Part shown: positions 1 through 64,000 of the stretch, piece after piece
Position numbering within the stretch: the first letter of the stretch is position 1
Layout of the letters: the number at the start of each line of letters is the position of its first letter
Notes under the pieces: model-generated
What the model was told of the DNA's origin: nothing
Database searches by the model: none
What the model saw: only the letters and a program-made list of their open reading frames with translations
Source: Selaginella moellendorffii
Taxonomy: Eukaryota; Plantae; Lycopodiophyta
NCBI RefSeq assembly: GCF_000143415.4
Contig: NW_003314367.1
Location: forward strand, 186,001-250,000
Length of the DNA: 64,000 nt
Reading direction: 5' to 3'
Translations under genes and position numbers: made by a program

Positions 1-283
1 AAGATCTTTCTCCCCAAGATCACTCCTTCTCCAAAGCACTTTTAAAATTTTTTTTCCATATGGCCTTTCAATTCTTTCTTTGCTCTTTCTTTTACACTGG
101 CTAGACCGCTGCCACGATGGATGCGAGGCAAAAGTGATCCAATGACATGAGCGGCGTTTTTCCGGTTGGCAGTCCACGTCATCCCCAGACCACGTGTTCT
201 TGGTACATTGACCACACGCTCGCCTTGTGGTGACATTCATTCGTGGAATCCTCTAACCTAGCCCGCAGGTAGTGTTCTTGGCG

Positions 284-3200
284 ATGGCACTGGAGCTCGA
301 CGGTGCCACCGGCAGCGATGAGAGCGCGATTCAGCAGCAGGATAGATCTTTCTCCAGGGAATCGCTGCCGCCGATGTTTGTGATCGTGTATTTCCACAAG
401 GCTATTCGTCTGGAGCTGGAGCGCATCCACGAGACGGCAATGTCGATGGATAGGAGCAGCGGGCAGGATTTTAGATCCCTGGCGGAGAGGTACAATTTCT
501 TGAGAGAAATCTACGAGCACCACAGCCAGGCGGAAGATGAGGTGATTGCTAAGGTGTGAGAATTGTCAATGTCGACTATACGTTTTTTTCTTTTCCAGGT
601 GATTCTTCCGGCTCTAGAATCTCGCGTCAAGAACGTCGCGCGCTCGTATTGCTTGGAGCATGTTGTGGAGAACGATCTACTCAACGAAATGTCCCAGCTT
701 CTCTCCACACATTTGGGGGATCAAACCGATTCGTCATGGCAGGAAATCATCTCTTGCACGGAAGCAGTGCAAAGAACAGTATGCCAGCACCTTTCGAAAG
801 AAGAAGGCCAGGTAAGTAACTTTGGACAAAGTGTTTCCATTGTTTCTATACGGTTTTTCTACTTCTTTTCCAGGTCATTCCGCTGCTCATGCAGTACTAT
901 AATCGCGAAGAACAAGCTAGCCTTGTCTGGCAGTTTATGGGCAATATTCCTGTGAAGCTCATGGAGATCTTTCTTCCGTGGCTTGCTTCCTCCTTGACTT
1001 TGGAAGAATGTAAACACATGGAACTTTGCTTTCGGGAAATCGTTCCAGCAGAAGAGCTTCTACAGGAGGTAAGATTTTGGTACGTAACACCCCAACTGCA
1101 CAGTTTTGAACGAATGCATGTAGGTAATTACTGAATGGTTTAAACGGGACCACAGTAAATTCAGGCTGGGGGCCAACAGAGCTCCAAAGACCACTCCAAA
1201 ACCTGCGAAGCAAGCTGGAACCGACGTCCGGTTTATCACGCGATCGCCACTCAACGATTTACTTCACTGGCATCAGGCTATAAAGCGCGAACTTCTTAAC
1301 ATAACTGAGGAGATCAAGGATTTGACGTCACTGGCAACCTTGAGCGAGCGAATGGAGTTTGTAAGTAAAGTATGGAGTTTTCACAGGTGTGTTTTTCCAT
1401 GCTTGGTGAATAACAGAGCTGAATGTGTGTTTACAGTGCAGCTGAGGATAAGTTCGTGTTTCCTCCAATTGGCAAGAAACTTGATCATGCTGTACAAGAC
1501 GAAGTGTGCAGTGAGGCTTTGAGAGTACTTGAAAATACTCTTAAAAACAACTGCAGCTCAACTGCTGTCATCACCCAGGCTGAGCTTTTACTTGATGCTG
1601 TTGAAGCACATTTCTCTATTGAAGAAACTGAGGTAACGATTCCTTCGGTTGTGTCGTTTCTCATTCATTCTTGAACAGTTCTTACCTCTTGCAAGTAAGC
1701 TTTTCAGCATTGACGAGCAGCGAACGTTGGTTTATGAAAGCCTCAAAACCATGCCTTTGGTTTTCTTGAGGCGAGTCCTTCCATGGATTGTTAACTGCGT
1801 TACTGCCAAGGAGGCGAAAGATATGCTTGTTAACATAAGACTGGCAGGTCTGTTTTATTTTCTAAAGCTTTTCTCGAGATTCAATGCGTTTTTTCTGCAG
1901 CACCTCAGGGTGACAGCATCCTGGTTGCTCTGCTGACGGGGTGGGCTTGCGAAAACCATTCGCATGTTTGGGATCTCTTAAAAAATGAGAGCCTAAAGGT
2001 TTCAGGAAAAAGGAGCTGTCAGTTGGCAGCCGACAGGCCTTCGAAGCTTTTCCGGAGTGAATTGAGTCTGTTGTCCAAGTCACTGCAGCTGGAGCCTGAT
2101 TTGAAAGGAAGCAAGCGGTCCACAGGGAAGCAGCAACTGAAACCAATCGACCAGATTTTCCAGTTTCACAAGGCAATAAGAAAAGACCTGGAGTATTTGG
2201 ACGTAGAATCAGCGCGACTCTTGGACTGCACCGACGAGTTCCTGGGACAGTTTAGAGGAAGGTTCTACTTCTTATGGGGCCTGTATCGTGCTCACAGCAG
2301 TGCCGAAGACACCATTGTCTTCCCGGCACTGGAGGCAAAGGAGGCTCTACTCAACGTCAGCCACTCTTACATGATAGATCACAGGCAGGAAGAGGATCTC
2401 TTCAACGAGATTTCAGCGATTTTGTCAACATTTTCGAGCCTTGTCACCCAATCTCAGGAGAAAACAGAAGGGGATGAAGCACACCAACACTTTCTTGCTG
2501 CAAAGCTGCAGCGCATGTGCAAGTCCATGCGCATTTGCCTCGGGAAGCACGTTGACAGGGAAGAGTCCGAGCTCTGGCCACTTTTCGACAAACACTTCTC
2601 AGTCCAAGAGCAAGACAAAGTGATGGCCAGGATAATAGGATCGACTGGTGCAGAAGTTATCCAAGCCATGCTACCGTGGGTGACAGCCGTTTTGACCGAA
2701 GAAGAGCGTAACTCGATGATGGAAACATGGGAACAGGCAACTCGAAACACTTTGTTTCAAGATTGGTTGAGTGCCTGGTGGACGGCGCCGTCGACGTCGC
2801 GCCAACGACCTACAAAAGAGACTTCTGTATCTACAAAAGACTGCCTACAGTCTTTGGTCGAGTACTTTTCTGAAGGAAAGGATACAGGTGGTGACACTCG
2901 TGATGACTCTGAAACGTTCAAGCCGGGTTGGCCTGAAATTTTCAGGCTCAACCAGGAAGAACTGGAGGCCGCAGTTCGAAAGCTATCTACTGATGCGTCA
3001 CTAGATCCTCGCCGCAAAGCTTACCTCATGCAGAACCTGATGACATGGTAAGCAAGTCATTAAATTACGCTTTCGACTGATCAAACCTTTTACACGAGCA
3101 GCCGTTGGATGGTTGCTCAGCAAAAGCTTCGCGATCAGCGATTGACGGATTCGGAACCGGCTCCAAGCTATGCTGACGAAGAAAACAAAGTTTTTGGCTG

Positions 3201-4188
3201 CAAGCACTACCGTAGGAACTGCAAACTTCGGGCTGCCTGTTGTGGTAGCTTGTTCACTTGCAGGCTTTGCCACGATGAAGCCAGTGACCATACAATGGAC
3301 AGGTACGCTTCTTGTCTTTATTTTCAATCGCCGAGGCATTTTTTTTCTGATCTTGCCAGGTACCAGACCTCAGAGATGCTGTGCATGCAGTGTCTAAAGG
3401 TTCAGCCTGTTGGGCCAAACTGCACCACACCGTCGTGCAATCGTTTCTGCATGGCGCGGTATTACTGCCCCATCTGCAAGTTTTTCGACGACGACTCGAA
3501 AAGGTTTGTCCAATGACAGATTCTACTTGACAGGCTAAAACTTTAGTTTGCAGGAGCATTTATCATTGTCCTTTCTGCAACATTTGCAGAGTGGGATCTG
3601 GTTTAGGCCAGGAGTTTTTCCATTGCTTGGTATGCAACGGATGCATGTCCAAGACTCTGGAGCAGAGCCACATCTGCAGGGAGAAAGGAACAGAAACGGA
3701 CTGTCCTATCTGCTGCGAGCAGATTTTTTCGTCGGTGCCCGACGTGAAGAGCCTTCCATGCGGGCATTATATGCATTCGTCATGCTTTTTGGTAAGTGCT
3801 CTTTTCCTCGTTTTTGTATCCTTTTACGCCGATGCTTCTTGTAGGCCTACAGCAGCAACCATTATACGTGCCCGATATGCTGCAAGACATTGGGCGACAT
3901 GGGAGTAAGTATTTAAAGTGAAGTTTAGAGCTACGACTGATCGATCAAGTTTCAGCTATATTTTGGCTTGTTGGATGCTCTCATGGAGGCAGAGCAACTT
4001 CCCGAGGAGTACCGTGGCCGCAAAGAGGTGCAGTGCAATCTTCCAATCATTTCTCACGAGAGCTCATCTTTGCTGTGGAATTGTAGACTATCTTTTGCAA
4101 CGATTGCGAGCGGAAGGGAGAGGCCCAATTTCATTGGCTTTACCACAAGTGTGGCGCATGCGGCTCGTTCAACACGAAGACTATATAA
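284..4188 (+). CDS. BTS: BRUTUS/HRZ-like iron-sensing E3 ubiquitin ligase (3 hemerythrin domains + CHY zinc finger + RING + zinc ribbon), multi-exon
   Basis: ATG 284. HHE motifs FHKAIRLELE..HHSQAEDEVI, WHQAIKRE..HSAAEDKFVFP and FHKAIRKDLE..HSSAEDTIVFP. CHY GCKHYRRNCKLRAACC; RING CPICCE..PCGHYMHSSCF; C-terminal FHWLYHKCGACGSFNT ending TAA 4186-4188. Short GT-AG introns. Confidence 0.95.
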
Positions 4189-4459
4189 ACTTTCCTTTTT
4201 GTATCGACGTGCAGAAGGTAAGCGGCTTGATCTACGACTTCTTCCTTCGCTTCCTCGCTAATGCAAACACTTCCTCCAGAATTTGACTTTCCTCGAGTTT
4301 TCGGTCAAGTCAGCATGAACATGTAAGCCGGCCCTGGTAACGAGGGAAGATGTGAAGAAGCAGGAGACGGAAGCTCGGAGGGTGTTTCTGGAGGAAGCTC
4401 TCCTCGCAATATATCCAAGGGCGGGGCGCTATCTTGCGACCAGATGCTCGAGTGCTGCA

Positions 4460-5335
4460 ATGAGTTCCACAGGGGGGCCGCCGGGCGATTTCTCTCCAAA
4501 CAGCTCCGCGAGGATCAATGCCACAATTGGCATAGCGGCATTCGTGGTGATCTTCGGCTGCGTGGCCTTCTTCATCACACTGGATCTGTGCCTCCGCGTG
4601 CTGTTGCGGCGGTACACGGGGATAATTCCGCTGGGGCAGCGGCAGCCAGGGACAGGAACTCACGTGAATCTGCTCAACAAAGGCCTGGACCAAGGCGTGA
4701 TCGATTCGCTGCTACCAGCTTTCGTCTACGGCAAAGAAGGATATGTGGGGGCAACGACAGAGTGCGCGGTCTGCCTCTCCGAGTTTGAAGATGGCGAGCG
4801 AGGAAGGCTCCTCCCGAAATGCAACCATGCCTTCCACGCCGGCTGCATCGATATGTGGTTTCAGTCGCACGCGACGTGCCCGATCTGCCGGAGCCCAGTC
4901 GTGGACAATCCGGATGCGAGTTCCAGCGCTGGAGCTGCTACTGCTACTGCGACTGCGACTGCTACTATCACCATCAGCGAGAGCGAGAGCTCACGAGACA
5001 ACGCTCCAGCGAGTCCTATCCAAGTCGCTTCTTCTTCTTCTCTTTCCTCGGAGGATCTAGCGGAGCTGCAAGGCTCCTCCTCTCATCCGGCTGCTCCAGT
5101 GGTTATCATCATCCCTCGAATGGAGGAGGATGGCTCGAGCACCGGTGCTGCCGATGGTTTGTCGTCTGCTCGATCGTCCTTCCACTCGGTGATCGATGTG
5201 AATAAGGAGCAGCAGCCCGAGCCCAAGTCGCCGGTTGTGGCTGCGACGACGATGGAGCGATTGCGGAGCCTGGGAAGAATTTTGAGCCGGCGAGACTTGG
5301 GGAGTACCACGCAGCTTCCCAGTCCACGGGTTTGA
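4460..5335 (+). CDS. ATL-family RING-H2 E3 ubiquitin ligase, intronless
   Basis: N-terminal TM ([23 protein letters not shown]), GLD motif ([11 protein letters not shown]), RING-H2 [34 protein letters not shown]. First ATG at 4460 (the ORF track starts at an upstream GTG). Confidence 0.93.
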
Positions 5336-5577
5336 AAGGTTTTTTGTTCTTGTTCTTGGAGCTTGAAAAGTTTTGTTCTTGTTCTTGGAACTTGTTTGTA
5401 CATAAACATAGACAAAATTATTCTATGGAACATTCTTTTGATTAAAACTCTTCTAGAACTACCAAGCCTCACTTTTTTAGCTTGAATTCGACCATCTCTC
5501 GGTAACTTGATTTGATGACTCCTTCCAGCCAAGAACATTGGGCTTCCTAGATTTCACTAAATCCGCCTATGTACAAG

Positions 5578-7523
5578 TCATACCTCGCGGATGTTCATGT
5601 GCCACGAGAGCGTTCCACCCTGCTCCCCGACCAGTTTCAACGCCTTGTTCGAGTGCCCGTTTATAAATCTCTTCGTGACCTGCAAGGAAAAAGGAATCGC
5701 GTGCCTGAGTTTTTCAAGACGAGCAGCAGCGAGTACCTGGGTGCAACCAAAGAGCCCGAGCTCCACGAGATTGGGACAGGAGTCCGCCAGGAATCCAAAC
5801 CCGTCCTCGGTCGCCCTGCGGCAAAAGGACGCATTTAGTGTTTCTAGTGTCCGGCTTGCGTGCTTTGCAAGAGCCACTAGCGTCCGGTCGCCAGCCTGAG
5901 AAAGAAAGGACGCAGTGAGGTTTAGAGAAGCTTGGATCGCTTCATAAATGATCGACGTGCCTTTTTCACGCTTGCGATGGACAGGTTGCGCAGTGAGCTT
6001 CCAGCGGCCGCGACAAAGTCCGCCAGTACCTCATCACTGAGAAAAAAAACAAAACAAAACTTGTGTAAGTAAGAGATGAGAAGAAGGGCAGCAAAGATAC
6101 CTGAAGTCGCCTCCGTCCAACGATAACTTACAAAGTGTCTTACAGCCTTCTGTAAGATGGTGTAAGGTGACGTCTGTAAGCTCCAAGCCTTCTAAGTGCA
6201 AGCTTTTCAAAGTAGAACCGCAAGCTGCGACAGCCGCCATGCCGTGGTCCGTAACACTGCACAAAACAATCCCGCGGATCTCAGTGAGAAGTAAAAGCAG
6301 CAAAGACGGTTGGTTACCTGCAATGCGAGATATTGAGCTCTTCCAGTTTCAGCCCCCTAGCCACCATGAGCTCACTCAGCACTTCGTCGGTGACTTCTTT
6401 CACGCTGGCGAGAGAAAGAACCGTGAGCTCAGGCAGCCTCAAAAGGGAAGGCAACACTTTTCTCCCAATAATCCCATCACATCCTTCCAGTGAAAGGCTC
6501 TGGAGGAAAGGCCCGTGAAAGGTTGCTAGCTCCTGGACGGACGACTCGGTAATACAGCAGCACTCGACAAGCTCCACGTCTCTCAGACCTCTGGTGGCTG
6601 ATTGTATTAGTGCGCGCAGTCCCGAGTCTGACACGCGATAGTTCCCATGCAGCCGAAGCTTCCTCAGCTTTGGAAACGCGAATCTCAGCAGCATTTGGTC
6701 GGAGAGAGCTCGGCCACAAAACCCGAGCTCCAAAGCCTGGAAATTAAAAAAAAAAAAAGCTTGGAGAGAGAGAGGGAAGGAGACAAACCTGCACTTCATC
6801 AAGGGAAGAGTTCTCCATCAGCTCGGTGAACTCCTTCTCCGGGATTTTGCTGCAATCCGGGAGCAAGATCTGCGAGAGAGGTCCTGCCATGATTATCTGG
6901 GCTGCCTTTGGAGTGATCTTCCCAAGCTCGTATAGCTTGGACGTAATGCAACACTTTAAGGCCTCCGGCACCCCTTCCAAGGACTCGACGTGATCGATCT
7001 TCTGGCAGAGAAGCTCGATACACATAGAGAACAGAGACGGAGGCGCGCCAGGCAAATCCACATCGGGAGAAGAGCCCCTCGATGGTTCCCACTCGATGAT
7101 CTTAGGAGGCGGCGGTTCGACCGGCTTGGGAGCTTCCGCAAGATCATCGTTCATGAAATCCTCGTCGCCGTCAATCTGTGCCCGCCTCTGTGGCTGCCTC
7201 GCTCTGGAGAAGAGCTCTTCCTTGTTGTCGGCGCTGTAGCGAGCATAGAACGCGGCCCTGTGCCGAGCGGTGGTGAGATTCTTGGCCTTGAGCCTATTCC
7301 TCGTCTCGCGCCCGGTATCGAGATCCATCGCCGGCTCCCGCTCCGGCTCTGGCACTGGCGGCTGCTCCTCGATTTCCATGGCCTCGGCCTCCGATTCGGA
7401 TTCCACCGTCACTTTGGCCTTACCTTTCCTTCTAGTCCTGGCTTGATCGTCGTCGGAGGAAGCATCGCTCTCCTGCGCGGTGGCGCGGCGCAGGGCAGCG
7501 CGACGGCGTCTCCGGAGCTCCAT
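5578..7523 (-). CDS. RAD7: RAD7-like RNI/LRR protein (nucleotide excision repair E3 adaptor family), multi-exon, apparently the intact copy
   Basis: PPSLFSMCIELLCQKIDHVESLEGVPEALK motif followed by cysteine-containing LRRs (LELGFCGR, LRLHGNYRVSD, LNISHCR, LNASFCRRATEDGFGFLADSCPNL..LFGCTQ). Resembles plant RAD7 homologues (recognised from memory, not searched). Confidence 0.75.
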
Positions 7524-7625
7524 CGCTCGCAAGAACCCTAAAATATCGGTCCCTTAGCAATCAAAGCACTTGGAATGGGAAGCTTGTCAAAGAAGAGCAA
7601 AGCGCGGGAACCGTTCGATCCTAGG

Positions 7626-8396
7626 TCACGATGTTACGTACAATGGGCCACTTGTCCACTTTCTTGGCGGGCCGTTCGTACAGTGGTGTAATGGGACGTA
7701 GGGCGAGGCAGCGTCTTGCTTGGCGCTGCAAGAGATGGCGGCCAGGGGGCCGGATTGGCCTCGCGAATCAATGCTGCTACTCCAGTTCCTGTGCCACGGT
7801 CGTGGATTCTCGCGATTTCCATCAGTGTAGAGCGGCAGTGGGCCGGAGGCGCTGGATTTCTTCCTCCGGGGCGGATTCTCGGAAATCTTGATCTTGTCGT
7901 GGTGATTTCGCGAGGAGCTGTGGATCTTGGCGCCGGCGTGGTGACTCCGCGAGGATTTGTGGCCGCTGCGCCAGAGTAGGAGCAGCGGATCGATCCAGGA
8001 CCAGGATTTCGTCCTCTTTTTCTTGGCGGGGGATTGCTGGCGCCGGCTGTGATCGTCGAGAATAGGAGGGGGCACGAAGTAGACCTTGGCTGTCCGCTGG
8101 TACTTTCCATTGCTCGTGCTCTGCTTGGAAGATTTTGGATGGTGTTCCTGGTGGTTCTTGCCGTCCTCGTGGATCGCTCTCTTGCTGGATGCGGCTGCTT
8201 GCTTGGCGTAGCTCCGAGCTTCCTCTAGCACCTGTGAGGATCGCAGCTCTCCAGATTTGTTCCACATCGAGGATCAATCTCTTACCTGGGCGTAGTCGAC
8301 TTCCGGATCGAAGAGGAGCTCCTCCAGGCACGCGGCTTCGATGCTGTGGAGCACAAGAGGAGGAGGGGGAGGAAGAGGAGAAGGATGGCACTCCAT
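7626..8396 (-). CDS. Plant-specific uncharacterised protein (FDPEVD..LEEAR / SGPL motifs), 2 exons
   Basis: ATG 8396 MECHPSPLPPPP..LFDPEVDYAQ, 54-nt GT-AG intron 8232-8285, then VLEEARSYAKQ..SGPLYVTS*. Confidence 0.7.
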
Positions 8397-9504
8397 CTCG
8401 ACTTCTTCCTCATCAAGAGTTACTCGATCCTTGGCAGCTCTCTTCGCTGCAAATGGTAAAATCTATCAACACTTTTCTTCCAGAGCTGCGCTACACTGAC
8501 TGACTTACAGGTGCTGGAGCTCCACAGGAAAGCACCCATGATCGTCGCAGCCGCATAAAAAACGAAGAAGGGATGAATCTACCTCTCCTCTTCTTCGATC
8601 CGGCGAGGATAGATTCAAGACCTGTGTGTGTCTGGACCACCTCGAAGCTGCAAACCGCAGGAACAACAGTGACCTCTGCATTGGATTCACAGAAGTGAGT
8701 TTTTCTTCTTTTCTTTTTCCTTTTTTTCTCTACAGCATTGATCGGCTTACCAGTGTGTGTGCGTTGCCAGGGGTGTTTCAGGAGGATTGATGGCCTCTTT
8801 TGTTCCTTCTCCAAGCCCTGCTCGTGAAACAAAAGTGGAGAAAGCGATGCATGCGTGCTAAGACGCGAGGAGCAAAAACTAAAACCGAGGATCCCAGCAG
8901 TGGTCAACCCTCGACTTAAATACGAGAAGCTCTCGGCTAGCTCCCGGACACTGTAGCAGACTCGGACAGCTTTTCCTTCCGAGACTCAGGTGCGGCGCCT
9001 CTGCACAAGCTTTGCAAACTGTTCTTTAATTTTTTACTCTTCTTTACTGGCTGGCCCAGCTTTTCAAACGGGGGAGCGAGAGGGAGCAAGCGAGAGCTCC
9101 GATCCGATCACCGCACCGCAAAGGCACCCGTGATTTTTTTCTTGGCGTTACGTAGAATCCCTTTTGGTCTGCCACCGCTTTTCCAAAGAGGTACCTTTAA
9201 TTCCTTTATTTGTTTGGCTCTGGGGGAGTATCATGGGAGCACGTTTGGCTTCTGTCTGGCTAGAAAGAATTAGAAGCTTTCATCCTTAAACCGACTCAAA
9301 GCTTGACTTTGATGTGGTTTTCCAGGTATAAAAAGATTATCCTCGCAACTCGGGATCAAAGTGTGCTCGTTTTCCCGTAGGAATGATGTCGTGTTTGACA
9401 ATGTAGGTGGTACGCATGGGAAGAACTTGTATGAGCAGTAGTAGCGAGGTGTGTAAGGAAAAGTTTCTTTCTTCGTTAACTAAAACCTCTGAGAAAAGAT
9501 TTAC

Positions 9505-10130
9505 AAAGCTCACATTTGCAGTATGCTGCCGACGGCCGTGAATCTTGTACCCGTCCATGAACTCGAGAGTCAGCCGGCAACAAGTGTTCCCCGAGTTTTC
9601 GAGAATGATGTACTCCAGTCCGGTGATCTCGCAGAACTCCACCGCTTGCAGGGACCATCGGCATCAAGCTGCTTGGTGTCTAAGTAGTCTTGATGTCCTT
9701 GCGATCACCAGTTTCAATTCAAACATAATTCAAGACTAGCTCGTTGGATCTCTTCCCTGTCGGAAGTACACCACCTCTGTCAAGAGTCATCAGGACACGT
9801 TGGTCGCGTCCCAAACCTGTGCAAACAATTGCTAGAAATATAACTTTTAACGCTTACCCTGGCAAGCTCGTCCGAACTCCCAGTGACGAAATATGATCCA
9901 TTCCCGTTGGGGGCGTCCCATTCCTGGAGAAGAATCCATGGTACCTCCGGGGCATGTAGGAGCTCGTTCCAGAGCTGGCCAGTGGCTCTCTCGCAAGGGC
10001 CGCTCCACAGGAAATGCATGATAAGGATATGGAGATCACCTCGATGATAAGCTCCAACATCAGACCATGTTTCAGCTTGAGTCTGCACGAGCCGTCAGCT
10101 AAGCTGCATGAAGATTGAACCCGAGTCTAC
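9505..10130 (-). pseudogene. Highly deleted WD40-bromodomain (PHIP/BRWD-like) remnant
   Basis: GDLHILIMHFLWSGPCERATGQLWNE joined to YFVTGSSDELARV and VEFCEITGLEY fragments; collinear with the copy at 33.7-38.6 kb. Confidence 0.8.
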
Positions 10131-10543
10131 TTGAAGACAGAAAACTTGAAAGCTTCGATTAAATCGTGTTCCGTTATCATACAAAGCAATTGAAGTGTAC
10201 CCAGAAATCCCGGTCTGCTGAATAAATAGTTACACTGATCCACCTACAAGAAAGTACTATTAGACACTGCCAAGCCACGTTCATGTCTATGTTCTTGCCC
10301 GGAAAAGACTTACTATCAGAAGCTCAAGACATGAGCCTTTTTTTTTCGAGGAGACGAAGACCCGAATCAGAAAAAATTTCCTGTCAAAAAACAGAACAGT
10401 TGGTCGTTTCTATGAATCAACTACTGATCACATGGTCCCACTTACCAACCACTGTGCGGTCTGCACACGACTGGATCAAGCCATTCAAACTCTGATAAAA
10501 TATTTTCAAAAAACGCACAAAATCAAAATTCACAAATGCTTAC

Positions 10544-11081
10544 CAGATAGAGCCTTGTAGAACAGTCGTTCATTGCTTGACTGTGGGCTGAAGCTGCCTC
10601 AGCTTGCAGGGCATCTCGCATCATCATCGCATCAGCCCTCACCACTCCATGCAAGGCACCAAAATCCTGTATCACTGCAGTAGTTGCACTTGCAGAAGCA
10701 AGACTGTGCAGTAGCTATTACTAGCATCAAGCAGGATTGCACATCATGCACACTACTCGCACATCATGCTTGACGCTGGCAATAGCTACTCCCAAATCAT
10801 GCTTGAGGCTGGAAAAATCCTGCTTCAGGTTGGTAGTAGCTGCTATGAAGTCCTGTTTGAGGATGGAGGTAGCTACTCCAAAGTTCTAGTTAAGCCTGAA
10901 AAGGTCCTCCTTGAGAGCTCTATGGAGAGCTTGCAGATCCTCCTTCACTACTCCCCTGATTGAAGAAGCCATGGTGATGACGCTCTTGGTGATGACGGTA
11001 ATGAGCGGCAATGCAAACTACCGTAGTGAAAGTACAAACACCCATGGTGATTGCCACAATCACACTCACGTTCACATCCAT
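10544..11081 (-). pseudogene. TM + 11/7-residue repeat protein (family E), longest repeat variant, disrupted
   Basis: MDVNVSVIVAITMGVC then frameshift; KEDLQALHRAL-KEDLFRL*..KQDFIAATTNL-KQDFSSL-KHDLGVAIASV-KHDV; same GTAAGC donor as other E copies. Confidence 0.65.
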
Positions 11082-11359
11082 TCTGATGGGCACAAAACCA
11101 GAATAATCAAAACCACCTGCTCACCTGAGCGGAGCTGGAGCGCTAGGGTTGCTGGAGCTGAAAATGAGACCTTGCCTGGCGCTCTGGAAGGCAATGCAGC
11201 TGCAAAGGACGAATAAACGAAATCAGCAAGGGGGAGAACATTGCATCAAAAGATGTAATTATCTCTGCTTGAAACCCTTTTAGGGCAACGCCGACTATTA
11301 GCAGCATTTCTCCCTGAAAAATCCTATCAAGCCCACTCAAAGAAACGCGATTTTTTTAT

Positions 11360-12680
11360 TTGCAGGTAGACGAGCAGCAGGTACGTGGGTGCAACGCAAC
11401 CAAAGAGTCGGAGCTCCACGAGATTGGGACAAGGAATCCAAACCCGCCCTCGGTCGCTCTGCGGCAAAAGAACGCACTAGCTTGGATCGCTTTGATCGAC
11501 GTGCCTTCTTCACGCTTGTGGTGGACAGGTTGCGCAGCGACCTTCCAGCGGCCGTGACGAAGTCCGCCAGTACCTCGTCACTGAAAAGGAAACAAAACTT
11601 GTGGAAGTAAGAAAAGGCAGCAAAGATTCACCTGAAGTCAAACGATGGTGTCCCAGTGCTCGAGATATTGAGCTCTTCCAGTGTCGGCCCCCTAGCCACC
11701 ATGAGCTCACTTAGCAATTTGTCGGTTCACGCTCGCGAGACCGCTGCAGCAATTGGTCGGAGAGTGCTCGGCCACAGAGCCCGAGCTCCAAAGCCTGAAA
11801 AAAAAAAAGTTATACATTGTAAACGGAGAGAGAGAGAGAGAGAGCAACCTGGACTCCATCGAGGGGAGAGTTTTCCATCAACTCCTGGGATGAAGATCCG
11901 CGTGAGAGGTCCTGCCAGGATTATCTGCACTGCCTTGGGACAAGCTCGTATAGCTTGGACGTAATGCACGGCTTTAAAGCCTCCCGCACCCCTTCCAAGG
12001 ACTCGACGTGATCGATCTTCTGGCAGAAAAGCTCGATTAGCAGCTTATACCACGCGAAGAAAGTGTGAGAATTCTTGCAAGCTTTGCTCGTCCTGACTAT
12101 GGAAGCTTACCAGTCATAGTCGTTCTTCTCCGGCTCCAAGCCTAGCAGATCGTTAGGGCTCTTCTGCTGCAGTCGCGGAGCACAGATTGACGGCGAGGCT
12201 GGTGGAGCCGCCACCTCCAAAGATCATCGAGTGGCGTGCGCTTCCTTGTTGTCGGCGCTGTAGTCATAGAACGCGCCCTGTGCCGAGCGCGGCCTCCGAT
12301 CCGGATTCCACCGCCTTACGTTTCCTACGCATCGCTCTCCTGCGCGGTCGCAAGAACCCTAAAATATCGGGAGACGTCGGGTGTTCGATCCTCGGTCACG
12401 AGGTTACGTACCATGGGCCACTTGTCCGCTTTCTGTTCGTACAGTGGTGTGACCGGATTGGCCGCGCGAATCCATGCTGCTGCGTGGATTCTCGGTGTAG
12501 AGCGGGGCGCTGTTTCTTCCTCCGCGGGCGCACCACGATCACGATCTCTTACCTGATAATGGGCTTCCGGATCGAGGAGTCCAGGCACGGCGCGCCTTCG
12601 AAAGGATGGCGCTCCATCTCCTCGACTTCTAGCGTTACTCGATCCTTGGCAGCTCTCTTCGCTGCAAAAATGGTAAAGCC
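11360..12680 (-). pseudogene. Degenerate duplicate of the RAD7-like gene and the 7.6-8.4 kb gene (mosaic fragments)
   Basis: Clear nucleotide similarity to 5720-8460 with many internal deletions. Confidence 0.85.
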
Positions 12681-12952
12681 TGACGCTCACGACGTGTTTG
12701 ATAGTGTTAAATAGCGTTCACTTGGAACATCATGATCCGTGCATATACAGGCAAACTCCCGCATTTCCCGTACATCTGAACGAGCAGATTGCAGAGGACT
12801 GTGTTGTTTGTTTGCCAGGACGCATGGATCTCTCTGTGAAGTTGTTTCCCTCTGGCTAAGTCTCTGGTAAGAGCGCAGGATTTCAGCAGCGAGACGTACA
12901 GAGCTGGGCTGATGGTGGTGCTAGAAACGCACATCTCTGTCAACTGAATCAT
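12680..12952 (-). pseudogene. PPR gene 5' fragment (copy 1)
   Basis: MIQLTEMCVSS..MYGKCGSLP identical to the start of the 26616 copy, truncated and rearranged. Confidence 0.85.
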
Positions 12953-12984
12953 CGATCTTATACAGCGCTAGCCTACAGCTTCTA

Positions 12985-13651
12985 TCTAAACTGGTTTTGC
13001 GACTTCCATATCAACAATCCGGCTTGTTTCGTCGGTGCTCGTCTTCTTCTTCGGTTTCTTCATCTCATGTAGACGGACAAGTAGGCAATGCTGAGCAGCA
13101 AAGTGACGAGTGTAAAAGCAGCACCGACAACACTCACGCCTTGCAGAACAGTGCTGCAACCAGATTCTTCAAACCTTTCCACTTGATAACTGCTGAGGCT
13201 GGCCGCCGTGTTCAAGAAGAGCTCAGCGATCACGAAAGAGATCCTGCCAAGTTGATCTTTTAAATAAATGATTTTTTATTTTTTATTTTTTTGCTGAAAA
13301 TACCAGGAAAGAGTGAGGAGGATAATTGCAGCGATCTTGCATCCGCGTCGATGAAGCGACGAAGAACAGCAAGTGCATTTTGTGGCGGCTGTGGCGGTGA
13401 TTTGGCCGAGAAGCAAACACACGGCAGCTCCGATAGCTAATCCGCTTGCTACCCCTCCTCTCTTGGGAGTGCATCTGATTCTGGTGTGATCAGATGAAAT
13501 CTCGTCTTGAATGGTTTCCTACAGCCAATTCAAGGGCGAAGTGAAGGCGGCTTACGTGATAACTTGTGGAGGAAGAACCGACTGAAAGGCCGAACGCGAG
13601 GAGATCCAACGCTAATGTAAATGCAGCAGCGGGATAAAGACATAACCTCAT
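12985..13651 (-). pseudogene. DUF1218-family membrane protein, copy 1 (4-nt deletion near the C-terminus)
   Basis: Near-identical to 26650-27338; lacks gccg at ~13044 relative to copy 2. Confidence 0.65.
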
Positions 13652-13969
13652 TGGATCTTGCAACTGGGAATGAATCAATTGAAGCAGAAGCAGACATTGT
13701 CGGTGAAGTTAATTAGTAATTAACAAAATGTTTGCAATGAACATTAAGTAAAACCTATTCTATGAAAATAGTCAACTCTATGTTTTGTTACATTCCACTG
13801 AGGAATGCTGTCACAAAGAGTGGCGGTCAAGCTATGTTTCCTCGAGTGCAGTTTGCCGAGCGTATGGGGAATTCTAATCGGTACATAATATTCTTTTCCA
13901 TACAAAGAATATTCTGGTGCGTATTGTGTCAAGTTTAAGGATTTTATAAAAAAATAATTATTATTTTGT

Positions 13970-13973
<4 letters not shown>

Positions 13974-14036
<63 letters not shown>
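13974..14036. repeat. (TA)n microsatellite
   Basis: Perfect TA run. Confidence 0.99.
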
Positions 14037-14037
<1 letters not shown>

Positions 14038-14149
14038 CTAAATATAAACTATAATATAAACATAACTCTTCTCAATTTGTTTCATGAAGACTTGTTTCCA
14101 CCAGTCAGTGCCTCATCGTCAATGAATGCATTGTTATACAGTGACGTGA

Positions 14150-16537
14150 GCGAATTTGTCTCTCGTAAACTTTGAACTCTTCAACTATTTTCGCTGCTAT
14201 CTGGTAACAAACAATAGTATACCATGGGAACTGGAAAGCTTCTGGCTCGTCAAGGAGTGTAGCATGTGTTCAGGATGTCCTTGTTCTTTGCAACCTTGGA
14301 GTAGGGGGAACCGAAAATACACATGTCAACGATGCTTTCCTGAAAAAACGAACATTAAAAAGTACCAATTTCGAAAGTACCTTTCCAGGAGTCCTGGCAC
14401 ATCAGCGATTTGTGTTGGCCGCTACTTAACTCAACACAGAGTTTGTTTTACCTCTTAGAGCCTCTGCTCTCGAGTCCTAGTCCCGCCACATCAGCGTGTC
14501 CTGCCATATCAGCGAGTCCCACCACGTTAGCGAGTCCTGCCACATCAACGATTTTAGCTGGTCGCCACTTAACTCAGAATAACCTTTCTAAAAATACGGT
14601 ATCCCCAGGCCGGCAAATCCACCACGTAGCCAGCTCTGTCTAGTATCCCGAAAGCAGGGTTCACCAAGTTCTTCAGTAAAGCATCCGAGAACTCCGTATA
14701 CTGATCAACCAGCAACGCATCTAGTAGGCAAATCGATGATGAGAAGATCAACAGCTCCCTGGACACATTTCGGTAGAGACTTTGCACAAAAAAGTGAACA
14801 GTTCAACTTGACCTGTGACTGACAATCCAATCCTTCAGTCCTGGCGGAAAAGGTCTCCCAGCTTTGAAGTACTACTGGACTGCAAGGTTTCCTGAATCTG
14901 CATGACTGATTTCCAAACTCCCGTTTCCGTTCTATGGCATCGGCATCCTCAACATATCACCTTCTTCCGATCTGGTGACGGGGCTGAAGAAAAAGCCTGG
15001 CCCTTGCTGCCCTTGGTGGCCGATCTTGCTGACTTGATATCCATCTTCACCTGGAGCTTCCTCACAGCACTCTCGTTCTTCCACAATAGCTCTCACCGAT
15101 AATCCTTGTGTATCTTGTAGCTGGCCATCTCCCATTCCGGACAGCCACTGGGAAGGAAACCCAGCCAGAAAGGACAGTACTACACTTCAAAATCGCTAAT
15201 GTCACACATGAGCCTGCTCCACATGTTGCGACATCCATCTACTCTTCGAAATTTTCAGGGAGTGCATCATTTTTCCATTTGAAAAACCATAAATAGATAA
15301 ATATAAATAAAGAAACCAATTAAAGACTTGCCTGAATGTCATTCTTTTCGAACTCAAATAACTGAGAATGTAAAATTGTTGCACTTAACTCCTTGTTCTC
15401 ACGCATGCTCTGGTACATATCTAGCTCGTGCATCTTCATATACCAGGCCATAAACTCGTATACTGCTTGCCTGTTCGACCTGCAAATGCCATTCCCATTA
15501 GCTTTTTTCACAACTTGCTAAGGAGGTCTAAGACCTCCCAACCAAGAGTTCCTTTGCATTTGGTACTTCTTCACCCACCGAGGTCGCTCCTATGAAGATA
15601 GATAACAATTAAGTAATATATCAACGAAGCAAAAGAGGACTTCATCCACCTCTATGCTAAGTCCCATTACTCTTTCAATGGCAACAAATTTCATTTTGTC
15701 ATATTTAAACTTTTATTACACAAGTTCCAATAAACCAGATAGAAACCAGATACCAGGCAGAATAGACTCAGCTTAATTCGCATTGCAAGGTTTCCTTTGT
15801 TCCTTTGGCACTAAGTGGTTAGTAGTGTCAGCGCTCTCCACTCTCAATAGGGTACTAAAACAACTGGTACTCCACCCGCCACGTTCGCCCATTATGTCAA
15901 CCGACATTGCCAAAAGACATACCATCTTGTTTCACTCGACCCTCTCCAAGTGAAATTACACTCTTTGATGAAAACCACCTAATAGAGTTTCATTTGCCTT
16001 CAGTGACTTGCATATTCACTAGCGTTCGGTTAGTTATTTCCCCCACAAGCCACTAATCCTAGATAATCAAAAAACTTCGACAACCAGAAATCCACATCTC
16101 TCACAGGGACAAGTTCTATCCAAACATGAGGTGGTTTCACTCCACCAAGCCTTTCGGTTATGCCTGCATTTCAACACTTCCACAATCTAATAACTTCAGT
16201 TCCATATCTGAGCATTGTGGAGCTCATACACTAAAGGTTATCTGGTTCACCCAGAGCCTTTACAAGCCTACCAATAACCAAGAATTTCCAAAACCACATT
16301 ACAGGTTTTCAAGCTCTTCAAACTCTCTCTATCGGTAAACTAGTTCTCCAGAGTTTCAGTTAGGTTCTCTAGTTAGCCAGGAAGAAAAACTCTTCCTACA
16401 GATTAGCATTCGTTTAGCTTACAACAACTTGCAGCCAGCAAGGAATCTGGATCTTCCAACATGTTTTGAGTTGGTTCATCTGTTTGAAAATAAACTAAAG
16501 AAAAGTAAAACAGTCAACTAGTCTCTCTGATACCAAA
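14150..16537 (-). repeat. Unclassified ~2.4-kb repeat (copy 1) with tRNA-Met PBS-like end and degenerate ORFs
   Basis: Three copies (here, 27904-30265, inverted 39517-41878). Minus strand reads ..GTGACA-TT-TGGTATCAGAG at 16525-16543. Confidence 0.75.
14480..14552. repeat. 18-bp tandem repeat x4 (gtcc(c/t)gccacatcagcga-like)
   Basis: Visible units; also at ~28235-28325 and ~41505-41595. Minus strand encodes DVAGLA-like hexapeptides. Confidence 0.8.
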
Positions 16538-16690
16538 TGTCACGTGGACCCATTTTTGGTACCACGTGTTGCGGCTGCCCTCTCAAGCAGCCTCGACCCA
16601 CGTTCTGACTTGAACTTTCGAGCTCAGATTATTAACCGCGCGGATGTAACGGGCGACTTTAGGTTTAACACATTTTAGGGTTTGGCGGCT

Positions 16691-17773
16691 ATGGGGAGCT
16701 GAAGAAATCACACAACGACGACGAGGGTTTCTTTGATAGGCACAAAGAGATGACTGATCTGCTCACACAGATTGAGGGAGGCCTCAACCGCATCGCTGTA
16801 GTGATAGGCCCCAACAATTCAGGCAAGTCCGCTCTGCTCAAGCAGCTCAGGAAGATGTGGGATGCCAGCCCTCTTCTGAGCTGGAGCCCTCTTCTGCAGG
16901 AGGAGCCCTCTTCTCATGCTCCTCCTGGGAGCAGGAGAGCTCCCAGGAGCTCTCTTGAGAGCTCCTGGGAGAAAGAGCTCCTGGGAGCTCTCTCTCCCCC
17001 AAGAGAGAGAGAGAGAGAGAGTGAGAGAGAGCGAAAGAGAGTGAGCTAAAGGGTAGTTGCCACTAATCTCACATGCTCTTTGTTCTAACTACGAATCAGG
17101 AGTTGTGACATTTGTTGTTATGTGTTTGGCGACGAGGTTTGACAGGAATGCATTGGTGTTCTTTTCACCAAAATGCGAACGCCATGAAAAAAACGTTCAA
17201 CAGTGGAAGTCAATTGATGTGGGGCGCTTTGGTGAAAATAATGCCAAAGCATTCCTGTCAAGCTTCGTCACCAAACGCATAATAGTAAATGCCACAGCTC
17301 CCGACTCGTGGTCAGAGCAGAGGGTGTATGAAATTTGTGGCAGCTGCCCTTTGACATTTGAGAACTGTGTGATTGATGTGTTCAGGCAAGAAAGCAACAT
17401 GGAGGTGGTTCTTGAAGACATGGTGGTGGCAAAGCTGCCCATGATTCTCCTAGGACTGGAGCATGGTCATGGCTGGGAAGAGGCTAACTTCAGGGAGGTG
17501 ATGAAGCTCATTGTGGCGCATGGTGTAGTTGGGCTGTCGAAGATTTGCCACCGTATCTTCAAGTCAGACATCTCAGAGTGCTGGCGGCAGATCGAAGCAA
17601 TGCTCTCCTTCAATGTGATACATGTTCATGCGAGGGGACTGGTTTGTGATGATCTTTGAGACTTTGACAGGGGGCCTGCCATGAACTATGATTTCGTCAT
17701 GGCAAGGTCGCCTACCCACCATGTGGCTATGAAAATGTTTTGTGATGGTGTGTTTGACAAACCGGACAAATAG
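16691..17773 (+). pseudogene. STAND/ATPase_2-type ATPase copy 1, disrupted by a frameshift, low-complexity filler and an inverted duplication
   Basis: Walker A GPNNSGKS retained. Walker B region replaced by filler 16876-17047 and an inverted arm 17048-17176. Premature TGA at 17657-17659. Confidence 0.9.
17048..17352. repeat. Fold-back inverted repeat (arms ~128 bp, loop ~48 nt) derived from ATPase coding sequence
   Basis: 17048-17176 is the imperfect reverse complement of 17225-17352 (aaagggtagttgccac.. vs ..gtggcagctgcccttt). Confidence 0.9.
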
Positions 17774-18228
17774 AAACTGATCATTATCCTTAATATTGAT
17801 TAATATAGAAATGTGAATATCATATTAGTCCCTCATCAAAGCAACAAAGACAAACTTTTGCAAGCGATTTCAACTTTTGCATTTCCGTCACACAGCCTTG
17901 AGTTCCTTCTTGAAAGTCCGCAAGTTTGAGGAGTGAAATCAAAACAGCCAACTCCATTCGGAAATAAACTGTTACAGAGAATCCTTGAAAAGCGCAGAAA
18001 TATCACATGTTCCTTTACCATACAAAGCAATTGAACCCATTGGCAGCTCCAAAGGGTCTCATCCACCTACAAGAAAGTACCAATTAGACACTGCCAGGCC
18101 ACGTTCATGTCTATGTTCTTGCCCGGAAAAAGACTTACTATCAGAAGCTAACGACATTTATTTCCGAAGATCCGAATCAGAAAAAAAATTCCTGAGAAAA
18201 AAAAAGAACAGTTCATCGTTTCTATGAA

Positions 18229-18697
18229 TCACTGAACCAGCAGCAGCGCCACTTTGCGCTTTGGACACGACCTGATCAAGCCATCCAAACCCTGATCCAG
18301 TATTTTAAAAGCCGCACAAAATCTAGATCTGACAAATGCTTACCTGATAAAGGGATGTGGAACAGTCGACCATGACTTGGTTGTGGGCTGCTATAACATC
18401 CTCCTTCACTGCATCGTGAAGTGCCTGAAGGTCCTTCTTGATTGCAGCACACATAGCCGCAACATTCACTGCCCCAGCCAGGGAACCAAAGTCCTCCTTC
18501 AAGGCACCATGGATCTCATGCACATCCTCCCTCACTGCCACACGAATGCCAGAGGCCATCACCTGGAGATTCTCAGTCACGACTCCCATGCTTGCACGCA
18601 TGGCAGATGCCAACACCAGCACACAAGCTGTGGTCACGATGCATAGCACACTGATCGCAATGGTGTTAACAAGCACCATGGCAATCAAAAACTCCAT
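18229..18697 (-). CDS. Small TM + 11-residue-repeat coiled-coil protein (family E, subtype 1), 2 exons, open
   Basis: MEFLIAMVLVNTIAISVLCIVTTACVLVLA..REDVHEIHGAL-KEDFGSL..KKDLQALHDAV-KEDV; 52-nt GT-AG intron 18292-18343; exon 2 GLDGLIRSCPKRKVALLLVQ*. Confidence 0.6.
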
Positions 18698-19110
18698 CGC
18701 CAGGCTTTGCAGCAATGAAATCAAGCTTTGATCAGGGTTTGCAGCAGCTATGCAAAACGCAAATGACGCTTACCAGAATTTCGAGCCACCCGCCCTATCT
18801 TCACAAGAACCCTAAGCTAGCGGTCCCTTTTGAAATAAAGGCGATGTTACGTAACTGGCGTGGGCCGCCCTTCGTACACTGCTCTGGCGGGAACTCGAGT
18901 TCCTTGTCAGTGGTACGCGGCCTCGATGACAAGAGGAGGAGGAAGAGGAGAAGAATGGCGCCCCATCTCCTCGGCTTCCTTCTTCCTCATGGTTTTCCAG
19001 GTATGAGAGTGATCCTCGGAATAATCTCGTGTTTGACAATGTAGATGGATGTGTAAGGAAAATGTTTCTATTCTTCGTTAACTAAGACCTCGAGAATTTT
19101 TTTACAAAGC

Positions 19111-22100
19111 TCACATTTGCAGTGCCTCAGAGAAGCGTTCTCTCAGCCGCTCCACCTTGAGCACCGACGAATGCTGTTTCCCAAAATATGTCCGGAAGTT
19201 GTCGATCAGTATCCTAAGATCGTGTGACACCGCCATCACGCTACGATAATAGTTGTTCTCCATCACGTCCATGGAGATTGGTAGCGCAATCCTGCATTGT
19301 TTGAAAACCTTTAGCTTCTTTCTCAATCGCAAGAGATTTTTCCAACTTGCCTGTCAAGAAAATCCGGCTTGCTCACGGCCTGCTGCAACCTCCACAAGCC
19401 ATACTCGTCCTGTGAAAAGCAAAAGCTCGTCAACCCAAGACCAAAACCGAAACATTCCTCGAGTCTATGATCGATCGCACAAAAACAAACCTTGGATTGG
19501 TTCGAGTGGAGCACCTGAGCAGCTCACGCACCTTGTCCTGCTCGATCTGTGGCGACTCCCAAGTTAAAGGATTCTCAACGTCGTGAAGCTCCCAGGGGCA
19601 GTGGTTCGTCGTCGATGGCTCGTCCTTGTACAGCACACTGATGCTGTCCCAGGGGCTGTTTGGAAACTCGGGCGACTTTCCCTTCACCTGAGTTATCGTC
19701 CCTTCCCACCAGCGACCACCTTCTTCCTCGTCCGACCTCCACCACACTTGGCACTTGTCCCGACTGGACCAGTTCCTGGCCATGAAGGCCTCGTAGCGGC
19801 TTCTCTCCACTATAAAGTCGGCGAAGTCTGTCAGCTCCGGCAAGTCGACGCTGAAGCTGCTGCCGCGAATCCTGTGCCCGTCCATGAACTCGAGAGTCAG
19901 CCGGCAAGAAGTGTTCCCCAACACTTCGAGAATGATGTACTCCAGTCCGGTGATCTCGCAGAACTCGACCGCTTGCAGTTCCCTTTTCACGCTTCTCCAG
20001 GGACCATCGTCGTCGAGCCGCTTGTTGTCTAAGTAGTCTTGATGTCCCTGCGATCGACAGTTTCAATTCAAACATAATTCAAGACAAGCTCGTTGGATCT
20101 CTTACCTGTCGGAAGTACACCACCTCATCACCATACTGTGGGATGTAGCGTGTCCGCTCCACCTCTGTCAATTGTAACCAGGACACGTTGCTCGGACTCC
20201 GATGCACCGTGCTGAGGTTTCTCCTCACGTGGAAATCCTTGTACCTCGACCCAACGTTCTTCTGCAGCTTCACTTTCAGTCTGCTCGAAGTTCTTCTTTC
20301 GGGCTTTCGGCGTCCATCGTCGTCGCTGCTTCTATCCCAGTCCGAGTCGTCGTAAGACGAGCTAGCTTCCCAGTGTGAGGGACGGCCGACGTTTCTCCTC
20401 CTTCTTGTGGACCTGCTGTTGGAGAGACTAACCACGCGAACCCTGCGCCAGCCGTGTACTTCTCCTGCGGCCACCTGAAGCGTGCTCGTCGGCCTCATAA
20501 CACTCGGTCTTAGTCGCAACTTTGCGAGGCCTTCTCCTTGAGTAGACGGCCTTGTTCATATTGCGCTTCATTTGTATATCGTCCACGTCCTGCCTGCTCT
20601 TCCTCGGGCTTGTAAGCATCCTCCAGCGACTCACTGTTACTGCCTGGTGAAACCTCTTCGTGGTAATCAGGGTCATTGTCAGCATCTGGAGCTTCTCCAT
20701 TCTGTAAGGACTCATTGCTCATAGAGTGTGATTCTGCTCTCGTCTCTGCTGTTCGTCAAGGTAGTCAGCTGAAAGAGACCTCTCCGACTCGGACTCGCTA
20801 ATGATCGCCCTTGCCACCACCTTTGTGTCTCCATTTTCTACACGAGTCGCTTCAAGGCCTTTCTTGGTATCACAAGGAACGTCTACCAGTTTATCCTCTT
20901 CGGAGCTGCTGCTGCTGCTGTGATAAGGCATGCGAGCACGCTTGGCTGCTTTCCCCTTCTTCCATATGTATCCCTGTTTGTCGTCAGACGAAACAGCTTC
21001 AGTGGGATTCTCGTCCGCGATAAAACCATCTGTTTCTGGATGCTCATGATTTGGCCTTCCGGTGTACTCGTCCGCCCACATTCTTGCGTCCCAAACCTGT
21101 TCCAACAATTGTTAGAAATATAAAAAGTCCACTTTAAATGCTTACTCTGGCAAGCTTGTCCGAACTCCCAGTGACTAAGTATGAGCCATCTGCATTAAAC
21201 GCACAGCACTGAATCTGATTTGTAGCCTGTGCTCGATTCTCAGCTCCTGCTGCTGGAAACAAGCTTTTAGAAGACCAAAAAAACATCGGCAGACTCTTTA
21301 CATTCGGGCTCGACATCCGGCTTCGGCATGTAGACACGTGAATTGACAGAGGTTCCGTCTTCAGGTCGGGGACTAAACTTGATGGCCGTTACGTGGTCAC
21401 GAAGTGTTGCAACCGGAACACCATCTGGTAATCCCCACTAAAGGCAGAAGCAAAACGAATCAAAACAAAAAACAGGAGGAATCGTTAGAAGCTGATGCAA
21501 CTAAAGTGTTCGAACTACTTACAGACAAATCGGCTATCTCCCACAAAAAAGCCAGGTTTTTAAGCACAGTGATCGAAACCAAGGTTCTTGCATAGTCCAA
21601 ACCTCCGCAGCTATGAAGGCGAAGCCTATTTCTACTGCGATGCATTGCAAATTCACCACCAAGTTCGAGAGCATGAACGTGGTCAGCTTGCCAATGCATT
21701 TGTTCTATTCGCTTCATAGAGATACTTGTAGCATTTCTTTGCTCCGCTGCCAGGAGTTTGCTCGGATCAGCAACGGCAAGATTCGAAAAGACAAGGCTTA
21801 CATTCCAAAAGCGAGAATGCTCCTGATCCCGAAAGAGTAGGAACGTCCGCGGCAGTTAACTGCTTGGACACTTTCGCATCACGCGAACACGCAGTTGCTG
21901 CAAGAGCTTGTTGTCAACGTTCTTACACCTGCAAATCATCTTCTTGTCAACATGGAAAACCAATAAAGGACTTCGCGACACACAGTACCTCCGCAACTTG
22001 CACGTCGCGGAGTGGGAACGACAAACATCGTCATTTTCATCAGCGGTGGGCGTCCCATTCCTGGAGAAAAATTCATGGTACCTCCGGGGCAAGAACTTGT

Positions 22101-22215
22101 GCTGTAGGAACTCGTTCCAGAGCTGGCCAGTGGCTCTCTCGCAAGGGCCGCGACTCAGGAAATGCATGATAAAGAAATGGAGATCACCTCGATCTCCTCG
22201 TTCAGCTCTCCAGGT
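19111..22215 (-). pseudogene. WD40-bromodomain (PHIP/BRWD-like) pseudogene copy with large internal deletions
   Basis: MHFLSRGPCERATGQLWNE, CCAFNADGSYLVTGSSDKLARV, RYIPQYGDEVVYFRQ, DFIVERSRY..WSSRDKCQVWW..SPW, bromodomain ENNYYRSVMAVSHD; frameshifts. Confidence 0.9.
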
Positions 22216-22502
22216 TTCAGGTCCAAGCTTTGATTGAATCGTGTTCCGTTATCATACAAAGCAATTGAAGTGTACCCAGTGAAATCCGGGTCTGCTGAAT
22301 AAATAGTTACACTGATCCACCTACAAGAAAGTACTATTAGACACTGCCAAGCCACGTCCATGTCTATGTTCTTGCCCGAAAATGACTTACTATCAGAAGC
22401 TCAAGACATGAGTCATTTTATTTCGAGGAAACGAAGATCCGAATCAGAAGATTTTTCCCTGTCGAAAAACAAAACAGTTTTGTCGAACTTCCTATGAATC
22501 AA

Positions 22503-22937
22503 CTACCGATCACTGAACATGGTCAGCAGCAGCAGCGCCACTTCTGTGCGGTTTGCACACCACTGGATGATCAAGCAAATAATTTCAAGATTCGCACAAG
22601 CCAGAACTTCACAAATGCTTACCGGATTAGCTTGGCCCTTGGCTGCCTCAGCTCGCAGAGCATCTCGCAGCATCCTCAGTTCCTCCCTCAAGGCACCAAA
22701 ATCCTGTATCACCTGCCTCAGGCTGGGAAGGTCCGCCTTGAGAACTCCACGGAGAGCCTGCAGATCCTCCTTGAGAGCTCCACGGAGAGCCTGTAGATCC
22801 TCCTTCGCTGCTCCCCTGGTTGAAGAAGCCATGGTGATGACGCTCTTGGTGAGGAGGTTGATGATGAGCATGGTTGCAATGCAAGTTGCCGCAATGACAA
22901 CACAAGCACCCGCGACCGCCACAATCACAACATCCAT
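22503..22937 (-). CDS. Small TM + 11-residue-repeat protein (family E, subtype 2)
   Basis: MDVVIVAVAGACVVIAATCIATMLIINLL..KEDLQALRGAL-KEDLQALRGVL-KADLPSL; exon 1 is open and ends at a conserved GTAAGC donor ~22622. Confidence 0.6.
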   Translation of the reverse strand: MDVVIVAVAGACVVIAATCIATMLIINLLTKSVITMASSTRGAAKEDLQALRGALKEDLQALRGVLKADLPSLRQVIQDFGALREELRMLRDALRAEAAKGQANPVSICEVLACANLEIICLIIQWCANRTEVALLLLTMFSDR

Positions 22938-23069
22938 GGAAGCTGCGGAGACGACGAACCCTAGATTTTACATGGAGGGAAAACTTGCTCACACTAACCC
23001 TGGCTATGGCGGACAATTTTCTTAAAAATTGTTTAAAGAATCGCGTTTTTTTGTTTATTTGAGTTTTTT

Positions 23070-24600
23070 AAAGACGAGCAGCAAAGAGTCTGAGCTCCAC
23101 GAGATTGGGACAAGGAATCCAAACCCGTCCTCGGTCGCTCTGCGGCAAAAGGGCCTGACAAAGAACGAACGCTTTCACGCTTGCGATGGACAGGTTGCGC
23201 AGCGAGCTTCCAGCGGCCGTGACGAAGTCCGCCAGTACCTCGTCACTGAGAAGAAAACAAAGCTTGTGTAAGTAACAGATGAGAAGAAAGGCAGTAAAGA
23301 TTCACCTGAGGTCCTAGTGCTGTAAGGTGACGTCTGTAAGCTCCAAGCCTTCGAAGTGCAAAGCTTTTCAGAGTCGAACCGCAAGCTGCAACAGCCGCCA
23401 CCGTAACGCTGCACAAAAAACATCCCGCGGATCTCAGTAAGAAGCCAAAGCAGCACAGACGGTTGGTTACCTGCAATGCGACTGAGCTCCTCTAGTTTCG
23501 GCCCCATGGCCACCATGAGCTCGCTCGGTAATTCGTCGGTTCACGCTCGCGAGAGAAAGGGACGTCAGCTCGGGCAGCCCTGCTCCGAAATTTGCTGCAA
23601 TCCGGGAGCAAGATCTCCGAGAGAGGTCCTGCCAGGATTTTCTGCGCTGCTTGGTACAATCTCGTATAGCTTGGACGTAATACAGTGATCCTTGGCAGCT
23701 CTCTTCGCTGCAAATGGTAAAATCTATCAACACTTTCCTTCAAGAGCTGCGCTACACTGACTGACTTACTGTTGGAGCTCCACAGGAAAGCAGCCACATA
23801 AAACACGAAGGAGGAACAGCTGTGATATCTTGGATTCACAGTGAGTTTCTTTCTTCTCTATTCCTTTATTTGGCCTCTCCAAGCCCTGCAAAGTGGAGAA
23901 AGCGTTGCGTCCGTGGAGCAAAAACTAAAACCCAGCAGTGGTCAACCCTCGACTTGAAAACGAGAACCTCTGGCTCAGCTTCGAGAGCAAGAGCTCCGAT
24001 CCGATCACTGCACCCGTGATTTTTTACGTAGAATCGCCACTTTTCCAAAGAGGTACCTTTAATTCCTTTATTTGTTTGGCTCCGAGGGAGTATCATGGGA
24101 GCTCTAGAAAGAATGGTATAAAAAGATCCTCCCAACTCGGGACAAAAGGTGTGCTCGTGAATGATCTCGTAGTCACTATATAGTCTGCAAGTCAATGCTG
24201 AAGCTGCTGCCGCGAATCCTGTACACGTCCATAAACTCGAGAGTGAGCCGGCCCGACACTTCGAGAATGTACTCCAGTTCGGTGATCTCGCAGAACGCTC
24301 GGAGTTCTCACCCTTCCATCGTCGTCAAGCTAGTGTTGATGTCCCTGCGATCAGTTTCAATTCAAACATAATTCAAGGCAAGCTCGTTGGATCTCTTACC
24401 CCAGCAGCAGCGCCACTTACCCACTTTGCACACAAGCCATCCAGACCCTGATCAAGTAATTTAAAATCCGCACAAAATCAAAATTTAACAAATGCTTACA
24501 TGATAGAGGGATGTCCATAACTTGGTTGTGGGTATGTCCTCTGTCAGTGTGCCATGAAGTGCCTGGAGGTCCTGCTTGATTGCAGCATGAATTGTGGAAG
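23070..24600 (-). pseudogene. Mosaic of RAD7-like, 8.4-9.2 kb region, BRWD and family-E fragments
   Basis: Nucleotide similarity to 5740-6950, 8420-9260, 19860-20110 and 18240-18450. Confidence 0.8.
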
Positions 24601-24745
24601 TCATGACTGCAGTATATGTAAGATTATAAATTTAAATTTTAACAACAAACAAACTCAAATCTTTGTGATTGATGGATGAATGACACCTGAAGAAAACGCT
24701 AACATAACCATTAGCATATAGCTATTACTCTCTAGTGTTTCTGTG

Positions 24746-24810
24746 ATGAATGAATGAATGAATGATAGGAAATGAATGAATGAATGGATTGAACGAATGA
24801 ATGAATGATA
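24746..24810. repeat. Imperfect (GAAT)n microsatellite
   Basis: gatgaatgaatgaatgaatga...; inverted shorter copy ~58146-58168. Confidence 0.8.
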
Positions 24811-25007
24811 GGAAAACTTGTTAACAAATATTTTATTTTCAATAAGATTCCAAAATAATATATTTAAGATTTTGTAATCCTAGTTTTAATGTCATTTGTC
24901 CTGAAAATCTGAGAGGACTTATCTTGATCAACTCATGTCGTCCGGGAAATTAAGTTTGAAAATTTCCCACTATAGTTCTCACTGAAATGTTGAAACCCTA
25001 TTTCAAA

Positions 25008-26616
25008 TCAAGATTCGTATGTGCTTGAGAGCAGCACGTAACAGGACGAGTTCGTTTCATCCAACTTCTGTACTTGTTGAGCAAGCTCATCTGCATTCAG
25101 CTTCGTTTGGTTATTCCCATGAGTCTTGTATGCGCTAAGAAGCTGAGTCCAAGCAACGGGACTAGGATGGAAGGGCATGTTGTGAATCAAATCCTGAGCT
25201 TCAGCCAGCCTTCCTGCTCTTCCCAGATGATCGGCGATGCAGATGTAATGCTCAGCCATGGGATCAACACCATAGTCGTTTCTCAAGCTCACAAAATACG
25301 TCCACCCGTCTTTCAGCTCCCAGTGACAACAAGACGAAAGCACCGCGATGGAGGTGATTCCATCCGGTTCAACTCCATCCAAACCCATCTCCTTGAAGAG
25401 ATCCAGAGCTAGCAGGCCATGACCACTCTCTGGATATGCAGATATCATCGCACTCCAAGACACCGTGCGTCTTTCAGGCATCGCATCGAAGATCCGACGA
25501 GCCTCCTCCAGACTGCCGCACTTCCCATACATTGTCAGGATCGACGTCGAAACCGGCTCCAACGCGCTGAATCCGGCGGGGACGGCTTCGGCGTGGATCA
25601 GCTTCCCGACTCTGAGCAACGAGACCGTTGCACAGGCGTCGAAGATCGTAACGAAGGTGATCTCGTTGGGTTGCAAGCCTTCAAGATCCATCTTTCGAAA
25701 CAACGCGATGGCCTGCTGATTATGCCCGTTGTGCGAATACGCCGGAATCGTAACGTGCCAGGAAACCACATCTCTGCAAGGCATCTGATTCAAGACATCC
25801 ACAGCTTGATCAACCAGTCCGTTCTGAGCATAGGCTGTGACCATTGAGTTCCAGGTCACGACATCCCTCTCAGGCATCTTTTCAAACAACACCCTTGCCT
25901 CACGTAAATGACCGTTTTGCGCATACGCTCTAACGATCGTCGTCCACGATACGACATTCTTCTCCGGCATCGCATCAAACACCATCCTCGCAAGTCCCAA
26001 ATCGCCCTCCGAAGCGTACGCAGCTACGATCGTGTTCCTGGCGATGAGATTCTGCTGAGGCATTCCGTCAAACAAAACCTTTGCTCGAGCGGTGTCGCCA
26101 TTTTGAGCATACGCGGAGATCATCAGCGACCACGAAACCAGATCTCTCCTCGGCATCTCTTCGAACAATGTCTCGGCCTCGCGAAAACGCTTCGTGTGAG
26201 CGTAACCAGATATCATCACATTCCAACAGATCCTCAGCCTCTTCACTGTAGGCTTCCAGCATTGTCGTCCAGGAAACCACATTCTTGATCGGCATCTTGC
26301 CGAAAAAAATCCTCGCTTGCAGCAACTGACCATTCTCTGTATATGTACGGATCGTGATGTTCCAAGTGAACGCATTAGGCTGTTTAACACTATCGAACAC
26401 GTCGCGAGCATCAGGCAAACTCCCGCATTTCCCGTACATCTGAACGAGCAGATTGCAGAGGACTGTGTTGTTTGTTTGCCAGGACGCATGGATCTCTCTG
26501 TGAAGTTGTTTCCCTCTGGCTAAGTCTCTGGTAAGAGCGCAGGATTTCAGCAGCGAGACGTACAGAGCTGGGCTGATGGTGGTGCTAGAAACGCACATCT
26601 CTGTCAACTGAATCAT
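25008..26616 (-). pseudogene. PLS-class PPR gene with E-domain region, frameshifted
   Basis: MYGKCGSL..A..FD and repeated RDVVSW/KNVVSW motifs, HYICIADHLGRAGRL..MPF.P..AW..LLSA, SSCYVLLSS. Frameshift and deletion near 26230-26250. Confidence 0.88.
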
Positions 26617-26649
26617 CGATCTTATACAGCGCTAGCCTACAGCTTCTAT

Positions 26650-27338
26650 CTAAACTGGTTTTGCGACTTCCATATCAACAATCCGGCTTGTTTCGTCAGT
26701 GCTCGTCTTCTTCTTCGGTTTCTTCATGCCGCTCATGTAGACGGACAAGTAGGCAATGCTGAGCAGCAAAGTGACGAGTGTAAAAGCAGCACCCACAACA
26801 CTCACGCCTTGCAGAACAGTGCTGCAACCAGATTCTTCAAACCTTTCCACTTGATAACTGCTGAGGCTGACCGCCGTGTTCAAGAAGATCTCAGCGATCA
26901 CGAAAGAGATCCTGCCATTACCACAAAAGTTGATCTTTTAAATAAATGATTTGTTGTTTTTTTTCTTTTGCTGAAAATACCAGGAAAGAGTGAGGAGGAT
27001 AATTGCAGCGATCTTGCGTCCGTGTCGATGAAGCGACGAAGAACAGCAAGTGCATTTTGTGGCGGCTGTGGCGGTGATTTGGCCAAGAAGCAAACACACG
27101 GCAGCTCCGATAGCTGATCCGCTTGCTACCCCTCCTCTCTTGGGAGTGCATCTGATTCTGGTGTGATCAGATGAAATCTCGTCTTGAATGGTTTCCTACA
27201 GTCAGAAAACGTGAATTCAAGGGCGACGTGAAGGCGGCTTACATGATAACTTGTGGACGAAGAACCGACTGAAAGGCCGAACGCGAGGAGATCCAACGCT
27301 AATGTAAATGCAGCAGCGGGATAAAGAGATAACCTCAT
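26650..27338 (-). CDS. DUF1218-family multi-pass membrane protein (3 exons), apparently intact copy
   Basis: Exon 1 MRLSLYPAAAFTLALDLLAFGLSVG; exon 2 ..CIPKRGGVASGSAIGAAVCLLLGQITATAATKCTCCS..IILLTLSW; exon 3 ISFVIAEIFL..CSTVLQGVSVVGAAFTLVTLLLSIAY; GT-AG junctions. Confidence 0.72.
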
Positions 27339-27783
27339 TGAAACTCTTGCAACTGGGAATGAATCAATTGAAGCAGAAGCAGAGTAAAGGGAGACATTGT
27401 CGGTGAAGTTAAGCAACGTGAGTTAGTATTTAACATATAATTAACAAAATGTTCGCAAAACACATTACGTAAAACCTATTCTATGAAAATAGTCAACTCT
27501 ATGTTTTGTTACATTCCACTGAGGAATGTTGTCACGAAGAGTGGCGGTCAAGCTATGTTTCTATCTTCCTCCTGCCGAGTGTATGGGGAATTCTAATCGG
27601 TACATAATATTCTTTTCCATACAAAGAATATTCTGGTGCGGGTTCTAACACAAAATGGAAGAGGAGGTAAATAACGCTATGTACGCTATGTATTTATTTA
27701 TCTTTAATAATAAGTTAAATATGTATAATAATAAATAAAGTTGTGTTTATTTATGGAATATGTCAAATTTATAAAAATATTCA

Positions 27784-30265
<2,482 letters not shown>

Positions 30266-30385
30266 TGTCACGTGGACTCATTTCTGGTACCACGTGTTGC
30301 GACCCACGTCGGAGCTTCTATTTTACCAACTTTCGAGCTCAGATTATTAGACTTTAGGTTTATCACATTTTAGGGGTTGGCGGCT

Positions 30386-31618
30386 ATGGCGGCTGAAGCG
30401 GTGAGGGAGCTGAAGAAATCGCTCAACGACGACGAGGGTTTCTTTGATAGGCACGAAGAGATGACTGATCTGCTCACACAGATTGAGGGAGGCCTCAACC
30501 GCATCGCTGTAGTGATAGGCCCCAACGATTCAGGCAAGTCCGCTCTACTCAAGCAGCTCAGGAAGATGTGGGATGCCAGCCCTCTACTGAAAGCCCAGTT
30601 GCCGCTCTTCTACGTCGACATTGCAGACTTCAGTTCCCCGGAGCAGGCTGCTGCAGAGATTGCAAGACAGATGCGAACTTGGGCTTCTTGGCTCAAAGAT
30701 GTGACGATCGGAGGTATCAGTGTCGATCTGAAGAAGCTGACATTCAAGGGCGTAAACCATGATGCATCGAGCTTTCTAGAGCTGTTAAAAGCGGAGCCAG
30801 TGACGGACTTGGGCTCTGTCATGAGTTGGTTTATGAGCCTGGCAGCTGAAAACCAGCATAGGAGGCCAATTTTTGTCATCGATGAAGTTGACAGGTTGAA
30901 GCAGTGGTCTGACCAGGATGTAGGCACCCTCCTGGGATGTTTCATAGCCATGACCAAGCAGGACCGGACTGCTATGGTGATTATGTCCACCTCCGACGAC
31001 CTTTTTCGGCAGTGGTTCCAGAGTCATACAAACGTTCAACAGTGGAAGCCAGTTGCTGTGGGGCACTTTGGTGAAAAGAATGCAAAGGCATTCCTGTCAA
31101 GCCTCGTTGCCAAGTATATAGCAGCAGGTGCTACAGCTCCCGACTCGTGGTCGGAGCAGATGGTGTATGAAATCTGTGGCGGCTGTCCTTTAACACTTGA
31201 GAACTGTGTGATCGATGTGTTCGAGGAGGGAAGCAGCATGGAGGTGGTTCTCAAAGACATGGTGGTGGCAGAGCTGCCCAAGATTCTCCTGGGACTGGAG
31301 CATGGTCATGGCTGGGAAGAGGCTAACTTCAGGGAGGTGATGAAGCTCATTGTGGCGCATGGTGTAGTTGGGCTGTCAAAGATTTGCCGTTGTATCTTCA
31401 AGTCGGACATCTCGGAGTGCCAGCGGCAGATCAAAGCGATGCTCTCCTTCAATGTGATACATGTTCGTTACATGCCGAGGGGACTGGTTTATGATGATCT
31501 TCGAGACTTTGACAGGGGGCCTGCCATGAACTGTGATTTCGTCATGGCAAGGTCGCCTACCCACCATGTGGCTATGAAAATGTTTTGTGATGGTGTGTTT
31601 GACAAACCAGACGAATAG
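30386..31618 (+). CDS. Intronless STAND-class P-loop ATPase (ATPase_2/'archaeal ATPase'-like), 410 aa, only intact copy
   Basis: FFDRHEE N-motif, Walker A IGPNDSGKS, Walker B PIFVIDEVD, sensor strand MVIMSTSD, STAND GxP motif ICGGCP, winged-helix-like C-terminus; uninterrupted ORF. Confidence 0.85.
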   Translation: MAAEAVRELKKSLNDDEGFFDRHEEMTDLLTQIEGGLNRIAVVIGPNDSGKSALLKQLRKMWDASPLLKAQLPLFYVDIADFSSPEQAAAEIARQMRTWASWLKDVTIGGISVDLKKLTFKGVNHDASSFLELLKAEPVTDLGSVMSWFMSLAAENQHRRPIFVIDEVDRLKQWSDQDVGTLLGCFIAMTKQDRTAMVIMSTSDDLFRQWFQSHTNVQQWKPVAVGHFGEKNAKAFLSSLVAKYIAAGATAPDSWSEQMVYEICGGCPLTLENCVIDVFEEGSSMEVVLKDMVVAELPKILLGLEHGHGWEEANFREVMKLIVAHGVVGLSKICRCIFKSDISECQRQIKAMLSFNVIHVRYMPRGLVYDDLRDFDRGPAMNCDFVMARSPTHHVAMKMFCDGVFDKPDE

Positions 31619-31644
31619 AAACTGACCATTATCCTTAATATTAA

Positions 31645-32481
31645 TTAATATAGAAATGTTTTGCAACCTGTGATAAGCTTCGTTTCCATCCTGCAAGGAT
31701 CCCCGTGAATGTACATCCACAGCAGCAGCGCATGCCTTTCCGTCACAGCCTTGAGTTCCTTCTTAAAAGAATGCTTCGACTTGAAGAAGACGGGGCCCTG
31801 TGCTAAGGGGGGCATTTTGATCCGGACTTGCGTGACCAGCGCTTCCAGCAGTGATCTTCTGTCACCAAAGCTGAGCCTACCGAAACAAGCACCAGACCTG
31901 CTTTCTGATCTTCTCGAGCTGCACTCGTCGCCATCGCTGTTCTCCGCCATCAAACCCACGAGTGTGCTGTCTGGACTGATTGGCAAACGCTGCTTCTGCT
32001 CGGTGAGGTCCAGTAAGAGAACGTTGCAGTTGTTGCTCCTGGCGGCTTCAAATCTCCCGAGATAGCAGTAGTCGTCCCTGTCCCTTCCGTGGAGGAAAAA
32101 CGCTAGAGATCCGTCAGGAAGGCCGAAGATCTCAAACACCGGAGCCAGAGCAACCCGCAATCCATTCCTCGAGCCCCCACCGAAAGAAATCCCCAAGTGA
32201 CATAGAATAAGTTCCCCAGCTCCGGATTCTGATGCACCCAAATACCCACCAGATTCCTGACCCCGTTGATGAATCTGAACAGCGCCTTCTGCGACTGCAG
32301 CCCATTCCTCCAAGTACCAGCCTTGGCACTGCGGGAACCAGAGCTTATCAGAGCTGCAGACGTCTCGAAGCTTGCAAGAAGTGGCGCTGAGGTTGCAGAG
32401 ATCTCTGTGACAGACGCGGCTGGATATCAACCCGAACACATCGTCCGGAAGATCAGTCAACAAGCCGTCGTGATCTTCCAT
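31645..32481 (-). pseudogene. F-box protein (At5g39450-like) fragment, frameshifted and truncated
   Basis: F-box LTDLPDDVFGLISSRVCHRDLCNLSATSCKL..LW. The conserved GIWVHQNPELGNL..WGFLS lies in another frame. PVFEI..DGS..FFLHGR follows; C-terminus missing. Confidence 0.75.
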
Positions 32482-32864
32482 CAAGGAAAAAAACAAGCTC
32501 CTCGATCACGCATCAGAGGTAACATTATCAGAGGTAACAGCAGCGACAGGAACAGCCAGCCACCAAGCCAACTCCATTCGGAAATAAACTGTTACAGAGA
32601 ATCCTCGAAAAGCGCACAAATATCACATGTTCCTCTACCATACAAAGCAATTGAACCCAGTGACTATCGGCAGCTCCAAAGGGTCTCATCCACCTACAAG
32701 AAAGTACCAATTAGACACTGCCAGGCCACGCTCATGTCTATGTTCTTGCCCGGAAAAAGACTTACTATCAGAAGCTCACGACATATAAGCCTTTTTATTT
32801 CCGAAGATCCGAATCAGAAAAAAAATTCCTGAGAAAAAAGAGAACAGTTCGTCGTTTCTATGAA

Positions 32865-33301
32865 TCACTGAACCAGCAGCAGCGCCACTTTGCGTTTTGG
32901 ACACGACCTGATCAAGCCATCGAAACCCTGATCCAGTATTTTAAAAGCCGCACAAAATCTAGATCTGACAAATGCTTACCTGATAGAGGGATGTGGAACA
33001 GTCGACCATGACTTGGTTGTGGGCTGCTATAACATCCTCCTTCACTGTGTCGTGAAGTGCCTGGAGGTCCTCCTTGATTGCAGCACGGATAGCCGCAACA
33101 TTCACTGCTCTAGCCATGCTCAGTCCTCTCCTCCTTCAATGCACCATGTAACACTTGCAAATCCTCCCTCACTACCACACGAATGGATCCCATTCCTGCA
33201 CGCATGGCAGATGCTAACACCAGCACACAAGCTATGGTCACAATGCACAGCACATTGATCGCAATGGTGCTAACAAACACCATGGCAATCAAAAATTCCA
33301 T
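32865..33301 (-). pseudogene. Family E subtype 1 copy, disrupted
   Basis: MEFLIAMVFVSTIAINVLC..REDLQVLHGALKEE then stop/frameshift; same exon 2 as the 18229 copy. Confidence 0.65.
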
Positions 33302-33740
33302 CGTTAGTGTCCGTAACAACAAAATCAAGCTTTGCAGTAGTGAGATCGAAATCAAAGTTTGCAACAGCTATGCAAGACGCAAATGATGCTTACCAGAATT
33401 TCGAGCCACCCAAGCGGCCCTTTTGAAATAAAGGCGATGTTACGTACAATGGGCCATAGCCACTTTCTTAGTGGGCCGCCGTTCGTACAGTGGTCTGGCG
33501 GGAATTCGAGTTCCTTGTGCCACGATCAGTGGATTCTCGCGATTTCTATCAGTACGCGGGCTCGATGACAAGAGGAGGAAGAGAAGGATGGCGCTCCATC
33601 TCCCCGACTTCTTTCGTCCTCATGGTTTTCCAGGTATAAAAAGATTGAGAGTGATCCTCGGACTGATAATGTAGATGGATGTGTAAGGAATATGTTTCTT
33701 TTCTTCGTTAACTAAGACCTCGAGAAAATTTTTACAAAGC

Positions 33741-36700
33741 TCACATTTGCAGTGCCTCAGAGAAGCGTTCTCTCAGCCGCTCCACCTTGAGCACCGACGA
33801 ATGCTGTTTCCCAAAATATGTCCGGAAGTTGTCGATCAGTATCCTAAGATCGTGTGACACTGCCATCACGCTACGATAATAGTTGTTCTCCAGCCGCTCG
33901 CGAATCACGTCCATGGAGATTGGCAGCGCAATCCTGCATTGTTTGAAAACCTTTAGCTTCTTTCTCAATCGCAAGAGATTTTTCCAACTTGCCTGTCAAG
34001 AAAATCCGGCTTGCTCACGGCCTGCTGCAACCTCCACAAGCCATACTCGTCCTGTGAAAAGCAAAAGCTCGTCAACCCAAGACCAAAACCGAAACATTCC
34101 TCGAGTCTATGATCGATCGCACAAAAACAAACCTTGGATTGGTTCGAGTGGAGCACCTCGTCCACAATGTCGAGCAGCTCACGCACCTTGTCCTGCTCGA
34201 TCTGTGGCGACTCCCAAGTTAAAGGATTCTCAACGTCGTGAAGCTCCCAGGGGCAGTGGTTCGTCGTCGATGGCTCGTCCTTGTACAGCACACTGATGCT
34301 GTCCCAGGGGCTGTTTGGAAACTCGGGCGACTTTCCCTTCACCTGAGTTATCGTCCCTTCCCACCAGCGACCACCTTCTTCCTCGTCCGACCTCCACCAC
34401 ACTTGGCACTTGTCCCGACTGGATCACTTCCTGGCCATGGAGGCCTCGTAGCGGCTTCTCTCCACTATAAAGTCGGCGAAGTCTGTCAACTCCGGCAAGT
34501 CGACACTGAAGCTGCTGCCGCGAATCCTGTACCCGTCCATGAACTTGAGAGTCAGCCGGCAACAAGTGTTCCCCGACACTTCGAGAATGATGTACTCCAG
34601 TCCGGTGATCTCGCAGAACTCGACCGCTTGCAGTTCCCTTTTCACGCTTCTCCAGGGACCATCGTCGTCGAGCCGCTTGTTGTCTAAGTAGTCTTGATGT
34701 CCCTGCGATCGACAGTTTCAATTCAAACATAATTCAAGACAAGCTCGTTGGATCTCTTACCTGTCGGAAGTACACCACCTCATCATCATACTGTGGGATG
34801 TAGCGCGTCCGCTCCACCTCTGTCAAGAGTAACCAGGACACGTTGCTCGGACTCCGATGCACCGTGCTGAGGTTTCTCCTCGCGTGGAAATCCTTGTACC
34901 TCGACCCAACGTTCTTCTGCAGCTTCACTTTCAGTCTGCTCGAAGTTCTTCTTTCGGGCTTTCGGCGTCCATCGTCGTCGCTGCTTCTATCCCAGTCCGA
35001 GTCGTCGTAAGACGAGCTAGCTTCCCAGTGTGAAGGACGGCGACGTTTCTCCTGCTTCTTGTGGACCTGCTGTTGGAGAGACTAACCACGCGACCCTGCG
35101 CCAGCCGTGTACTTCTCCTGCGGCCACCTGAAGCGTGCTCGTCGGCCTCATAACACTCGGTCTTAGTCGCAACTTTGCGAGGCCTTCTCCTTGAGTAGAC
35201 GGCCTTGTTCATATTGCGCTTCATTTGTATATCGTCCACGTCCAGGTCCTCACTTGCCTGCTCTTCCTCGGGCTTGTAAGCATCCTCCAGCGACTCACTG
35301 TTACTGCCTGGTGAAACCTCTTCGTGGTAATCAGGGTCATTGTCAGCATCTGGAGCTTCTCCATTCTGTAAGGACTCGTTGCTCATAAGAGTGTGATTCT
35401 GCTCTCGTCTCTGCTGTTCGTCAAGGTAGTCAGCTGAAAGAGACTTCTCCGACTCGGACTCGCTAATGATCGCCCTTGCCACCACCTTTGTGTCTCCATT
35501 TTCTACACGAGTCGCTTCAAGGCCTTTCTTGGTATCACAAGGAACGTCTACCAGTTTATCCTCTTCGGAGCTGCTGCTGCTGTGATAAGGCATGCCAGCA
35601 CGCTTGGCTGCTTTCCCCTTCTTCCATATGTATCCCTGTTTGTCGTCAGACGAAACAGCTTCAGTGGGATTCTCGTCCGCGATAAAACCATCTGTTTCTG
35701 GATGACTGTCATTAGCCTCGGCCACGGGGACCTTAGAAGTGCCTTGTTCTGGTATTTCGAGGCTCCGAAAAGTATCCTCGTTGTTGGACGTTTGTGCACA
35801 GTTTCTCAACTTGAGTACTAACTTTCGCTGAGACCTTGGCCGCCTGCATTCACCCACGTCCGAAGTCTCTGCGGGACTCTTCTTCGGAGGTTCATCGTCT
35901 TCACGTTCCTGAGTTTTTGTAAGAACTTTCCCGTTGCGTAGAAGCCTCTGGTTCTCGTTCTCTCCAGATGTACCAGGTCTTTTGGCATCCTCAGCGGCCA
36001 GGTGGCGTGCTCCGTCGTCTTCGTACTCATGTAAGCTCGAAAACATGGTCAAGGCATTCCGAGCTGCCATCCTCATAGGCCTCAATGCATGGTCCGTGTT
36101 TGACTTTCTTATCAGACCTCAATATAGACTTTAGTTTCCTCATCGGCATCAAAAGTGCATTGTATGACTCCTCCAAGCGCCAGCGCTTTTGCTTCCTGAC
36201 CAAGGTCGCAAGTATCTGTAATGGATTATCAGAAACACAAAAACTTCACGTACATACCTTTCTCCTTCTTCGGGTACGAACCACTTCAGAATCTAATTCG
36301 TCATTTTCTTTGTCGGTTGTTTCCGATTCACAGATCGTACCACTTTCTTCATTTCCATCCTCGTCACTCAAGAAACTGGGATAAAGAAGTCACCGGCTTG
36401 AGTGACGAGTCTGGTTCTGACTACTGCGCGAGCGAAGAAAGCTCTCCGCCGGTTGTTCTACCCATCTGTTGCCTTGCTCGTTTGTTTGCTCAATCGCTTG
36501 CAGAGAAGAAACTGAGGCTTATCCTGAGGAATGAAAGCTGGATCATCAAACGTTCCCACTGCGAGCTGAACTGATGGTGGTTGCCAGTAGCAACCTAGGA
36601 GTCCCAGACGACGTTGCTGGTACGAGCTTTGATAAGGTTCTGGATAGGGAATCAAGCCTGAAAATGAAACAGAAAAATAAGTTGGCCGAGGTAAGAAGTC

Positions 36701-38570
36701 ACCAGCTTACTTGCATCGCACAAGAGATCTTGAAGATTCCTTTGATGAGGAGGCAACCGAGTTTCCTGTTAAAGAAAGACATTCAGTTCGCACAAGAATA
36801 ATACCGGACAGGAACAACACTCAGGACTAAAACTAAATAAAAGCACTTACATCATTTTATTTACCTGATCGAGAACGTTTCCAGAAAAAACAAAAATAAT
36901 AAATAATAAATGCAAAAACAAGAAGCTATTGGATGAAAGATAAAAAGCAAAATCTTCCTGATACCTGATCGTATTACGCACCTTCGTCGTCTTGACTACC
37001 AACGAGGTTCCATCCCTGAAAATTAGCAAACGTGAAATCCAGGATAAATGGATATGAGAGCAAGCATACGGTGAAAATTGTCATCGACAAGATTATAATC
37101 TCCAGTCTCATATGTTCTTACTGGATGGCCCTGCCAGATCTAAAACAATCAAGTGAAATTCGTCATCATTCTTTTGAGCGAACACACTTACATCCCAGAC
37201 AGTATCTCTGCCATCGTAGCCCGGACTCATTGCAATATGAGGATTGCATGGATGTACATCTGGCACGTAAGTCTCGGCAATCTGCACATCCATGTTATTC
37301 CATGAGAGCCCCATAAGATGTCTTTACCTTGTCATCCTTGAAAAAGTCGACGGAAGAAACTTTGATTGGCTCTGCACAACCACTGGAACAAAGGACGATT
37401 GATGTCAACAAAGACGCGAACCTGAACTGCACGTAGTTAACTTCTTGCGCCCCAAACCTGTTCAAACAATTGCTAGAAATATAAACAGTCCACTTTTAAT
37501 GCTTACCCTGGCAAGCTTGTCCGAATTCCCAGTGACGAAATATGATCCATCTGCATTAAACACACAGAACTGAATCTGATTCGTATCCTGTGCTCCATTC
37601 TCAGCTCCTGCAGCTGGAAACAAGCTTTTAGAAGACCAAAAAAACATCGGCAGACTCTTTACATTCGGGCTCGACATCCGGCTTCGGCATGTAGACACGT
37701 GAATTGACAGAGGTTCCGTCTTAAACTTGATGGCCGTTACGTGGTCACGAAGTGTTGCAACCGGAACACCATCTGGTAATCCCCACTAAAGGCAGAAGCA
37801 AAACGAATCAAAACAAAAAAACAGGAGGAATCGTTAGAAGCTGATGCAACTAAAGTGTTCGAACTACTTACAGACAAATCGGCTATCTCCCACAAAAAAG
37901 CCAGGTTTTTAAGCACAGTAATCGAAACCAGCCAGCCAGCCAGGTTCTTGCATAGTCCAAACCTCCGCAGCTACGAAGGCGAAGCCTATTTTCTACTGCG
38001 ATGCATTGCAAATCCACCACCAAGTTCGAGAGCATGAACTTGGTCAGCTTGCCAATGCATTGGTCTATTCGCTTCGTAGAGATACTTGTAGCATTTCTTT
38101 GCTCCGCTGCCAGTGGTTTGCTCGGATCAGCAACGGCAAGATTCGAAAAGATTCGAAAAGACAAGGCTTACATTCCAAAAGCGAGAATGCTCCTGATCCC
38201 GAAAGGGGAGGAACGTCTGCTTGGGAACTTTCGCATCACGCGAACAAGCAGTTGCTGCAAGAGCTTGTTGTCAACGTTCTTACACCTGCAAATCATCTCC
38301 TTGTCAACATGGAAAACCAATAAATGATTTCGCGACACACAGTACCTCGGCAACTTGCGCGTCGCGGAGTGGGAACGACAAACATCGTCATTTTCATCAG
38401 CGGTGGGCGTCCCATTCCTGGAGAAAAATTCATGGTACCTCCGGGGCAAGAACTTGTGCTGTAGGAACTCGTTCCAGAGCTGGCCAGTGGCTCTCTCGCA
38501 AGGGCCGCGACTCAGGAAATGCATGATAAGGAAATGGAGATCACCTCGATCTCCTCGTTCAGCTCTCCAT
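33741..38570 (-). pseudogene. WD40-bromodomain (PHIP/BRWD-like) pseudogene, most complete copy
   Basis: N-terminal FLIMHFLSRGPC, partial WD40 exons (DVHPCNPHIAMSPGYDG), IPYPEPYQSSYQQRRLG, acidic linker, RYIPQYDDEVVYFRQ, bromodomain; frameshifts and missing WD exons. Confidence 0.9.
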
Positions 38571-38909
38571 GTTTCAGGTCCGGTGAGTCTGCACGAGCCG
38601 TCAGCTAAGCTGCATGAACCCGTTGAAGACAGAAGCTTGAAAGCTTTGATTGAATCGTGTTCCATTATCACACAAAGCAATTGAAGTGTACCCAGTGAAA
38701 TCCGGGTCTGCTGAATGAATAGTTCACCTACAAGAAAGTACTATTAGACACTGCCAAGCCACGTCCATGTCTATGTTCTTGCCCGGAAATGACTTACTAT
38801 CAGAAGCTCAAGACATGAGTCATTTTATTTCGAGAAAACGAAGATCCGAATCAGAAGCTTTTTCCCTGTCGAAAAACAAAATAGTTTTGTCGAGCTTTCT
38901 ATGAATCAA

Positions 38910-39340
38910 CTACCGATCACTGAACATGGTCAGCAGCAGCAGCGCCACTTCTGTGCGGTTTGCACACCACTGGATGATGAAATAATTTCAAGATTCGCAC
39001 AAGTCAGAACTTCACAAATGCTTACCGGATTAGCTTGGCCCTGGGCTGCCTCAGCTCGCAGAGCATCTCGCAGCATCCTCAGTTCCTCCCTCAAGGCACC
39101 AAAATCCTGTATCACCTGCCTGAGGCTGGGAAGGTCCGCCTTGAGAACTCCACGGAGAGCCTGCAGATCCTCCTTGAGAGCTCCACGGAGAGCCTGTAGA
39201 TCCTCCTTCGCTGCTCCCCTGGTTGAAGAAGCCATGGTGATGACGCTCTTGGTGAGGAGGTTGATGATGAGCATGGTTGCAATGCAAGTTGCCGCAATGA
39301 CAACACAAGCACCCGCGACCGCCACAATCACAACATCCAT
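38910..39340 (-). CDS. Family E subtype 2 copy, near-identical to 22503-22937
   Basis: Same TM and KEDLQALRGAL repeats; small deletion downstream of the donor. Confidence 0.55.
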
Positions 39341-39516
39341 GGAAGCTGCGGAGACGACGAACCCTAGATTTTACATGGAGGGTTGCTCACACTAACCCTG
39401 GCTATGGCCTTCCGCGCGATTAATAATCTGAGCTCGAGAGTTGGTAAAATAGAAGTTCCGAGTCGGAACGTAGGTCGAGGCTTCTTGAGAGGGCAGCCGG
39501 TACCAGAAATGGGTCT

Positions 39517-41878
39517 TGGTATCAAAGAGACTAATTGACTGTTTTAATTTTCTTTAGTTTATTTTCAAACAGATGAACTGCGAAATGGGACGTCAATTCA
39601 AAACATGTTGGAAGATCCAGATTCCTTGCTGGCTACAAGTTGTTGTAAGCTAAACGAATGCTAATCTGTAGGAAGAGTTTTTCTTCCTGGCTAACTAGAG
39701 AACCTAACTGAAACTCTGGAGAACTAGTTTACCAATAGAGAGAGTTTGAAGAGCTTGAAAACCTGTAATGTGGTTTTGGAAATTCTTGGTTATTGGTAGG
39801 CTCGTAAAGGCCCTGGGTGAACCAGATAACCTTTAGTGTATGAGCTCCACAATGCTCAGATATGGAACTGAAGGTATTAGATTGTGGAAGCGTTGAAATG
39901 CAGGCATAACCGAAAGGCTTGGTGGAGTGAAACCACCTCATGTTTGGATAGAACTTGTCCCTGTGAGAGATGTGGATTTCTGGTTGTCCGAGTTTTTTTA
40001 TTATCTAGGATTAGTGGCTTGTGGGGGAAATAACTAACCGAATGCTAGTGAATATGCAAGTCACTGAAGGCAGCTGAAACTCTATTAGGTGGTTTTCATC
40101 AAAGAGTGTAATTTCACTTGGAGAAACAAGATGGTATGTCTTTTGGCAATTAATGGGCGAACGTGGTGGGTGGAGTACCAGTTGTTTTAGTACCCTATTG
40201 AGAGTGGAGAGCACTGACGCTACTAACCACTTAGTGCCAAAGGAACAAAGGAAACCTTGCAATGCGAATTAAGCTGAGTCTATTGTGCCTGGTATCTGGT
40301 TTATTAGAACTTGTGTAATAAGAGTTTAAATATTGACAAAATGAAATTTGTTGCCATTGAAAGAGTAATGGGACTTAGCATAGAGGTGGATGAAGTCCTC
40401 TTTTGCTTTGTTGATATATTACTTAATTGTTATCTATCTTCATAGGAGCGACCTCGGTGGGTGAAGAAGTACCAAATGCAAAGGAACTCTTGGTTGGGAG
40501 GTCTTAGACCTCCTTAGCAAGTTGTGAAAAAAGCTAATGGGAATGGCACTTGCAGGTCGAACAGGCAAGCAGTTACGTTGACGAGTTTATGGCCTGGTAT
40601 ATGAAGATGCACGAGCTAGATATGTACCAGAGGATGCGTGAGAACAAGGAGTTAGTGCGACAATTTTACATTCTCAGTTATTTGAGTTCGAAAAGAATGA
40701 CATTCAGGCAAGTCTTTAATTGGTTTCTTTATTTATATTTATCTATTTATGGTTTTTCAAATGGAAAAATGATGCACTCCCTGAAAATTTTGGATGTATG
40801 TGGAGCAGGCTCATGTGTGACATTAGCGATTTTGAAGTGTAGTACTGTCCTTTCTGGCTGGATTTCCTTCCCGGTGGCTGTCCGGAATGGGAGATGGCCA
40901 GCTACAAGATACACAAGTCAGCAAGATCGGCCACCAAGGGCAGCAAGGGCCAGGCTTTTTCTTCAGCCCCGTCGCCAGATCGGAAGAAGGTGATATGTTG
41001 AGGATGCTGATGCCAGAGAACGGAAACGGGAGTTGGGAAATCATTCATGCAGATTCAGGAAACCTTGCAGTCCAGTAGTACTTCAAAGCTGGGACCTTTT
41101 CCGCCAGGACTAAAGGAGCTTGAGGATTGGATTGTCAGTCACAGGTCAAGCTGAACTGTTCACTTTTTTGTGCAAAGTCTCTACCGAAATGTGTCCAGGG
41201 AGCTGTTCATCTTCTCATCATCGATTCGCCTACTAGATGCGTTGCTGAGCCGGGGGTGGTTGATCAGTATACGGAGTTCTCGGATGCTTTACTGAAGAAC
41301 TTGGTGAACCCTGCTTTCGGGATACTAGACAGAGCTGGCTACATGGTGGTGTTTGTGCTATCGGATGATTTGCCGGCTTTGAATAACACTGCAGAAACTT
41401 GCAAGCTGAAGTTCCTGCAGACAAACTACGTGCACACGGCAAGGTCCTGGGGATACCGTATTTTTAGAAAGGTTATTCTGAGTTAAATGGCGACCAGCAC
41501 AAATCGTTGATGTGGCAGGACTCGCTAACGTGGTGGGACTCGCTGATATGGCAGGACATGCTGATGTGGCGGGACTCACTGACACGGCAGGACTGGAGAG
41601 CAGAGGTAAAACAAACTCTGTGTTGAGTTAAGTAGCGGCCAACACAAATCGCTGATGTGCCAGGACTCCTGGAAAGGTAACTCATCCTTTCGAAATTGGT
41701 ACTTTTTAATGTGGAAAGCATCATTGCCATGTGTATTTTCGGTTCCCCCTACTCCAAGGTTGCAAAGAACAGGGACATCCTGAACACATGCTACACTCCT
41801 TGACGAGCCAGAAGATTTCCAGTTCCCATGGTATACTATTGTTTGTTAGCAGATAGCAGCGAAAATAGTTGAAGAGTT
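39517..41878 (+). repeat. Unclassified ~2.4-kb repeat (copy 3, inverted)
   Basis: Reverse complement of 14180-16535; begins tggtatcaaag. Confidence 0.75.
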
Positions 41879-41887
41879 ATGTTTATA

Positions 41888-44800
41888 CTAGCAATTGCCA
41901 GCAAATGCTGGGTGGTTGGCAAATTTGATGCCATTTGAAGAGGTTTCCTGAGCTTAGCTATGTTTGCTATTTCAACTGAAAGACATTCTCTTGACAAAAT
42001 GTGTTATAAGCATTATATAAGCTAGATTAGATCACTATTGAGTTGCATTCCTCCATTTTGAACACAAAAAGCCCAAAGAATACTTCCAAGTCCATCTTTG
42101 GTGCAGGTGTTGCTACTTGTTCCACAGCCCGCTAGAGAGGTTCCTGGGATGAGCTGAAAACCATTATATTGCAATGAGAGCTGCACTCAAGAAGCAATAG
42201 GATGAAAAGTATACTTCTGCCATTAGCAACTTAATAGCATGTTGCCATAACTAAAATGGGACACCATCCAAGGCACACCAGTCAATGCTAGCTTTGTTGT
42301 GGTGTGCACTTGAAACTCACAATTGCAAGTCAAGGGTGGCTGAGTAGATAGTTTTGTGGAATCATGGTTATATTTAGAATTGTGCCATGTATTTGTCAAT
42401 CTACTTAAGAATTTCAGCATAGACTGTATTCACAGTGTAAAAGTGTTGATCATGTGGTATAAGATTGCCTTGAAGGGGGGTTACAAGCACTTGAACACGA
42501 AGTTGTTCAAGTGATCTACACCTTGACAAAGCAACATAAAGTTGACCATGTGTGAAAACAAGTTGGGGGAGGTAAATGCCAACATGGTTGAAAGTTTGGC
42601 CTTGGGCTTTAGAAATAATTAAGCAATAACCCAGACGAACTGGGAATTGTCTTTGGGACATCTTGAAAGGGATTTCAATATCAGAAGATGTAAGGGTAAT
42701 ATGTGGAATAAAAACTCGCGATCCCTTGAATTGTCCCGTGATAATTTCACAATCTAAAACGTTTTGAAATGCTTGCTTGAGAATGAGGTGAGTGTCATTG
42801 CATAAACCAATTTGTGGAGATATGTTCCTAAGAAGAATCAAAATCACATTTTTTTTTAGAATTAATTTGTGTGGTGGTAGTCCCGATGGGGTGATTGAAT
42901 TTAAGAATTCAATTGGGAACTCTTTAGGGTGATATGAGTCAACCGTGTCAATGCTCAAATAAACATATGGATCACCTGGTAGTCTTCCAACAATGTTATT
43001 ATTTATTCTAAATGTGTCATCATTGAGTGGGGTGAGAATAACCTTTGATGTAGTTGTATAGGTATTTATAATATCATCGGTATTTGGGAAAACAAAGTTT
43101 ACAATAGGTGTAGAGATAGATAATGCATGTGGTATTTTGATAATATTTGGTGGGAGACATGGCAACTGCAAACTACTATCATCATTGCCAAGTTTGAGAA
43201 GCCATTCAGAAAAACAAAGATTGCTTGAATGCATATTCTTTGTTAGTGTTAGTGTTGTAAAAAGTGACCATAGTCTATTCATTTTAATTGAGCTTGAAAT
43301 AATAAAGGTTCTATGGCCATGGGGAACAACAGGAAAGGTTTGACGAAAGTCACCACTTGTAATCACTATAACGCCTCCAAATGGTTTAGAATTACATTTG
43401 AGATGCTTTAAACATTTATCAACCACAGAGAAAGCATGTGTGTGGACCATACTAATTTCATCCCATGTGAGAACATTTGCTTGTTTAATGGTTTTTCCAA
43501 TATCACTATTAATTGTTAAAGCAGAGACAGAAGTTTCATTTAAAGGAACAGGAAGTTTAAAAGTTGTATGTGTTGTTTGACCATATTTTAGCAAAATGTT
43601 TGCAATCCCAGTCCATGCCATACTGATTACTTTTATTTTTTAAAATTGTAATGCTGTAATGATGGTATTAAGTAGAAAAGTTTTTCCAGTACCATCAATA
43701 AAGAAACATTGATGTTGGTTAGTGTCAATGGCATTTATAATGAGTTCAAAAATATAACGTTATTCATAACTGAATTGATTTATGTTTGCATTTATTTGGT
43801 CTTGTGATGGGTCATGGATCTCTATATTAAGCATGTGTTTGATAATGGGAGTAAGAGTTGGGAGTGGTAAACCAAAATCACAATTAGATTTATTGTGTAG
43901 TTGGAATTTTGAATTAATATCGACTAAAACAATGTCAAAATAGTTTATATCATTTCTAGCATAATCCTCAAACATATCAATTTTGAATTGATCCCATAAT
44001 AGAATTGGATCTTTTGGTGAACAATACAAATAAATAAAAACAAATAATTGTCTTAATTGGGATGGCATTTTAAAAGTAGAAACTTCTTGCATGCAATGTT
44101 GCCATTCTGAATCATCTGCTAAAAGTCCCATTGCCATAACTACTTGTTTAAAAGAGGAGAAAATAACATCTTTGACAGTACATATATCCTCAAATGATAT
44201 AACACCTTTTTTATGGAATAATATAAACCACAAGTGGTACAACTCATTATTAGAAGGAGATATGGAATACATTCTTGGTATGAGTTTAGCTTTTCGCTTG
44301 TGTAATTGCCATTTATGAGAGGATTTGTTATATGTGTAATGTAACGAAATTTGAGCATATGTATATTGCCTTGCATTAATATATTGCATGTTTAAATTGA
44401 ACTATTGTGTAAACATTGTTCCATTTTGAGTGGCTCTTTCTAGTGCTTCTTGTTCATGACTTGGTTTGAAATAGACATTTTGAAAATTGGGTAAATGAAT
44501 TGGAAGGTGTATAATAGTTAGTGATTTATCATGCATACGAAACTTAAATATATGCCACATAGCTTCAGGAGCAGAAATATATCGAGCATCGACAAAACTT
44601 GAGATTTCATCCCAATTTAAAGTCCCTCGTTCTTCAGATGCAATTAGGAATTCTAATGTTGCACAATCATAACCTTTGTATACATATTGAAATAAATATT
44701 TAATACTTTTAATAGAAGCGCAGATCTCTACATTAATGTGTGCTTTATATTTTTTACAAAGGTATTTATTATAAGGAACAACCCATCTATTGTCAATAGT

Positions 44801-47800
44801 ACAACCATTCTTTATGAAAATGCGTCTGTTATTGGGTCGGTAGTAATCAGGATAACCATCAACACAATAAATGGTTTCAACATTAAATTCTTTTGGATAA
44901 TTTTTAGAGCATTTATTATTTTCCATATAAGGGCTTCTAGGATTTAAATTACCATATAGACCATGTATCATATGATTTATAATTATGTTATGCAATTCTG
45001 GTTCTAGCAGTGGGTGTGGCAACTATGCGGTGACAAATTCATCAACCGAATCACGATTTCTTATCTTGTCTTCACTTGATAACATTGCTAAGAAATGACA
45101 ATGAGGCAAACCTCTTTTCTAGAATTCAATAACATAAACATATGCTATGCACTTCCCAAAAATTCCTTTGATACTTATGTCATGTAGGAATTCTTTAAGC
45201 TTTAAGTTGAAAACTCTTGAAATAAGATTAGGTCGATCCTCAGGTGATTCATTCAGTTGTAAGTTTTGCACAATTTCAGGCCACTTTGGGTTGTATGTAA
45301 ATATAATAAATAAGTCAGATTTCCAAAATGTGTGACAATAGCAATAGCATCTTGATAATATTGTTGCATTACTCGTGGGCTACCAAGAAATGTAGAAGGC
45401 AAAATTATAACTTTTCCAGGTTCAGCATTATTAGTAACAACTCTGTTGCTAACATAGTCCATAATACCTGTGTAGTAATCCACTTTTAAGTGTTTTTGAT
45501 AAGTACGAAAGAAATTAAGGTTGTTAGATTCAACCTTTACATATGCATCAACTATAAATTGTTGAGTGAGTTTCTCAGCATGTAGCAATTGATCATAAAG
45601 GAAAGAGTTGCCAATGCTATCTCGTTGAGATAATCAATATGCATAGTACTGGAGTAGCGTTACATGCAACTCATTGTGATAGATTTTTTCATGCCAACCT
45701 TTATCACCAAATGGTAAAAGTAAAGGATAAACCATAGGATCATAATTTTCATTAAGAATAGAGATTTTTGTTGGCTGTGAGTTATATGGATGTATGCATA
45801 TTTCTCTATCAAGAGATGGCTCACCCTCATCAATAGTGAAAACAATAGCAACATCATTAGTCCGTGGTAAATTATAACAATGTAGATTAATACTTTCACT
45901 TCTAACAATCATATAAACACCATGTTTTGGAGTTCCATTGCAAATTGAGCGATATTGTTCTTGTGATTCAAGATTATACATCATTTGAAAAGCTTGTGCA
46001 TACGGGTTTATTGTTCTTAGCAATTTATCTAATTGTAATAATAAATTAGAATCACAATTTGTGTTGAATGGGTTTTGCTTTCTAATATTTGTAGCCTTAG
46101 ATGCGTCAAGCATGTAAAGTTGTCCATATGATGGTGGCACGTTAGCAGCAGGATATGCTGTAGCAATATTGTGATAAATTTGACCATGTATTCTAAAGCA
46201 ATATGAGCCTTTACCACTTAAATTATCAATATTATCACCCATTGATGCAAAAGCTAAAGCACTGTTGAAATTTCTTATGTTAATTTTAAAATTGAAGTTT
46301 TTATTTTCATTAAAAAGCATATGCAATATAGTAGGTAAAGATGAAAGTTGGGGAAGGGAAACCTTTCCATTCTGGCAGCACATTGATTTTGACTCATTTT
46401 CAAAATGTAATGCACCACAAAAGACATATATGGATGACATATTTCCAATATTAAACGTATGTATTTTATGGTCATTATAATTCTTTTGATGTGCTAATTT
46501 ATAGACTGTATAACTGTGATGATTACATATATTTGTATTAGTTTCATTAGCATTTTCAAGGTTTATATTTGTATGACCTTCATCAGCATATGCTATGTTT
46601 GTATTAGCATTGTCAAGATTTGAAGTAATTTTTTCATTAGCATGTTCAAGGTCTAGATTAGTTTCTTCATTAGCATATGCAAGGTTGTTGTGAATATGAT
46701 TATATGTGCTAGTGTCAGTAATTGGAGGCAAATGGTGACGTATGCCTCTGAATACTTTGCAAAGCCAAGGCATATTTGCTAGGGATGATAAATGAGATGA
46801 AATAACCTATCTAGTGTAAATATAAACTTAAAGCAAGAAGTAAAAAAAGAAAGTCAAAGCACTTATCTTAAAATTTTCAGAGATTCTAAGTAAAAGCCTG
46901 AACTCACATTCTTACACTGGAAAAAAAAAAAAAAAGACTATACAATGAGAGCACAATCTGTACACACCTTAATCTGTAAACAAAAGCAACCAATAAAACC
47001 TTGGTGAGCAGCCGTGAGACGTGGGTGGAGTTTGCAAGTTAGAGAACTTACCTTGAGCTTGTTCTCTCTTGCAAAAGGACAGGGCTAATGGTTTTGGCCG
47101 TGAAGGCTAGCTCTGCCATTGGATAGCATCCACAAACCCAAATGAAGACGTCTCAAATTTTCACAGCACACAAAAATCCAGATTGTTGGGGTTGGGGGCC
47201 AAATTAGTGGCTGCCGGCCTGACGCTGAACACAGACCTCTACAGGAAAAAGCACAATTGCTGCAATTGCCACTGATCCAAGCAAGTGTTAGCTCAATTGC
47301 GGCAGGGCATCTAGGGCGAGCTAAAAAGAACGGGCACAGGGGCAGGACACCACTGGTGACACATGTCACATGCCTATCTTGCCTCGCTTGGAGCCAATGA
47401 CCACCGGAGCTGTGGTGGCTCTCTCGCACTTACTGCACTTTTAAAAGCCTGAAACGCAGCTCCAAGGAAGTATGTGTATGTCGTTCTGCTGTCCAGAATG
47501 GTGCCCTACTTGCCATCAAAAACTTCGGGCTTTAAGCGCAACAAATTCCTTTGAGCATCAAGTTGTATTAAGGACTGGAAAAAAAGACAAAGCTCCACAC
47601 CAGCACCCAACCTTAGCACTAACAGCAGCTCTGCGGAGAACAGCACCGAATTGTTCTCTAAGTTCGCAAGATCAGTGTCGCAAGGCTCCTCCTAGGACGG
47701 GTTTCTCAGTGCTGGCCTCTTTAGCAGACTTAACAGGAGTGGTGGCGAGAGTGCCACCACCACCACCACCACCACTTAGACATAGTCTCTTTGTCATTGT

Positions 47801-48470
47801 TGTGGAGAAGAAAAAAACTAGGATGATAGGAAAACTAATGCTTTGCTACTGTTGTTTATAGCTTTCAACTCTAACAAAGTCATAAAGAATGAACGAATAC
47901 CTACGATGGGGATCAGACGACGTAAAAACCATGTCTTTTGGAGGCTGAAAACCACTGAGTGTCATCGCACCACCCCTCTTGTCCATCCCTCCACTGCTGC
48001 CACTAGGTGGACCACTGGGCCATTTACTCGCTCTCCTCTAGAGCTACGCCCTTTCCCTAAAGCAGCAGTGGAGATCCTCCATGCCAGGAGTGACGGTGGC
48101 AAGACTGTAGCTCCGGATCTGCTGCTGGTGCCTGTTCCTGCGGGGATTGCTGTGGCGATTGAGCAGGAGATCTCTGAGTGGAAGATCTCTGCCTAGGAGA
48201 TCCGGGAGCCACAGCTTCACTGACCATTTACTCGAGTGCATCGCTCTCTTGCCCTTTCCCTAAAGCAGTGGCGCTCCACATCGAGAGTGACGGGGCGATT
48301 TGTGCAGGAAAGACACATGTCGCTGTGCCTTCTTCTCCCGCCCCACGCAGCTTGGCCGACTCCCATTGGCAGAGAGCAAATATCAGAAAAATTTCTTGCG
48401 CAACCATGGCTACTGACCCTGGCCCGGGCCTGGGATCCAACGGTCGGGGAGCCTCCCTGCTATCACTAGA
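41888..48470 (-). mobile_element. Helitron A (formerly autonomous, 6.6 kb)
   Basis: 5' TCTAGTGATAG (minus strand, 48470); 3' hairpin CCAGCATTTGCTGG + CAATTG-CTAG (41888); inserted at A|T; encodes Rep/helicase. Confidence 0.93.
42401..46773 (-). pseudogene. Helitron Rep/PIF1 helicase, fragmented by stops and frameshifts
   Basis: NIRNFNSALAFASMG, FRIHGQIYH, VIILPSTFLGSPRVMQQYYQDA, HUH motif VIEF*KRGLPHCH, YLFQYVYKG, WDEISM, GDFRQ, QFPVRLGY, KAQGQT, VFTHGQLYVALSR. Confidence 0.95.
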
Positions 48471-48759
48471 TTATCTATCACAATAAGGAGGAGTTGCTGA
48501 AATTTCTGGGCTGCCAAATCCAGCCAATCGCAGCCGTCCGATGGGGGGTAACTGTAAAGGGGTTATTTCTTTAACCACATTTTAGTGAATAATCGCGCTG
48601 ATGTTTGCTCTTGGCCAATGGGAGGCAGCCAAGCCATGTGGGGCAGGAGAGGAAGGCGCAGCGACCCGTGTCATATGCATGTGTTCTGTAACAGATCTTG
48701 CTGGAATTCCAGCCCTCCTGCTAGAGCTCGCAGAGAAAATCCAGTGCCGATCAATGCAA

Positions 48760-48960
48760 CCCGGGATTGTGGGCGATGCCAGTGATCACTGCTGTCCAGG
48801 AGACTAGATTTGGATCCAGCATGGCGCGGAAGATCGCGATCGCGGGGCTAAGATGGCCGAATTGGATGTAGCTCGTGAGGATGGTATTCCAGGACACTGC
48901 GTTGCTCTCACTCGCCATGGAGAGGAGGATCTTTGCCTTGGGCAAATGCCCAAAATCCCA
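48760..48960 (-). pseudogene. Captured PPR fragment inside Helitron B
   Basis: GHLPKAKILL..NAVSWNTILTSYIQFGHLSPAIAIFRAMLDPNLVSWTAVITGIAHN. Confidence 0.75.
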
Positions 48961-50007
48961 ATCATTGATGTGTATGTCCAGATTGTGGATGTTCAGAGGT
49001 GTGGTGGATCTTCTCCCAAATCGCAGTGAAACCGATCTTAGCGATGGCCGATGGGGATATGTTGAGTTCACATCTCTCGAAGCTTTCCACAAGGCAAACC
49101 GGTGGCTAAACCAGAGGGGAAAAACTGAGAAGAAGATCCGCAGCTTGGAAGAGGAAAAGCGCGAGGAAACAGAAGAGGAGAAGCACGAGGAAAAGTCTTG
49201 GAGTGTTAGCGCGCTCCGGATTCTGATCAGACTCACCGAGCAGCTTTACGAGGAGCTCAACGGCAAATCCAGCGACCGAGAGAGGATCAAGCGAGCGCGG
49301 AAGATAATGTGGCTCCAGAAAATGCTGTATAGGATCTCGAGTGAGAGGAAACCGTGGAAGGAGCTTCAGTCCGGCGAGGTGGTCTTCGTGAAGGAGGCAA
49401 AAGAACTATATGATCGTGCAGGGAGAGATTTTGTTGCCGAATTCAAGAGGAGACAGGTAAGTTTGATATACCTTCCAGATTCCAGATGGCTGTTAGCTAA
49501 TAATGTGTTTGTTGTAGAGAGCTGGAGTGAACGATGAGTGTTTGTTTTGTCGGAACCATGATGGCAAGAAGATGATCGGCCGGGCTGGAGCGAACTCTAA
49601 GACGACTAGACCCTAGGTTTACCTGAGAAGAGAACACGAGAAAACTGTTCTAAGCACGTCGAAGAAACGAGAAATGAAGCTGGCTCCTAGCTCGAGAAGT
49701 TGGCTGCAAGGATTGGTCAACTGGAGGCCAGTGCTCGGACTCTAACATCGGAGAAGCCAACTCTCAAGAGTCAAATCCAGAAGTTGGATCCGGTAAGGCT
49801 GTCCATGATAGTAGTGAGGAACGACGTAAACCAGTGCCAGATGGCTGCAAGATGGCGAGAAGACAATATAGCTGAAGCTGCTTGTGACTGGGGTTTCAGA
49901 TGGCTGCGGAGACTATAAGACAGACTATGCTAGACGTTCTCTCTCATCTGGTGGAATGAGGGAAGTGTTCGGACAGGAGCCCCAGGGGATAATGGCTGAT
50001 GGAGTCG

Positions 50008-50157
50008 TGTTGAGAGTGGCCCTGTGCCACGTGGCTAGTCCACGTGGAGAGACACGAGTCTTCACCGGTTCACCATGTCACACATATGTACATTTTCCAT
50101 TCCATATATGCTATGACAGATCTTGAGCACCATCACACGGTTTCACCTTTCATTAGA
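50008..50157 (+). repeat. 5' LTR (150 bp, TG...GA)
   Basis: 3 mismatches to 54354-54503; contains two CACGTG G-boxes. Confidence 0.92.
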
Positions 50158-50350
50158 TGGTATTGGAGCAATGCCTGGGAGAGCAAGAAGAATTCGAAAC
50201 CGTAGGATCAGGGCGACACTTGCTAGGGTGAATCGGAGCCTCGACAGAGGCGTGCCCTAATCCAAACGCTCCAGGCCTTGCAAGAGGCACTGGACGACTA
50301 AGAACCTGGACCTAGACTTGAACGAGTGGTGGGATTGGGTGTCAGCACCC

Positions 50351-53300
50351 ATGGCAGCCACTGTTCCTACAAATCCGCCTCCAAATCCACCACCTATTTC
50401 CCCTCCCATCACAAATCCGACTGTGCCTACAGCGGATATCGTTTCAGTGGACGCAAATCCACCAAAATTTGATGGGAGGAACTGGCGCTTCTGGAAGACA
50501 AAATTCGAATCCTATATGGATGAACGAGGCCTCTGGGACATCACCACAGGAACTGAGACACTTCCAGATACAGCTACAGTGGATGAAACTGCGAAGTATC
50601 GCAAGAAGGACCGGAGAGCTTTGGGCAAATTCCATGCAGCGCTGGAGGGGCGAGAATTCCATTGCATTGGACGGTGCAAGAGTGCAAAGGAAGCGTGGGA
50701 GGCCATGAAGCAGACTTACCAGATCCCTTCAACATCCCATCGCATATTTTTACGGAAGCAGCTTCATGCATTGGTGATGGCTGAAGGGGATGACCTCAAG
50801 GATCATCTTGCTGGTGTGAGAACCATCTTAGATGATCTTAAGGATGTGGGAGCAAACATAGAGGATGAAGAAGAAGCAGAGCTGGTGCTCGTCACACTTC
50901 CTCCATCCTTTGATCCTCTCATACGTAGCCTCACTACCACTGGAACTCCTCTAACCCTGAATGGCGTGATCAGTAGCCTCCAGGACGATGATCTGAGACG
51001 AAGAGCAACAACAGGATCAGAGGCCGTTGCATTCTACTCTTCTCTCAGGAAAGAAACAGAGAACAAAGGGAAACAAGGAGCCTCTTCATCCAAGAAGCCC
51101 AAGTGTTCTCATTGCAACAAGAAAGGCCATGACGAAGCTCAATGCTGGGTGAAAAATCCATCTCTCAAGCCTGTAAGGAACAATGCAAAGAAAAAGGTGG
51201 TACACGCCTTCATCTTGTCACGAGCTATGGCTGTGGCAGCACTGTCTGCAGAGTGCATCTACCTGGATTCTGCTGCTACAGACCATATGTTCAACAGTGA
51301 TAAGTACTTTGAAGCCTATGTTCCTACAGCCACAGAAGAGTATGTCATCGTTGGCAATGCCCAGCAGCTTGCTGTGAAAGGAGTTGGAACCATCAAGTTC
51401 ACTTTACCACAAGGAATAGTCGTAAAGATCCACGAGGTTCTTTATATTCCTGGTTTATGTGCTAATTTGTTCTCTGTGGGACAATTTGCTGAGGATGGGT
51501 ATCAGTTCGCCATTACACCTCGCCAATTCCAGCTGATCTCGACCACAGGAGCCATCCTCACAGCGTCCCGGCCTGGACGGCGTGACCTCTACCGCCTTAC
51601 CATGCTGCCAGATCTTGCTGGACGGAGTCTGGGCCTACACGCACAAAAGACAACGACCAGTCACTCACTGGAGCTTTGGCACGCACGCCTGGGGCATCCT
51701 AGTGCTGATAGAATCAAGCAGCTCGCACGCGAGCAGATGGTTGAAGGTCTAGACCTGGACCCAAGAGCCGTTCTTCCATTTTGCCAGGGCTGTCAGCTAG
51801 GAAAATCTACTCGCCAACCTTTCCCCAAGACTGGAGCATCTCGAGCTACAGAGCTCATGGAACTTGTACACACTGATGTGTGTGGCCCGATGGCCACCAC
51901 AGCAGTGGGAGGTATCCAATACTTTATCAGTTTCATTGATGACTACAGTCGTCGCACTATGATCTACCCTATGGCTCGCAAATCCCAATCGTTACACTAC
52001 TTCCAGACTTTCAAGGATATGGGAGAAACACAAACTGGGAAAATGCTCAAGCGATTGAGAAGTGATGGTGGAGGCGAATTCACTTCCAATGCTTTCAGCT
52101 GTGTGAGCAAGGAGGGATTGTGCGAGAACTTACAACGCAAGAGACTCCACAACAGAATGGCGTAGCTGAGCGCAAGAATCGCACACTAGTGGAGAGTGCT
52201 CGGGCAATGCTACTTTCCAGTGGTTTGCCTCGCAGCTTCTGGTTTCACGCTGTCTTGACGGCGAACTATCTCCAGAACCGGCTCCCCACTGACATCACTC
52301 CATGGAGTGACCTACAGTTACGCATCTGAGAATATTCGGGTGTGAAGCGTGGGCACACATCCCTGATGGAATGCGCAAGAAATTGGATCCCAAGAGCCAG
52401 AAGGCTGTGTTTGTGGGCTACAGCCTCGATCACAAAGCCTATCGTCTCTGGAATCCAATCACGAAGCAGGAGATCCTGAGCAGAGATGTGGTTTTCAACG
52501 AGAATTCCTTTCTTCCTTCTAGTCAAGGTTCTACTTCCAGACCTACCTTGACCGAAGAAAATGACGTTGAAGCGGAACAAGATCAGTTGACTGTCGGCAC
52601 GATCACTGTGCCGCTTCAAACAGTCCCTACACAACAACCCATGCCCACTTCTACTCCAACACCACCAACCCCGCCGCCTCCTCCAGATCCTCTACGCAGA
52701 TCGATCCGCACAAGGCGGCCTACTGAGCATCTCATCGAGACAATGGTCTCCTCTCGTGCAGCTGGGACTCCTACTGTTCCGAGGACCTATGGAGAAGCCA
52801 TGGCCTCACAGGAAGCGTCTTACTGGCGTGTAGCAATGGAAGCCGAGATTGCTTCACAGAAAAAGAACGAGACACATGTTCTTGTTCCAACTGTGCCTTC
52901 CAATCGCCAGATTATCAAGAGCATGTGGGTGTATGCTCTGAAGCTTAATCCTGATGGCTCGGTTCGCTACAAGGCGCGATTGGTGGCGAAAGGATGCTCG
53001 CAAGTTCCTGGACTTGACTACAACGACACCTTTGCTCCAGTGGTTAAGCATTCTACTCTTCGTTCCTTGATTAATTTTGCTGCGGTGGGAGACTTTGATC
53101 TGGAACAGATGGATGTGACCACGGCGTTTCTTTATGGCGCGCTTGAAGAAGAAATCTATATGGCACAGCCAGAAGGATTTCTAGCCGCTGGAAAAGAGGA
53201 TCATCTCTGGCTTCTCAAGAAAGCTGTCTACGGCTTGAAACAAGCACCCAGATCTTGGTACAAACGCTTTGACGATTTTGGGCTTTTCCCGTAGCGAGGC

Positions 53301-54384
53301 AGCCCGAATCTTTATACTCGGGTGGAGGGTGAATCATTTGTGATCATCGCTCTTTATGTTGATGATACTCTTGTCATCCATAATCATCGCTTAATGTTTC
53401 TCCAGGTTAAGTGAGATCTTTGCAGCCAATTTGAGATGAAAACTCTTGGCTCAGCTTCCTACTTTCTTGGCATGGAACTTGTGCGTGATCGCTCTCAACG
53501 CACTATCTATCTTCACCAAGCCAAGTATATAGAAGAGATGCTGGCCAGGTTTTCTATGACGAGCTCTAATCCAGTGGCAACACCAATGGAACTAGGCTGC
53601 CAGCTTTCACGAGCCATGTCTCCTGAGACAGAGGACGACAAGAGAGCCATGGACTCCATCCCTTACAGACAAGCTGTTGGCAGTCTCATGTATCCAGCTG
53701 TTTGTACGCGCCCAGATATTTCTTTTGCCGTGAGCAAAGTTAGCCAATTCCTGGCTAATCCTGGATCTCAACATTGGGCAGCGGTGAAACACATCTTCAG
53801 GTACCTTCGAGGTACTACTTACCTTGGATTGTGCTACCAGGGAAAAGCGCTTCACGGGCTACTGTGATGCTGATTTTGGGGGAGACTGTGACACACGCAA
53901 GTCCACCTCTGGCTATTCGTTTTCCCTGGGCAGTGCGACAGTCTCGTGGTGCAGCAGGAAGCAAAGTACAGTGGCAACCTCTAGTACTGAAGCAGAATAT
54001 TTGGCAGCCTCACAAGCTACCAAAGAAGGTGTGTGGTTACGCTCACTACTTTCTAACCTTGGTGTGAGTGTGAAGACTCCCACTCGCCTCTTCTGTGACA
54101 ATCAAAGCTGCATTGCGTTAGCGGCCAATCCTCGCTTTCATTCACGCACCAAACACTTTGGGATTCATCATCATTTTGTTTGTGAGAAAGTGGAAGATGG
54201 CACAATTGAGCTGATCTACTGCGACACGACCACTCAGGTTGCAGATATCTTCACAAAAGCACTACCCCGAGATCGATTTCAAGTCCATCGCGAAGGGCTG
54301 GGACTTTCTCCACTGATGAGCATCATTCGTGATGGCCACAGTGCCAGTGGGAGTGTTGAGAGTGGCCCTGTGCCACGTGGCTAG
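50351..54384 (+). pseudogene. Copia gag-pol polyprotein (frameshifted)
   Basis: CSHCNKKGHDEAQC; protease YLDSAATDHM; LWHARLGHPS; integrase VHTDVCGP/FIDDYSR/LRSDGGGEF/QQNGVAERKNR; RT YKARLVAKG/QMDVTTAFL/LYVDD; RNase H YCDADF/EAEY/ADIFTK. Integrase precedes RT. Confidence 0.95.
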
Positions 54385-54503
54385 TCTACGTGGAGAGACA
54401 CGAGTCTTCACCGGTTCACCATGTCACACATATGTACATTTTCCATTCCATATATGCTATGACGGATCTTGAGCACCATCACACGGTTTCACCTTTCGTT
54501 AGA
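54354..54503 (+). repeat. 3' LTR (150 bp)
   Basis: Direct repeat of 50008-50157. Confidence 0.92.
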
Positions 54504-55889
54504 GGAGTCGAATCTGCTGCACGAGGTGGAGCTCTCGGCCAGGAGCACATCGAGAAGAGGATGGCAGAGTTTGGAAGCGAAAGGCAAGCCTGGAGAAGCA
54601 AGTAACTGGCAGCTGATGGAGAGGATCACGGGGCTCTAGGCACTCGAGGAGAGAGAGACGTGCCTGATGCAAAGGAAAGCTTTGGGAGACTGAACAAGGA
54701 GCTTGCTTGATGTTTTTTTTTTTTTTCTTCTCTAGATTGGAGCTCACTCGATGCATTGCAGATCCTTCATGCTTGCAAGCTTGTAACAATCGACCTGAAG
54801 AGACCAAGTGCCAGGTAAGTCTCGAGATTTTGTGTAAAACTTCTTTTGGATCAATTAATTGTTGTGATTCGTGAATACTTTCAAATAAAATGCAAAGACA
54901 TTTTTGAGAACAAGGTGGGAATTTAACGATTGTGCAGTGAGCCGCAAGACAAGGTATTTCCCAGTCCCACCACCCTGGGGCTCTTGGGTGGTGGGAATAC
55001 TAAGATAATGTAGACAGTAATTGATTAAGTAGTAATATTTTAAAATCTTTATTCTAACAGTAAATATAGTTTATTAGTACATAATACTATGTAATTACAG
55101 TTTCTATAGTATATATATTTACAAAAGATTTTTTTAGTAATTATTTTCTTGACTGGATCTGAGTAATGTTCCTAAAAACTTAATGTTTTATATTTTAGGT
55201 AAACCACATAATTAAGTAATGTCTTGCTAATAAAAATGAGTAATAATTATTCTTAGTAATTATTCTCTTAATATAAGCTTATCCCAAATAAAAATATAAC
55301 TTACATATAACATATTATTAATAATAGAAATTTTTTTTTTCTGGGTCTAAATATATTCATATTTCCAAATAATAATTGTATCTAATATTTTTATTAGTAT
55401 TTCGCGTTGCCATCATGCCGGTTTGTGATCGCACTGAAGTTCTGGGGTAATGGCCTGGATCACATGGTAACGGAACCTCGCTCTAAGCCTATGGCTAGAG
55501 CACCTAAAGGCAAAAGGCGGGGAAAGTACCCATGAGGCTTCTGTTTCGGATGTTTTAGCTATGAACTGGTTTCTCAACAGACTTCAGTTTGAGATGCAGA
55601 CTCCGGTACAGCTAGAGGCACCCACCATGAATATTTATTCTTACTTTTCTCTGGGAATATATTTTGTTCTAAATATTTATAATATCAAGTTTACAAGAAT
55701 TGACTTTTGTGTTCACCTAACATTTGCTGGGCATAATTCCCTCAATTCTTCTTTCAAAGTAGAATACAATATTTATTTTTTGATATTATTCTACTTTTAA
55801 TTTTTAATATAACAAAATTATAACAATCAAAACAATATTTTGCTAATAGGACAGCACATGCTGGGCAAGTGCTAGTAGTTTATATTTAG

Positions 55890-55890
<1 letters not shown>

Positions 55891-55926
<36 letters not shown>
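55891..55926. repeat. (TA)n microsatellite
   Basis: Perfect TA run, paralogous to those at 13974 and 27788. Confidence 0.98.
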
Positions 55927-55929
<3 letters not shown>

Positions 55930-56199
55930 ATTATGTTTTCATAAAATCCTTAAACTTGACACAATAACCGTGTACCAGAATATTCTTTGTATGGAAAAGA
56001 ATATTATGTACCAATTAGAATTCCCCCTCAGTGGAATGTAACAAAACATAGAGTTGACTATTTTCATAGAATATGTTTTTTGCAAACATTTTGTTAATTA
56101 TATGTTAAATATTAACCCACTTCGCTTAACTTCACCGACAATGTCTCCCTTTACTCTGCTTCTGCTTCAATTGATTCATTCCCAGTTGCAAGAGTTCCA

Positions 56200-56881
56200 A
56201 TGAGGTTATCTCTTTATCCCGCTGCTGCATTTACATTAGCGTTGGATCTCCTCGCGTTCGGCCTTTCAGTTGGTTCTTCGTCCACAAGGTATCATGTAAG
56301 CCGCCTTCACTTCGCCCTTGAATTCACGTTTTCTGGCTGTAGGAAACCATTCAAGACGAGATTTCATCTGATCACACCAGAATCAGATGCATCCCCAAGA
56401 GAGGAGGGGTAGCAAGCGGCTTAGCTATCGGAGCTGCCGTGTGTTTGCCTCTCGGCTAAATCACCGCCACAGCCGCCACAAAATGCACTTGCTGTTCTTC
56501 GTCGCTTCATCGACGCGGATGCAAGATCGCTGCAATTATCCTCCTCACTCTTTCCTGGTATTTTCAGCAAGAAAGAAAAATTCATTTATTTAAAAGATCA
56601 ACTTTTGTGGTAATGGCAGGATCTCTTTCGTGATCGCTGAGCTCTTCTTGAACACGGCGGCCAGCCTCAGCAGTTACCAAGTGGAAAGGTTTGAAGAATC
56701 TGGTTGCAGCACTGTTCTGCAAGGCGTGAGTGTTGTCGGTGCTGCTTTTACACTCGTCACTTTGCTGCTCAGCATTGCCTACTTGTCCGTCTACATGAGC
56801 GGCATGAAGAAACAGAAGAAGAAGACGAGCACCGACGAAACAAGCCGGATTGTTGATATGGAAGTCGCAAAACCAGTTTAG
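56200..56881 (+). pseudogene. DUF1218 copy 3 (premature TAA in exon 2)
   Basis: ggcTAAatc at ~56457 where copy 2 has ggcCAAatc. Confidence 0.7.
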
Positions 56882-56914
56882 ATAGAAGCTGTAGGCTAGC
56901 GCTGTATAAGATCG

Positions 56915-57916
56915 ATGATTCAGTTGACAGAGATGTGCGTTTCTAGCACCACCATCAGCCCAGCTCTGTACGTCTCGCTGCTGAAATCCTGCGCTCTTAC
57001 CAGAGACTTAGCCAGAGGGAAACAACTTCACAGAGAGATCCATGCGTCCTGGCAAACAAACAACACAGTCCTCTGCAATCTGCTCGTTCAGATGTACGGG
57101 AAATGCGGGAGTTTGCCTGATGCTCGCGACGTGTTTGATAGTGTTAACCAGCCTAATGCGTTCACTTGGAACATCATGATCCGTGCATATACAGAGAATG
57201 GTCAGTTGCTGCAAGCGAGGATTTTGTTCGGCAACATGCCTATCAAGAATGTGGTTTCCTGGACGACAATGCTGGAAGCCTACAGAAGAACTGGTGGTCT
57301 TGAAGAGGCTGAGGATCTGTTGGAATGTGATGATATCTGGTTACGCTCACACGAAGCGTTTTTGCGAGGCCGAGGCATTGTTCGAAGAGATGCCGAGGAG
57401 AGATCTGGTTTCGTGGTCGCTGATGATCTCCGCGTATGCTCAAAATGGCGACACCGCTCGAGCAAAGGCTTTGTTTGACGGAATGCCTCAGCAGAATCTC
57501 ATCGCCAGGAACACGATCGTAGCTGCGTACGCTTCGGAGGGCGATTTGGGACTTGCGAGGATGGTGTTTGATGCGATGCCGGAGAAGAAAGACGACGATC
57601 GTTAGAGAGTATGCGCAAAACGGTCATTTACGTGAGGCAAGGGTGTTGTTTGAAAAGATGCCTGAGAGTCGTGACCTGGAACTCAATGGTCACAGCCTAT
57701 GCTCAGAACGGACTGGTTGATCAAGCTGTGGATGTCTTGAATCAGATGCCTTGCAGAGATGTGGTTTCCTGCAACGTTACGATTGCGGCATATTCGCACA
57801 ACGGGCATAATCAGCAGGCCATCGCGTTGTTTCGAAAGATGGATCTTGAAGGCTTGCAACCCAACGAGATCACCTTCATTACGGTCTCCAACGCCTATGC
57901 AACGGTCTCGTTGTAG
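56915..57916 (+). pseudogene. PPR copy 3, frameshifted and 3' truncated
   Basis: Inverted paralog of 25620-26616 with extra deletions. Confidence 0.87.
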
Positions 57917-58329
57917 GAATAATGATGAACACGACAAGCAGTCCGAATCGTGATCAGATCTCTGGTGATTTCCGATTTGATTGAAGTTGTATATATATAC
58001 AGCCATATATGAATCAAGGCGTGTGTTGAAGTGAAATTCGTTGTTCTTGCTCCGCTTTTCTTTCTTGGTATCGGAGCTTAGTTTCTGAACTCTTTCTTCT
58101 CCTTTCTTTGTGCCTCACATCATGAGCTGCAGCAAAGTTGGATTGATCATTCATTCATTCATTCATCACATAAACACTAGAGCGTAATAGCTATATGCTA
58201 ATGGTTATGTTAGCGTTTTCTTCAGGTGTCATTCATCCATCAATCACAAAGATTTGAGTTTTGTTTGTTGTTAAAATTTAAATTTATAATCTTACATATA
58301 CTGCAGTCATGACTTCCACAATTCATGCT

Positions 58330-60425
58330 GCAATCAACAGGACCTCCAGGCACTTCATGGCACACTGAAAGAGGACATACCCACAACCAAATTATGGACA
58401 TCCCTCTATCATGTAAGCATTTGTTAAATTTTGATTTTGTGCGGATAGATCCAACGAGCTTGCCTTGAATTACGTTTGAATTGAAACTGATCGCAGGGAC
58501 ATCAAAACTACTTGGACAGCAATCAGCTTGACGACGATGGAAGGGTGAGAACTCCGAGCGTTCTGCGAGATCACCGAACTGGAGTACATTCTCGAAGTGT
58601 CGGGCCGGCTCACTCTCGAGTTTATGGACGTGTACAGGATTCGCGGCAGCAGCTTCAGCATTGACTTGCTGGAGCTGACAGACTTCGCAGACTATATAGT
58701 GACTACGAGATCATTCACGAGCACACCTTTTGTCCCGAGTTGGGAGGATCTTTTTATACCATTCTTTCTAGAGCTCCCATGATACTCCCTCGGAGCCAAA
58801 CAAATAAAGGAATTAAAGGTACCTCTTTGGAAAAGTGGCGATTCTACGTAACACCAAGAAAAAATCACGGGTGCAGCGGATCGGAGCTCTTGCTCTCCAG
58901 AGGTTCTCGTTTTCAAGTCGAGGGTTGACCACTGCTGGGTTTTAGTTTTTGCTCCGCTTTCTCCACTTTGCAGGGCTTGGACAGGCCAAATAAAGGAATA
59001 GAGAAGAAAGAAACTCACTGTGAATCCAAGATATCACAGCTGTTCCTCCTTCGTGTTTTATGCGCGTGAGCTCCTCTTCGATCTGGAAGCCGACGGCGAT
59101 CACCCTAGCACCAGAAATCCCCCGCCAAGAACAAGAGGACGAAATCCTGTCCTGGTCCTGGATCGATCCGCTGCTCCTACTCTAGCCACAAAACCTCGCG
59201 GAGCCACTACGCCGGCGCCAAGATCCACAGCTCCTCGCGAAATCACCACGACAAGATCAAGATTCCCGAGAATGCGCCCGCGGAGGAAGATATCCAGCGC
59301 CTCCGGCCCACTGCCGCTGGGAAGAATCCACGCCCGTGGCACAAGAGCAGCATCGATTCCTGCCGCCAATCCGGCTCCCTGGCTGCCATCTCTGTTGGAG
59401 CTCCGGAGACGCCGTCGCGCCGCGCCACCGCGCGAGGAAAGGTAAGACGGTGGAAGCCGAATCGGAGCCATGGAAATCGAGGAGCAAGCCGCCGCGGCCA
59501 GAGCCAGTGCTGGAGCCGGCAGTGCCGACAACAAAGAAGAGCTCTTCTCCAGGGCGAGGCCTCCACAGGAGACACAGATTGACGGCGACGAGGATGTCAT
59601 GCGCGATGATCTTGCAGAGGTGCCCAAGCCCGTGGATGACACAAGTCAGCGCAGCCAGGGGGTCCCCAGCCAGGCAGCCTCGCCGCCGCCTCCAAATCGA
59701 GTGGAACCATCGGGGACCGCTTCTCCCGACGTGGATTGGCCTCGCGCTTCTCCTCTGTCGCTGTTCTCCGCCAGAAGATGGATCACGTCGCTTGGAAGGG
59801 GAGCGGGAGGCTTTAAAGGTCCAAGCTATACGAGCTTGTACCAAGGCAGCACAGAAAATCCTGGCAGGACCTCTCTCGCAGATCTTGCTCCCGGATTGCA
59901 GCAAATTTCGGAGCAGGGCTGCCCGAGCTGACGTCCCTTTCTCTCGCGAGCGTGAACCGACGAATTACCGAGCGAGCTCATGGTGGCCATGGGGCCGAAA
60001 CTAGAGGAGCTCAGTATCTCGAATTGCAGGTAACCAACCGTCTGTGGTGCTTTGGCTTCTTACTGAGATCCGCTGGACTTTTTTTGTGCAGCGTTACGGT
60101 GGCGGCTGTTGCAGCTTGCGGTTCTACTCTGAAAAGCTTTGCACTTCGAAGGCTTGGAGCTTACAGACGTCACGTTACAGCACTAGGACCTCAGGTGAAT
60201 CTTTACTGCCTTTCTTCTCATCTGCTACTTACACAAGCTTTGTTTTCTTCTCAGTGACGAGGTAGTGGCGGACTTCGTCACGGCCGCTGGAAGCTCGCTG
60301 CGCAACCTGTCCATCGCAAGCGTGAAAGCGTTCGTTCTTTGTCAGGCCCTTTTGCCGCAGAGCGACCGAGGACGGGTTTGGATTCCTTGTCCCAATCTCG
60401 TGGAGCTCAGACTCTTTCTTGCTCG
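58330..60425 (+). pseudogene. Inverted mosaic of family-E, BRWD, 7.6-kb gene and RAD7-like fragments
   Basis: Reverse complement of 23070-24600 plus fragments matching 7050-8040. Confidence 0.8.
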
Positions 60426-60537
60426 TCTTTAAAAACTCAAATAAACAAAAAAACGCGATTCTTTAAACAATTTTTAAGAAAATTGTCCGAGTGTAACGGG
60501 CGACTTTAGGTTTAACACATTTTAGGGTTTGGCGGCT

Positions 60538-61731
60538 ATGGCGGCTGAAGCGGTGAGGGAGCTGAAGAAATCGCTCAACGACGACGAGGGTTTCTTTGAT
60601 AGGCACGAAGAGATGACTGATCTGCTCACACATATTGAGGGAGACAACCGCATCGCTGTAGTGCTGGGCCCCAACGATTCAGGCAAGTCCGCTCTGCTCA
60701 AGCAGCTCAGGAAGATGTGGGATACCAGCCCTTTGCTGAAAGCCCAGTTGCCGCTCTTCTACATGGACATGAGGGCTGCGGACTTCAGTTCCCCATAGCA
60801 GGCACAGATTGCAAGACAGATGCGAACTTCGGCTTTTTGGCTCATAGATGTGGCAGCTCAAAGTGCCCTGCAACTGGCTTCCATTGCTTAATGTCTATGT
60901 GACTTTAGAACCACTGCCGGAAAAGGTTGTCGAAGGTGTACATAATCACCACAACAGCCCGGTTTTGTTTGGTCATGGCTATGAAACATCCCAGGAGGGC
61001 TATGAAACATCTTAGGAAGGTGCCTATATCCTGGTCCGACCAGGTCCTGGGATGTTTCATAGCCATGACTAAGCAGGACCAGACTGTTGTGGTTATGTCC
61101 ACTTCTGATGACATTTTTTTGGCAGTGGTTTCAAAGTTACATAGACGTTGAGCAGTGAAAGCCAGTTGTTGTGGGGCACGTTAGTGAAAAGAACGCCAAG
61201 GCATTCCTGTCAAGCCTCGTTGCCAAGTGCATAGCAGTAGGTGCCACAGCTCCTGACTCATAGTCGGAGCAGAAGGTGTATGAGATCTGTGGCAGTTACC
61301 CTTTAACACTTGAGAACTGTGTGATCAATGTGTTCGAGCAGGGAAGCAGCATGGAGGTGGTTCTTGAAGATATGGTGGTGGCACAGCTGCCCATGATTCT
61401 CCTGGGACTGGAGCATGGTCACGGCTGGGAAGAGGCTAAGTTCAGGGAGGTGATGAAGCTCATTGTGGCGCATGGTGCAGTTGGGCTGTCGAAGATTTGC
61501 CGCCGTATCTTTAAGTCGGACATCTCGGAGTGCCAGCAGCAGATCAAAGCAATGCTCTCCTTCAATGTGATACATGTTCATTACATGCTGCCGGGACTGG
61601 TTTATGATGATCTTCGAGACTTTGACATGGGGCCTGCCATGAACTGTGATTTCGTCATGGCAAGGTCGCCTACCCACCATGTGGCTATGAAAATGTTTTG
61701 TGATGGTGCGTTTGACAAACCGGACGAATAG
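60538..61731 (+). pseudogene. STAND ATPase copy 3, disrupted by stops and an inverted duplication replacing the Walker B region
   Basis: GPNDSGKS retained; TAG at 60796; inverted arm 60861-61042; C-terminal part near-identical to the intact copy. Confidence 0.9.
60861..61180. repeat. Fold-back inverted repeat (arms ~135 bp) derived from ATPase coding sequence
   Basis: 60861-60995 (aagtgccctgcaactggcttcc..gaaacatcccagg) pairs with 61046-61180 (cctgggatgtttc..ccagttgttgtggggcac). Confidence 0.9.
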
Positions 61732-61789
61732 AAACTTAGAAATGTGAATATCATATTAGTCCCTAACAAAGAGAAACTTTTGCAAACGA

Positions 61790-62619
61790 TTTCAACTTTT
61801 GCTTTCCATCCTGCAAGGATCCCCGTGAATGTGCATCCACAGCAACAGCGCATGCCTTTCCGTCACAGCCTTGAGTTCCTTCTTGAAAGAATGCTTGAAG
61901 AAGACGAAGGCGGGCATTTTGATCCGGACTTGCGTGACCAGCGCTTCCAGCAGTCGTCTTCTGTCACCAAAGCTGAGCCTACCGAAACAGTACCAGACCT
62001 GCTTTCTGATCTTCTCGAGCTGCGCTCGTCGCCATCGCTGTTCTCCGCCATCAAACCCCACGATGTGCTGTCTGGACTGATTGGCAAACGCTGCTTCTGC
62101 TCGGTGATGAACGATTCCGCTTCCAGTAAGAGAACGCTGCTCCTGGCGGCTTCAAATCTCCCGGGATAGCAGTAGTCGTCCCTGTCCCTTCCGTGGAGGA
62201 AAAACGCTAGAGATCCGTCAGGAAGGCCGATGATCTCAAACACCGGACCCCAGAGCAACCCGCAATCCATTCCTCGAGGGGTGGTATGATTCGGCAGCCC
62301 ACCACCGAAAGAAATCCCCAAGTAACATAGATTAAGTTCCCCAGCTCCGGATTCTGATGCACCCAAATACCCACCAGATTCCTCACCCGTTGATGAATCT
62401 GAACAGCGCCTTCTGCGACTGCATCCCATGCCTCTAAGTGCTCAAGTCGATGTAGTCCTCCGCTTCTTCTTCTCTAACCAGCCTTTGGCACTGCGGGAAC
62501 CAGAGCTTATCAGAGCTGCAGACGTCTCGAAGCTTGCAAGAAGTGTGACAGACGCGGCTGGATGTCAACCCGAACATATCGTCCAGAAGATCAGTCAACA
62601 AGCCGTCGTGATCTCCCAT
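61790..62619 (-). pseudogene. F-box (At5g39450-like) fragment, copy 3
   Basis: Paralog of 31680-32481 with different indels. Confidence 0.75.
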
Positions 62620-64000
62620 CGAGGAAAAAAACAAGCTCCTCGATCACGCATCAAAGGTAACATTATCAGAGGTAACAGCAGCGGCAGAAGCAGAATCCAT
62701 ATCTACAAAACGCACACAGTAGTCAGCAGCTGAGCTTGAGAATCGGCATAAAGAAAAGAAAAACAAGAACAAAACCATCTGTGTGTCGATTTCCTTCCTC
62801 AGTTTTTGCAGGACCTACCTAGGGAGTAGTCGCAGCTCGGCAGGCGAGGATGCAAGAGAAACCCGCCAGGCATTAAACATGATTCGACGAGAAATTCCAA
62901 AGTTGACTACACTACAAACATTGAATAGCAGTTGTTTAATCGCCCTATTTGCAACTGCTGCTTCAGAAAACACACCTGGCGGTGGAACGCAAAGGTCTGG
63001 ATTGCATTCCAAAAACTCCGCTCTGAGAGGGGCAGAGAAATGAATCGGATCAGATCAAGGAGAAGAAGAAGAGAAGATCAACTCAATCACCTACGTGCCG
63101 TGAAGCGCTTCGATGCTGCTGGAATAGAGCCCTAGACAAAACCACCAAACACTAGCGACGACGAGCTAGAGAAGAGCTCCTGTTGCTGATGAAAAAGAAA
63201 ATGTTTTCAAGTCTGTCCGCTTGGCCTAAGCACCAAAAAAAACAAAGCAAAAAAAGAAAACAAAACGATCATCAAAACGACCCACCACATCAAACAGGAC
63301 CAAATGCAATTGCTGAGGGAGGCGAAGACGACTCGGGCGGAGGCAGGAGTAAATGGGGGAGCTTAGTGCTCTATACTGCAGCTGTTAAGCTTCAGGCAAT
63401 TAAAATCAAAGATTCCGTGGCTCCCACGAAACGAGAAGCAAAGTCATGAGCAGCACAAAAGAGCACGTAGATACAGACGAAAACAAAGAAAAAAAGAAAC
63501 CATCGTTTTAGATGATACGATCAGCACTTGTCAAGTCTCACTCAGACGAGCAGACAAAAACTTCACGGAATCAGAGGGGAATGATTTCGCATGAGAATCA
63601 GGCAGGCTGCATGCACGAGAGAGAAGTGTATGATCAAGAAACAAGAAAAAGTGGGAAAGGAAAGTACCTCGAGTCGGAAATCTCCCTCACAAGCAGCCGA
63701 ACATTTTGCGAACTCATTTCAGCTTGCTGCAAGCAGAAATGAATTCGAAGGTTTGCCGTGAACGTCTTTGACACTCCAACGAGCTCAGCTCCCTCACAAG
63801 CAGCGCAACGATTTGCGACTACGAGTGCCATGAACGTCTTTGACACACTGCGTTGTTGAATTCGAAGGAGGCAGCACAGCGAATCTGTTTCAGCTATGAG
63901 ACACACTGTTAACATCAAGACGGCTCAACCGTTTCAGGACAAAAATCATTCATACCTCTGTGCATTCAAAGCATCAACGAGTCATGTTGAAAACCATTGC

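Follow-up and report, generated by a model that had tools for sequence, protein, structure and literature searches.

The question raised by this locus is how a dead copy of an ATPase gene in Selaginella moellendorffii came to carry an inverted duplication of part of its own coding sequence, and whether the hairpin RNA that such a fold-back could form has left marks on the locus. The window, the whole stretch of DNA analysed here, covers 64 kb of scaffold GL377671.1; the GenBank annotation was consulted for gene models, and all coordinates are window positions on the forward strand. The reading we lean towards is that copy 1 is a dead gene copy in which repair of a break produced the inverted duplication, and that hairpin-triggered silencing and erosion of cytosines then probably followed, leaving an ageing hairpin-RNA locus.

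The intact gene (30386..31618) is an intronless open reading frame of 410 aa, with a Walker A motif at G45-K51 and a Walker B motif at D166 (D166/E167, nt about 30881-30886). The GenBank annotation of GL377671.1 has no gene model at this locus. The open reading frame scores 61.6 bits against PF01637 (ATPase_2), where the Pfam gathering threshold is 33.2, and residues G45, P46, G50, K51 and D166 are almost invariant across its relatives. An exhaustive HMMER search detects only 131 representatives, the nearest being 32% identical at most. An exact-protein look-up with the intact ATPase and with the full PPR open reading frame matched no record, and a word-based protein search, run on the full-length ATPase and on aa 215-410 (its C-terminal half), gave no annotated close copies. 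A fold search was needed to place the protein because a sequence search of solved structures gave P-loop-level matches only and an NCBIfam search gave no meaningful match. The predicted structure (pLDDT 88.6) displays an AAA+ domain plus a helical/winged-helix fold; in the fold comparison 2qen and 2fna rank first (E about 1e-11 to 1e-10), ahead of Orc1/Cdc6. In Pfam score, Walker A and B motifs and predicted fold the protein resembles the archaeal-type, Orc1/Cdc6-related PF01637 ATPases PAB2304 (PDB 2qen) and SSO1545 (PDB 2fna), but it is only 15-16% identical to these solved proteins. As modelled, the gene is an uncharacterised, intronless PF01637 AAA+ ATPase. Constraint on its open reading frame is weakly indicated by a nonsynonymous to synonymous ratio of 5:7, against 37:18 in the dead copies (p = 0.11).

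Copy 1 (16691..17773) is a pseudogene running from an ATG at 16691 to a TAG at 17773, as defined by a three-way alignment with the intact gene and copy 3 and by open reading frame lists. Directly after the ATG 16 nt are lost. The 5′ remnant (16691..16879) keeps the Walker A motif (GPNNSGKS) and is 97% identical to intact 30405-30590, a divergence at the baseline level; changes specific to copy 1 number 4 in 187 nt. Alignment with the intact gene stops at 30590 and restarts at 31030, so that about 440 bp (30591..31023, or to 31029) are missing, including Walker B, whose loss from this copy was part of the original prediction. At this place copy 1 has a filler (16880..17047) without counterpart in the intact gene. 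In the filler, two further copies of the break-proximal 11-mer and short GAGCTCC..GGAGCTC units, which are self-complementary, precede a (GA)n-like run. A search of the window for further copies of the filler brought up only its own palindromic pieces and a (GA)n run. The tandem unit of copy 1 also lacks the neighbouring F-box gene, and its promoter-proximal region is 97–99% identical to that of the intact gene.

The fold-back follows the filler and occupies the predicted interval, 17048-17352. Its left arm (17048..17176, with an ungapped core at 17048-17172) is an inverted copy, antisense to the gene, of 17224/17228-17352. The loop (17177..17227) starts with about 8 nt of junction, continues with direct homology to the intact gene from about 31020/31024 onward, and contains the native AACGTT palindrome. 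The right arm (17228..17352) is resident gene sequence, homologous by blastn and by arm comparison to intact 31067..31191, and displays the peak of copy-1-specific transitions. In the 3′ remainder (17353..17773) the copy-1-specific changes drop from 9/128 to 5/160 away from the hairpin. The arms, 17048-17172 and 17228-17352, are 125 nt long, ungapped, 78% complementary and 55 nt apart; weak similarity lengthens them to about 129 nt, close to the 128 bp originally predicted. With the left arm as blastn query, the right arm is found at E = 6.6e-28 (7e-28 when rounded), copy 3 at 1.5e-25 and the intact gene at 9e-22. The match in the intact gene, at 31063-31192, differs by one nucleotide from the predicted 31062-31192. 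The left arm is identical to its own right arm at 98/125 positions, to copy 3 at 94 and to the intact gene at 90. The 27 disagreements between the arms consist of 24 transitions and 3 transversions, in line with the predicted richness in transitions. Eight derived states are common to both arms against a state shared by the intact gene and copy 3, and these are mostly not at CG. An inverted-repeat survey of the window identifies this fold-back as the longest local one of complex sequence and also recovers that of copy 3. The other duplicated genes of the window (PPR, F-box and the WD40/BRWD region) carry no comparable fold-back, which agrees with what had been noticed at first.

The junction suggests how the fold-back was formed. 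The gap left by the deletion is filled by about 170 bp of iteratively templated sequence and then by the inverted copy of 125–129 nt. The break-proximal 11-mer occurs three times in a row and is followed by palindromic units, nested and 15–32 nt long, and the inner junction displays a 5-nt inverted match to the native AACGTT region. The template of the inverted arm begins about 40 nt downstream of the right-hand break, and native 31024-31066 forms the loop. A double-strand break in copy 1 would have been resected, the right-hand 3′ end would have folded back on its own strand and been extended (snap-back or fold-back synthesis), and the extended end would have undergone several rounds of short templated synthesis before being joined to the left side. 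The order of inverted arm, native loop and direct arm is explained in this way, since snap-back synthesis at a resected break predicts exactly that order. We therefore infer a break-repair origin of the inverted duplication.

Fold-back templated insertions at double-strand breaks are documented in two reports (PMC11724301, PMC5728401). Copy 1 resembles the products of SD-MMEJ and polymerase-theta-type end joining (PMC5728401, PMC2943611, PMC11724301, PMC4912351), in the deletion accompanied by an inverted insertion templated beside the break, in the repeated copying of a break-proximal motif, and in the short palindromic filler units. It differs in size. The documented events are mostly of tens of bases, and in yeast the fold-back insertions are mostly of 5–34 bp according to PMC11724301, whereas copy 1 has an arm of 125–129 nt and a filler of about 170 nt. 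The likeness is thus one of presumed mechanism, and the enzyme is not one that sequence can name.

A second fold-back is found in copy 3, a pseudogene at 60538..61731. It extends over 60857..61168, with a left arm at about 60857/60871-60996, a loop at 60997-61044 and a right arm at 61045-61168. Its left arm is an inverted copy of intact 30927-31071, and the segment represented in copy 1, 31067-31191, adjoins it, as had been proposed. Separate events, also proposed originally, are favoured as the more parsimonious reading of these sequences because the left breakpoints (intact 30590 in copy 1, about 30703 in copy 3), the fillers (about 170 nt and about 6 nt), the arms and the loops all differ. 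Two further reasons are that the left arm of copy 1 carries the eight derived states of its own right arm, and that the tandem unit of the intact gene is most similar to that of copy 1.

Separate origins cannot explain that the inverted arms of the two hairpins nearly meet, the outer end in copy 3 (intact about 31071) and the inner end in copy 1 (about 31061) lying within about 10 nt of each other. By a rough estimate, with uniform placement in a 1.2-kb gene, the chance of this is about 2%. It would be accounted for by a single ancestral long fold-back over intact 30927-31191, from which copy 1 lost the centre and copy 3 lost the outer half of the inverted arm. Deletion of the centre is a known fate of palindromes. 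Within the gene body the relations among the copies come close to a star and do not clearly follow ((copy 1, intact), copy 3), and the left arm of copy 1 is barely closer to its own right arm than to copy 3, which fits such an ancestor as well. A single origin is nevertheless quite improbable. It takes about four events in place of two, it leaves the unlike breakpoints and fillers and the eight sites shared by the arms of copy 1 to be accounted for, and an overlap of 10 nt is incompatible with reciprocal exchange. The tandem unit of the intact gene matches that of copy 1 at about 97–100% in cleanly aligned stretches, and an ancestral hairpin would therefore need the intact gene to have been rebuilt. 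Nor is intrinsic DNA structure supported as a cause of the shared boundary: no unusual structure is predicted at intact 31061-71, where single-strand DNA folds no better than shuffled sequence. The fragile site suggested in the original prediction gains some support from the nearness of the arm ends and from partial duplications at paralogue loci, although no unusual DNA structure is predicted at the boundary.

After the repair event, copy 1 appears to have decayed in an uneven manner. Copy 1 was compared with the intact gene over 3900 columns of clean tandem-repeat flanks and 500 columns of right arm plus 3′ part. The flanks show 49 transitions and 20 transversions, the right arm and 3′ part 45 transitions and 6 transversions, which is an enrichment of transitions of about 8-fold (odds ratio 7.8, p = 4e-19); that of transversions is not significant. 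Along the gradient the differences per 100 nt are 19, 13, 7, 8, 7 and 3, the flank level being reached over about 500 bp, and neither the 5′ remnant nor 4 kb of flanks rises above baseline. A local peak is also present in copy 3, with 15 right-arm-derived changes in 138 nt against 2–4% further out. The arms of the two ATPase hairpins together have a transition to transversion ratio of 45:4, against 454:157 in ten other S. moellendorffii inverted repeats (p = 0.005). An unrelated sampled inverted repeat (L009) is likewise high, at 144:24, and a transition-rich patch at 18430-19066, between tandem units, has no local fold-back. Arm transversions are marginally raised (3/125 against 20/3900, p = 0.03). 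Greater age could explain some of the excess divergence, conversion having homogenised the flanks. From the eight derived states common to the arms it follows that change in copy 1 was rapid even before the duplication, or that sequence passed between the arms.

The changes are largely those expected of cytosine loss, C>T or G>A making up 26/36 of the copy-1-specific changes. In the hairpin and the flanks, respectively, cytosines are changed at 14/34 and 18/383 CG sites (41% and 4.7%), 13/53 and 6/417 CHG sites (25% and 1.4%), and 18/179 and 25/1164 CHH sites (10% and 2.1%). The excess is highest at CG and CHG, as in methylation-linked decay, a likeness seen here in the sequence pattern only. 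The pattern points to silencing-linked cytosine deamination centred on the hairpin. The fold-back may have made the locus a target of homology-dependent silencing, in which a hairpin transcript gives rise to small RNAs and these to cytosine methylation or heterochromatin, and deamination of modified cytosines would subsequently have eroded the hairpin. The strong C>T/G>A excess on repeated, putatively silenced DNA is like the methylation-driven decay of plant repeats (e.g. PMC4090718). Unlike in that decay, CHH sites are affected although the adult aerial tissue of this species reportedly has no CHH methylation and a 24-nt siRNA peak is not obvious in it (PMC5569507). Canonical RdDM may not be the agent, because 8/12 of the derived C>T/G>A changes in the left arm are in CHH context in this reportedly CHH-poor species. 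Other routes of cytosine deamination, e.g. through single-stranded exposure or transcription, are possible. Fungal RIP is an analogy only. Between the 13.7-kb tandem units no more than about 1.8% of clean columns (69/3900) differ, and RIP-like scanning of whole duplicates is rejected because the flanks are at baseline and the excess is centred on the fold-back, where it is confined to about 600 bp.

The RNA predicted from the fold-back is stable and shows a preference of strand. The sense RNA of copy 1 folds with −180.4 kcal/mol (z = −18.7) and the antisense RNA with −151.6 kcal/mol; the values for copy 3 are −206.7 and −171.6 kcal/mol. In the predicted sense stem of copy 1, 115/125 arm positions (about 92%) are paired when G:U is counted. 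Arm differences of the kind that remain G:U-compatible on the sense strand outnumber those of the A:C type by 17:7 and 16:5 in the two ATPase hairpins (pooled 33:12, p = 0.0025). Ten other inverted repeats lack this bias, even when the larger class is counted in each (250:204, p = 0.018), as does the non-hairpin 3′ part of copy 1 (9:10). Against intact 31088-31113, left-arm 21-mers of copy 1 (17126-17151) can pair without a mismatch and with 2 G:U pairs, and the hairpin of copy 3 has perfect 21-mers to the intact gene. The most telling features of the locus, none of them part of the original prediction, are the repair signature of the junction, the gradient of transitions around the hairpin and this G:U bias of the sense strand.

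Since the predicted stem is still about 92% paired and 21-mers still match the intact gene, copy 1 is best described as a putative ageing hairpin-RNA or proto-miRNA-type locus of the inverted-duplication kind. Both arms are homologous to a protein-coding gene, the predicted stem-loop is stable and complementarity to the founder is retained, which are among the marks of a hairpin-RNA or proto-MIRNA locus. The inverted-duplication model of young plant MIRNA and hairpin-siRNA loci (Allen et al., 2004, in the summary given by 10.1101/2024.07.25.605110; an update is PMC3237417) is matched in three respects: part of a protein-coding gene is inverted, giving arms homologous to the founder; the promoter-proximal part of the founder is carried along; and the arms are partly decayed while one island stays near-perfect to the founder. 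Copy 1 departs from the model in that the hairpin lies within a dead in-place copy with its repair junction visible, in that two hairpins represent adjacent segments of one gene, and in that its host, a lycophyte, has no prominent 24-nt siRNAs (PMC5569507). Unlike a trimmed miRNA precursor, the predicted stem is about 125 bp long and of hairpin-siRNA type. No Rfam covariance model reaches its gathering score, and copy 1 is not assigned to a curated miRNA family. A scan of 16000-18500 gave sub-threshold generic hairpin matches only, MIR394 scoring 31 bits against a gathering score of 60; matches to animal mir families, far below threshold, fell on the palindromic filler.

How far fold-backs occur elsewhere bears on the meaning of these two. 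The genome sample consists of seven other 21-kb S. moellendorffii loci. Local inverted repeats with 65–88% arm identity are present in most of the seven, one of them between two unrelated gene models. Partial duplications are present at 3/7 distant paralogue loci, and two of these, one inverted and one direct, map to the same central gene region. The proposal of recurrent selection was to be given up if fold-backs were equally common in other pseudogenes genome-wide, which is in part what the sample shows. Selection to suppress the ATPase is accordingly rated by us as possible and no higher, because local fold-backs are common in this genome. Recurrent selection against a toxic or dosage-sensitive ATPase, as originally proposed, gains no direct support; the protein is an uncharacterised member of PF01637 with nothing indicating toxicity.

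The commonness of fold-backs, together with the frequent partial duplications in the sampled loci, also favours a neutral account, in which the tandem array is decaying, the fold-back of copy 1 is a functionless remnant of error-prone break repair, no hairpin RNA is formed, and the transitions come from the methylation that repeats and pseudogenes ordinarily undergo. A junction with the marks of repair, the further lesions in copy 1 and the loss of the F-box gene from the unit agree with this, as do the prevalence of transitions even in the flanks and the patch at 18430-19066. Such an account does not predict that the excess of transitions is centred on the hairpin arm and not spread over the pseudogene or tandem unit, that copy 3 has a matching local peak, or that the transition to transversion ratio and the strand bias are above those of other inverted repeats; we regard it as somewhat unlikely. 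The same strand bias could instead indicate that the hairpins of copies 1 and 3 are maintained by selection, their small RNAs restraining a dosage-sensitive or harmful intact ATPase, a parallel to young MIRNA genes or to miRNAs that arose from the NLR genes they target. The presence within 64 kb of two hairpins directed at neighbouring parts of one gene, the better predicted folding of the sense RNA in both (by 29–35 kcal/mol), the retained 0-mismatch 21-mers in both and the conserved promoter-proximal region of copy 1 are consistent with a selected trans-acting silencer. In a sampled locus (L003) the central region is represented by yet another inverted fragment, the third, next to a 30%-identical paralogue, and the changes found only in the intact gene are concentrated where it is homologous to the hairpin (7/125 against 11/656, p = 0.016). 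The G:U bias of copy 1 can, however, be produced by a left arm that out-mutates the right (15 derived changes against 4) combined with a G>A bias of the sense strand that is intrinsic to the sequence. Arm identity is down to 78%, the best 21-mers lying in one small island, and the intact gene, which has no gene model, shows a weak indication of constraint and no sign of toxicity. Given also the common fold-backs of the genome, maintenance by selection is unlikely.

Fold-backs also come about in other ways: chimeric joins of this kind happen in assemblies, and terminal inverted repeats of an inserted foldback or MITE element can yield similar hairpins (10.1101/2024.07.25.605110). Either source is scarcely credible here. 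The arms of copy 1 are not two reads of one molecule because they are 22% different and each has its own derived changes. Artefactual fold-backs in assemblies are near-perfect. The assembly artefact that was allowed for at the outset is thereby implausible. A foldback transposon or MITE is rejected in turn since both arms are ATPase coding sequence and not multicopy foreign repeats, in the window they match nothing but the three gene copies, the filler has no other copy there, and no Rfam family is at threshold. There is a bolder version of the selective account, which we think distinctly unlikely. According to it both ATPase hairpins of the window, perhaps along with the L003 fragment, would be selected silencing genes born repeatedly from dead Orc1/Cdc6-like PF01637 copies, with the G:U bias due to purifying selection on the stem and the cluster in the intact gene due to small-RNA-guided modification in trans followed by mutation. 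Should it be true, the stepwise birth of a miRNA-like regulator would be visible in a plant without a prominent 24-nt siRNA pathway.

If the hairpin is inert, copy 1 would be a clean example of a large fold-back repair scar and of the local inverted repeats common in this genome, whose very commonness cautions against reading selection into them. If a repair-born hairpin followed by silencing-linked erosion is the correct reading, this one locus would display three steps usually seen separately: a repair accident that creates a gene-derived hairpin, with the junction still legible; erosion, linked to silencing, by which mismatches enter a perfect stem that stays pairable via G:U; and a possible footprint on the intact target gene. 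The small-RNA and methylation pathways of lycophytes differ from those of seed plants, and the locus would therefore offer a concrete place to study the handling of hairpin loci outside the angiosperms.

Copy 1 of the ATPase gene (16691-17773), which is dead, carries the predicted fold-back. A repeat search of 16500-18000 gave arms of 125 nt at 17048-17172 and 17228-17352, 78% complementary and with 55 nt between them. The left arm aligns with positions 31063-31192 of the intact ATPase gene (blastn, E-value = 9e-22), in agreement with the segment originally assigned, about 31062-31192. Searched with its margins, the left arm finds the right arm inverted (E-value = 6.6e-28) and also the second dead copy, copy 3 at 60538-61731 (E-value = 1.5e-25). 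Between the arms of copy 1 there are 24 transitions and 3 transversions, 27 differences in all, which confirms the transition-richness originally claimed. Tiled self-comparison of the window for inverted repeats, proposed with the original prediction, gave few complex local fold-backs, and both large ones are situated in the dead ATPase copies: 17048-17352 in copy 1 and 60871-61168 in copy 3 (E-value = 3e-52 and 3e-44, respectively, as palindromic alignments). Smaller complex fold-backs are found at 10696-10804, at 48312-48386 with 48598-48672, and at 63709-63747. All other inverted-repeat matches fall in AT/TA microsatellites or in the palindromic filler (16922-17005). The repeat at 48312-48386/48598-48672 (75 nt, 83% identity, 211-nt spacer) lies approximately 1.6 kb upstream of the copia-type open reading frames at 50318-53294.

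Copy 1 is homologous to the intact gene from a point upstream of the ATG as far as 16879 (intact 30590), and homology restarts at about 17185-17191 (intact 31024-31030). Approximately 440 bp are missing, including Walker B (D166), as had been stated; Walker A is retained. Next is a filler, 16880-17047, unmatched elsewhere. Two more copies of the 11-mer that closes the left homology open it; self-complementary units, nested within one another, come next, and the last part is a (GA)n-like run. The left arm follows at 17048-17176 as an inverted copy of 17224/17228-17352, and the loop is mostly native sequence (intact 31024-31066), leading to the right arm. In the proposed repair, the right-hand break end would have been resected, and its 3′ end would have folded back to anneal some 40 nt inward on the same strand before extension. 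The arm-loop-arm order would then be accounted for, because snap-back and extension of a resected right-hand end yields that order. Iterated short copies are typical of synthesis-dependent microhomology-mediated joining (PMC5728401, PMC2943611, PMC11724301 and PMC4912351). The copy 1 insert is far larger than the 5-34 bp typical of yeast fold-back events.

The window also encodes a PPR protein, proteins of the F-box, RING and hemerythrin types, a copia-type element (open reading frames for gag, integrase and RT, 50318-53294) and a PIF1-helicase region. A low-GC block at 42000-46800 (0.32-0.35), with a PIF1-like helicase open reading frame at 42401-43621 and several others lacking a family match, is probably a Helitron-type element. 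A 351-aa PPR model on GL377671.1 (assembly GCA_000143415.2) is 100% identical to a window open reading frame, and further scaffolds of that assembly bear Selaginella moellendorffii proteins. The GenBank annotation of GL377671.1 has no gene model at the intact ATPase, the adjacent F-box open reading frame (31645-32496) or copy 1; called genes are absent from about 26063-34931. The intact ATPase (30386-31618) is intronless, encodes 410 aa and scores 61.6 bits against Pfam PF01637 (ATPase_2; cut-off 33.2). Word-based protein searches found no relatives of it; HMMER, run exhaustively against 1.84 billion representatives, returned 131 matches (32% identity for the best). The matches that bear names are hypothetical proteins from S. 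moellendorffii, from ferns and green algae, and from the yellow-green alga Tribonema. The best structural matches to the AlphaFold model of the intact ATPase (pLDDT 88.6) are 2qen and 2fna, both archaeal AAA+ ATPases, then Orc1/Cdc6, with NLR nucleotide-binding modules lower down.

Copy 1 and the intact gene lie in two tandem units of approximately 10-13 kb each, offset by 13.7-16.4 kb, with about 1.8% divergence in cleanly aligned columns (69 differences in 3900). Copy 3 is located in an older, partly inverted duplicate. The copy 1 unit lacks approximately 775 bp carrying the F-box gene of the intact unit (17814-17946 vs 31659-32566), of which only about 35 nt of the 3′ end remain. At its right end, each unit adjoins sequence duplicated from upstream of an ATPase copy, in inverted orientation. 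Kilobase-scale inverted segmental duplications of 91-97% identity pair 27929-30349 with 39421-41878, 25617-27524 with 56026-57913, and 23010-23676 with 59819-60489.

The original prediction held that the two hairpins arose by separate events, with different breakpoints. The breakpoints do differ, the left one of copy 3 being at intact position ~30703 vs 30590 in copy 1, as do filler, arms and loop: copy 3 has only about 6 nt of filler, its arms correspond to intact 30927-31071, and its 48-nt loop is non-native. Reverse-complemented and in register, the copy 1 left arm is identical to its own right arm at 98 of 125 positions, to copy 3 at 94 and to the intact gene at 90. At 8 sites both copy 1 arms agree with each other against the intact gene and copy 3; besides these sites, 15 differences are left-arm-derived, 4 right-arm-derived and 7 ambiguous. 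Separate events would be the simpler history, because the tandem unit of the intact gene is nearly identical to that of copy 1. A common history is improbable, but it would fit two observations: the outer end of the copy 3 inverted arm and the inner end of the copy 1 arm fall within about 10 nt of each other (intact 31061-31071; window 17173-17180 and 60853-60870), and the three ATPase copies are almost star-like across the coding region. A hot spot, a shared history or chance could each lie behind the coincidence of arm ends; structure prediction for single-stranded DNA shows nothing unusual at intact 31061-31071.

Differences between copy 1 and the intact gene are concentrated at the hairpin. 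The flanks show 49 transitions and 20 transversions in 3900 clean columns, while the right arm and 3′ part show 45 and 6 in 500 columns, a transition odds ratio of 7.8 (p = 4e-19), with transversions not significant (p = 0.11). Outward from the arm, differences per 100 nt run 19, 13, 7, 8, 7 and 3. Copy-1-specific changes by segment are 13/125, 9/128, 6/140 and 5/160, with 4/187 in the 5′ remnant, and 26 of 36 are C>T/G>A. Cytosines are changed more often in the hairpin than in the flanks in CG (14/34 vs 18/383), CHG (13/53 vs 6/417) and CHH (18/179 vs 25/1164) contexts. Copy 3 displays a like local peak, with 15 right-arm-derived and 17 left-arm-derived changes in 138 nt, against 2-4% further 3′. 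Between the copy 1 arms, transitions (24/125 vs 49/3900 in flanks, p = 2e-19) and transversions (3/125 vs 20/3900, p = 0.03) are both raised, and because of the latter a modest age or conversion effect may contribute to arm divergence. RIP-like mutation is ruled out, the tandem duplication as a whole being unaffected. The simplest cause would be that cytosines were modified and deaminated with the inverted repeat as the focus. S. moellendorffii is without an obvious 24-nt siRNA peak, and CHH methylation is reported absent in adult aerial tissue (PMC5569507); despite this, CHH context accounts for 8 of 12 C>T/G>A changes in the copy 1 left arm. The two tandem units also diverge more strongly from each other in a transition-rich patch with several indels, 18430-19066 vs 33050-33760 (e.g. 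15 transitions and 2 transversions in 100 nt). No local fold-back was found in the patch at 18430-19066, which overlaps a 33-nt-repeat family with further copies at about 10900, 22760 and 39165.

The predicted RNA fold of copy 1 is −180.4 kcal/mol in sense (z = −18.7) and −151.6 in antisense; copy 3 gives −206.7 and −171.6 kcal/mol. Sense RNA folds better because most differences between the arms still permit a G:U pair in the sense transcript: 17 vs 7 for copy 1 and 16 vs 5 for copy 3, together 33:12 (p = 0.0025, binomial). Ten other S. moellendorffii inverted repeats are balanced, 250:204 with the larger class taken each time (p = 0.018 vs the ATPase hairpins), and have 454 transitions to 157 transversions vs 45:4 (p = 0.005). 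Changes in copy 1 outside the hairpin show no strand bias (9:10). In copy 1, a greater number of mutations in the left arm than in the right, combined with a preference for G>A in sense orientation, can account for the bias; copy 3 has a plus-strand C>T excess on both arms. The sense-strand G:U bias is suggestive only. Left-arm 21-mers of copy 1 (17126-17151) pair with intact 31088-31113 with 0 mismatches and two G:U pairs, and a copy 3 arm contains perfect 21-mers against the intact gene. Intact-gene-specific changes are denser in the hairpin-homologous segment 31067-31191 (7/125 v 11/656, p = 0.016), four of them C>T/G>A in the intact gene. Targeting in trans might have left this cluster; alternatively, it may stem in part from parallel change in both dead copies.

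Seven annotated S. moellendorffii PF01637 paralogue loci were surveyed with 10-kb flanks. In L003 (GL377640.1), part of the local ATPase is repeated in inverted orientation 0.8 kb upstream (8912-9162 vs 10386-10733, ~80% identity; local coordinates), the repeated part corresponding to aa ~156-264 of the intact protein and overlapping the region used by both window hairpins. The L003 gene itself may be damaged, since its alignment to the window ATPase spans two reading frames. L004 has a direct partial copy upstream (8832-8969) covering the central region also copied in L003, and L009 has direct partial duplications inside the gene model (10001-13260); the other four loci showed no partial duplications. 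In "COD1" (EFJ37611.1, locus L002, GL377565.1), the annotated intron 10550-10813 is probably a mis-annotation removing coding sequence, because a continuous 402-column alignment to the window ATPase crosses it in frame. Unrelated local inverted repeats (arms 60-940 nt, 65-88% identity) occur in most surveyed loci, e.g. L002 3499-7977, L007 3053-5940, L008 19775-21004, L009 16001-18203, and L003 1091-1257 vs 3170-3340 between two unrelated gene models. The L009 repeat, with 144 transitions to 24 transversions, is a hint that a bias to transitions may be a wider feature of decaying inverted repeats. Thus fold-backs are not rare in this genome, and the argument from their mere presence is weakened.

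The original prediction raised either a fragile site or recurrent selection to suppress a toxic or dosage-sensitive ATPase. Recurrence in the central part of PF01637 genes keeps both readings alive. Nothing in the gene analysis points to toxicity or dosage sensitivity, and constraint on the intact open reading frame is weakly indicated (nonsynonymous:synonymous 5:7 vs 37:18 in the dead copies, p = 0.11). That the hairpins were selected to suppress the ATPase is possible but unlikely.

The copy 1 hairpin belongs to a known class of inverted duplication and is not a new kind. A repair scar followed by silencing-linked decay is the most likely account, with moderate probability. In this account, the scar of fold-back repair would have made a dead ATPase copy able to form a hairpin; cytosine decay linked to silencing, with the hairpin at its centre, would come next, and the surviving structure and complementarity would suffice to make small RNAs against the intact neighbour plausible.

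Follow-up and report, generated by a model that had tools for sequence, protein, structure and literature searches.

An intact and previously unannotated paralogue of the Selaginella moellendorffii “archaeal ATPase” family (Pfam ATPase_2) was found at positions 30386–31618 of the 64,000-nucleotide stretch of DNA analyzed here (the window). Taken as a whole, the evidence makes it likely that this ATPase_2 gene is old in the green lineage, has been constrained while its sibling copies decayed, is silent in the RNA sampled, and encodes a putative nucleotide switch. An uninterrupted forward-strand reading frame spans 30377–31618, with its first ATG at 30386 and a TAG stop codon at 31616–31618, and encodes 410 amino acids (ORF listing of the window). 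Window positions 15008–36063 are 100% identical to S. moellendorffii GL377671.1 (assembly GCA_000143415.2), which bears out the initial annotation in assigning the gene to a land-plant genome. When the gene calls of that assembly were mapped onto the window, none fell between 26063 and 34931, so that both the ATPase and an adjoining F-box ORF are unannotated. The predicted ATPase is a cytosolic-looking protein of 46 kDa, acidic overall (pI 5.4) and with a neutral winged helix (pI 7.2). A search against PF01637, proposed as a check by the initial annotation, returned a match well above threshold (E = 1.2e-16, 61.6 bits as compared to a gathering score of 33.2), covering aa 19–272 and HMM positions 1–223 of 225. 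A family match of this strength in an open frame of 410 codons rules out a chance ORF. The gene and the features of its product are as follows.

30386–31618, forward strand: intact, single-exon ATPase_2 (PF01637) NTPase gene, 410 aa (ORF listing and Pfam)
30431–31060, forward strand: nucleotide-binding (AAA+/STAND-like) domain, approximately aa 16–225 (model secondary structure and motifs)
30440–30460, forward strand: FFDR..E motif (FFDRHEE), aa 19–25 (motif location)
30518–30541, forward strand: Walker A, GPNDSGKS, aa 45–52 (motif location)
30869–30886, forward strand: Walker B, IFVIDE, aa 162–167 (motif location)
30983–31000, forward strand: sensor-1-like MSTSDD (motif location)
31073–31300, forward strand: helical lid domain, approximately aa 230–305, holding the GGxP motif (model and motifs)
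31178–31189, forward strand: GGxP motif (GGCP) within the lid, aa 265–268 (motif location)
31319–31588, forward strand: C-terminal winged helix, approximately aa 312–401, with a clade-conserved N.IHVR wing strand and SP....AM helix (model and alignment)

The FFDR..E, Walker A, Walker B, and GGxP motifs were thus all located in the frame where they had first been noted. All 60 aligned homologues match PF01637, and across them R22, E25, G45, P46, G50, K51, P161, D166, S203, and G265 are near-invariant; P268 is invariant in a nine-sequence alignment (alignment A1). Every family-invariant residue is kept in the query, and all residues for nucleotide binding and hydrolysis are present. No invariant arginine that could serve as an arginine finger follows sensor 1 across the family alignment. 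An MHD-like motif was not seen before the last helix in alignment A1; a clade-conserved histidine lies in the wing strand (N.IHVR). In several proteins of the lycophyte-fern clade (P0001, P0002, and P0005; alignment A1), the sequence opens with MG and then small residues, which may be an N-myristoylation signal; the query, starting with MAAE, does not have it.

Homologues align with the query collinearly and end to end (for example, query aa 16–399 with aa 27–410 of P0001; also alignment A1), indicating that the single exon encodes the whole protein. A larger spliced gene was considered and rejected, as homologues share the start and end points of the query and a paralogue elsewhere in the genome (L003:6001–7287, in S. 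moellendorffii GL377565.1) is likewise one continuous ORF, of 428 codons, that aligns full-length with the family despite a spliced GenBank model. That model, EFJ37611, is 340 aa long and omits the Walker B region; its intron is probably a modelling artefact. The neighbours of this paralogue include a kinase gene and a gene with an AvrRpt-cleavage (RIN4-like) domain. PF01637 was the sole Pfam domain of the query, and no TIR, CC, LRR, or any second domain was detected in the 410-aa protein with Pfam or NCBIfam; the absence of sensor and effector domains and of introns described by the initial annotation therefore holds, with a single-exon ORF and collinear full-length homologues. Pfam matches to NACHT (26.3 bits, cut-off 26.7) and nSTAND1 (21.9 bits, cut-off 27.1) were both sub-threshold, NB-ARC was absent from the Pfam results at E ≤ 1, and the NCBIfam orc1/cdc6 model TIGR02928 scored 11.9 bits against a cut-off of 181.3. 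NCBIfam and PDB sequence searches gave matches at the P-loop level only. PADLOC returned no defence-system assignment, its matches being confined to P-loop stretches of 20–30 residues at E = 7e-5 or weaker.

Structure prediction, likewise proposed at the outset, gave a confident AlphaFold model (60-sequence alignment; pLDDT 90.2, pTM 0.90) in which aa 2–401 form one unit composed of an NTPase (nucleotide-binding) domain, a helical lid, and a winged helix, with an insertion at approximately aa 106–140 modelled at lower confidence. The top structural matches were the archaeal ATPases PABY2304 (2QEN; Z 22.5 over 319 residues) and SSO1545 (2FNA; Z 21.1 over 321 residues), in alignments that cover aa 13–399. 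These stand about 4–5 Z units above the next family, and Foldseek matched solved ATPase_2 members at E ∼1e-10. Next in rank were archaeal ORC2 (Z 17.6), the wheat G10 resistosome (16.9), Cdc6/Orc1 (∼16.6), NRC4 (16.3), and RPP1 (15.6), while TnsC, CED-4, and mitoribosomal mS29 each matched the query model at Z ∼15. Among predicted structures of the ESM Atlas, ATPase_2 clusters from archaea, bacteria, and basidiomycetes were found at TM 0.70–0.76, and a feature search of the same resource placed a Streptophyta cluster near the query. The label “STAND-type” is accordingly fair for the fold but not for the family, since ATPase_2 gives the best matches in structure and in HMM searches and NACHT and nSTAND1 score below cut-off.

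Like the query, the two archaeal ATPases belong to PF01637, are 350–410 aa long, and show the three-domain architecture over the whole chain with no extra domains. In contrast, their sequence identity to the query is only 15–17%, and the query is eukaryotic, nuclear, of host-like composition, and carries the insertion at aa ∼106–140. As the archaeal proteins themselves have no established cellular role, what the match identifies is a fold rather than a function. NB-ARC and NACHT modules (NRC4, RPP1, CED-4) share with the query the core of nucleotide-binding, helical, and winged-helix domains, together with both Walker motifs and a lid GxP motif (Z 14.7–16.9 over 290–320 residues); unlike NLR and apoptosome proteins, the query is without an N-terminal executioner domain or an LRR, WD40, or TPR sensor, and no MHD-type motif was seen at the equivalent position. 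Orc1/Cdc6 initiators also share an AAA+ domain, lid, and winged helix (Z 15–17.6), but their family model scored far below cut-off, they differ from the query in its lack of a family-invariant arginine finger and in its acidic character with a neutral winged helix, and they are conserved and single-copy whereas the query family is multi-copy and fast-diverging. On the predicted model, therefore, the core of P-loop NTPase, helical lid, and winged helix is one shared with 2QEN/2FNA, Orc/Cdc6, and the NB-ARC of NLRs. Orc/Cdc6, NB-ARC, and TnsC proteins of this common fold switch conformation and assemble on ATP, and given that the motifs of the query are intact, we infer by structural analogy that binding of ATP would induce a conformational change and self-association, so that the ATPase would operate as a nucleotide-dependent assembly switch. 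With no effector or sensor domain built in, the protein would depend on separate partners. No conserved partner gene was found next to the ATPase at four other family loci, where the neighbours are unrelated.

The window is built of nested segmental duplications, approximately 10–13 kb long and ∼90% identical. The block at 12748–23010 repeats at 26412–39408, and further inverted duplicate pieces lie at 39411–41878 and 56026–60489. Duplicated blocks carry the 5′ end of a PPR gene, the ATPase, the F-box gene, and a spliced expressed gene, and one of the duplication breakpoints lies precisely at 30349/30350, a short distance 5′ of the ATPase start. The ATPase is consequently present three times in the window, as one intact copy (30386) and two broken ones (tblastn and blastn). 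The broken copies and the immediate neighbours of the intact gene are as follows.

16696–17770, forward strand: broken paralogue A, with its middle lost, an inverted internal piece at 17047–17316, and an in-frame stop (tblastn/blastn and arm search)
31645–32496, reverse strand: unannotated F-box ORF, 283 aa, PF00646 at E = 4e-7 (Pfam)
32737–34500, reverse strand: well-expressed spliced gene with short introns at 32926–32979, 33932–33992, and 34050–34132 (RNA-seq)
60538–61731, forward strand: broken paralogue C, 85% amino acid identity, with three premature in-frame stops and its middle replaced (tblastn/blastn)
60859–60999, forward strand: inverted piece within paralogue C, facing 61045–61188 (arm search)

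The F-box ORF and the ATPase gene are convergent, their stop codons only 26 bp apart, and the F-box ORF has been duplicated along with the ATPase in copy C (∼61.7–62.7 kb); their pairing thus reflects co-duplication. Between the duplicated blocks lie a PIF1-type helicase ORF typical of Helitrons (42401–43621, reverse strand) and a copia-type gag-integrase-reverse transcriptase (50318–53294, forward strand). Both broken copies contain inverted internal duplications (60859–61188 and 17047–17352) with arms that are 85% alike over ∼50 nt. Copy C includes a 25-nt perfect stem, as well as 31-nt and 25-nt perfect matches to the intact gene at 30927–30957. If transcribed, the inverted piece of copy C could give rise to small RNAs that target the intact gene.

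Pairwise dN/dS between the intact and broken copies was 0.35–0.45 (NG86), and 0.69 against copy A by YN00. On its own branch, the intact copy has accumulated 10 synonymous and 8 nonsynonymous changes (p = 0.002 against a neutral expectation of ∼1:3.6), as compared to 12/28 and 11/18 synonymous/nonsynonymous changes in the two broken copies; the contrast between intact and broken copies is not significant alone (Fisher p = 0.10). These counts, resting on 18 substitutions, provide modest evidence that the intact copy is under purifying selection.

Expression was surveyed in three stranded RNA-seq runs from one study with the same species label, with ∼12% of the reads sampled and mapped to 28600–34500 at ≥97% likeness. 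Across 30176–31751, which contains the ATPase, there were zero reads in the three runs. These runs did cover the F-box gene ∼130 bp downstream, weakly and on the reverse strand, and the spliced reverse-strand gene at 32.7–34.5 kb, to a depth of up to ∼120. The genotype sequenced differs from the reference, with many near-fixed differences at 32737–34500, so that some reads may fail the 97% threshold; the immediate neighbours of the ATPase were nonetheless mapped. In the sampled RNA, the gene thus shows little or no transcription. The initial annotation had named a gene that is “never expressed” as evidence against its reading; the three runs contain no transcripts, but a single study cannot establish “never.” Expression is probably conditional on stress, stage, or tissue, or is currently repressed.

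These observations invite the explanation that the locus is a silent young duplicate without present function, still free of disabling mutation and drifting toward the state of its neighbours. The blank RNA-seq result, the missing gene model, the position within a rearranged, transposon-rich duplication nest, and the broken state of copies A and C all fit such a gene, and the inverted piece of copy C, with its 31-nt perfect match, could feed silencing. However, 410 codons remain open where the siblings gained stops and rearrangements over equal time, the changes on the intact branch are skewed to synonymous ones, and all family-invariant residues are retained. We therefore regard a functionless duplicate as unlikely, while granting it more weight than the alternatives considered below. 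As both sibling copies are dead, the intact copy may yet follow the same path. The preferred reading remains a constrained ATPase_2 paralogue that is silent in the sampled RNA.

An exhaustive phmmer search of 1.84 billion cluster representatives yielded 131 proteins at E up to 1e-3, with a best identity of 32% and a top match from Logan run SRR6920663. A tblastn comparison with the Selaginella L003 locus gave 34% identity, and no protein of the collection exceeded that value. A word-index protein search with the single query protein gave no match, and with the nine-sequence profile it retrieved two Adiantum proteins only. Named relatives among land plants comprise many S. moellendorffii proteins and those of the ferns Adiantum nelumboides and A. 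capillus-veneris; green-algal relatives come from Coccomyxa, Myrmecia, Tetrabaena, Tetradesmus, Nannochloris, and Chlorokybus; and others from the stramenopile Tribonema, the fungi Puccinia graminis (a rust) and Diversispora epigaea (a glomeromycete), and a Chlamydiales MAG. Some further relatives come from metagenomic contigs that are sparse and eukaryote-like, and one from a contig that is gene-dense and looks bacterial. A family spread over green algae, one lycophyte, ferns, a stramenopile, fungi (rusts and glomeromycetes), and a small number of bacteria agrees with the patchy eukaryotic distribution described for it in the initial annotation. The Chlamydiales protein (P0023) and the protein on the bacterial-looking contig (L007) nest among eukaryote-like members, a placement that hints, at the level of sequence, at bacteria-eukaryote exchange somewhere in the history of the family.

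In the maximum likelihood tree, the query groups with six Selaginella proteins, both Adiantum proteins, and one transcript-like Logan contig (support 100/99). The clade of the query contains nothing else, in keeping with the earlier description of the gene as lineage-restricted. Within it, the query is sister to Selaginella P0006, P0008 (417146), and P0009 (424082) (95/90), and Adiantum is sister to Selaginella P0004/P0005 (100/98). Because fern sequences nest among Selaginella paralogues, the duplications are older than the separation of the lycophyte and fern lineages. Tracheophyte, green-algal, and second Selaginella clades fall on one side of a branch supported at 95/99, with fungal, Chlamydiales, and other sequences apart; this “green lineage” grouping is provisional, since several tree rows are metagenomic or Logan sequences without names. 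The closest relatives of the query are other plant and green-algal proteins, at 25–34% identity. Its composition (GC 0.515, GC3 0.61) resembles that of its neighbours, the F-box gene (GC3 0.60) and the PPR gene (GC3 0.575).

The suggestion that the gene was possibly acquired horizontally is not supported where recent acquisition is meant: its relatives are plant and green-algal, the fern is nested among Selaginella paralogues, and GC and GC3 equal those of host neighbours. The phylogeny proposed as a check in fact put the query in a plant and green-algal grouping, away from prokaryotes. Recent prokaryotic import was rejected on the tree and the host-like composition; judged by these sequence comparisons, the gene appears old in the green lineage, and recent import into Selaginella is not supported. 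A very old transfer is indistinguishable from ancient presence followed by later losses.

The family itself, its patchy range, and its presence in S. moellendorffii are already published. PMC6652019 gives a phylogeny of eukaryotic “archaeal ATPases” that includes seven proteins from S. moellendorffii, 26 from Asterochloris, and 12 from Galdieria, as well as members from Klebsormidium, Coccomyxa, Gonium, Rhizophagus, and Puccinia; it prefers multiple archaeal transfers and concedes that a single ancient transfer with losses is possible. The same paper, citing work on Galdieria, reports that archaeal copy number rises with growth temperature, repeats a thermotolerance hypothesis, and finds the largest eukaryotic families in the stress-tolerant Asterochloris, Galdieria, and Selaginella. 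PF01637 is also enriched in wheat rusts (PMC5295586). Our locus could on this basis be taken as one of a set of archaea-derived, horizontally transferred ATPases that aid heat or desiccation tolerance, for which the archaeal relation of copy number to temperature and the large families of stress-tolerant taxa speak (PMC6652019), and condition-specific expression would account for the blank RNA result. That support is purely correlative, however, and rust fungi and freshwater algae also hold the family (PMC5295586; PMC6652019). The tree moreover puts the gene with plants and green algae and not beside prokaryotes, which together with its host-like composition implies that any transfer was very old. 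We consider a transferred tolerance factor improbable, and prefer an ATPase_2 gene long resident in the green lineage.

A minimal NLR-like immune or cell-death switch, as first proposed for this locus, perhaps offsetting the small NLR repertoire of Selaginella, is speculation that we judge decidedly improbable. The nucleotide-binding, helical, and winged-helix core does superpose on resistosome NB-ARC modules (Z 15–17), NACHT and nSTAND1 matches exist below threshold, the family shows a birth-and-death pattern of deeply diverged paralogues and pseudogenes, some paralogues have an MG-type N terminus, and the sister paralogues 417146 and 424082 are listed as “putative NACHT NTPases” in PMC4773052. 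Yet the protein has no effector or sensor domain, no conserved partner gene accompanies it at four other family loci, PADLOC matches stay at the P-loop level, archaeal ATPases and Orc/Cdc6 match the fold as well as or better than NLRs, and no transcripts were detected in the three runs. In a fuller and very improbable version, the whole Selaginella and fern ATPase_2 clade would constitute a stripped-down NLR-like switch for immunity or cell death that works with separate partners and partly replaces the small NLR set, with the present locus silent until triggered or held in check by hairpin small RNAs from its dead neighbours. The least probable reading, and a far-fetched one, is that the ATPase travels with a selfish or mobile element or assists it. 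Such a role would account for the spread and intronless form of the family, and the idea draws on the resemblance to TnsC-type transposition ATPases (Z ∼15) and on the Helitrons and copia element within the window, but the ORF is flanked by neither a transposase nor terminal repeats, paralogues at 25–35% identity are far older than copies of an active element, and a discrete mobile element was rejected since the local copies are embedded in a ∼10–13-kb segmental duplication with host genes (F-box, PPR, and the spliced expressed gene).

The intact ATPase_2 paralogue that we favour belongs to the same species and family as the proteins published as “archaeal ATPases” or “putative NACHT NTPases” (PMC6652019 and PMC4773052), and 417146 and 424082 form its sister group. 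It differs from the published members in that no gene model exists at the locus, it occupies a deep, separate branch, and no protein exceeds 34% identity to it. New here are the unannotated member, the fern relatives and duplications older than the lycophyte-fern split, and the selection and expression data at the locus; the excerpted text of PMC6652019 and PMC4773052 makes no mention of Adiantum relatives or of duplications before that split. The locus alone makes the function of eukaryotic ATPase_2 proteins no easier to test. It adds a missing gene model to an ATPase_2 family that has been under-counted in S. moellendorffii at seven published members, and the nesting of ferns and the green-algal grouping speak for a family that the green lineage has long carried and seed plants have lost, rather than for one that Selaginella received by a transfer of its own.

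What the first reader, a model, noticed from the sequence alone, without database searches (positions are those of the whole stretch)
60861..61180. Dead ATPase paralog converted into a hairpin that could silence the intact ATPase (hairpin 2)
Seen: copy 3 lost the segment matching ~30705-30900 (including Walker B) and gained a ~135-bp inverted duplication matching 30930-31068 of the intact gene, still downstream of the gene's own 5' end. The arms carry dense C>T/G>A transitions (acc>act, cgg>cag, ccg>ctg, tgg>tga), whereas 61320-61731 outside the hairpin is far closer to the intact copy. Established: inverted duplication of target sequence is a known origin of plant hairpin siRNA and proto-MIRNA loci, and methylcytosine deamination gives such transitions. 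Inference: this is a paralog-derived silencer of the ATPase.
Basis: partly seen in the sequence, partly recalled or inferred. Interest (0 to 1): 0.85.

Follow-up and report, generated by a model that had tools for sequence, protein, structure and literature searches.

The report
Known miR1111 hairpin born from ATPase
This fold-back is the already catalogued spikemoss microRNA gene MIR1111; what is added here is that it was built from a broken copy of a neighbouring ATPase gene and could silence the working copy, although silencing has not been shown.

Summary
The hairpin at 60861-61180 is real (-206.7 kcal/mol, z -22.6). It lies in a broken copy of the archaeal-type ATPase gene at 30386-31618, which lost codons 107-173 (Walker B) and folded back at a natural 5-bp palindrome. 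It is not a new locus: published Selaginella moellendorffii reads assigned to smo-miR1111 (225 and 43 reads) match its 3' arm exactly. Those reads are sense to the ATPase and cannot cut its mRNA, and their starts are scattered, so the locus behaves more like a young hairpin-siRNA gene than a precise microRNA. The 5' arm is antisense: 60 of 164 possible 21-mers would be acceptable guides and 11 are perfect, but no 5'-arm read list or cleavage data could be examined. Arms carry about four times more transitions than flanks (p 2e-7), enriched at non-CG cytosines and biased to G:U pairs on the + strand (19 versus 6). The intact gene shows purifying selection, and a second, independent hairpin (17047-17353) matches the adjacent segment. 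I found no paper linking MIR1111 to this ATPase. The scan noted an analogous case elsewhere in this genome (MIR1094 from a kinase). Verdict: known locus, known kind of origin, silencing about even odds.

The parts
60502..60852 (+). 5' remnant of the ATPase paralog (start codon at 60538, Walker A kept, premature stop before the junction); probable 5' part of the hairpin transcript
   Evidence: matches intact 30350-30703; translation; copy-specific contigs in runs X3, X10, X1
60853..60860 (+). Deletion/inversion junction with a few inserted letters and a 5-letter microhomology (CAAAG) shared by intact 30695-30699 and the start of the inverted arm
   Evidence: junction print-out; crossed without differences by contigs of three runs
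60861..60999 (+). 5' (left) arm, antisense to intact ATPase 30927-31070 (codons about 181-229)
60961..60981 (+). Predicted star strand of the catalogued miR1111; pairing penalty 3.0 on intact mRNA at 30945-30965
   Evidence: prediction only, no read seen
60976..60996 (+). Candidate silencing 21-mer: starts with U, in 21-nt register with the dominant read, perfect complement of intact 30930-30950
   Evidence: prediction only
61000..61044 (+). Loop: decayed second inverted copy of 30905-30949 (made by a 21-nt tandem duplication) and the original fold-back apex TGGTC-n-GACCA at 61032-61042
61045..61180 (+). 3' (right) arm, sense copy of intact 30930-31068, after loss of 30918-30929
61062..61088 (+). 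smo-miR1111 region: catalogued mature inferred at 61062-61082; sequenced reads at 61066-61086 (43) and 61068-61087 (225; probably 21 nt to 61088 before U-tail trimming)
   Evidence: PMC5569507 supplements 1 and 4; exact mapping
61184..61731 (+). 3' remnant of the ATPase paralog
30386..31618 (+). Intact 410-aa archaeal-type ATPase, parent sequence and candidate target (matched segment 30905-31070)
   Evidence: Pfam ATPase_2 1.2e-16; fold like Pyrococcus 2qen and Sulfolobus SSO1545; 10 synonymous to 7 replacement lineage-specific changes
17047..17353 (+). Second, independently formed hairpin in ATPase copy 1, arms matching intact 31063-31192

Best explanation
The hairpin is smo-MIR1111, a young, species-specific small-RNA gene made from its own candidate target. 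Shown: a duplicate of the archaeal-type ATPase gene folded back at a natural TGGTC-n-GACCA palindrome, lost 200 bp including Walker B, and later gained a loop through a 12-nt deletion on one side and a 21-nt duplication on the other; the + strand yields about 21-nt RNAs. Inferred: transcription starts from the retained 5' end of the old gene; the perfect inverted repeat was methylated in all contexts, deamination produced C-to-T changes, and those giving G:U pairs in the + strand RNA were preferentially kept; a Dicer cuts the stem imprecisely into duplexes; the sense strands accumulate and were catalogued as miR1111, while antisense strands from the 5' arm (best candidate 60976-60996) guide cleavage of mRNA from the intact ATPase and its close paralogs. 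Identity as MIR1111 and origin from the ATPase are near certain (about 0.95); the confidence given is for the whole statement including real silencing.
For: Exact, copy-specific matches of published miR1111 reads to the 3' arm (the intact gene differs by 2-3 letters). G:U versus A:C mismatches 19:6 on the + strand (p 0.015), 38:14 with hairpin 1 (p 0.001); arm-specific C>T versus G>A is 16:5 while flanks of the broken copies show 8:16 (p 0.007), so the bias is specific to the stem. Deamination-type changes at CHH 13/88 versus 6/236 and CHG 7/39 versus 0/76. 60 of 164 left-arm 21-mers score 3 or better on the intact mRNA, 11 perfectly. The 25 bp next to the loop are unchanged in both arms (permutation p 0.01). 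The intact gene is under purifying selection (p 0.034). In putative RNA run X3, contigs assign to the two hairpin-bearing copies and none to the intact copy. In engineered G:U hairpins sense siRNAs outnumber antisense ones yet silencing is strong, and G:U changes prevent self-methylation of the repeat (PMC9263138).
Against: All reads seen are sense-strand; the star of the dominant read pairs only marginally with the target (penalty 4.5). No cleavage site is listed for any miR1111 candidate in the one degradome study. Expression is low (312 reads against 101,079 for miR536). The left arm is as diverged from the target as the right arm (14% versus 15%), which is not what strong selection on the antisense arm would give. 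No expression of the intact copy was seen, and its upstream motif is cut off by a retroelement end, so there may be no mRNA to silence. A>G versus T>C (7:3, p 0.34) cannot separate selection from biased mutation. No excess of target-side changes in the zone matched by this hairpin (5 of 138 shared differences).
Confidence: 0.52

Rival explanations
1. Expressed but inconsequential proto-microRNA: the fold-back is a by-product of a rearrangement-prone duplicated region, is transcribed from the inherited 5' end and diced because it is double-stranded, but regulates nothing; the intact ATPase is silent for other reasons, and the transition excess is simply decay of a methylated inverted repeat.
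For: Low, imprecise, sense-only reads; no cleavage evidence; both arms equally decayed; the window is full of inverted and tandem duplications and many similar hairpins are noted in this genome (unchecked); intact copy not seen in RNA-like contigs and its upstream motif truncated.
Against: Stem-specific G:U bias, unchanged loop-proximal 25 bp, a second independent hairpin from the same gene with the same strand bias, and purifying selection on the intact gene.
Confidence: 0.33
2. The locus acts at the DNA level: hairpin small RNAs of either strand, or repeat pairing, direct methylation onto homologous ATPase copies in some cell type and shut them off transcriptionally.
For: Non-CG deamination signature in the arms; both non-hairpin sequences are more diverged in the zone matched by hairpin 1 (intact-only changes 7/130 versus 10/607, p 0.019; copy 3 13/135 transitions); inverted repeats methylate homologous loci in trans in flowering plants (PMC9263138).
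Against: S. moellendorffii aerial tissue lacks a 24-nt peak and CHH methylation (PMC5569507); no such excess in the intact gene at the zone matched by this hairpin; copy 3's excess could be spreading from its own repeat.
Confidence: 0.1
3. The sense-strand miR1111 is the functional product and targets an antisense transcript that runs through the ATPase genes, such as a long 3' end of the convergent F-box gene.
For: miR1111 reads pair with the - strand of intact 30947-30972 at penalty 2-2.5; the source study lists one predicted target transcript for three of the four reads; an F-box gene converges on each ATPase copy.
Against: The abundant contig of the copy-3 F-box paralog stops at 61745, 14 bases short of the ATPase stop codon and 650 from the site; the study's transcripts were assembled without strand information as far as its methods show, so the predicted target may be the locus itself read backwards (inference).
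Confidence: 0.04
4. Assembly artefact.
For: Repetitive, duplicated neighbourhood; DNA-like run X5 has no contig over 61010-61080.
Against: Arms are 15% diverged from each other and from the parent; contigs from three studies cross the junction and arm exactly; sequenced small RNAs carry arm-specific letters.
Confidence: 0.01

Closest known systems
smo-MIR1111 (miRBase; kept as a species-specific family in the PmiREN-based list of PMC9698635)
   Same: It is this locus: reads named smo-miR1111 map exactly to 61066-61087, to one genomic hairpin.
   Different: No paper found that gives its origin or target (one unrelated full-text mention); the original 2007 annotation paper could not be opened, so it may already say more.
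Young plant MIRNAs born by inverted duplication of their target genes (Arabidopsis MIR161, MIR163; model of Allen et al. 2004, from my own knowledge; reviewed in PMC3237417)
   Same: Long arms still alignable to the parent gene, species-specific, imprecise processing.
   Different: Here the catalogued and most abundant product is the sense strand; the hairpin still sits inside the remains of the parent gene; targeting is not validated.
miRNAs repeatedly born from duplicated NBS-LRR genes (Zhang, Xia, Kuang, Meyers 2016, PMC5026261)
   Same: Recurrent, independent birth of hairpins from duplicates of a STAND-like NTPase gene (two in this window).
   Different: The parent is a stand-alone archaeal-type ATPase with no LRR or effector domain; the matched segments lie after Walker B, not at the P-loop; no phased secondary siRNAs are known in this species.
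Engineered G:U hairpin RNA transgenes (Zhang et al. 2022, PMC9263138)
   Same: C-to-T changes that keep RNA pairing but break the DNA inverted repeat; sense siRNAs more abundant than antisense.
   Different: Natural; the changes fall on both arms, so the antisense arm has also lost some match to the target.
Drosophila hpRNAs such as Nmy and Tmy that silence related selfish genes (from my own knowledge, not tested)
   Same: G:U-rich hairpins derived from paralogs of the target, arising more than once.
   Different: No evidence that the ATPase is selfish or harmful; different kingdom and Dicer pathway.

Membership tests
smo-MIR1111 | Sequenced miR1111 reads map exactly to the hairpin | tested here: met
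   225 and 43 reads map with 0 mismatches at 61068-61087 and 61066-61086; 3 and 2 mismatches to the intact gene
Plant MIRNA (2018 criteria, 10.1101/213314) | Single-stranded foldback not longer than 300 nt | tested here: inconclusive
   Whole foldback is 320 nt; sub-hairpins of 164 and 241 nt around the duplex fold stably
Plant MIRNA (2018 criteria) | At most five mismatches in the miRNA/star duplex, at most three asymmetric | tested here: met
   1 to 2 unpaired positions per duplex in the predicted fold
Plant MIRNA (2018 criteria) | Star strand sequenced with 2-nt overhangs | not testable with these tools
   Source study reported only reads resembling catalogued miRNAs; contigs cannot hold 21-nt reads
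Plant MIRNA (2018 criteria) | At least 75% of locus reads within 1 nt of miRNA or star | tested here: inconclusive
   For the catalogued mature it fails (listed reads are shifted by 4 and 6 nt); the dominant read is 72% of the four listed, total locus reads unknown
Plant MIRNA (2018 criteria) | Replicated in two independent libraries | tested here: inconclusive
   Locus seen in the original catalogue and in the 2017 library, but with different dominant starts
Target-derived inverted-duplication hairpin (proto-MIRNA / hairpin siRNA) | Both arms homologous to a protein-coding gene beyond the small-RNA site | tested here: met
   About 140 nt per arm at 85% identity to 30927-31070
Target-derived inverted-duplication hairpin (proto-MIRNA / hairpin siRNA) | Transcribed and processed into about 21-nt RNAs | tested here: met
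   Published reads from the + strand 3' arm; low-depth copy-specific contigs in runs guessed to be RNA
Target-derived inverted-duplication hairpin (proto-MIRNA / hairpin siRNA) | Small RNAs repress the parent gene family | not testable with these tools
   Only complementarity could be scored; no cleavage listed
Rfam microRNA families | Score at or above a family's gathering threshold | tested here: not met
   No hit in the window; only generic hairpin matches far below threshold
Archaeal-type ATPase (Pfam ATPase_2), for the parent gene | Pfam score above cut-off, Walker A and B, matching fold | tested here: met
   61.6 bits versus 33.2 cut-off; best structural matches 2qen and 2fna; family reported in Selaginella (PMC6652019)

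The most novel reading that the evidence does not exclude
One archaeal-type ATPase gene is costly enough that two independent hairpin silencers were kept beside it, and both record a natural route in which methylation of a new inverted repeat drives C-to-T decay that is filtered into G:U pairs, freeing the hairpin from self-silencing. The non-CG signature would also mean that this plant, reported to lack CHH methylation and 24-nt siRNAs in shoots, methylates such repeats in the cells that pass on mutations.
Probability: 0.2. Interest if true: 0.62.

Novelty: new member of a known kind. Interest (0 to 1): 0.36.

Why it matters
It gives a parent gene and a testable target to an orphan lycophyte microRNA, extends the inverted-duplication route of microRNA birth to a documented case outside seed plants, and suggests that the catalogued strand is the passenger. 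The breakpoints are readable in full (fold-back apex, loop creation), and the arms offer a natural test of the proposal that G:U pairs evolve to stop hairpin genes silencing themselves. It is not a new kind of system.

Tried and rejected
Rfam: no family at threshold. Word-indexed protein search found no relatives; the full HMMER search found only distant ones, best 32% identity, several of them S. moellendorffii proteins at 27-34%, too distant to be targets, so the other close copies could not be fetched. The 2007 annotation paper and the 2011 genome paper were not held; one paper had no supplements held. Literature searches for a deamination route to G:U pairs and for reproductive-tissue small RNAs in this species returned nothing. 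A general C-to-T bias on the coding strand was tested and rejected (flanks 8:16). An effector or nuclease domain on the ATPase was looked for and not found. Overlap of the F-box transcript with the miR1111 site was not supported. None of the other S. moellendorffii miR1080-1114 sequences listed in the supplement matched hairpin 1 or the 5' arm on comparison by eye; that list lacks about fifteen catalogued families.

Full report
Setting. The window holds three copies of an intronless ATPase gene on the + strand: a broken copy 1 (about 16645-17773), an intact copy (30386-31618) and a broken copy 3 (60502-61731). The intact product scores as Pfam ATPase_2, folds confidently (mean pLDDT 89) like the archaeal ATPases 2qen and SSO1545 with no added effector domain, and belongs to a family already reported in Selaginella (PMC6652019). 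An earlier scan note named the genome as Selaginella moellendorffii; this is supported here by exact matches of that species' small RNAs to the window and by the species of several nearest proteins.

Observation. Copy 3 matches the intact gene up to 30703, then carries the reverse complement of 31070-30927 (60859-60999), a second inverted piece of 30949-30905 (60998-61042), and resumes forward at 30930 (61045). Codons 107-173, including Walker B, are missing. The + strand folds at -206.7 kcal/mol (z -22.6) with 135 pairs, 19 of them G:U; the - strand folds 35 kcal/mol less well. Contigs from three studies cross the deletion junction and the left arm with no differences, and one spans the whole hairpin, 60765-61213.

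How it formed (read from the sequence; mechanism inferred). The intact gene has TGGTC-T-GACCA at 30905-30915, and the same motif sits at the apex in copy 3 (61032-61042). The simplest history is a fold-back at this natural palindrome, giving a perfect palindrome of about 160 bp per arm, joined to the upstream sequence through a short insertion and a CAAAG microhomology. A 12-nt deletion on the right (30918-30929) and a 21-nt tandem duplication on the left then made the present loop of about 45 nt.

Substitution pattern. Arms differ from the intact gene at 14-15% of sites against 5.5% in flanks. The excess is all transitions (36/279 versus 25/713, p 2e-7; transversions 5/279 versus 15/713). Deamination-type changes are enriched at CHH (13/88 versus 6/236, p 1e-4) and CHG (7/39 versus 0/76, p 4e-4), less clearly at CG (p 0.08). 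Arm-to-arm transition mismatches give G:U on the + strand 19 times and A:C 6 times (p 0.015); hairpin 1 gives 19 to 8; together p 0.001. Flanks of the broken copies lean the other way (C>T 8, G>A 16), so this is not a general strand bias (p 0.007). Whether it reflects selection on RNA pairing or strand-biased methylation of the stem cannot be settled, because A>G versus T>C changes are too few (7:3). These contexts were classified on the intact sequence, not on a reconstructed ancestor, and several tests were run, so the p values near 0.01-0.03 are suggestive only.

What it is. Supplements of You et al. 2017 (PMC5569507) list four S. moellendorffii reads under miR1111. Two map exactly to the 3' arm, at 61068-61087 (225 reads, described as a 6-nt shift from the miRBase entry) and 61066-61086 (43 reads, 4-nt shift), and differ from the intact gene by 3 and 2 letters. 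This places the catalogued mature at 61062-61082. The study trimmed 3' U runs to one letter and the genome continues with a second T, so the main read is probably 21 nt. The other two reads (20 and 24) did not map to the reference and carry a mix of hairpin and parent letters, which points to another allele or copy. MIR1111 is kept as a species-specific family in a later compilation (PMC9698635). So the locus is known, transcribed on the + strand and diced. By the 2018 criteria its status as a precise MIRNA is doubtful: 320-nt foldback, shifted starts, star not documented. A young hairpin-siRNA or proto-MIRNA is the better description.

Does it silence the ATPase? The reads seen are sense to the gene and cannot pair with its mRNA (best penalty 6.0 for any right-arm 21-mer). 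The study only reported reads resembling catalogued miRNAs, so antisense reads from the 5' arm are untested rather than absent. The 5' arm could supply guides: 60 of 164 21-mers score 3 or better and 11 are perfect. The star of the catalogued mature scores 3.0, that of the dominant read 4.5, and the next 21-mer towards the loop in the dominant register (60976-60996) begins with U and matches 30930-30950 perfectly. That loop-proximal 25 bp is unchanged in both arms (permutation p 0.01), while the unpaired duplicate of the same sequence in the loop has decayed. The intact gene looks functional at least until recently: 10 synonymous to 7 replacement lineage-specific changes, against 11 to 31 in the broken copies (p 0.034). 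In run X3, guessed to be RNA, low-depth contigs assign to copy 3 and copy 1 and none to the intact copy; this fits silencing but equally fits a gene that is off because a retroelement end has replaced its upstream sequence, and contigs show presence, not absence or strand. No cleavage site is listed for miR1111 in the study's degradome. In engineered G:U hairpins, sense siRNAs outnumber antisense ones while silencing stays strong (PMC9263138), so sense-dominated reads do not refute the idea. I put real silencing at about even odds.

Context. A second hairpin in copy 1 (17047-17353) has different breakpoints and matches the adjacent segment 31063-31192, so it arose independently; fewer of its 21-mers remain good guides (14 of 109). 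A further ATPase copy not in the window shows in runs X1 and X5 (7 differences over 61198-61288 that fit neither copy 1 nor the intact copy) and could be the real target. Repeated birth of hairpins from duplicated NTPase genes is known for NBS-LRR genes (PMC5026261). S. moellendorffii shoots are reported to lack a 24-nt peak and CHH methylation, which makes the CHH signature in the arms worth a direct look, though inverted repeats can be methylated without the usual pathway.

Verdict. Observation confirmed; interpretation partly supported. The locus is the catalogued smo-MIR1111, its origin from the ATPase is shown here and was not found in the papers I could search, and its silencing role is plausible but unproven. 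Known kind of system; moderate interest.

Noticed in passing
window 17047-17353: Independent second ATPase hairpin with the same + strand G:U bias (19 to 8) and CHH excess (18/78 versus 4/211), preceded by a GA-rich insertion (16880-17046); copy-1 contigs appear in putative RNA run X3. Not matched to any listed miRNA; may be an uncatalogued small-RNA locus.
   Followed up: partly
window 31063-31192 and 61184-61318: Both the intact gene (7/130 versus 10/607 lineage-specific changes, p 0.019) and copy 3 (13/135 transitions) are more diverged in the segment matched by hairpin 1, a possible trace of action in trans or of escape.
   Followed up: partly
window 61198-61288 (runs X1, X5) and 60546-60829 (run X5): Contigs reveal further close ATPase copies or alleles that are not in the window; one is deeper than copy 3 in run X1.
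   Followed up: partly
window 61010-61080: DNA-like run X5 has no contig over the loop and miR1111 and low depth over the arms, so the hairpin may be absent or different in that sample; a hole in contigs proves nothing.
   Followed up: no
window 30330-30385 versus 16640-16692 and 60480-60537: The upstream motif ending in a telo-box-like TAGGGTTT is intact in both hairpin copies, but in the intact gene it is cut by a retroelement end and the telo-box carries a change.
   Followed up: no
window 61745-62430, - strand: The F-box paralog next to copy 3 is covered by a deep contig in run X3 (depth 382) that ends 14 bases from the ATPase stop; its longest open stretch is 192 codons against 286 in the copy at 31645-32496.
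   Followed up: no
window 48312-48672 and 10696-10804: Two further, weaker inverted repeats (75-nt arms at 83%; about 110 nt at 71%).
   Followed up: no
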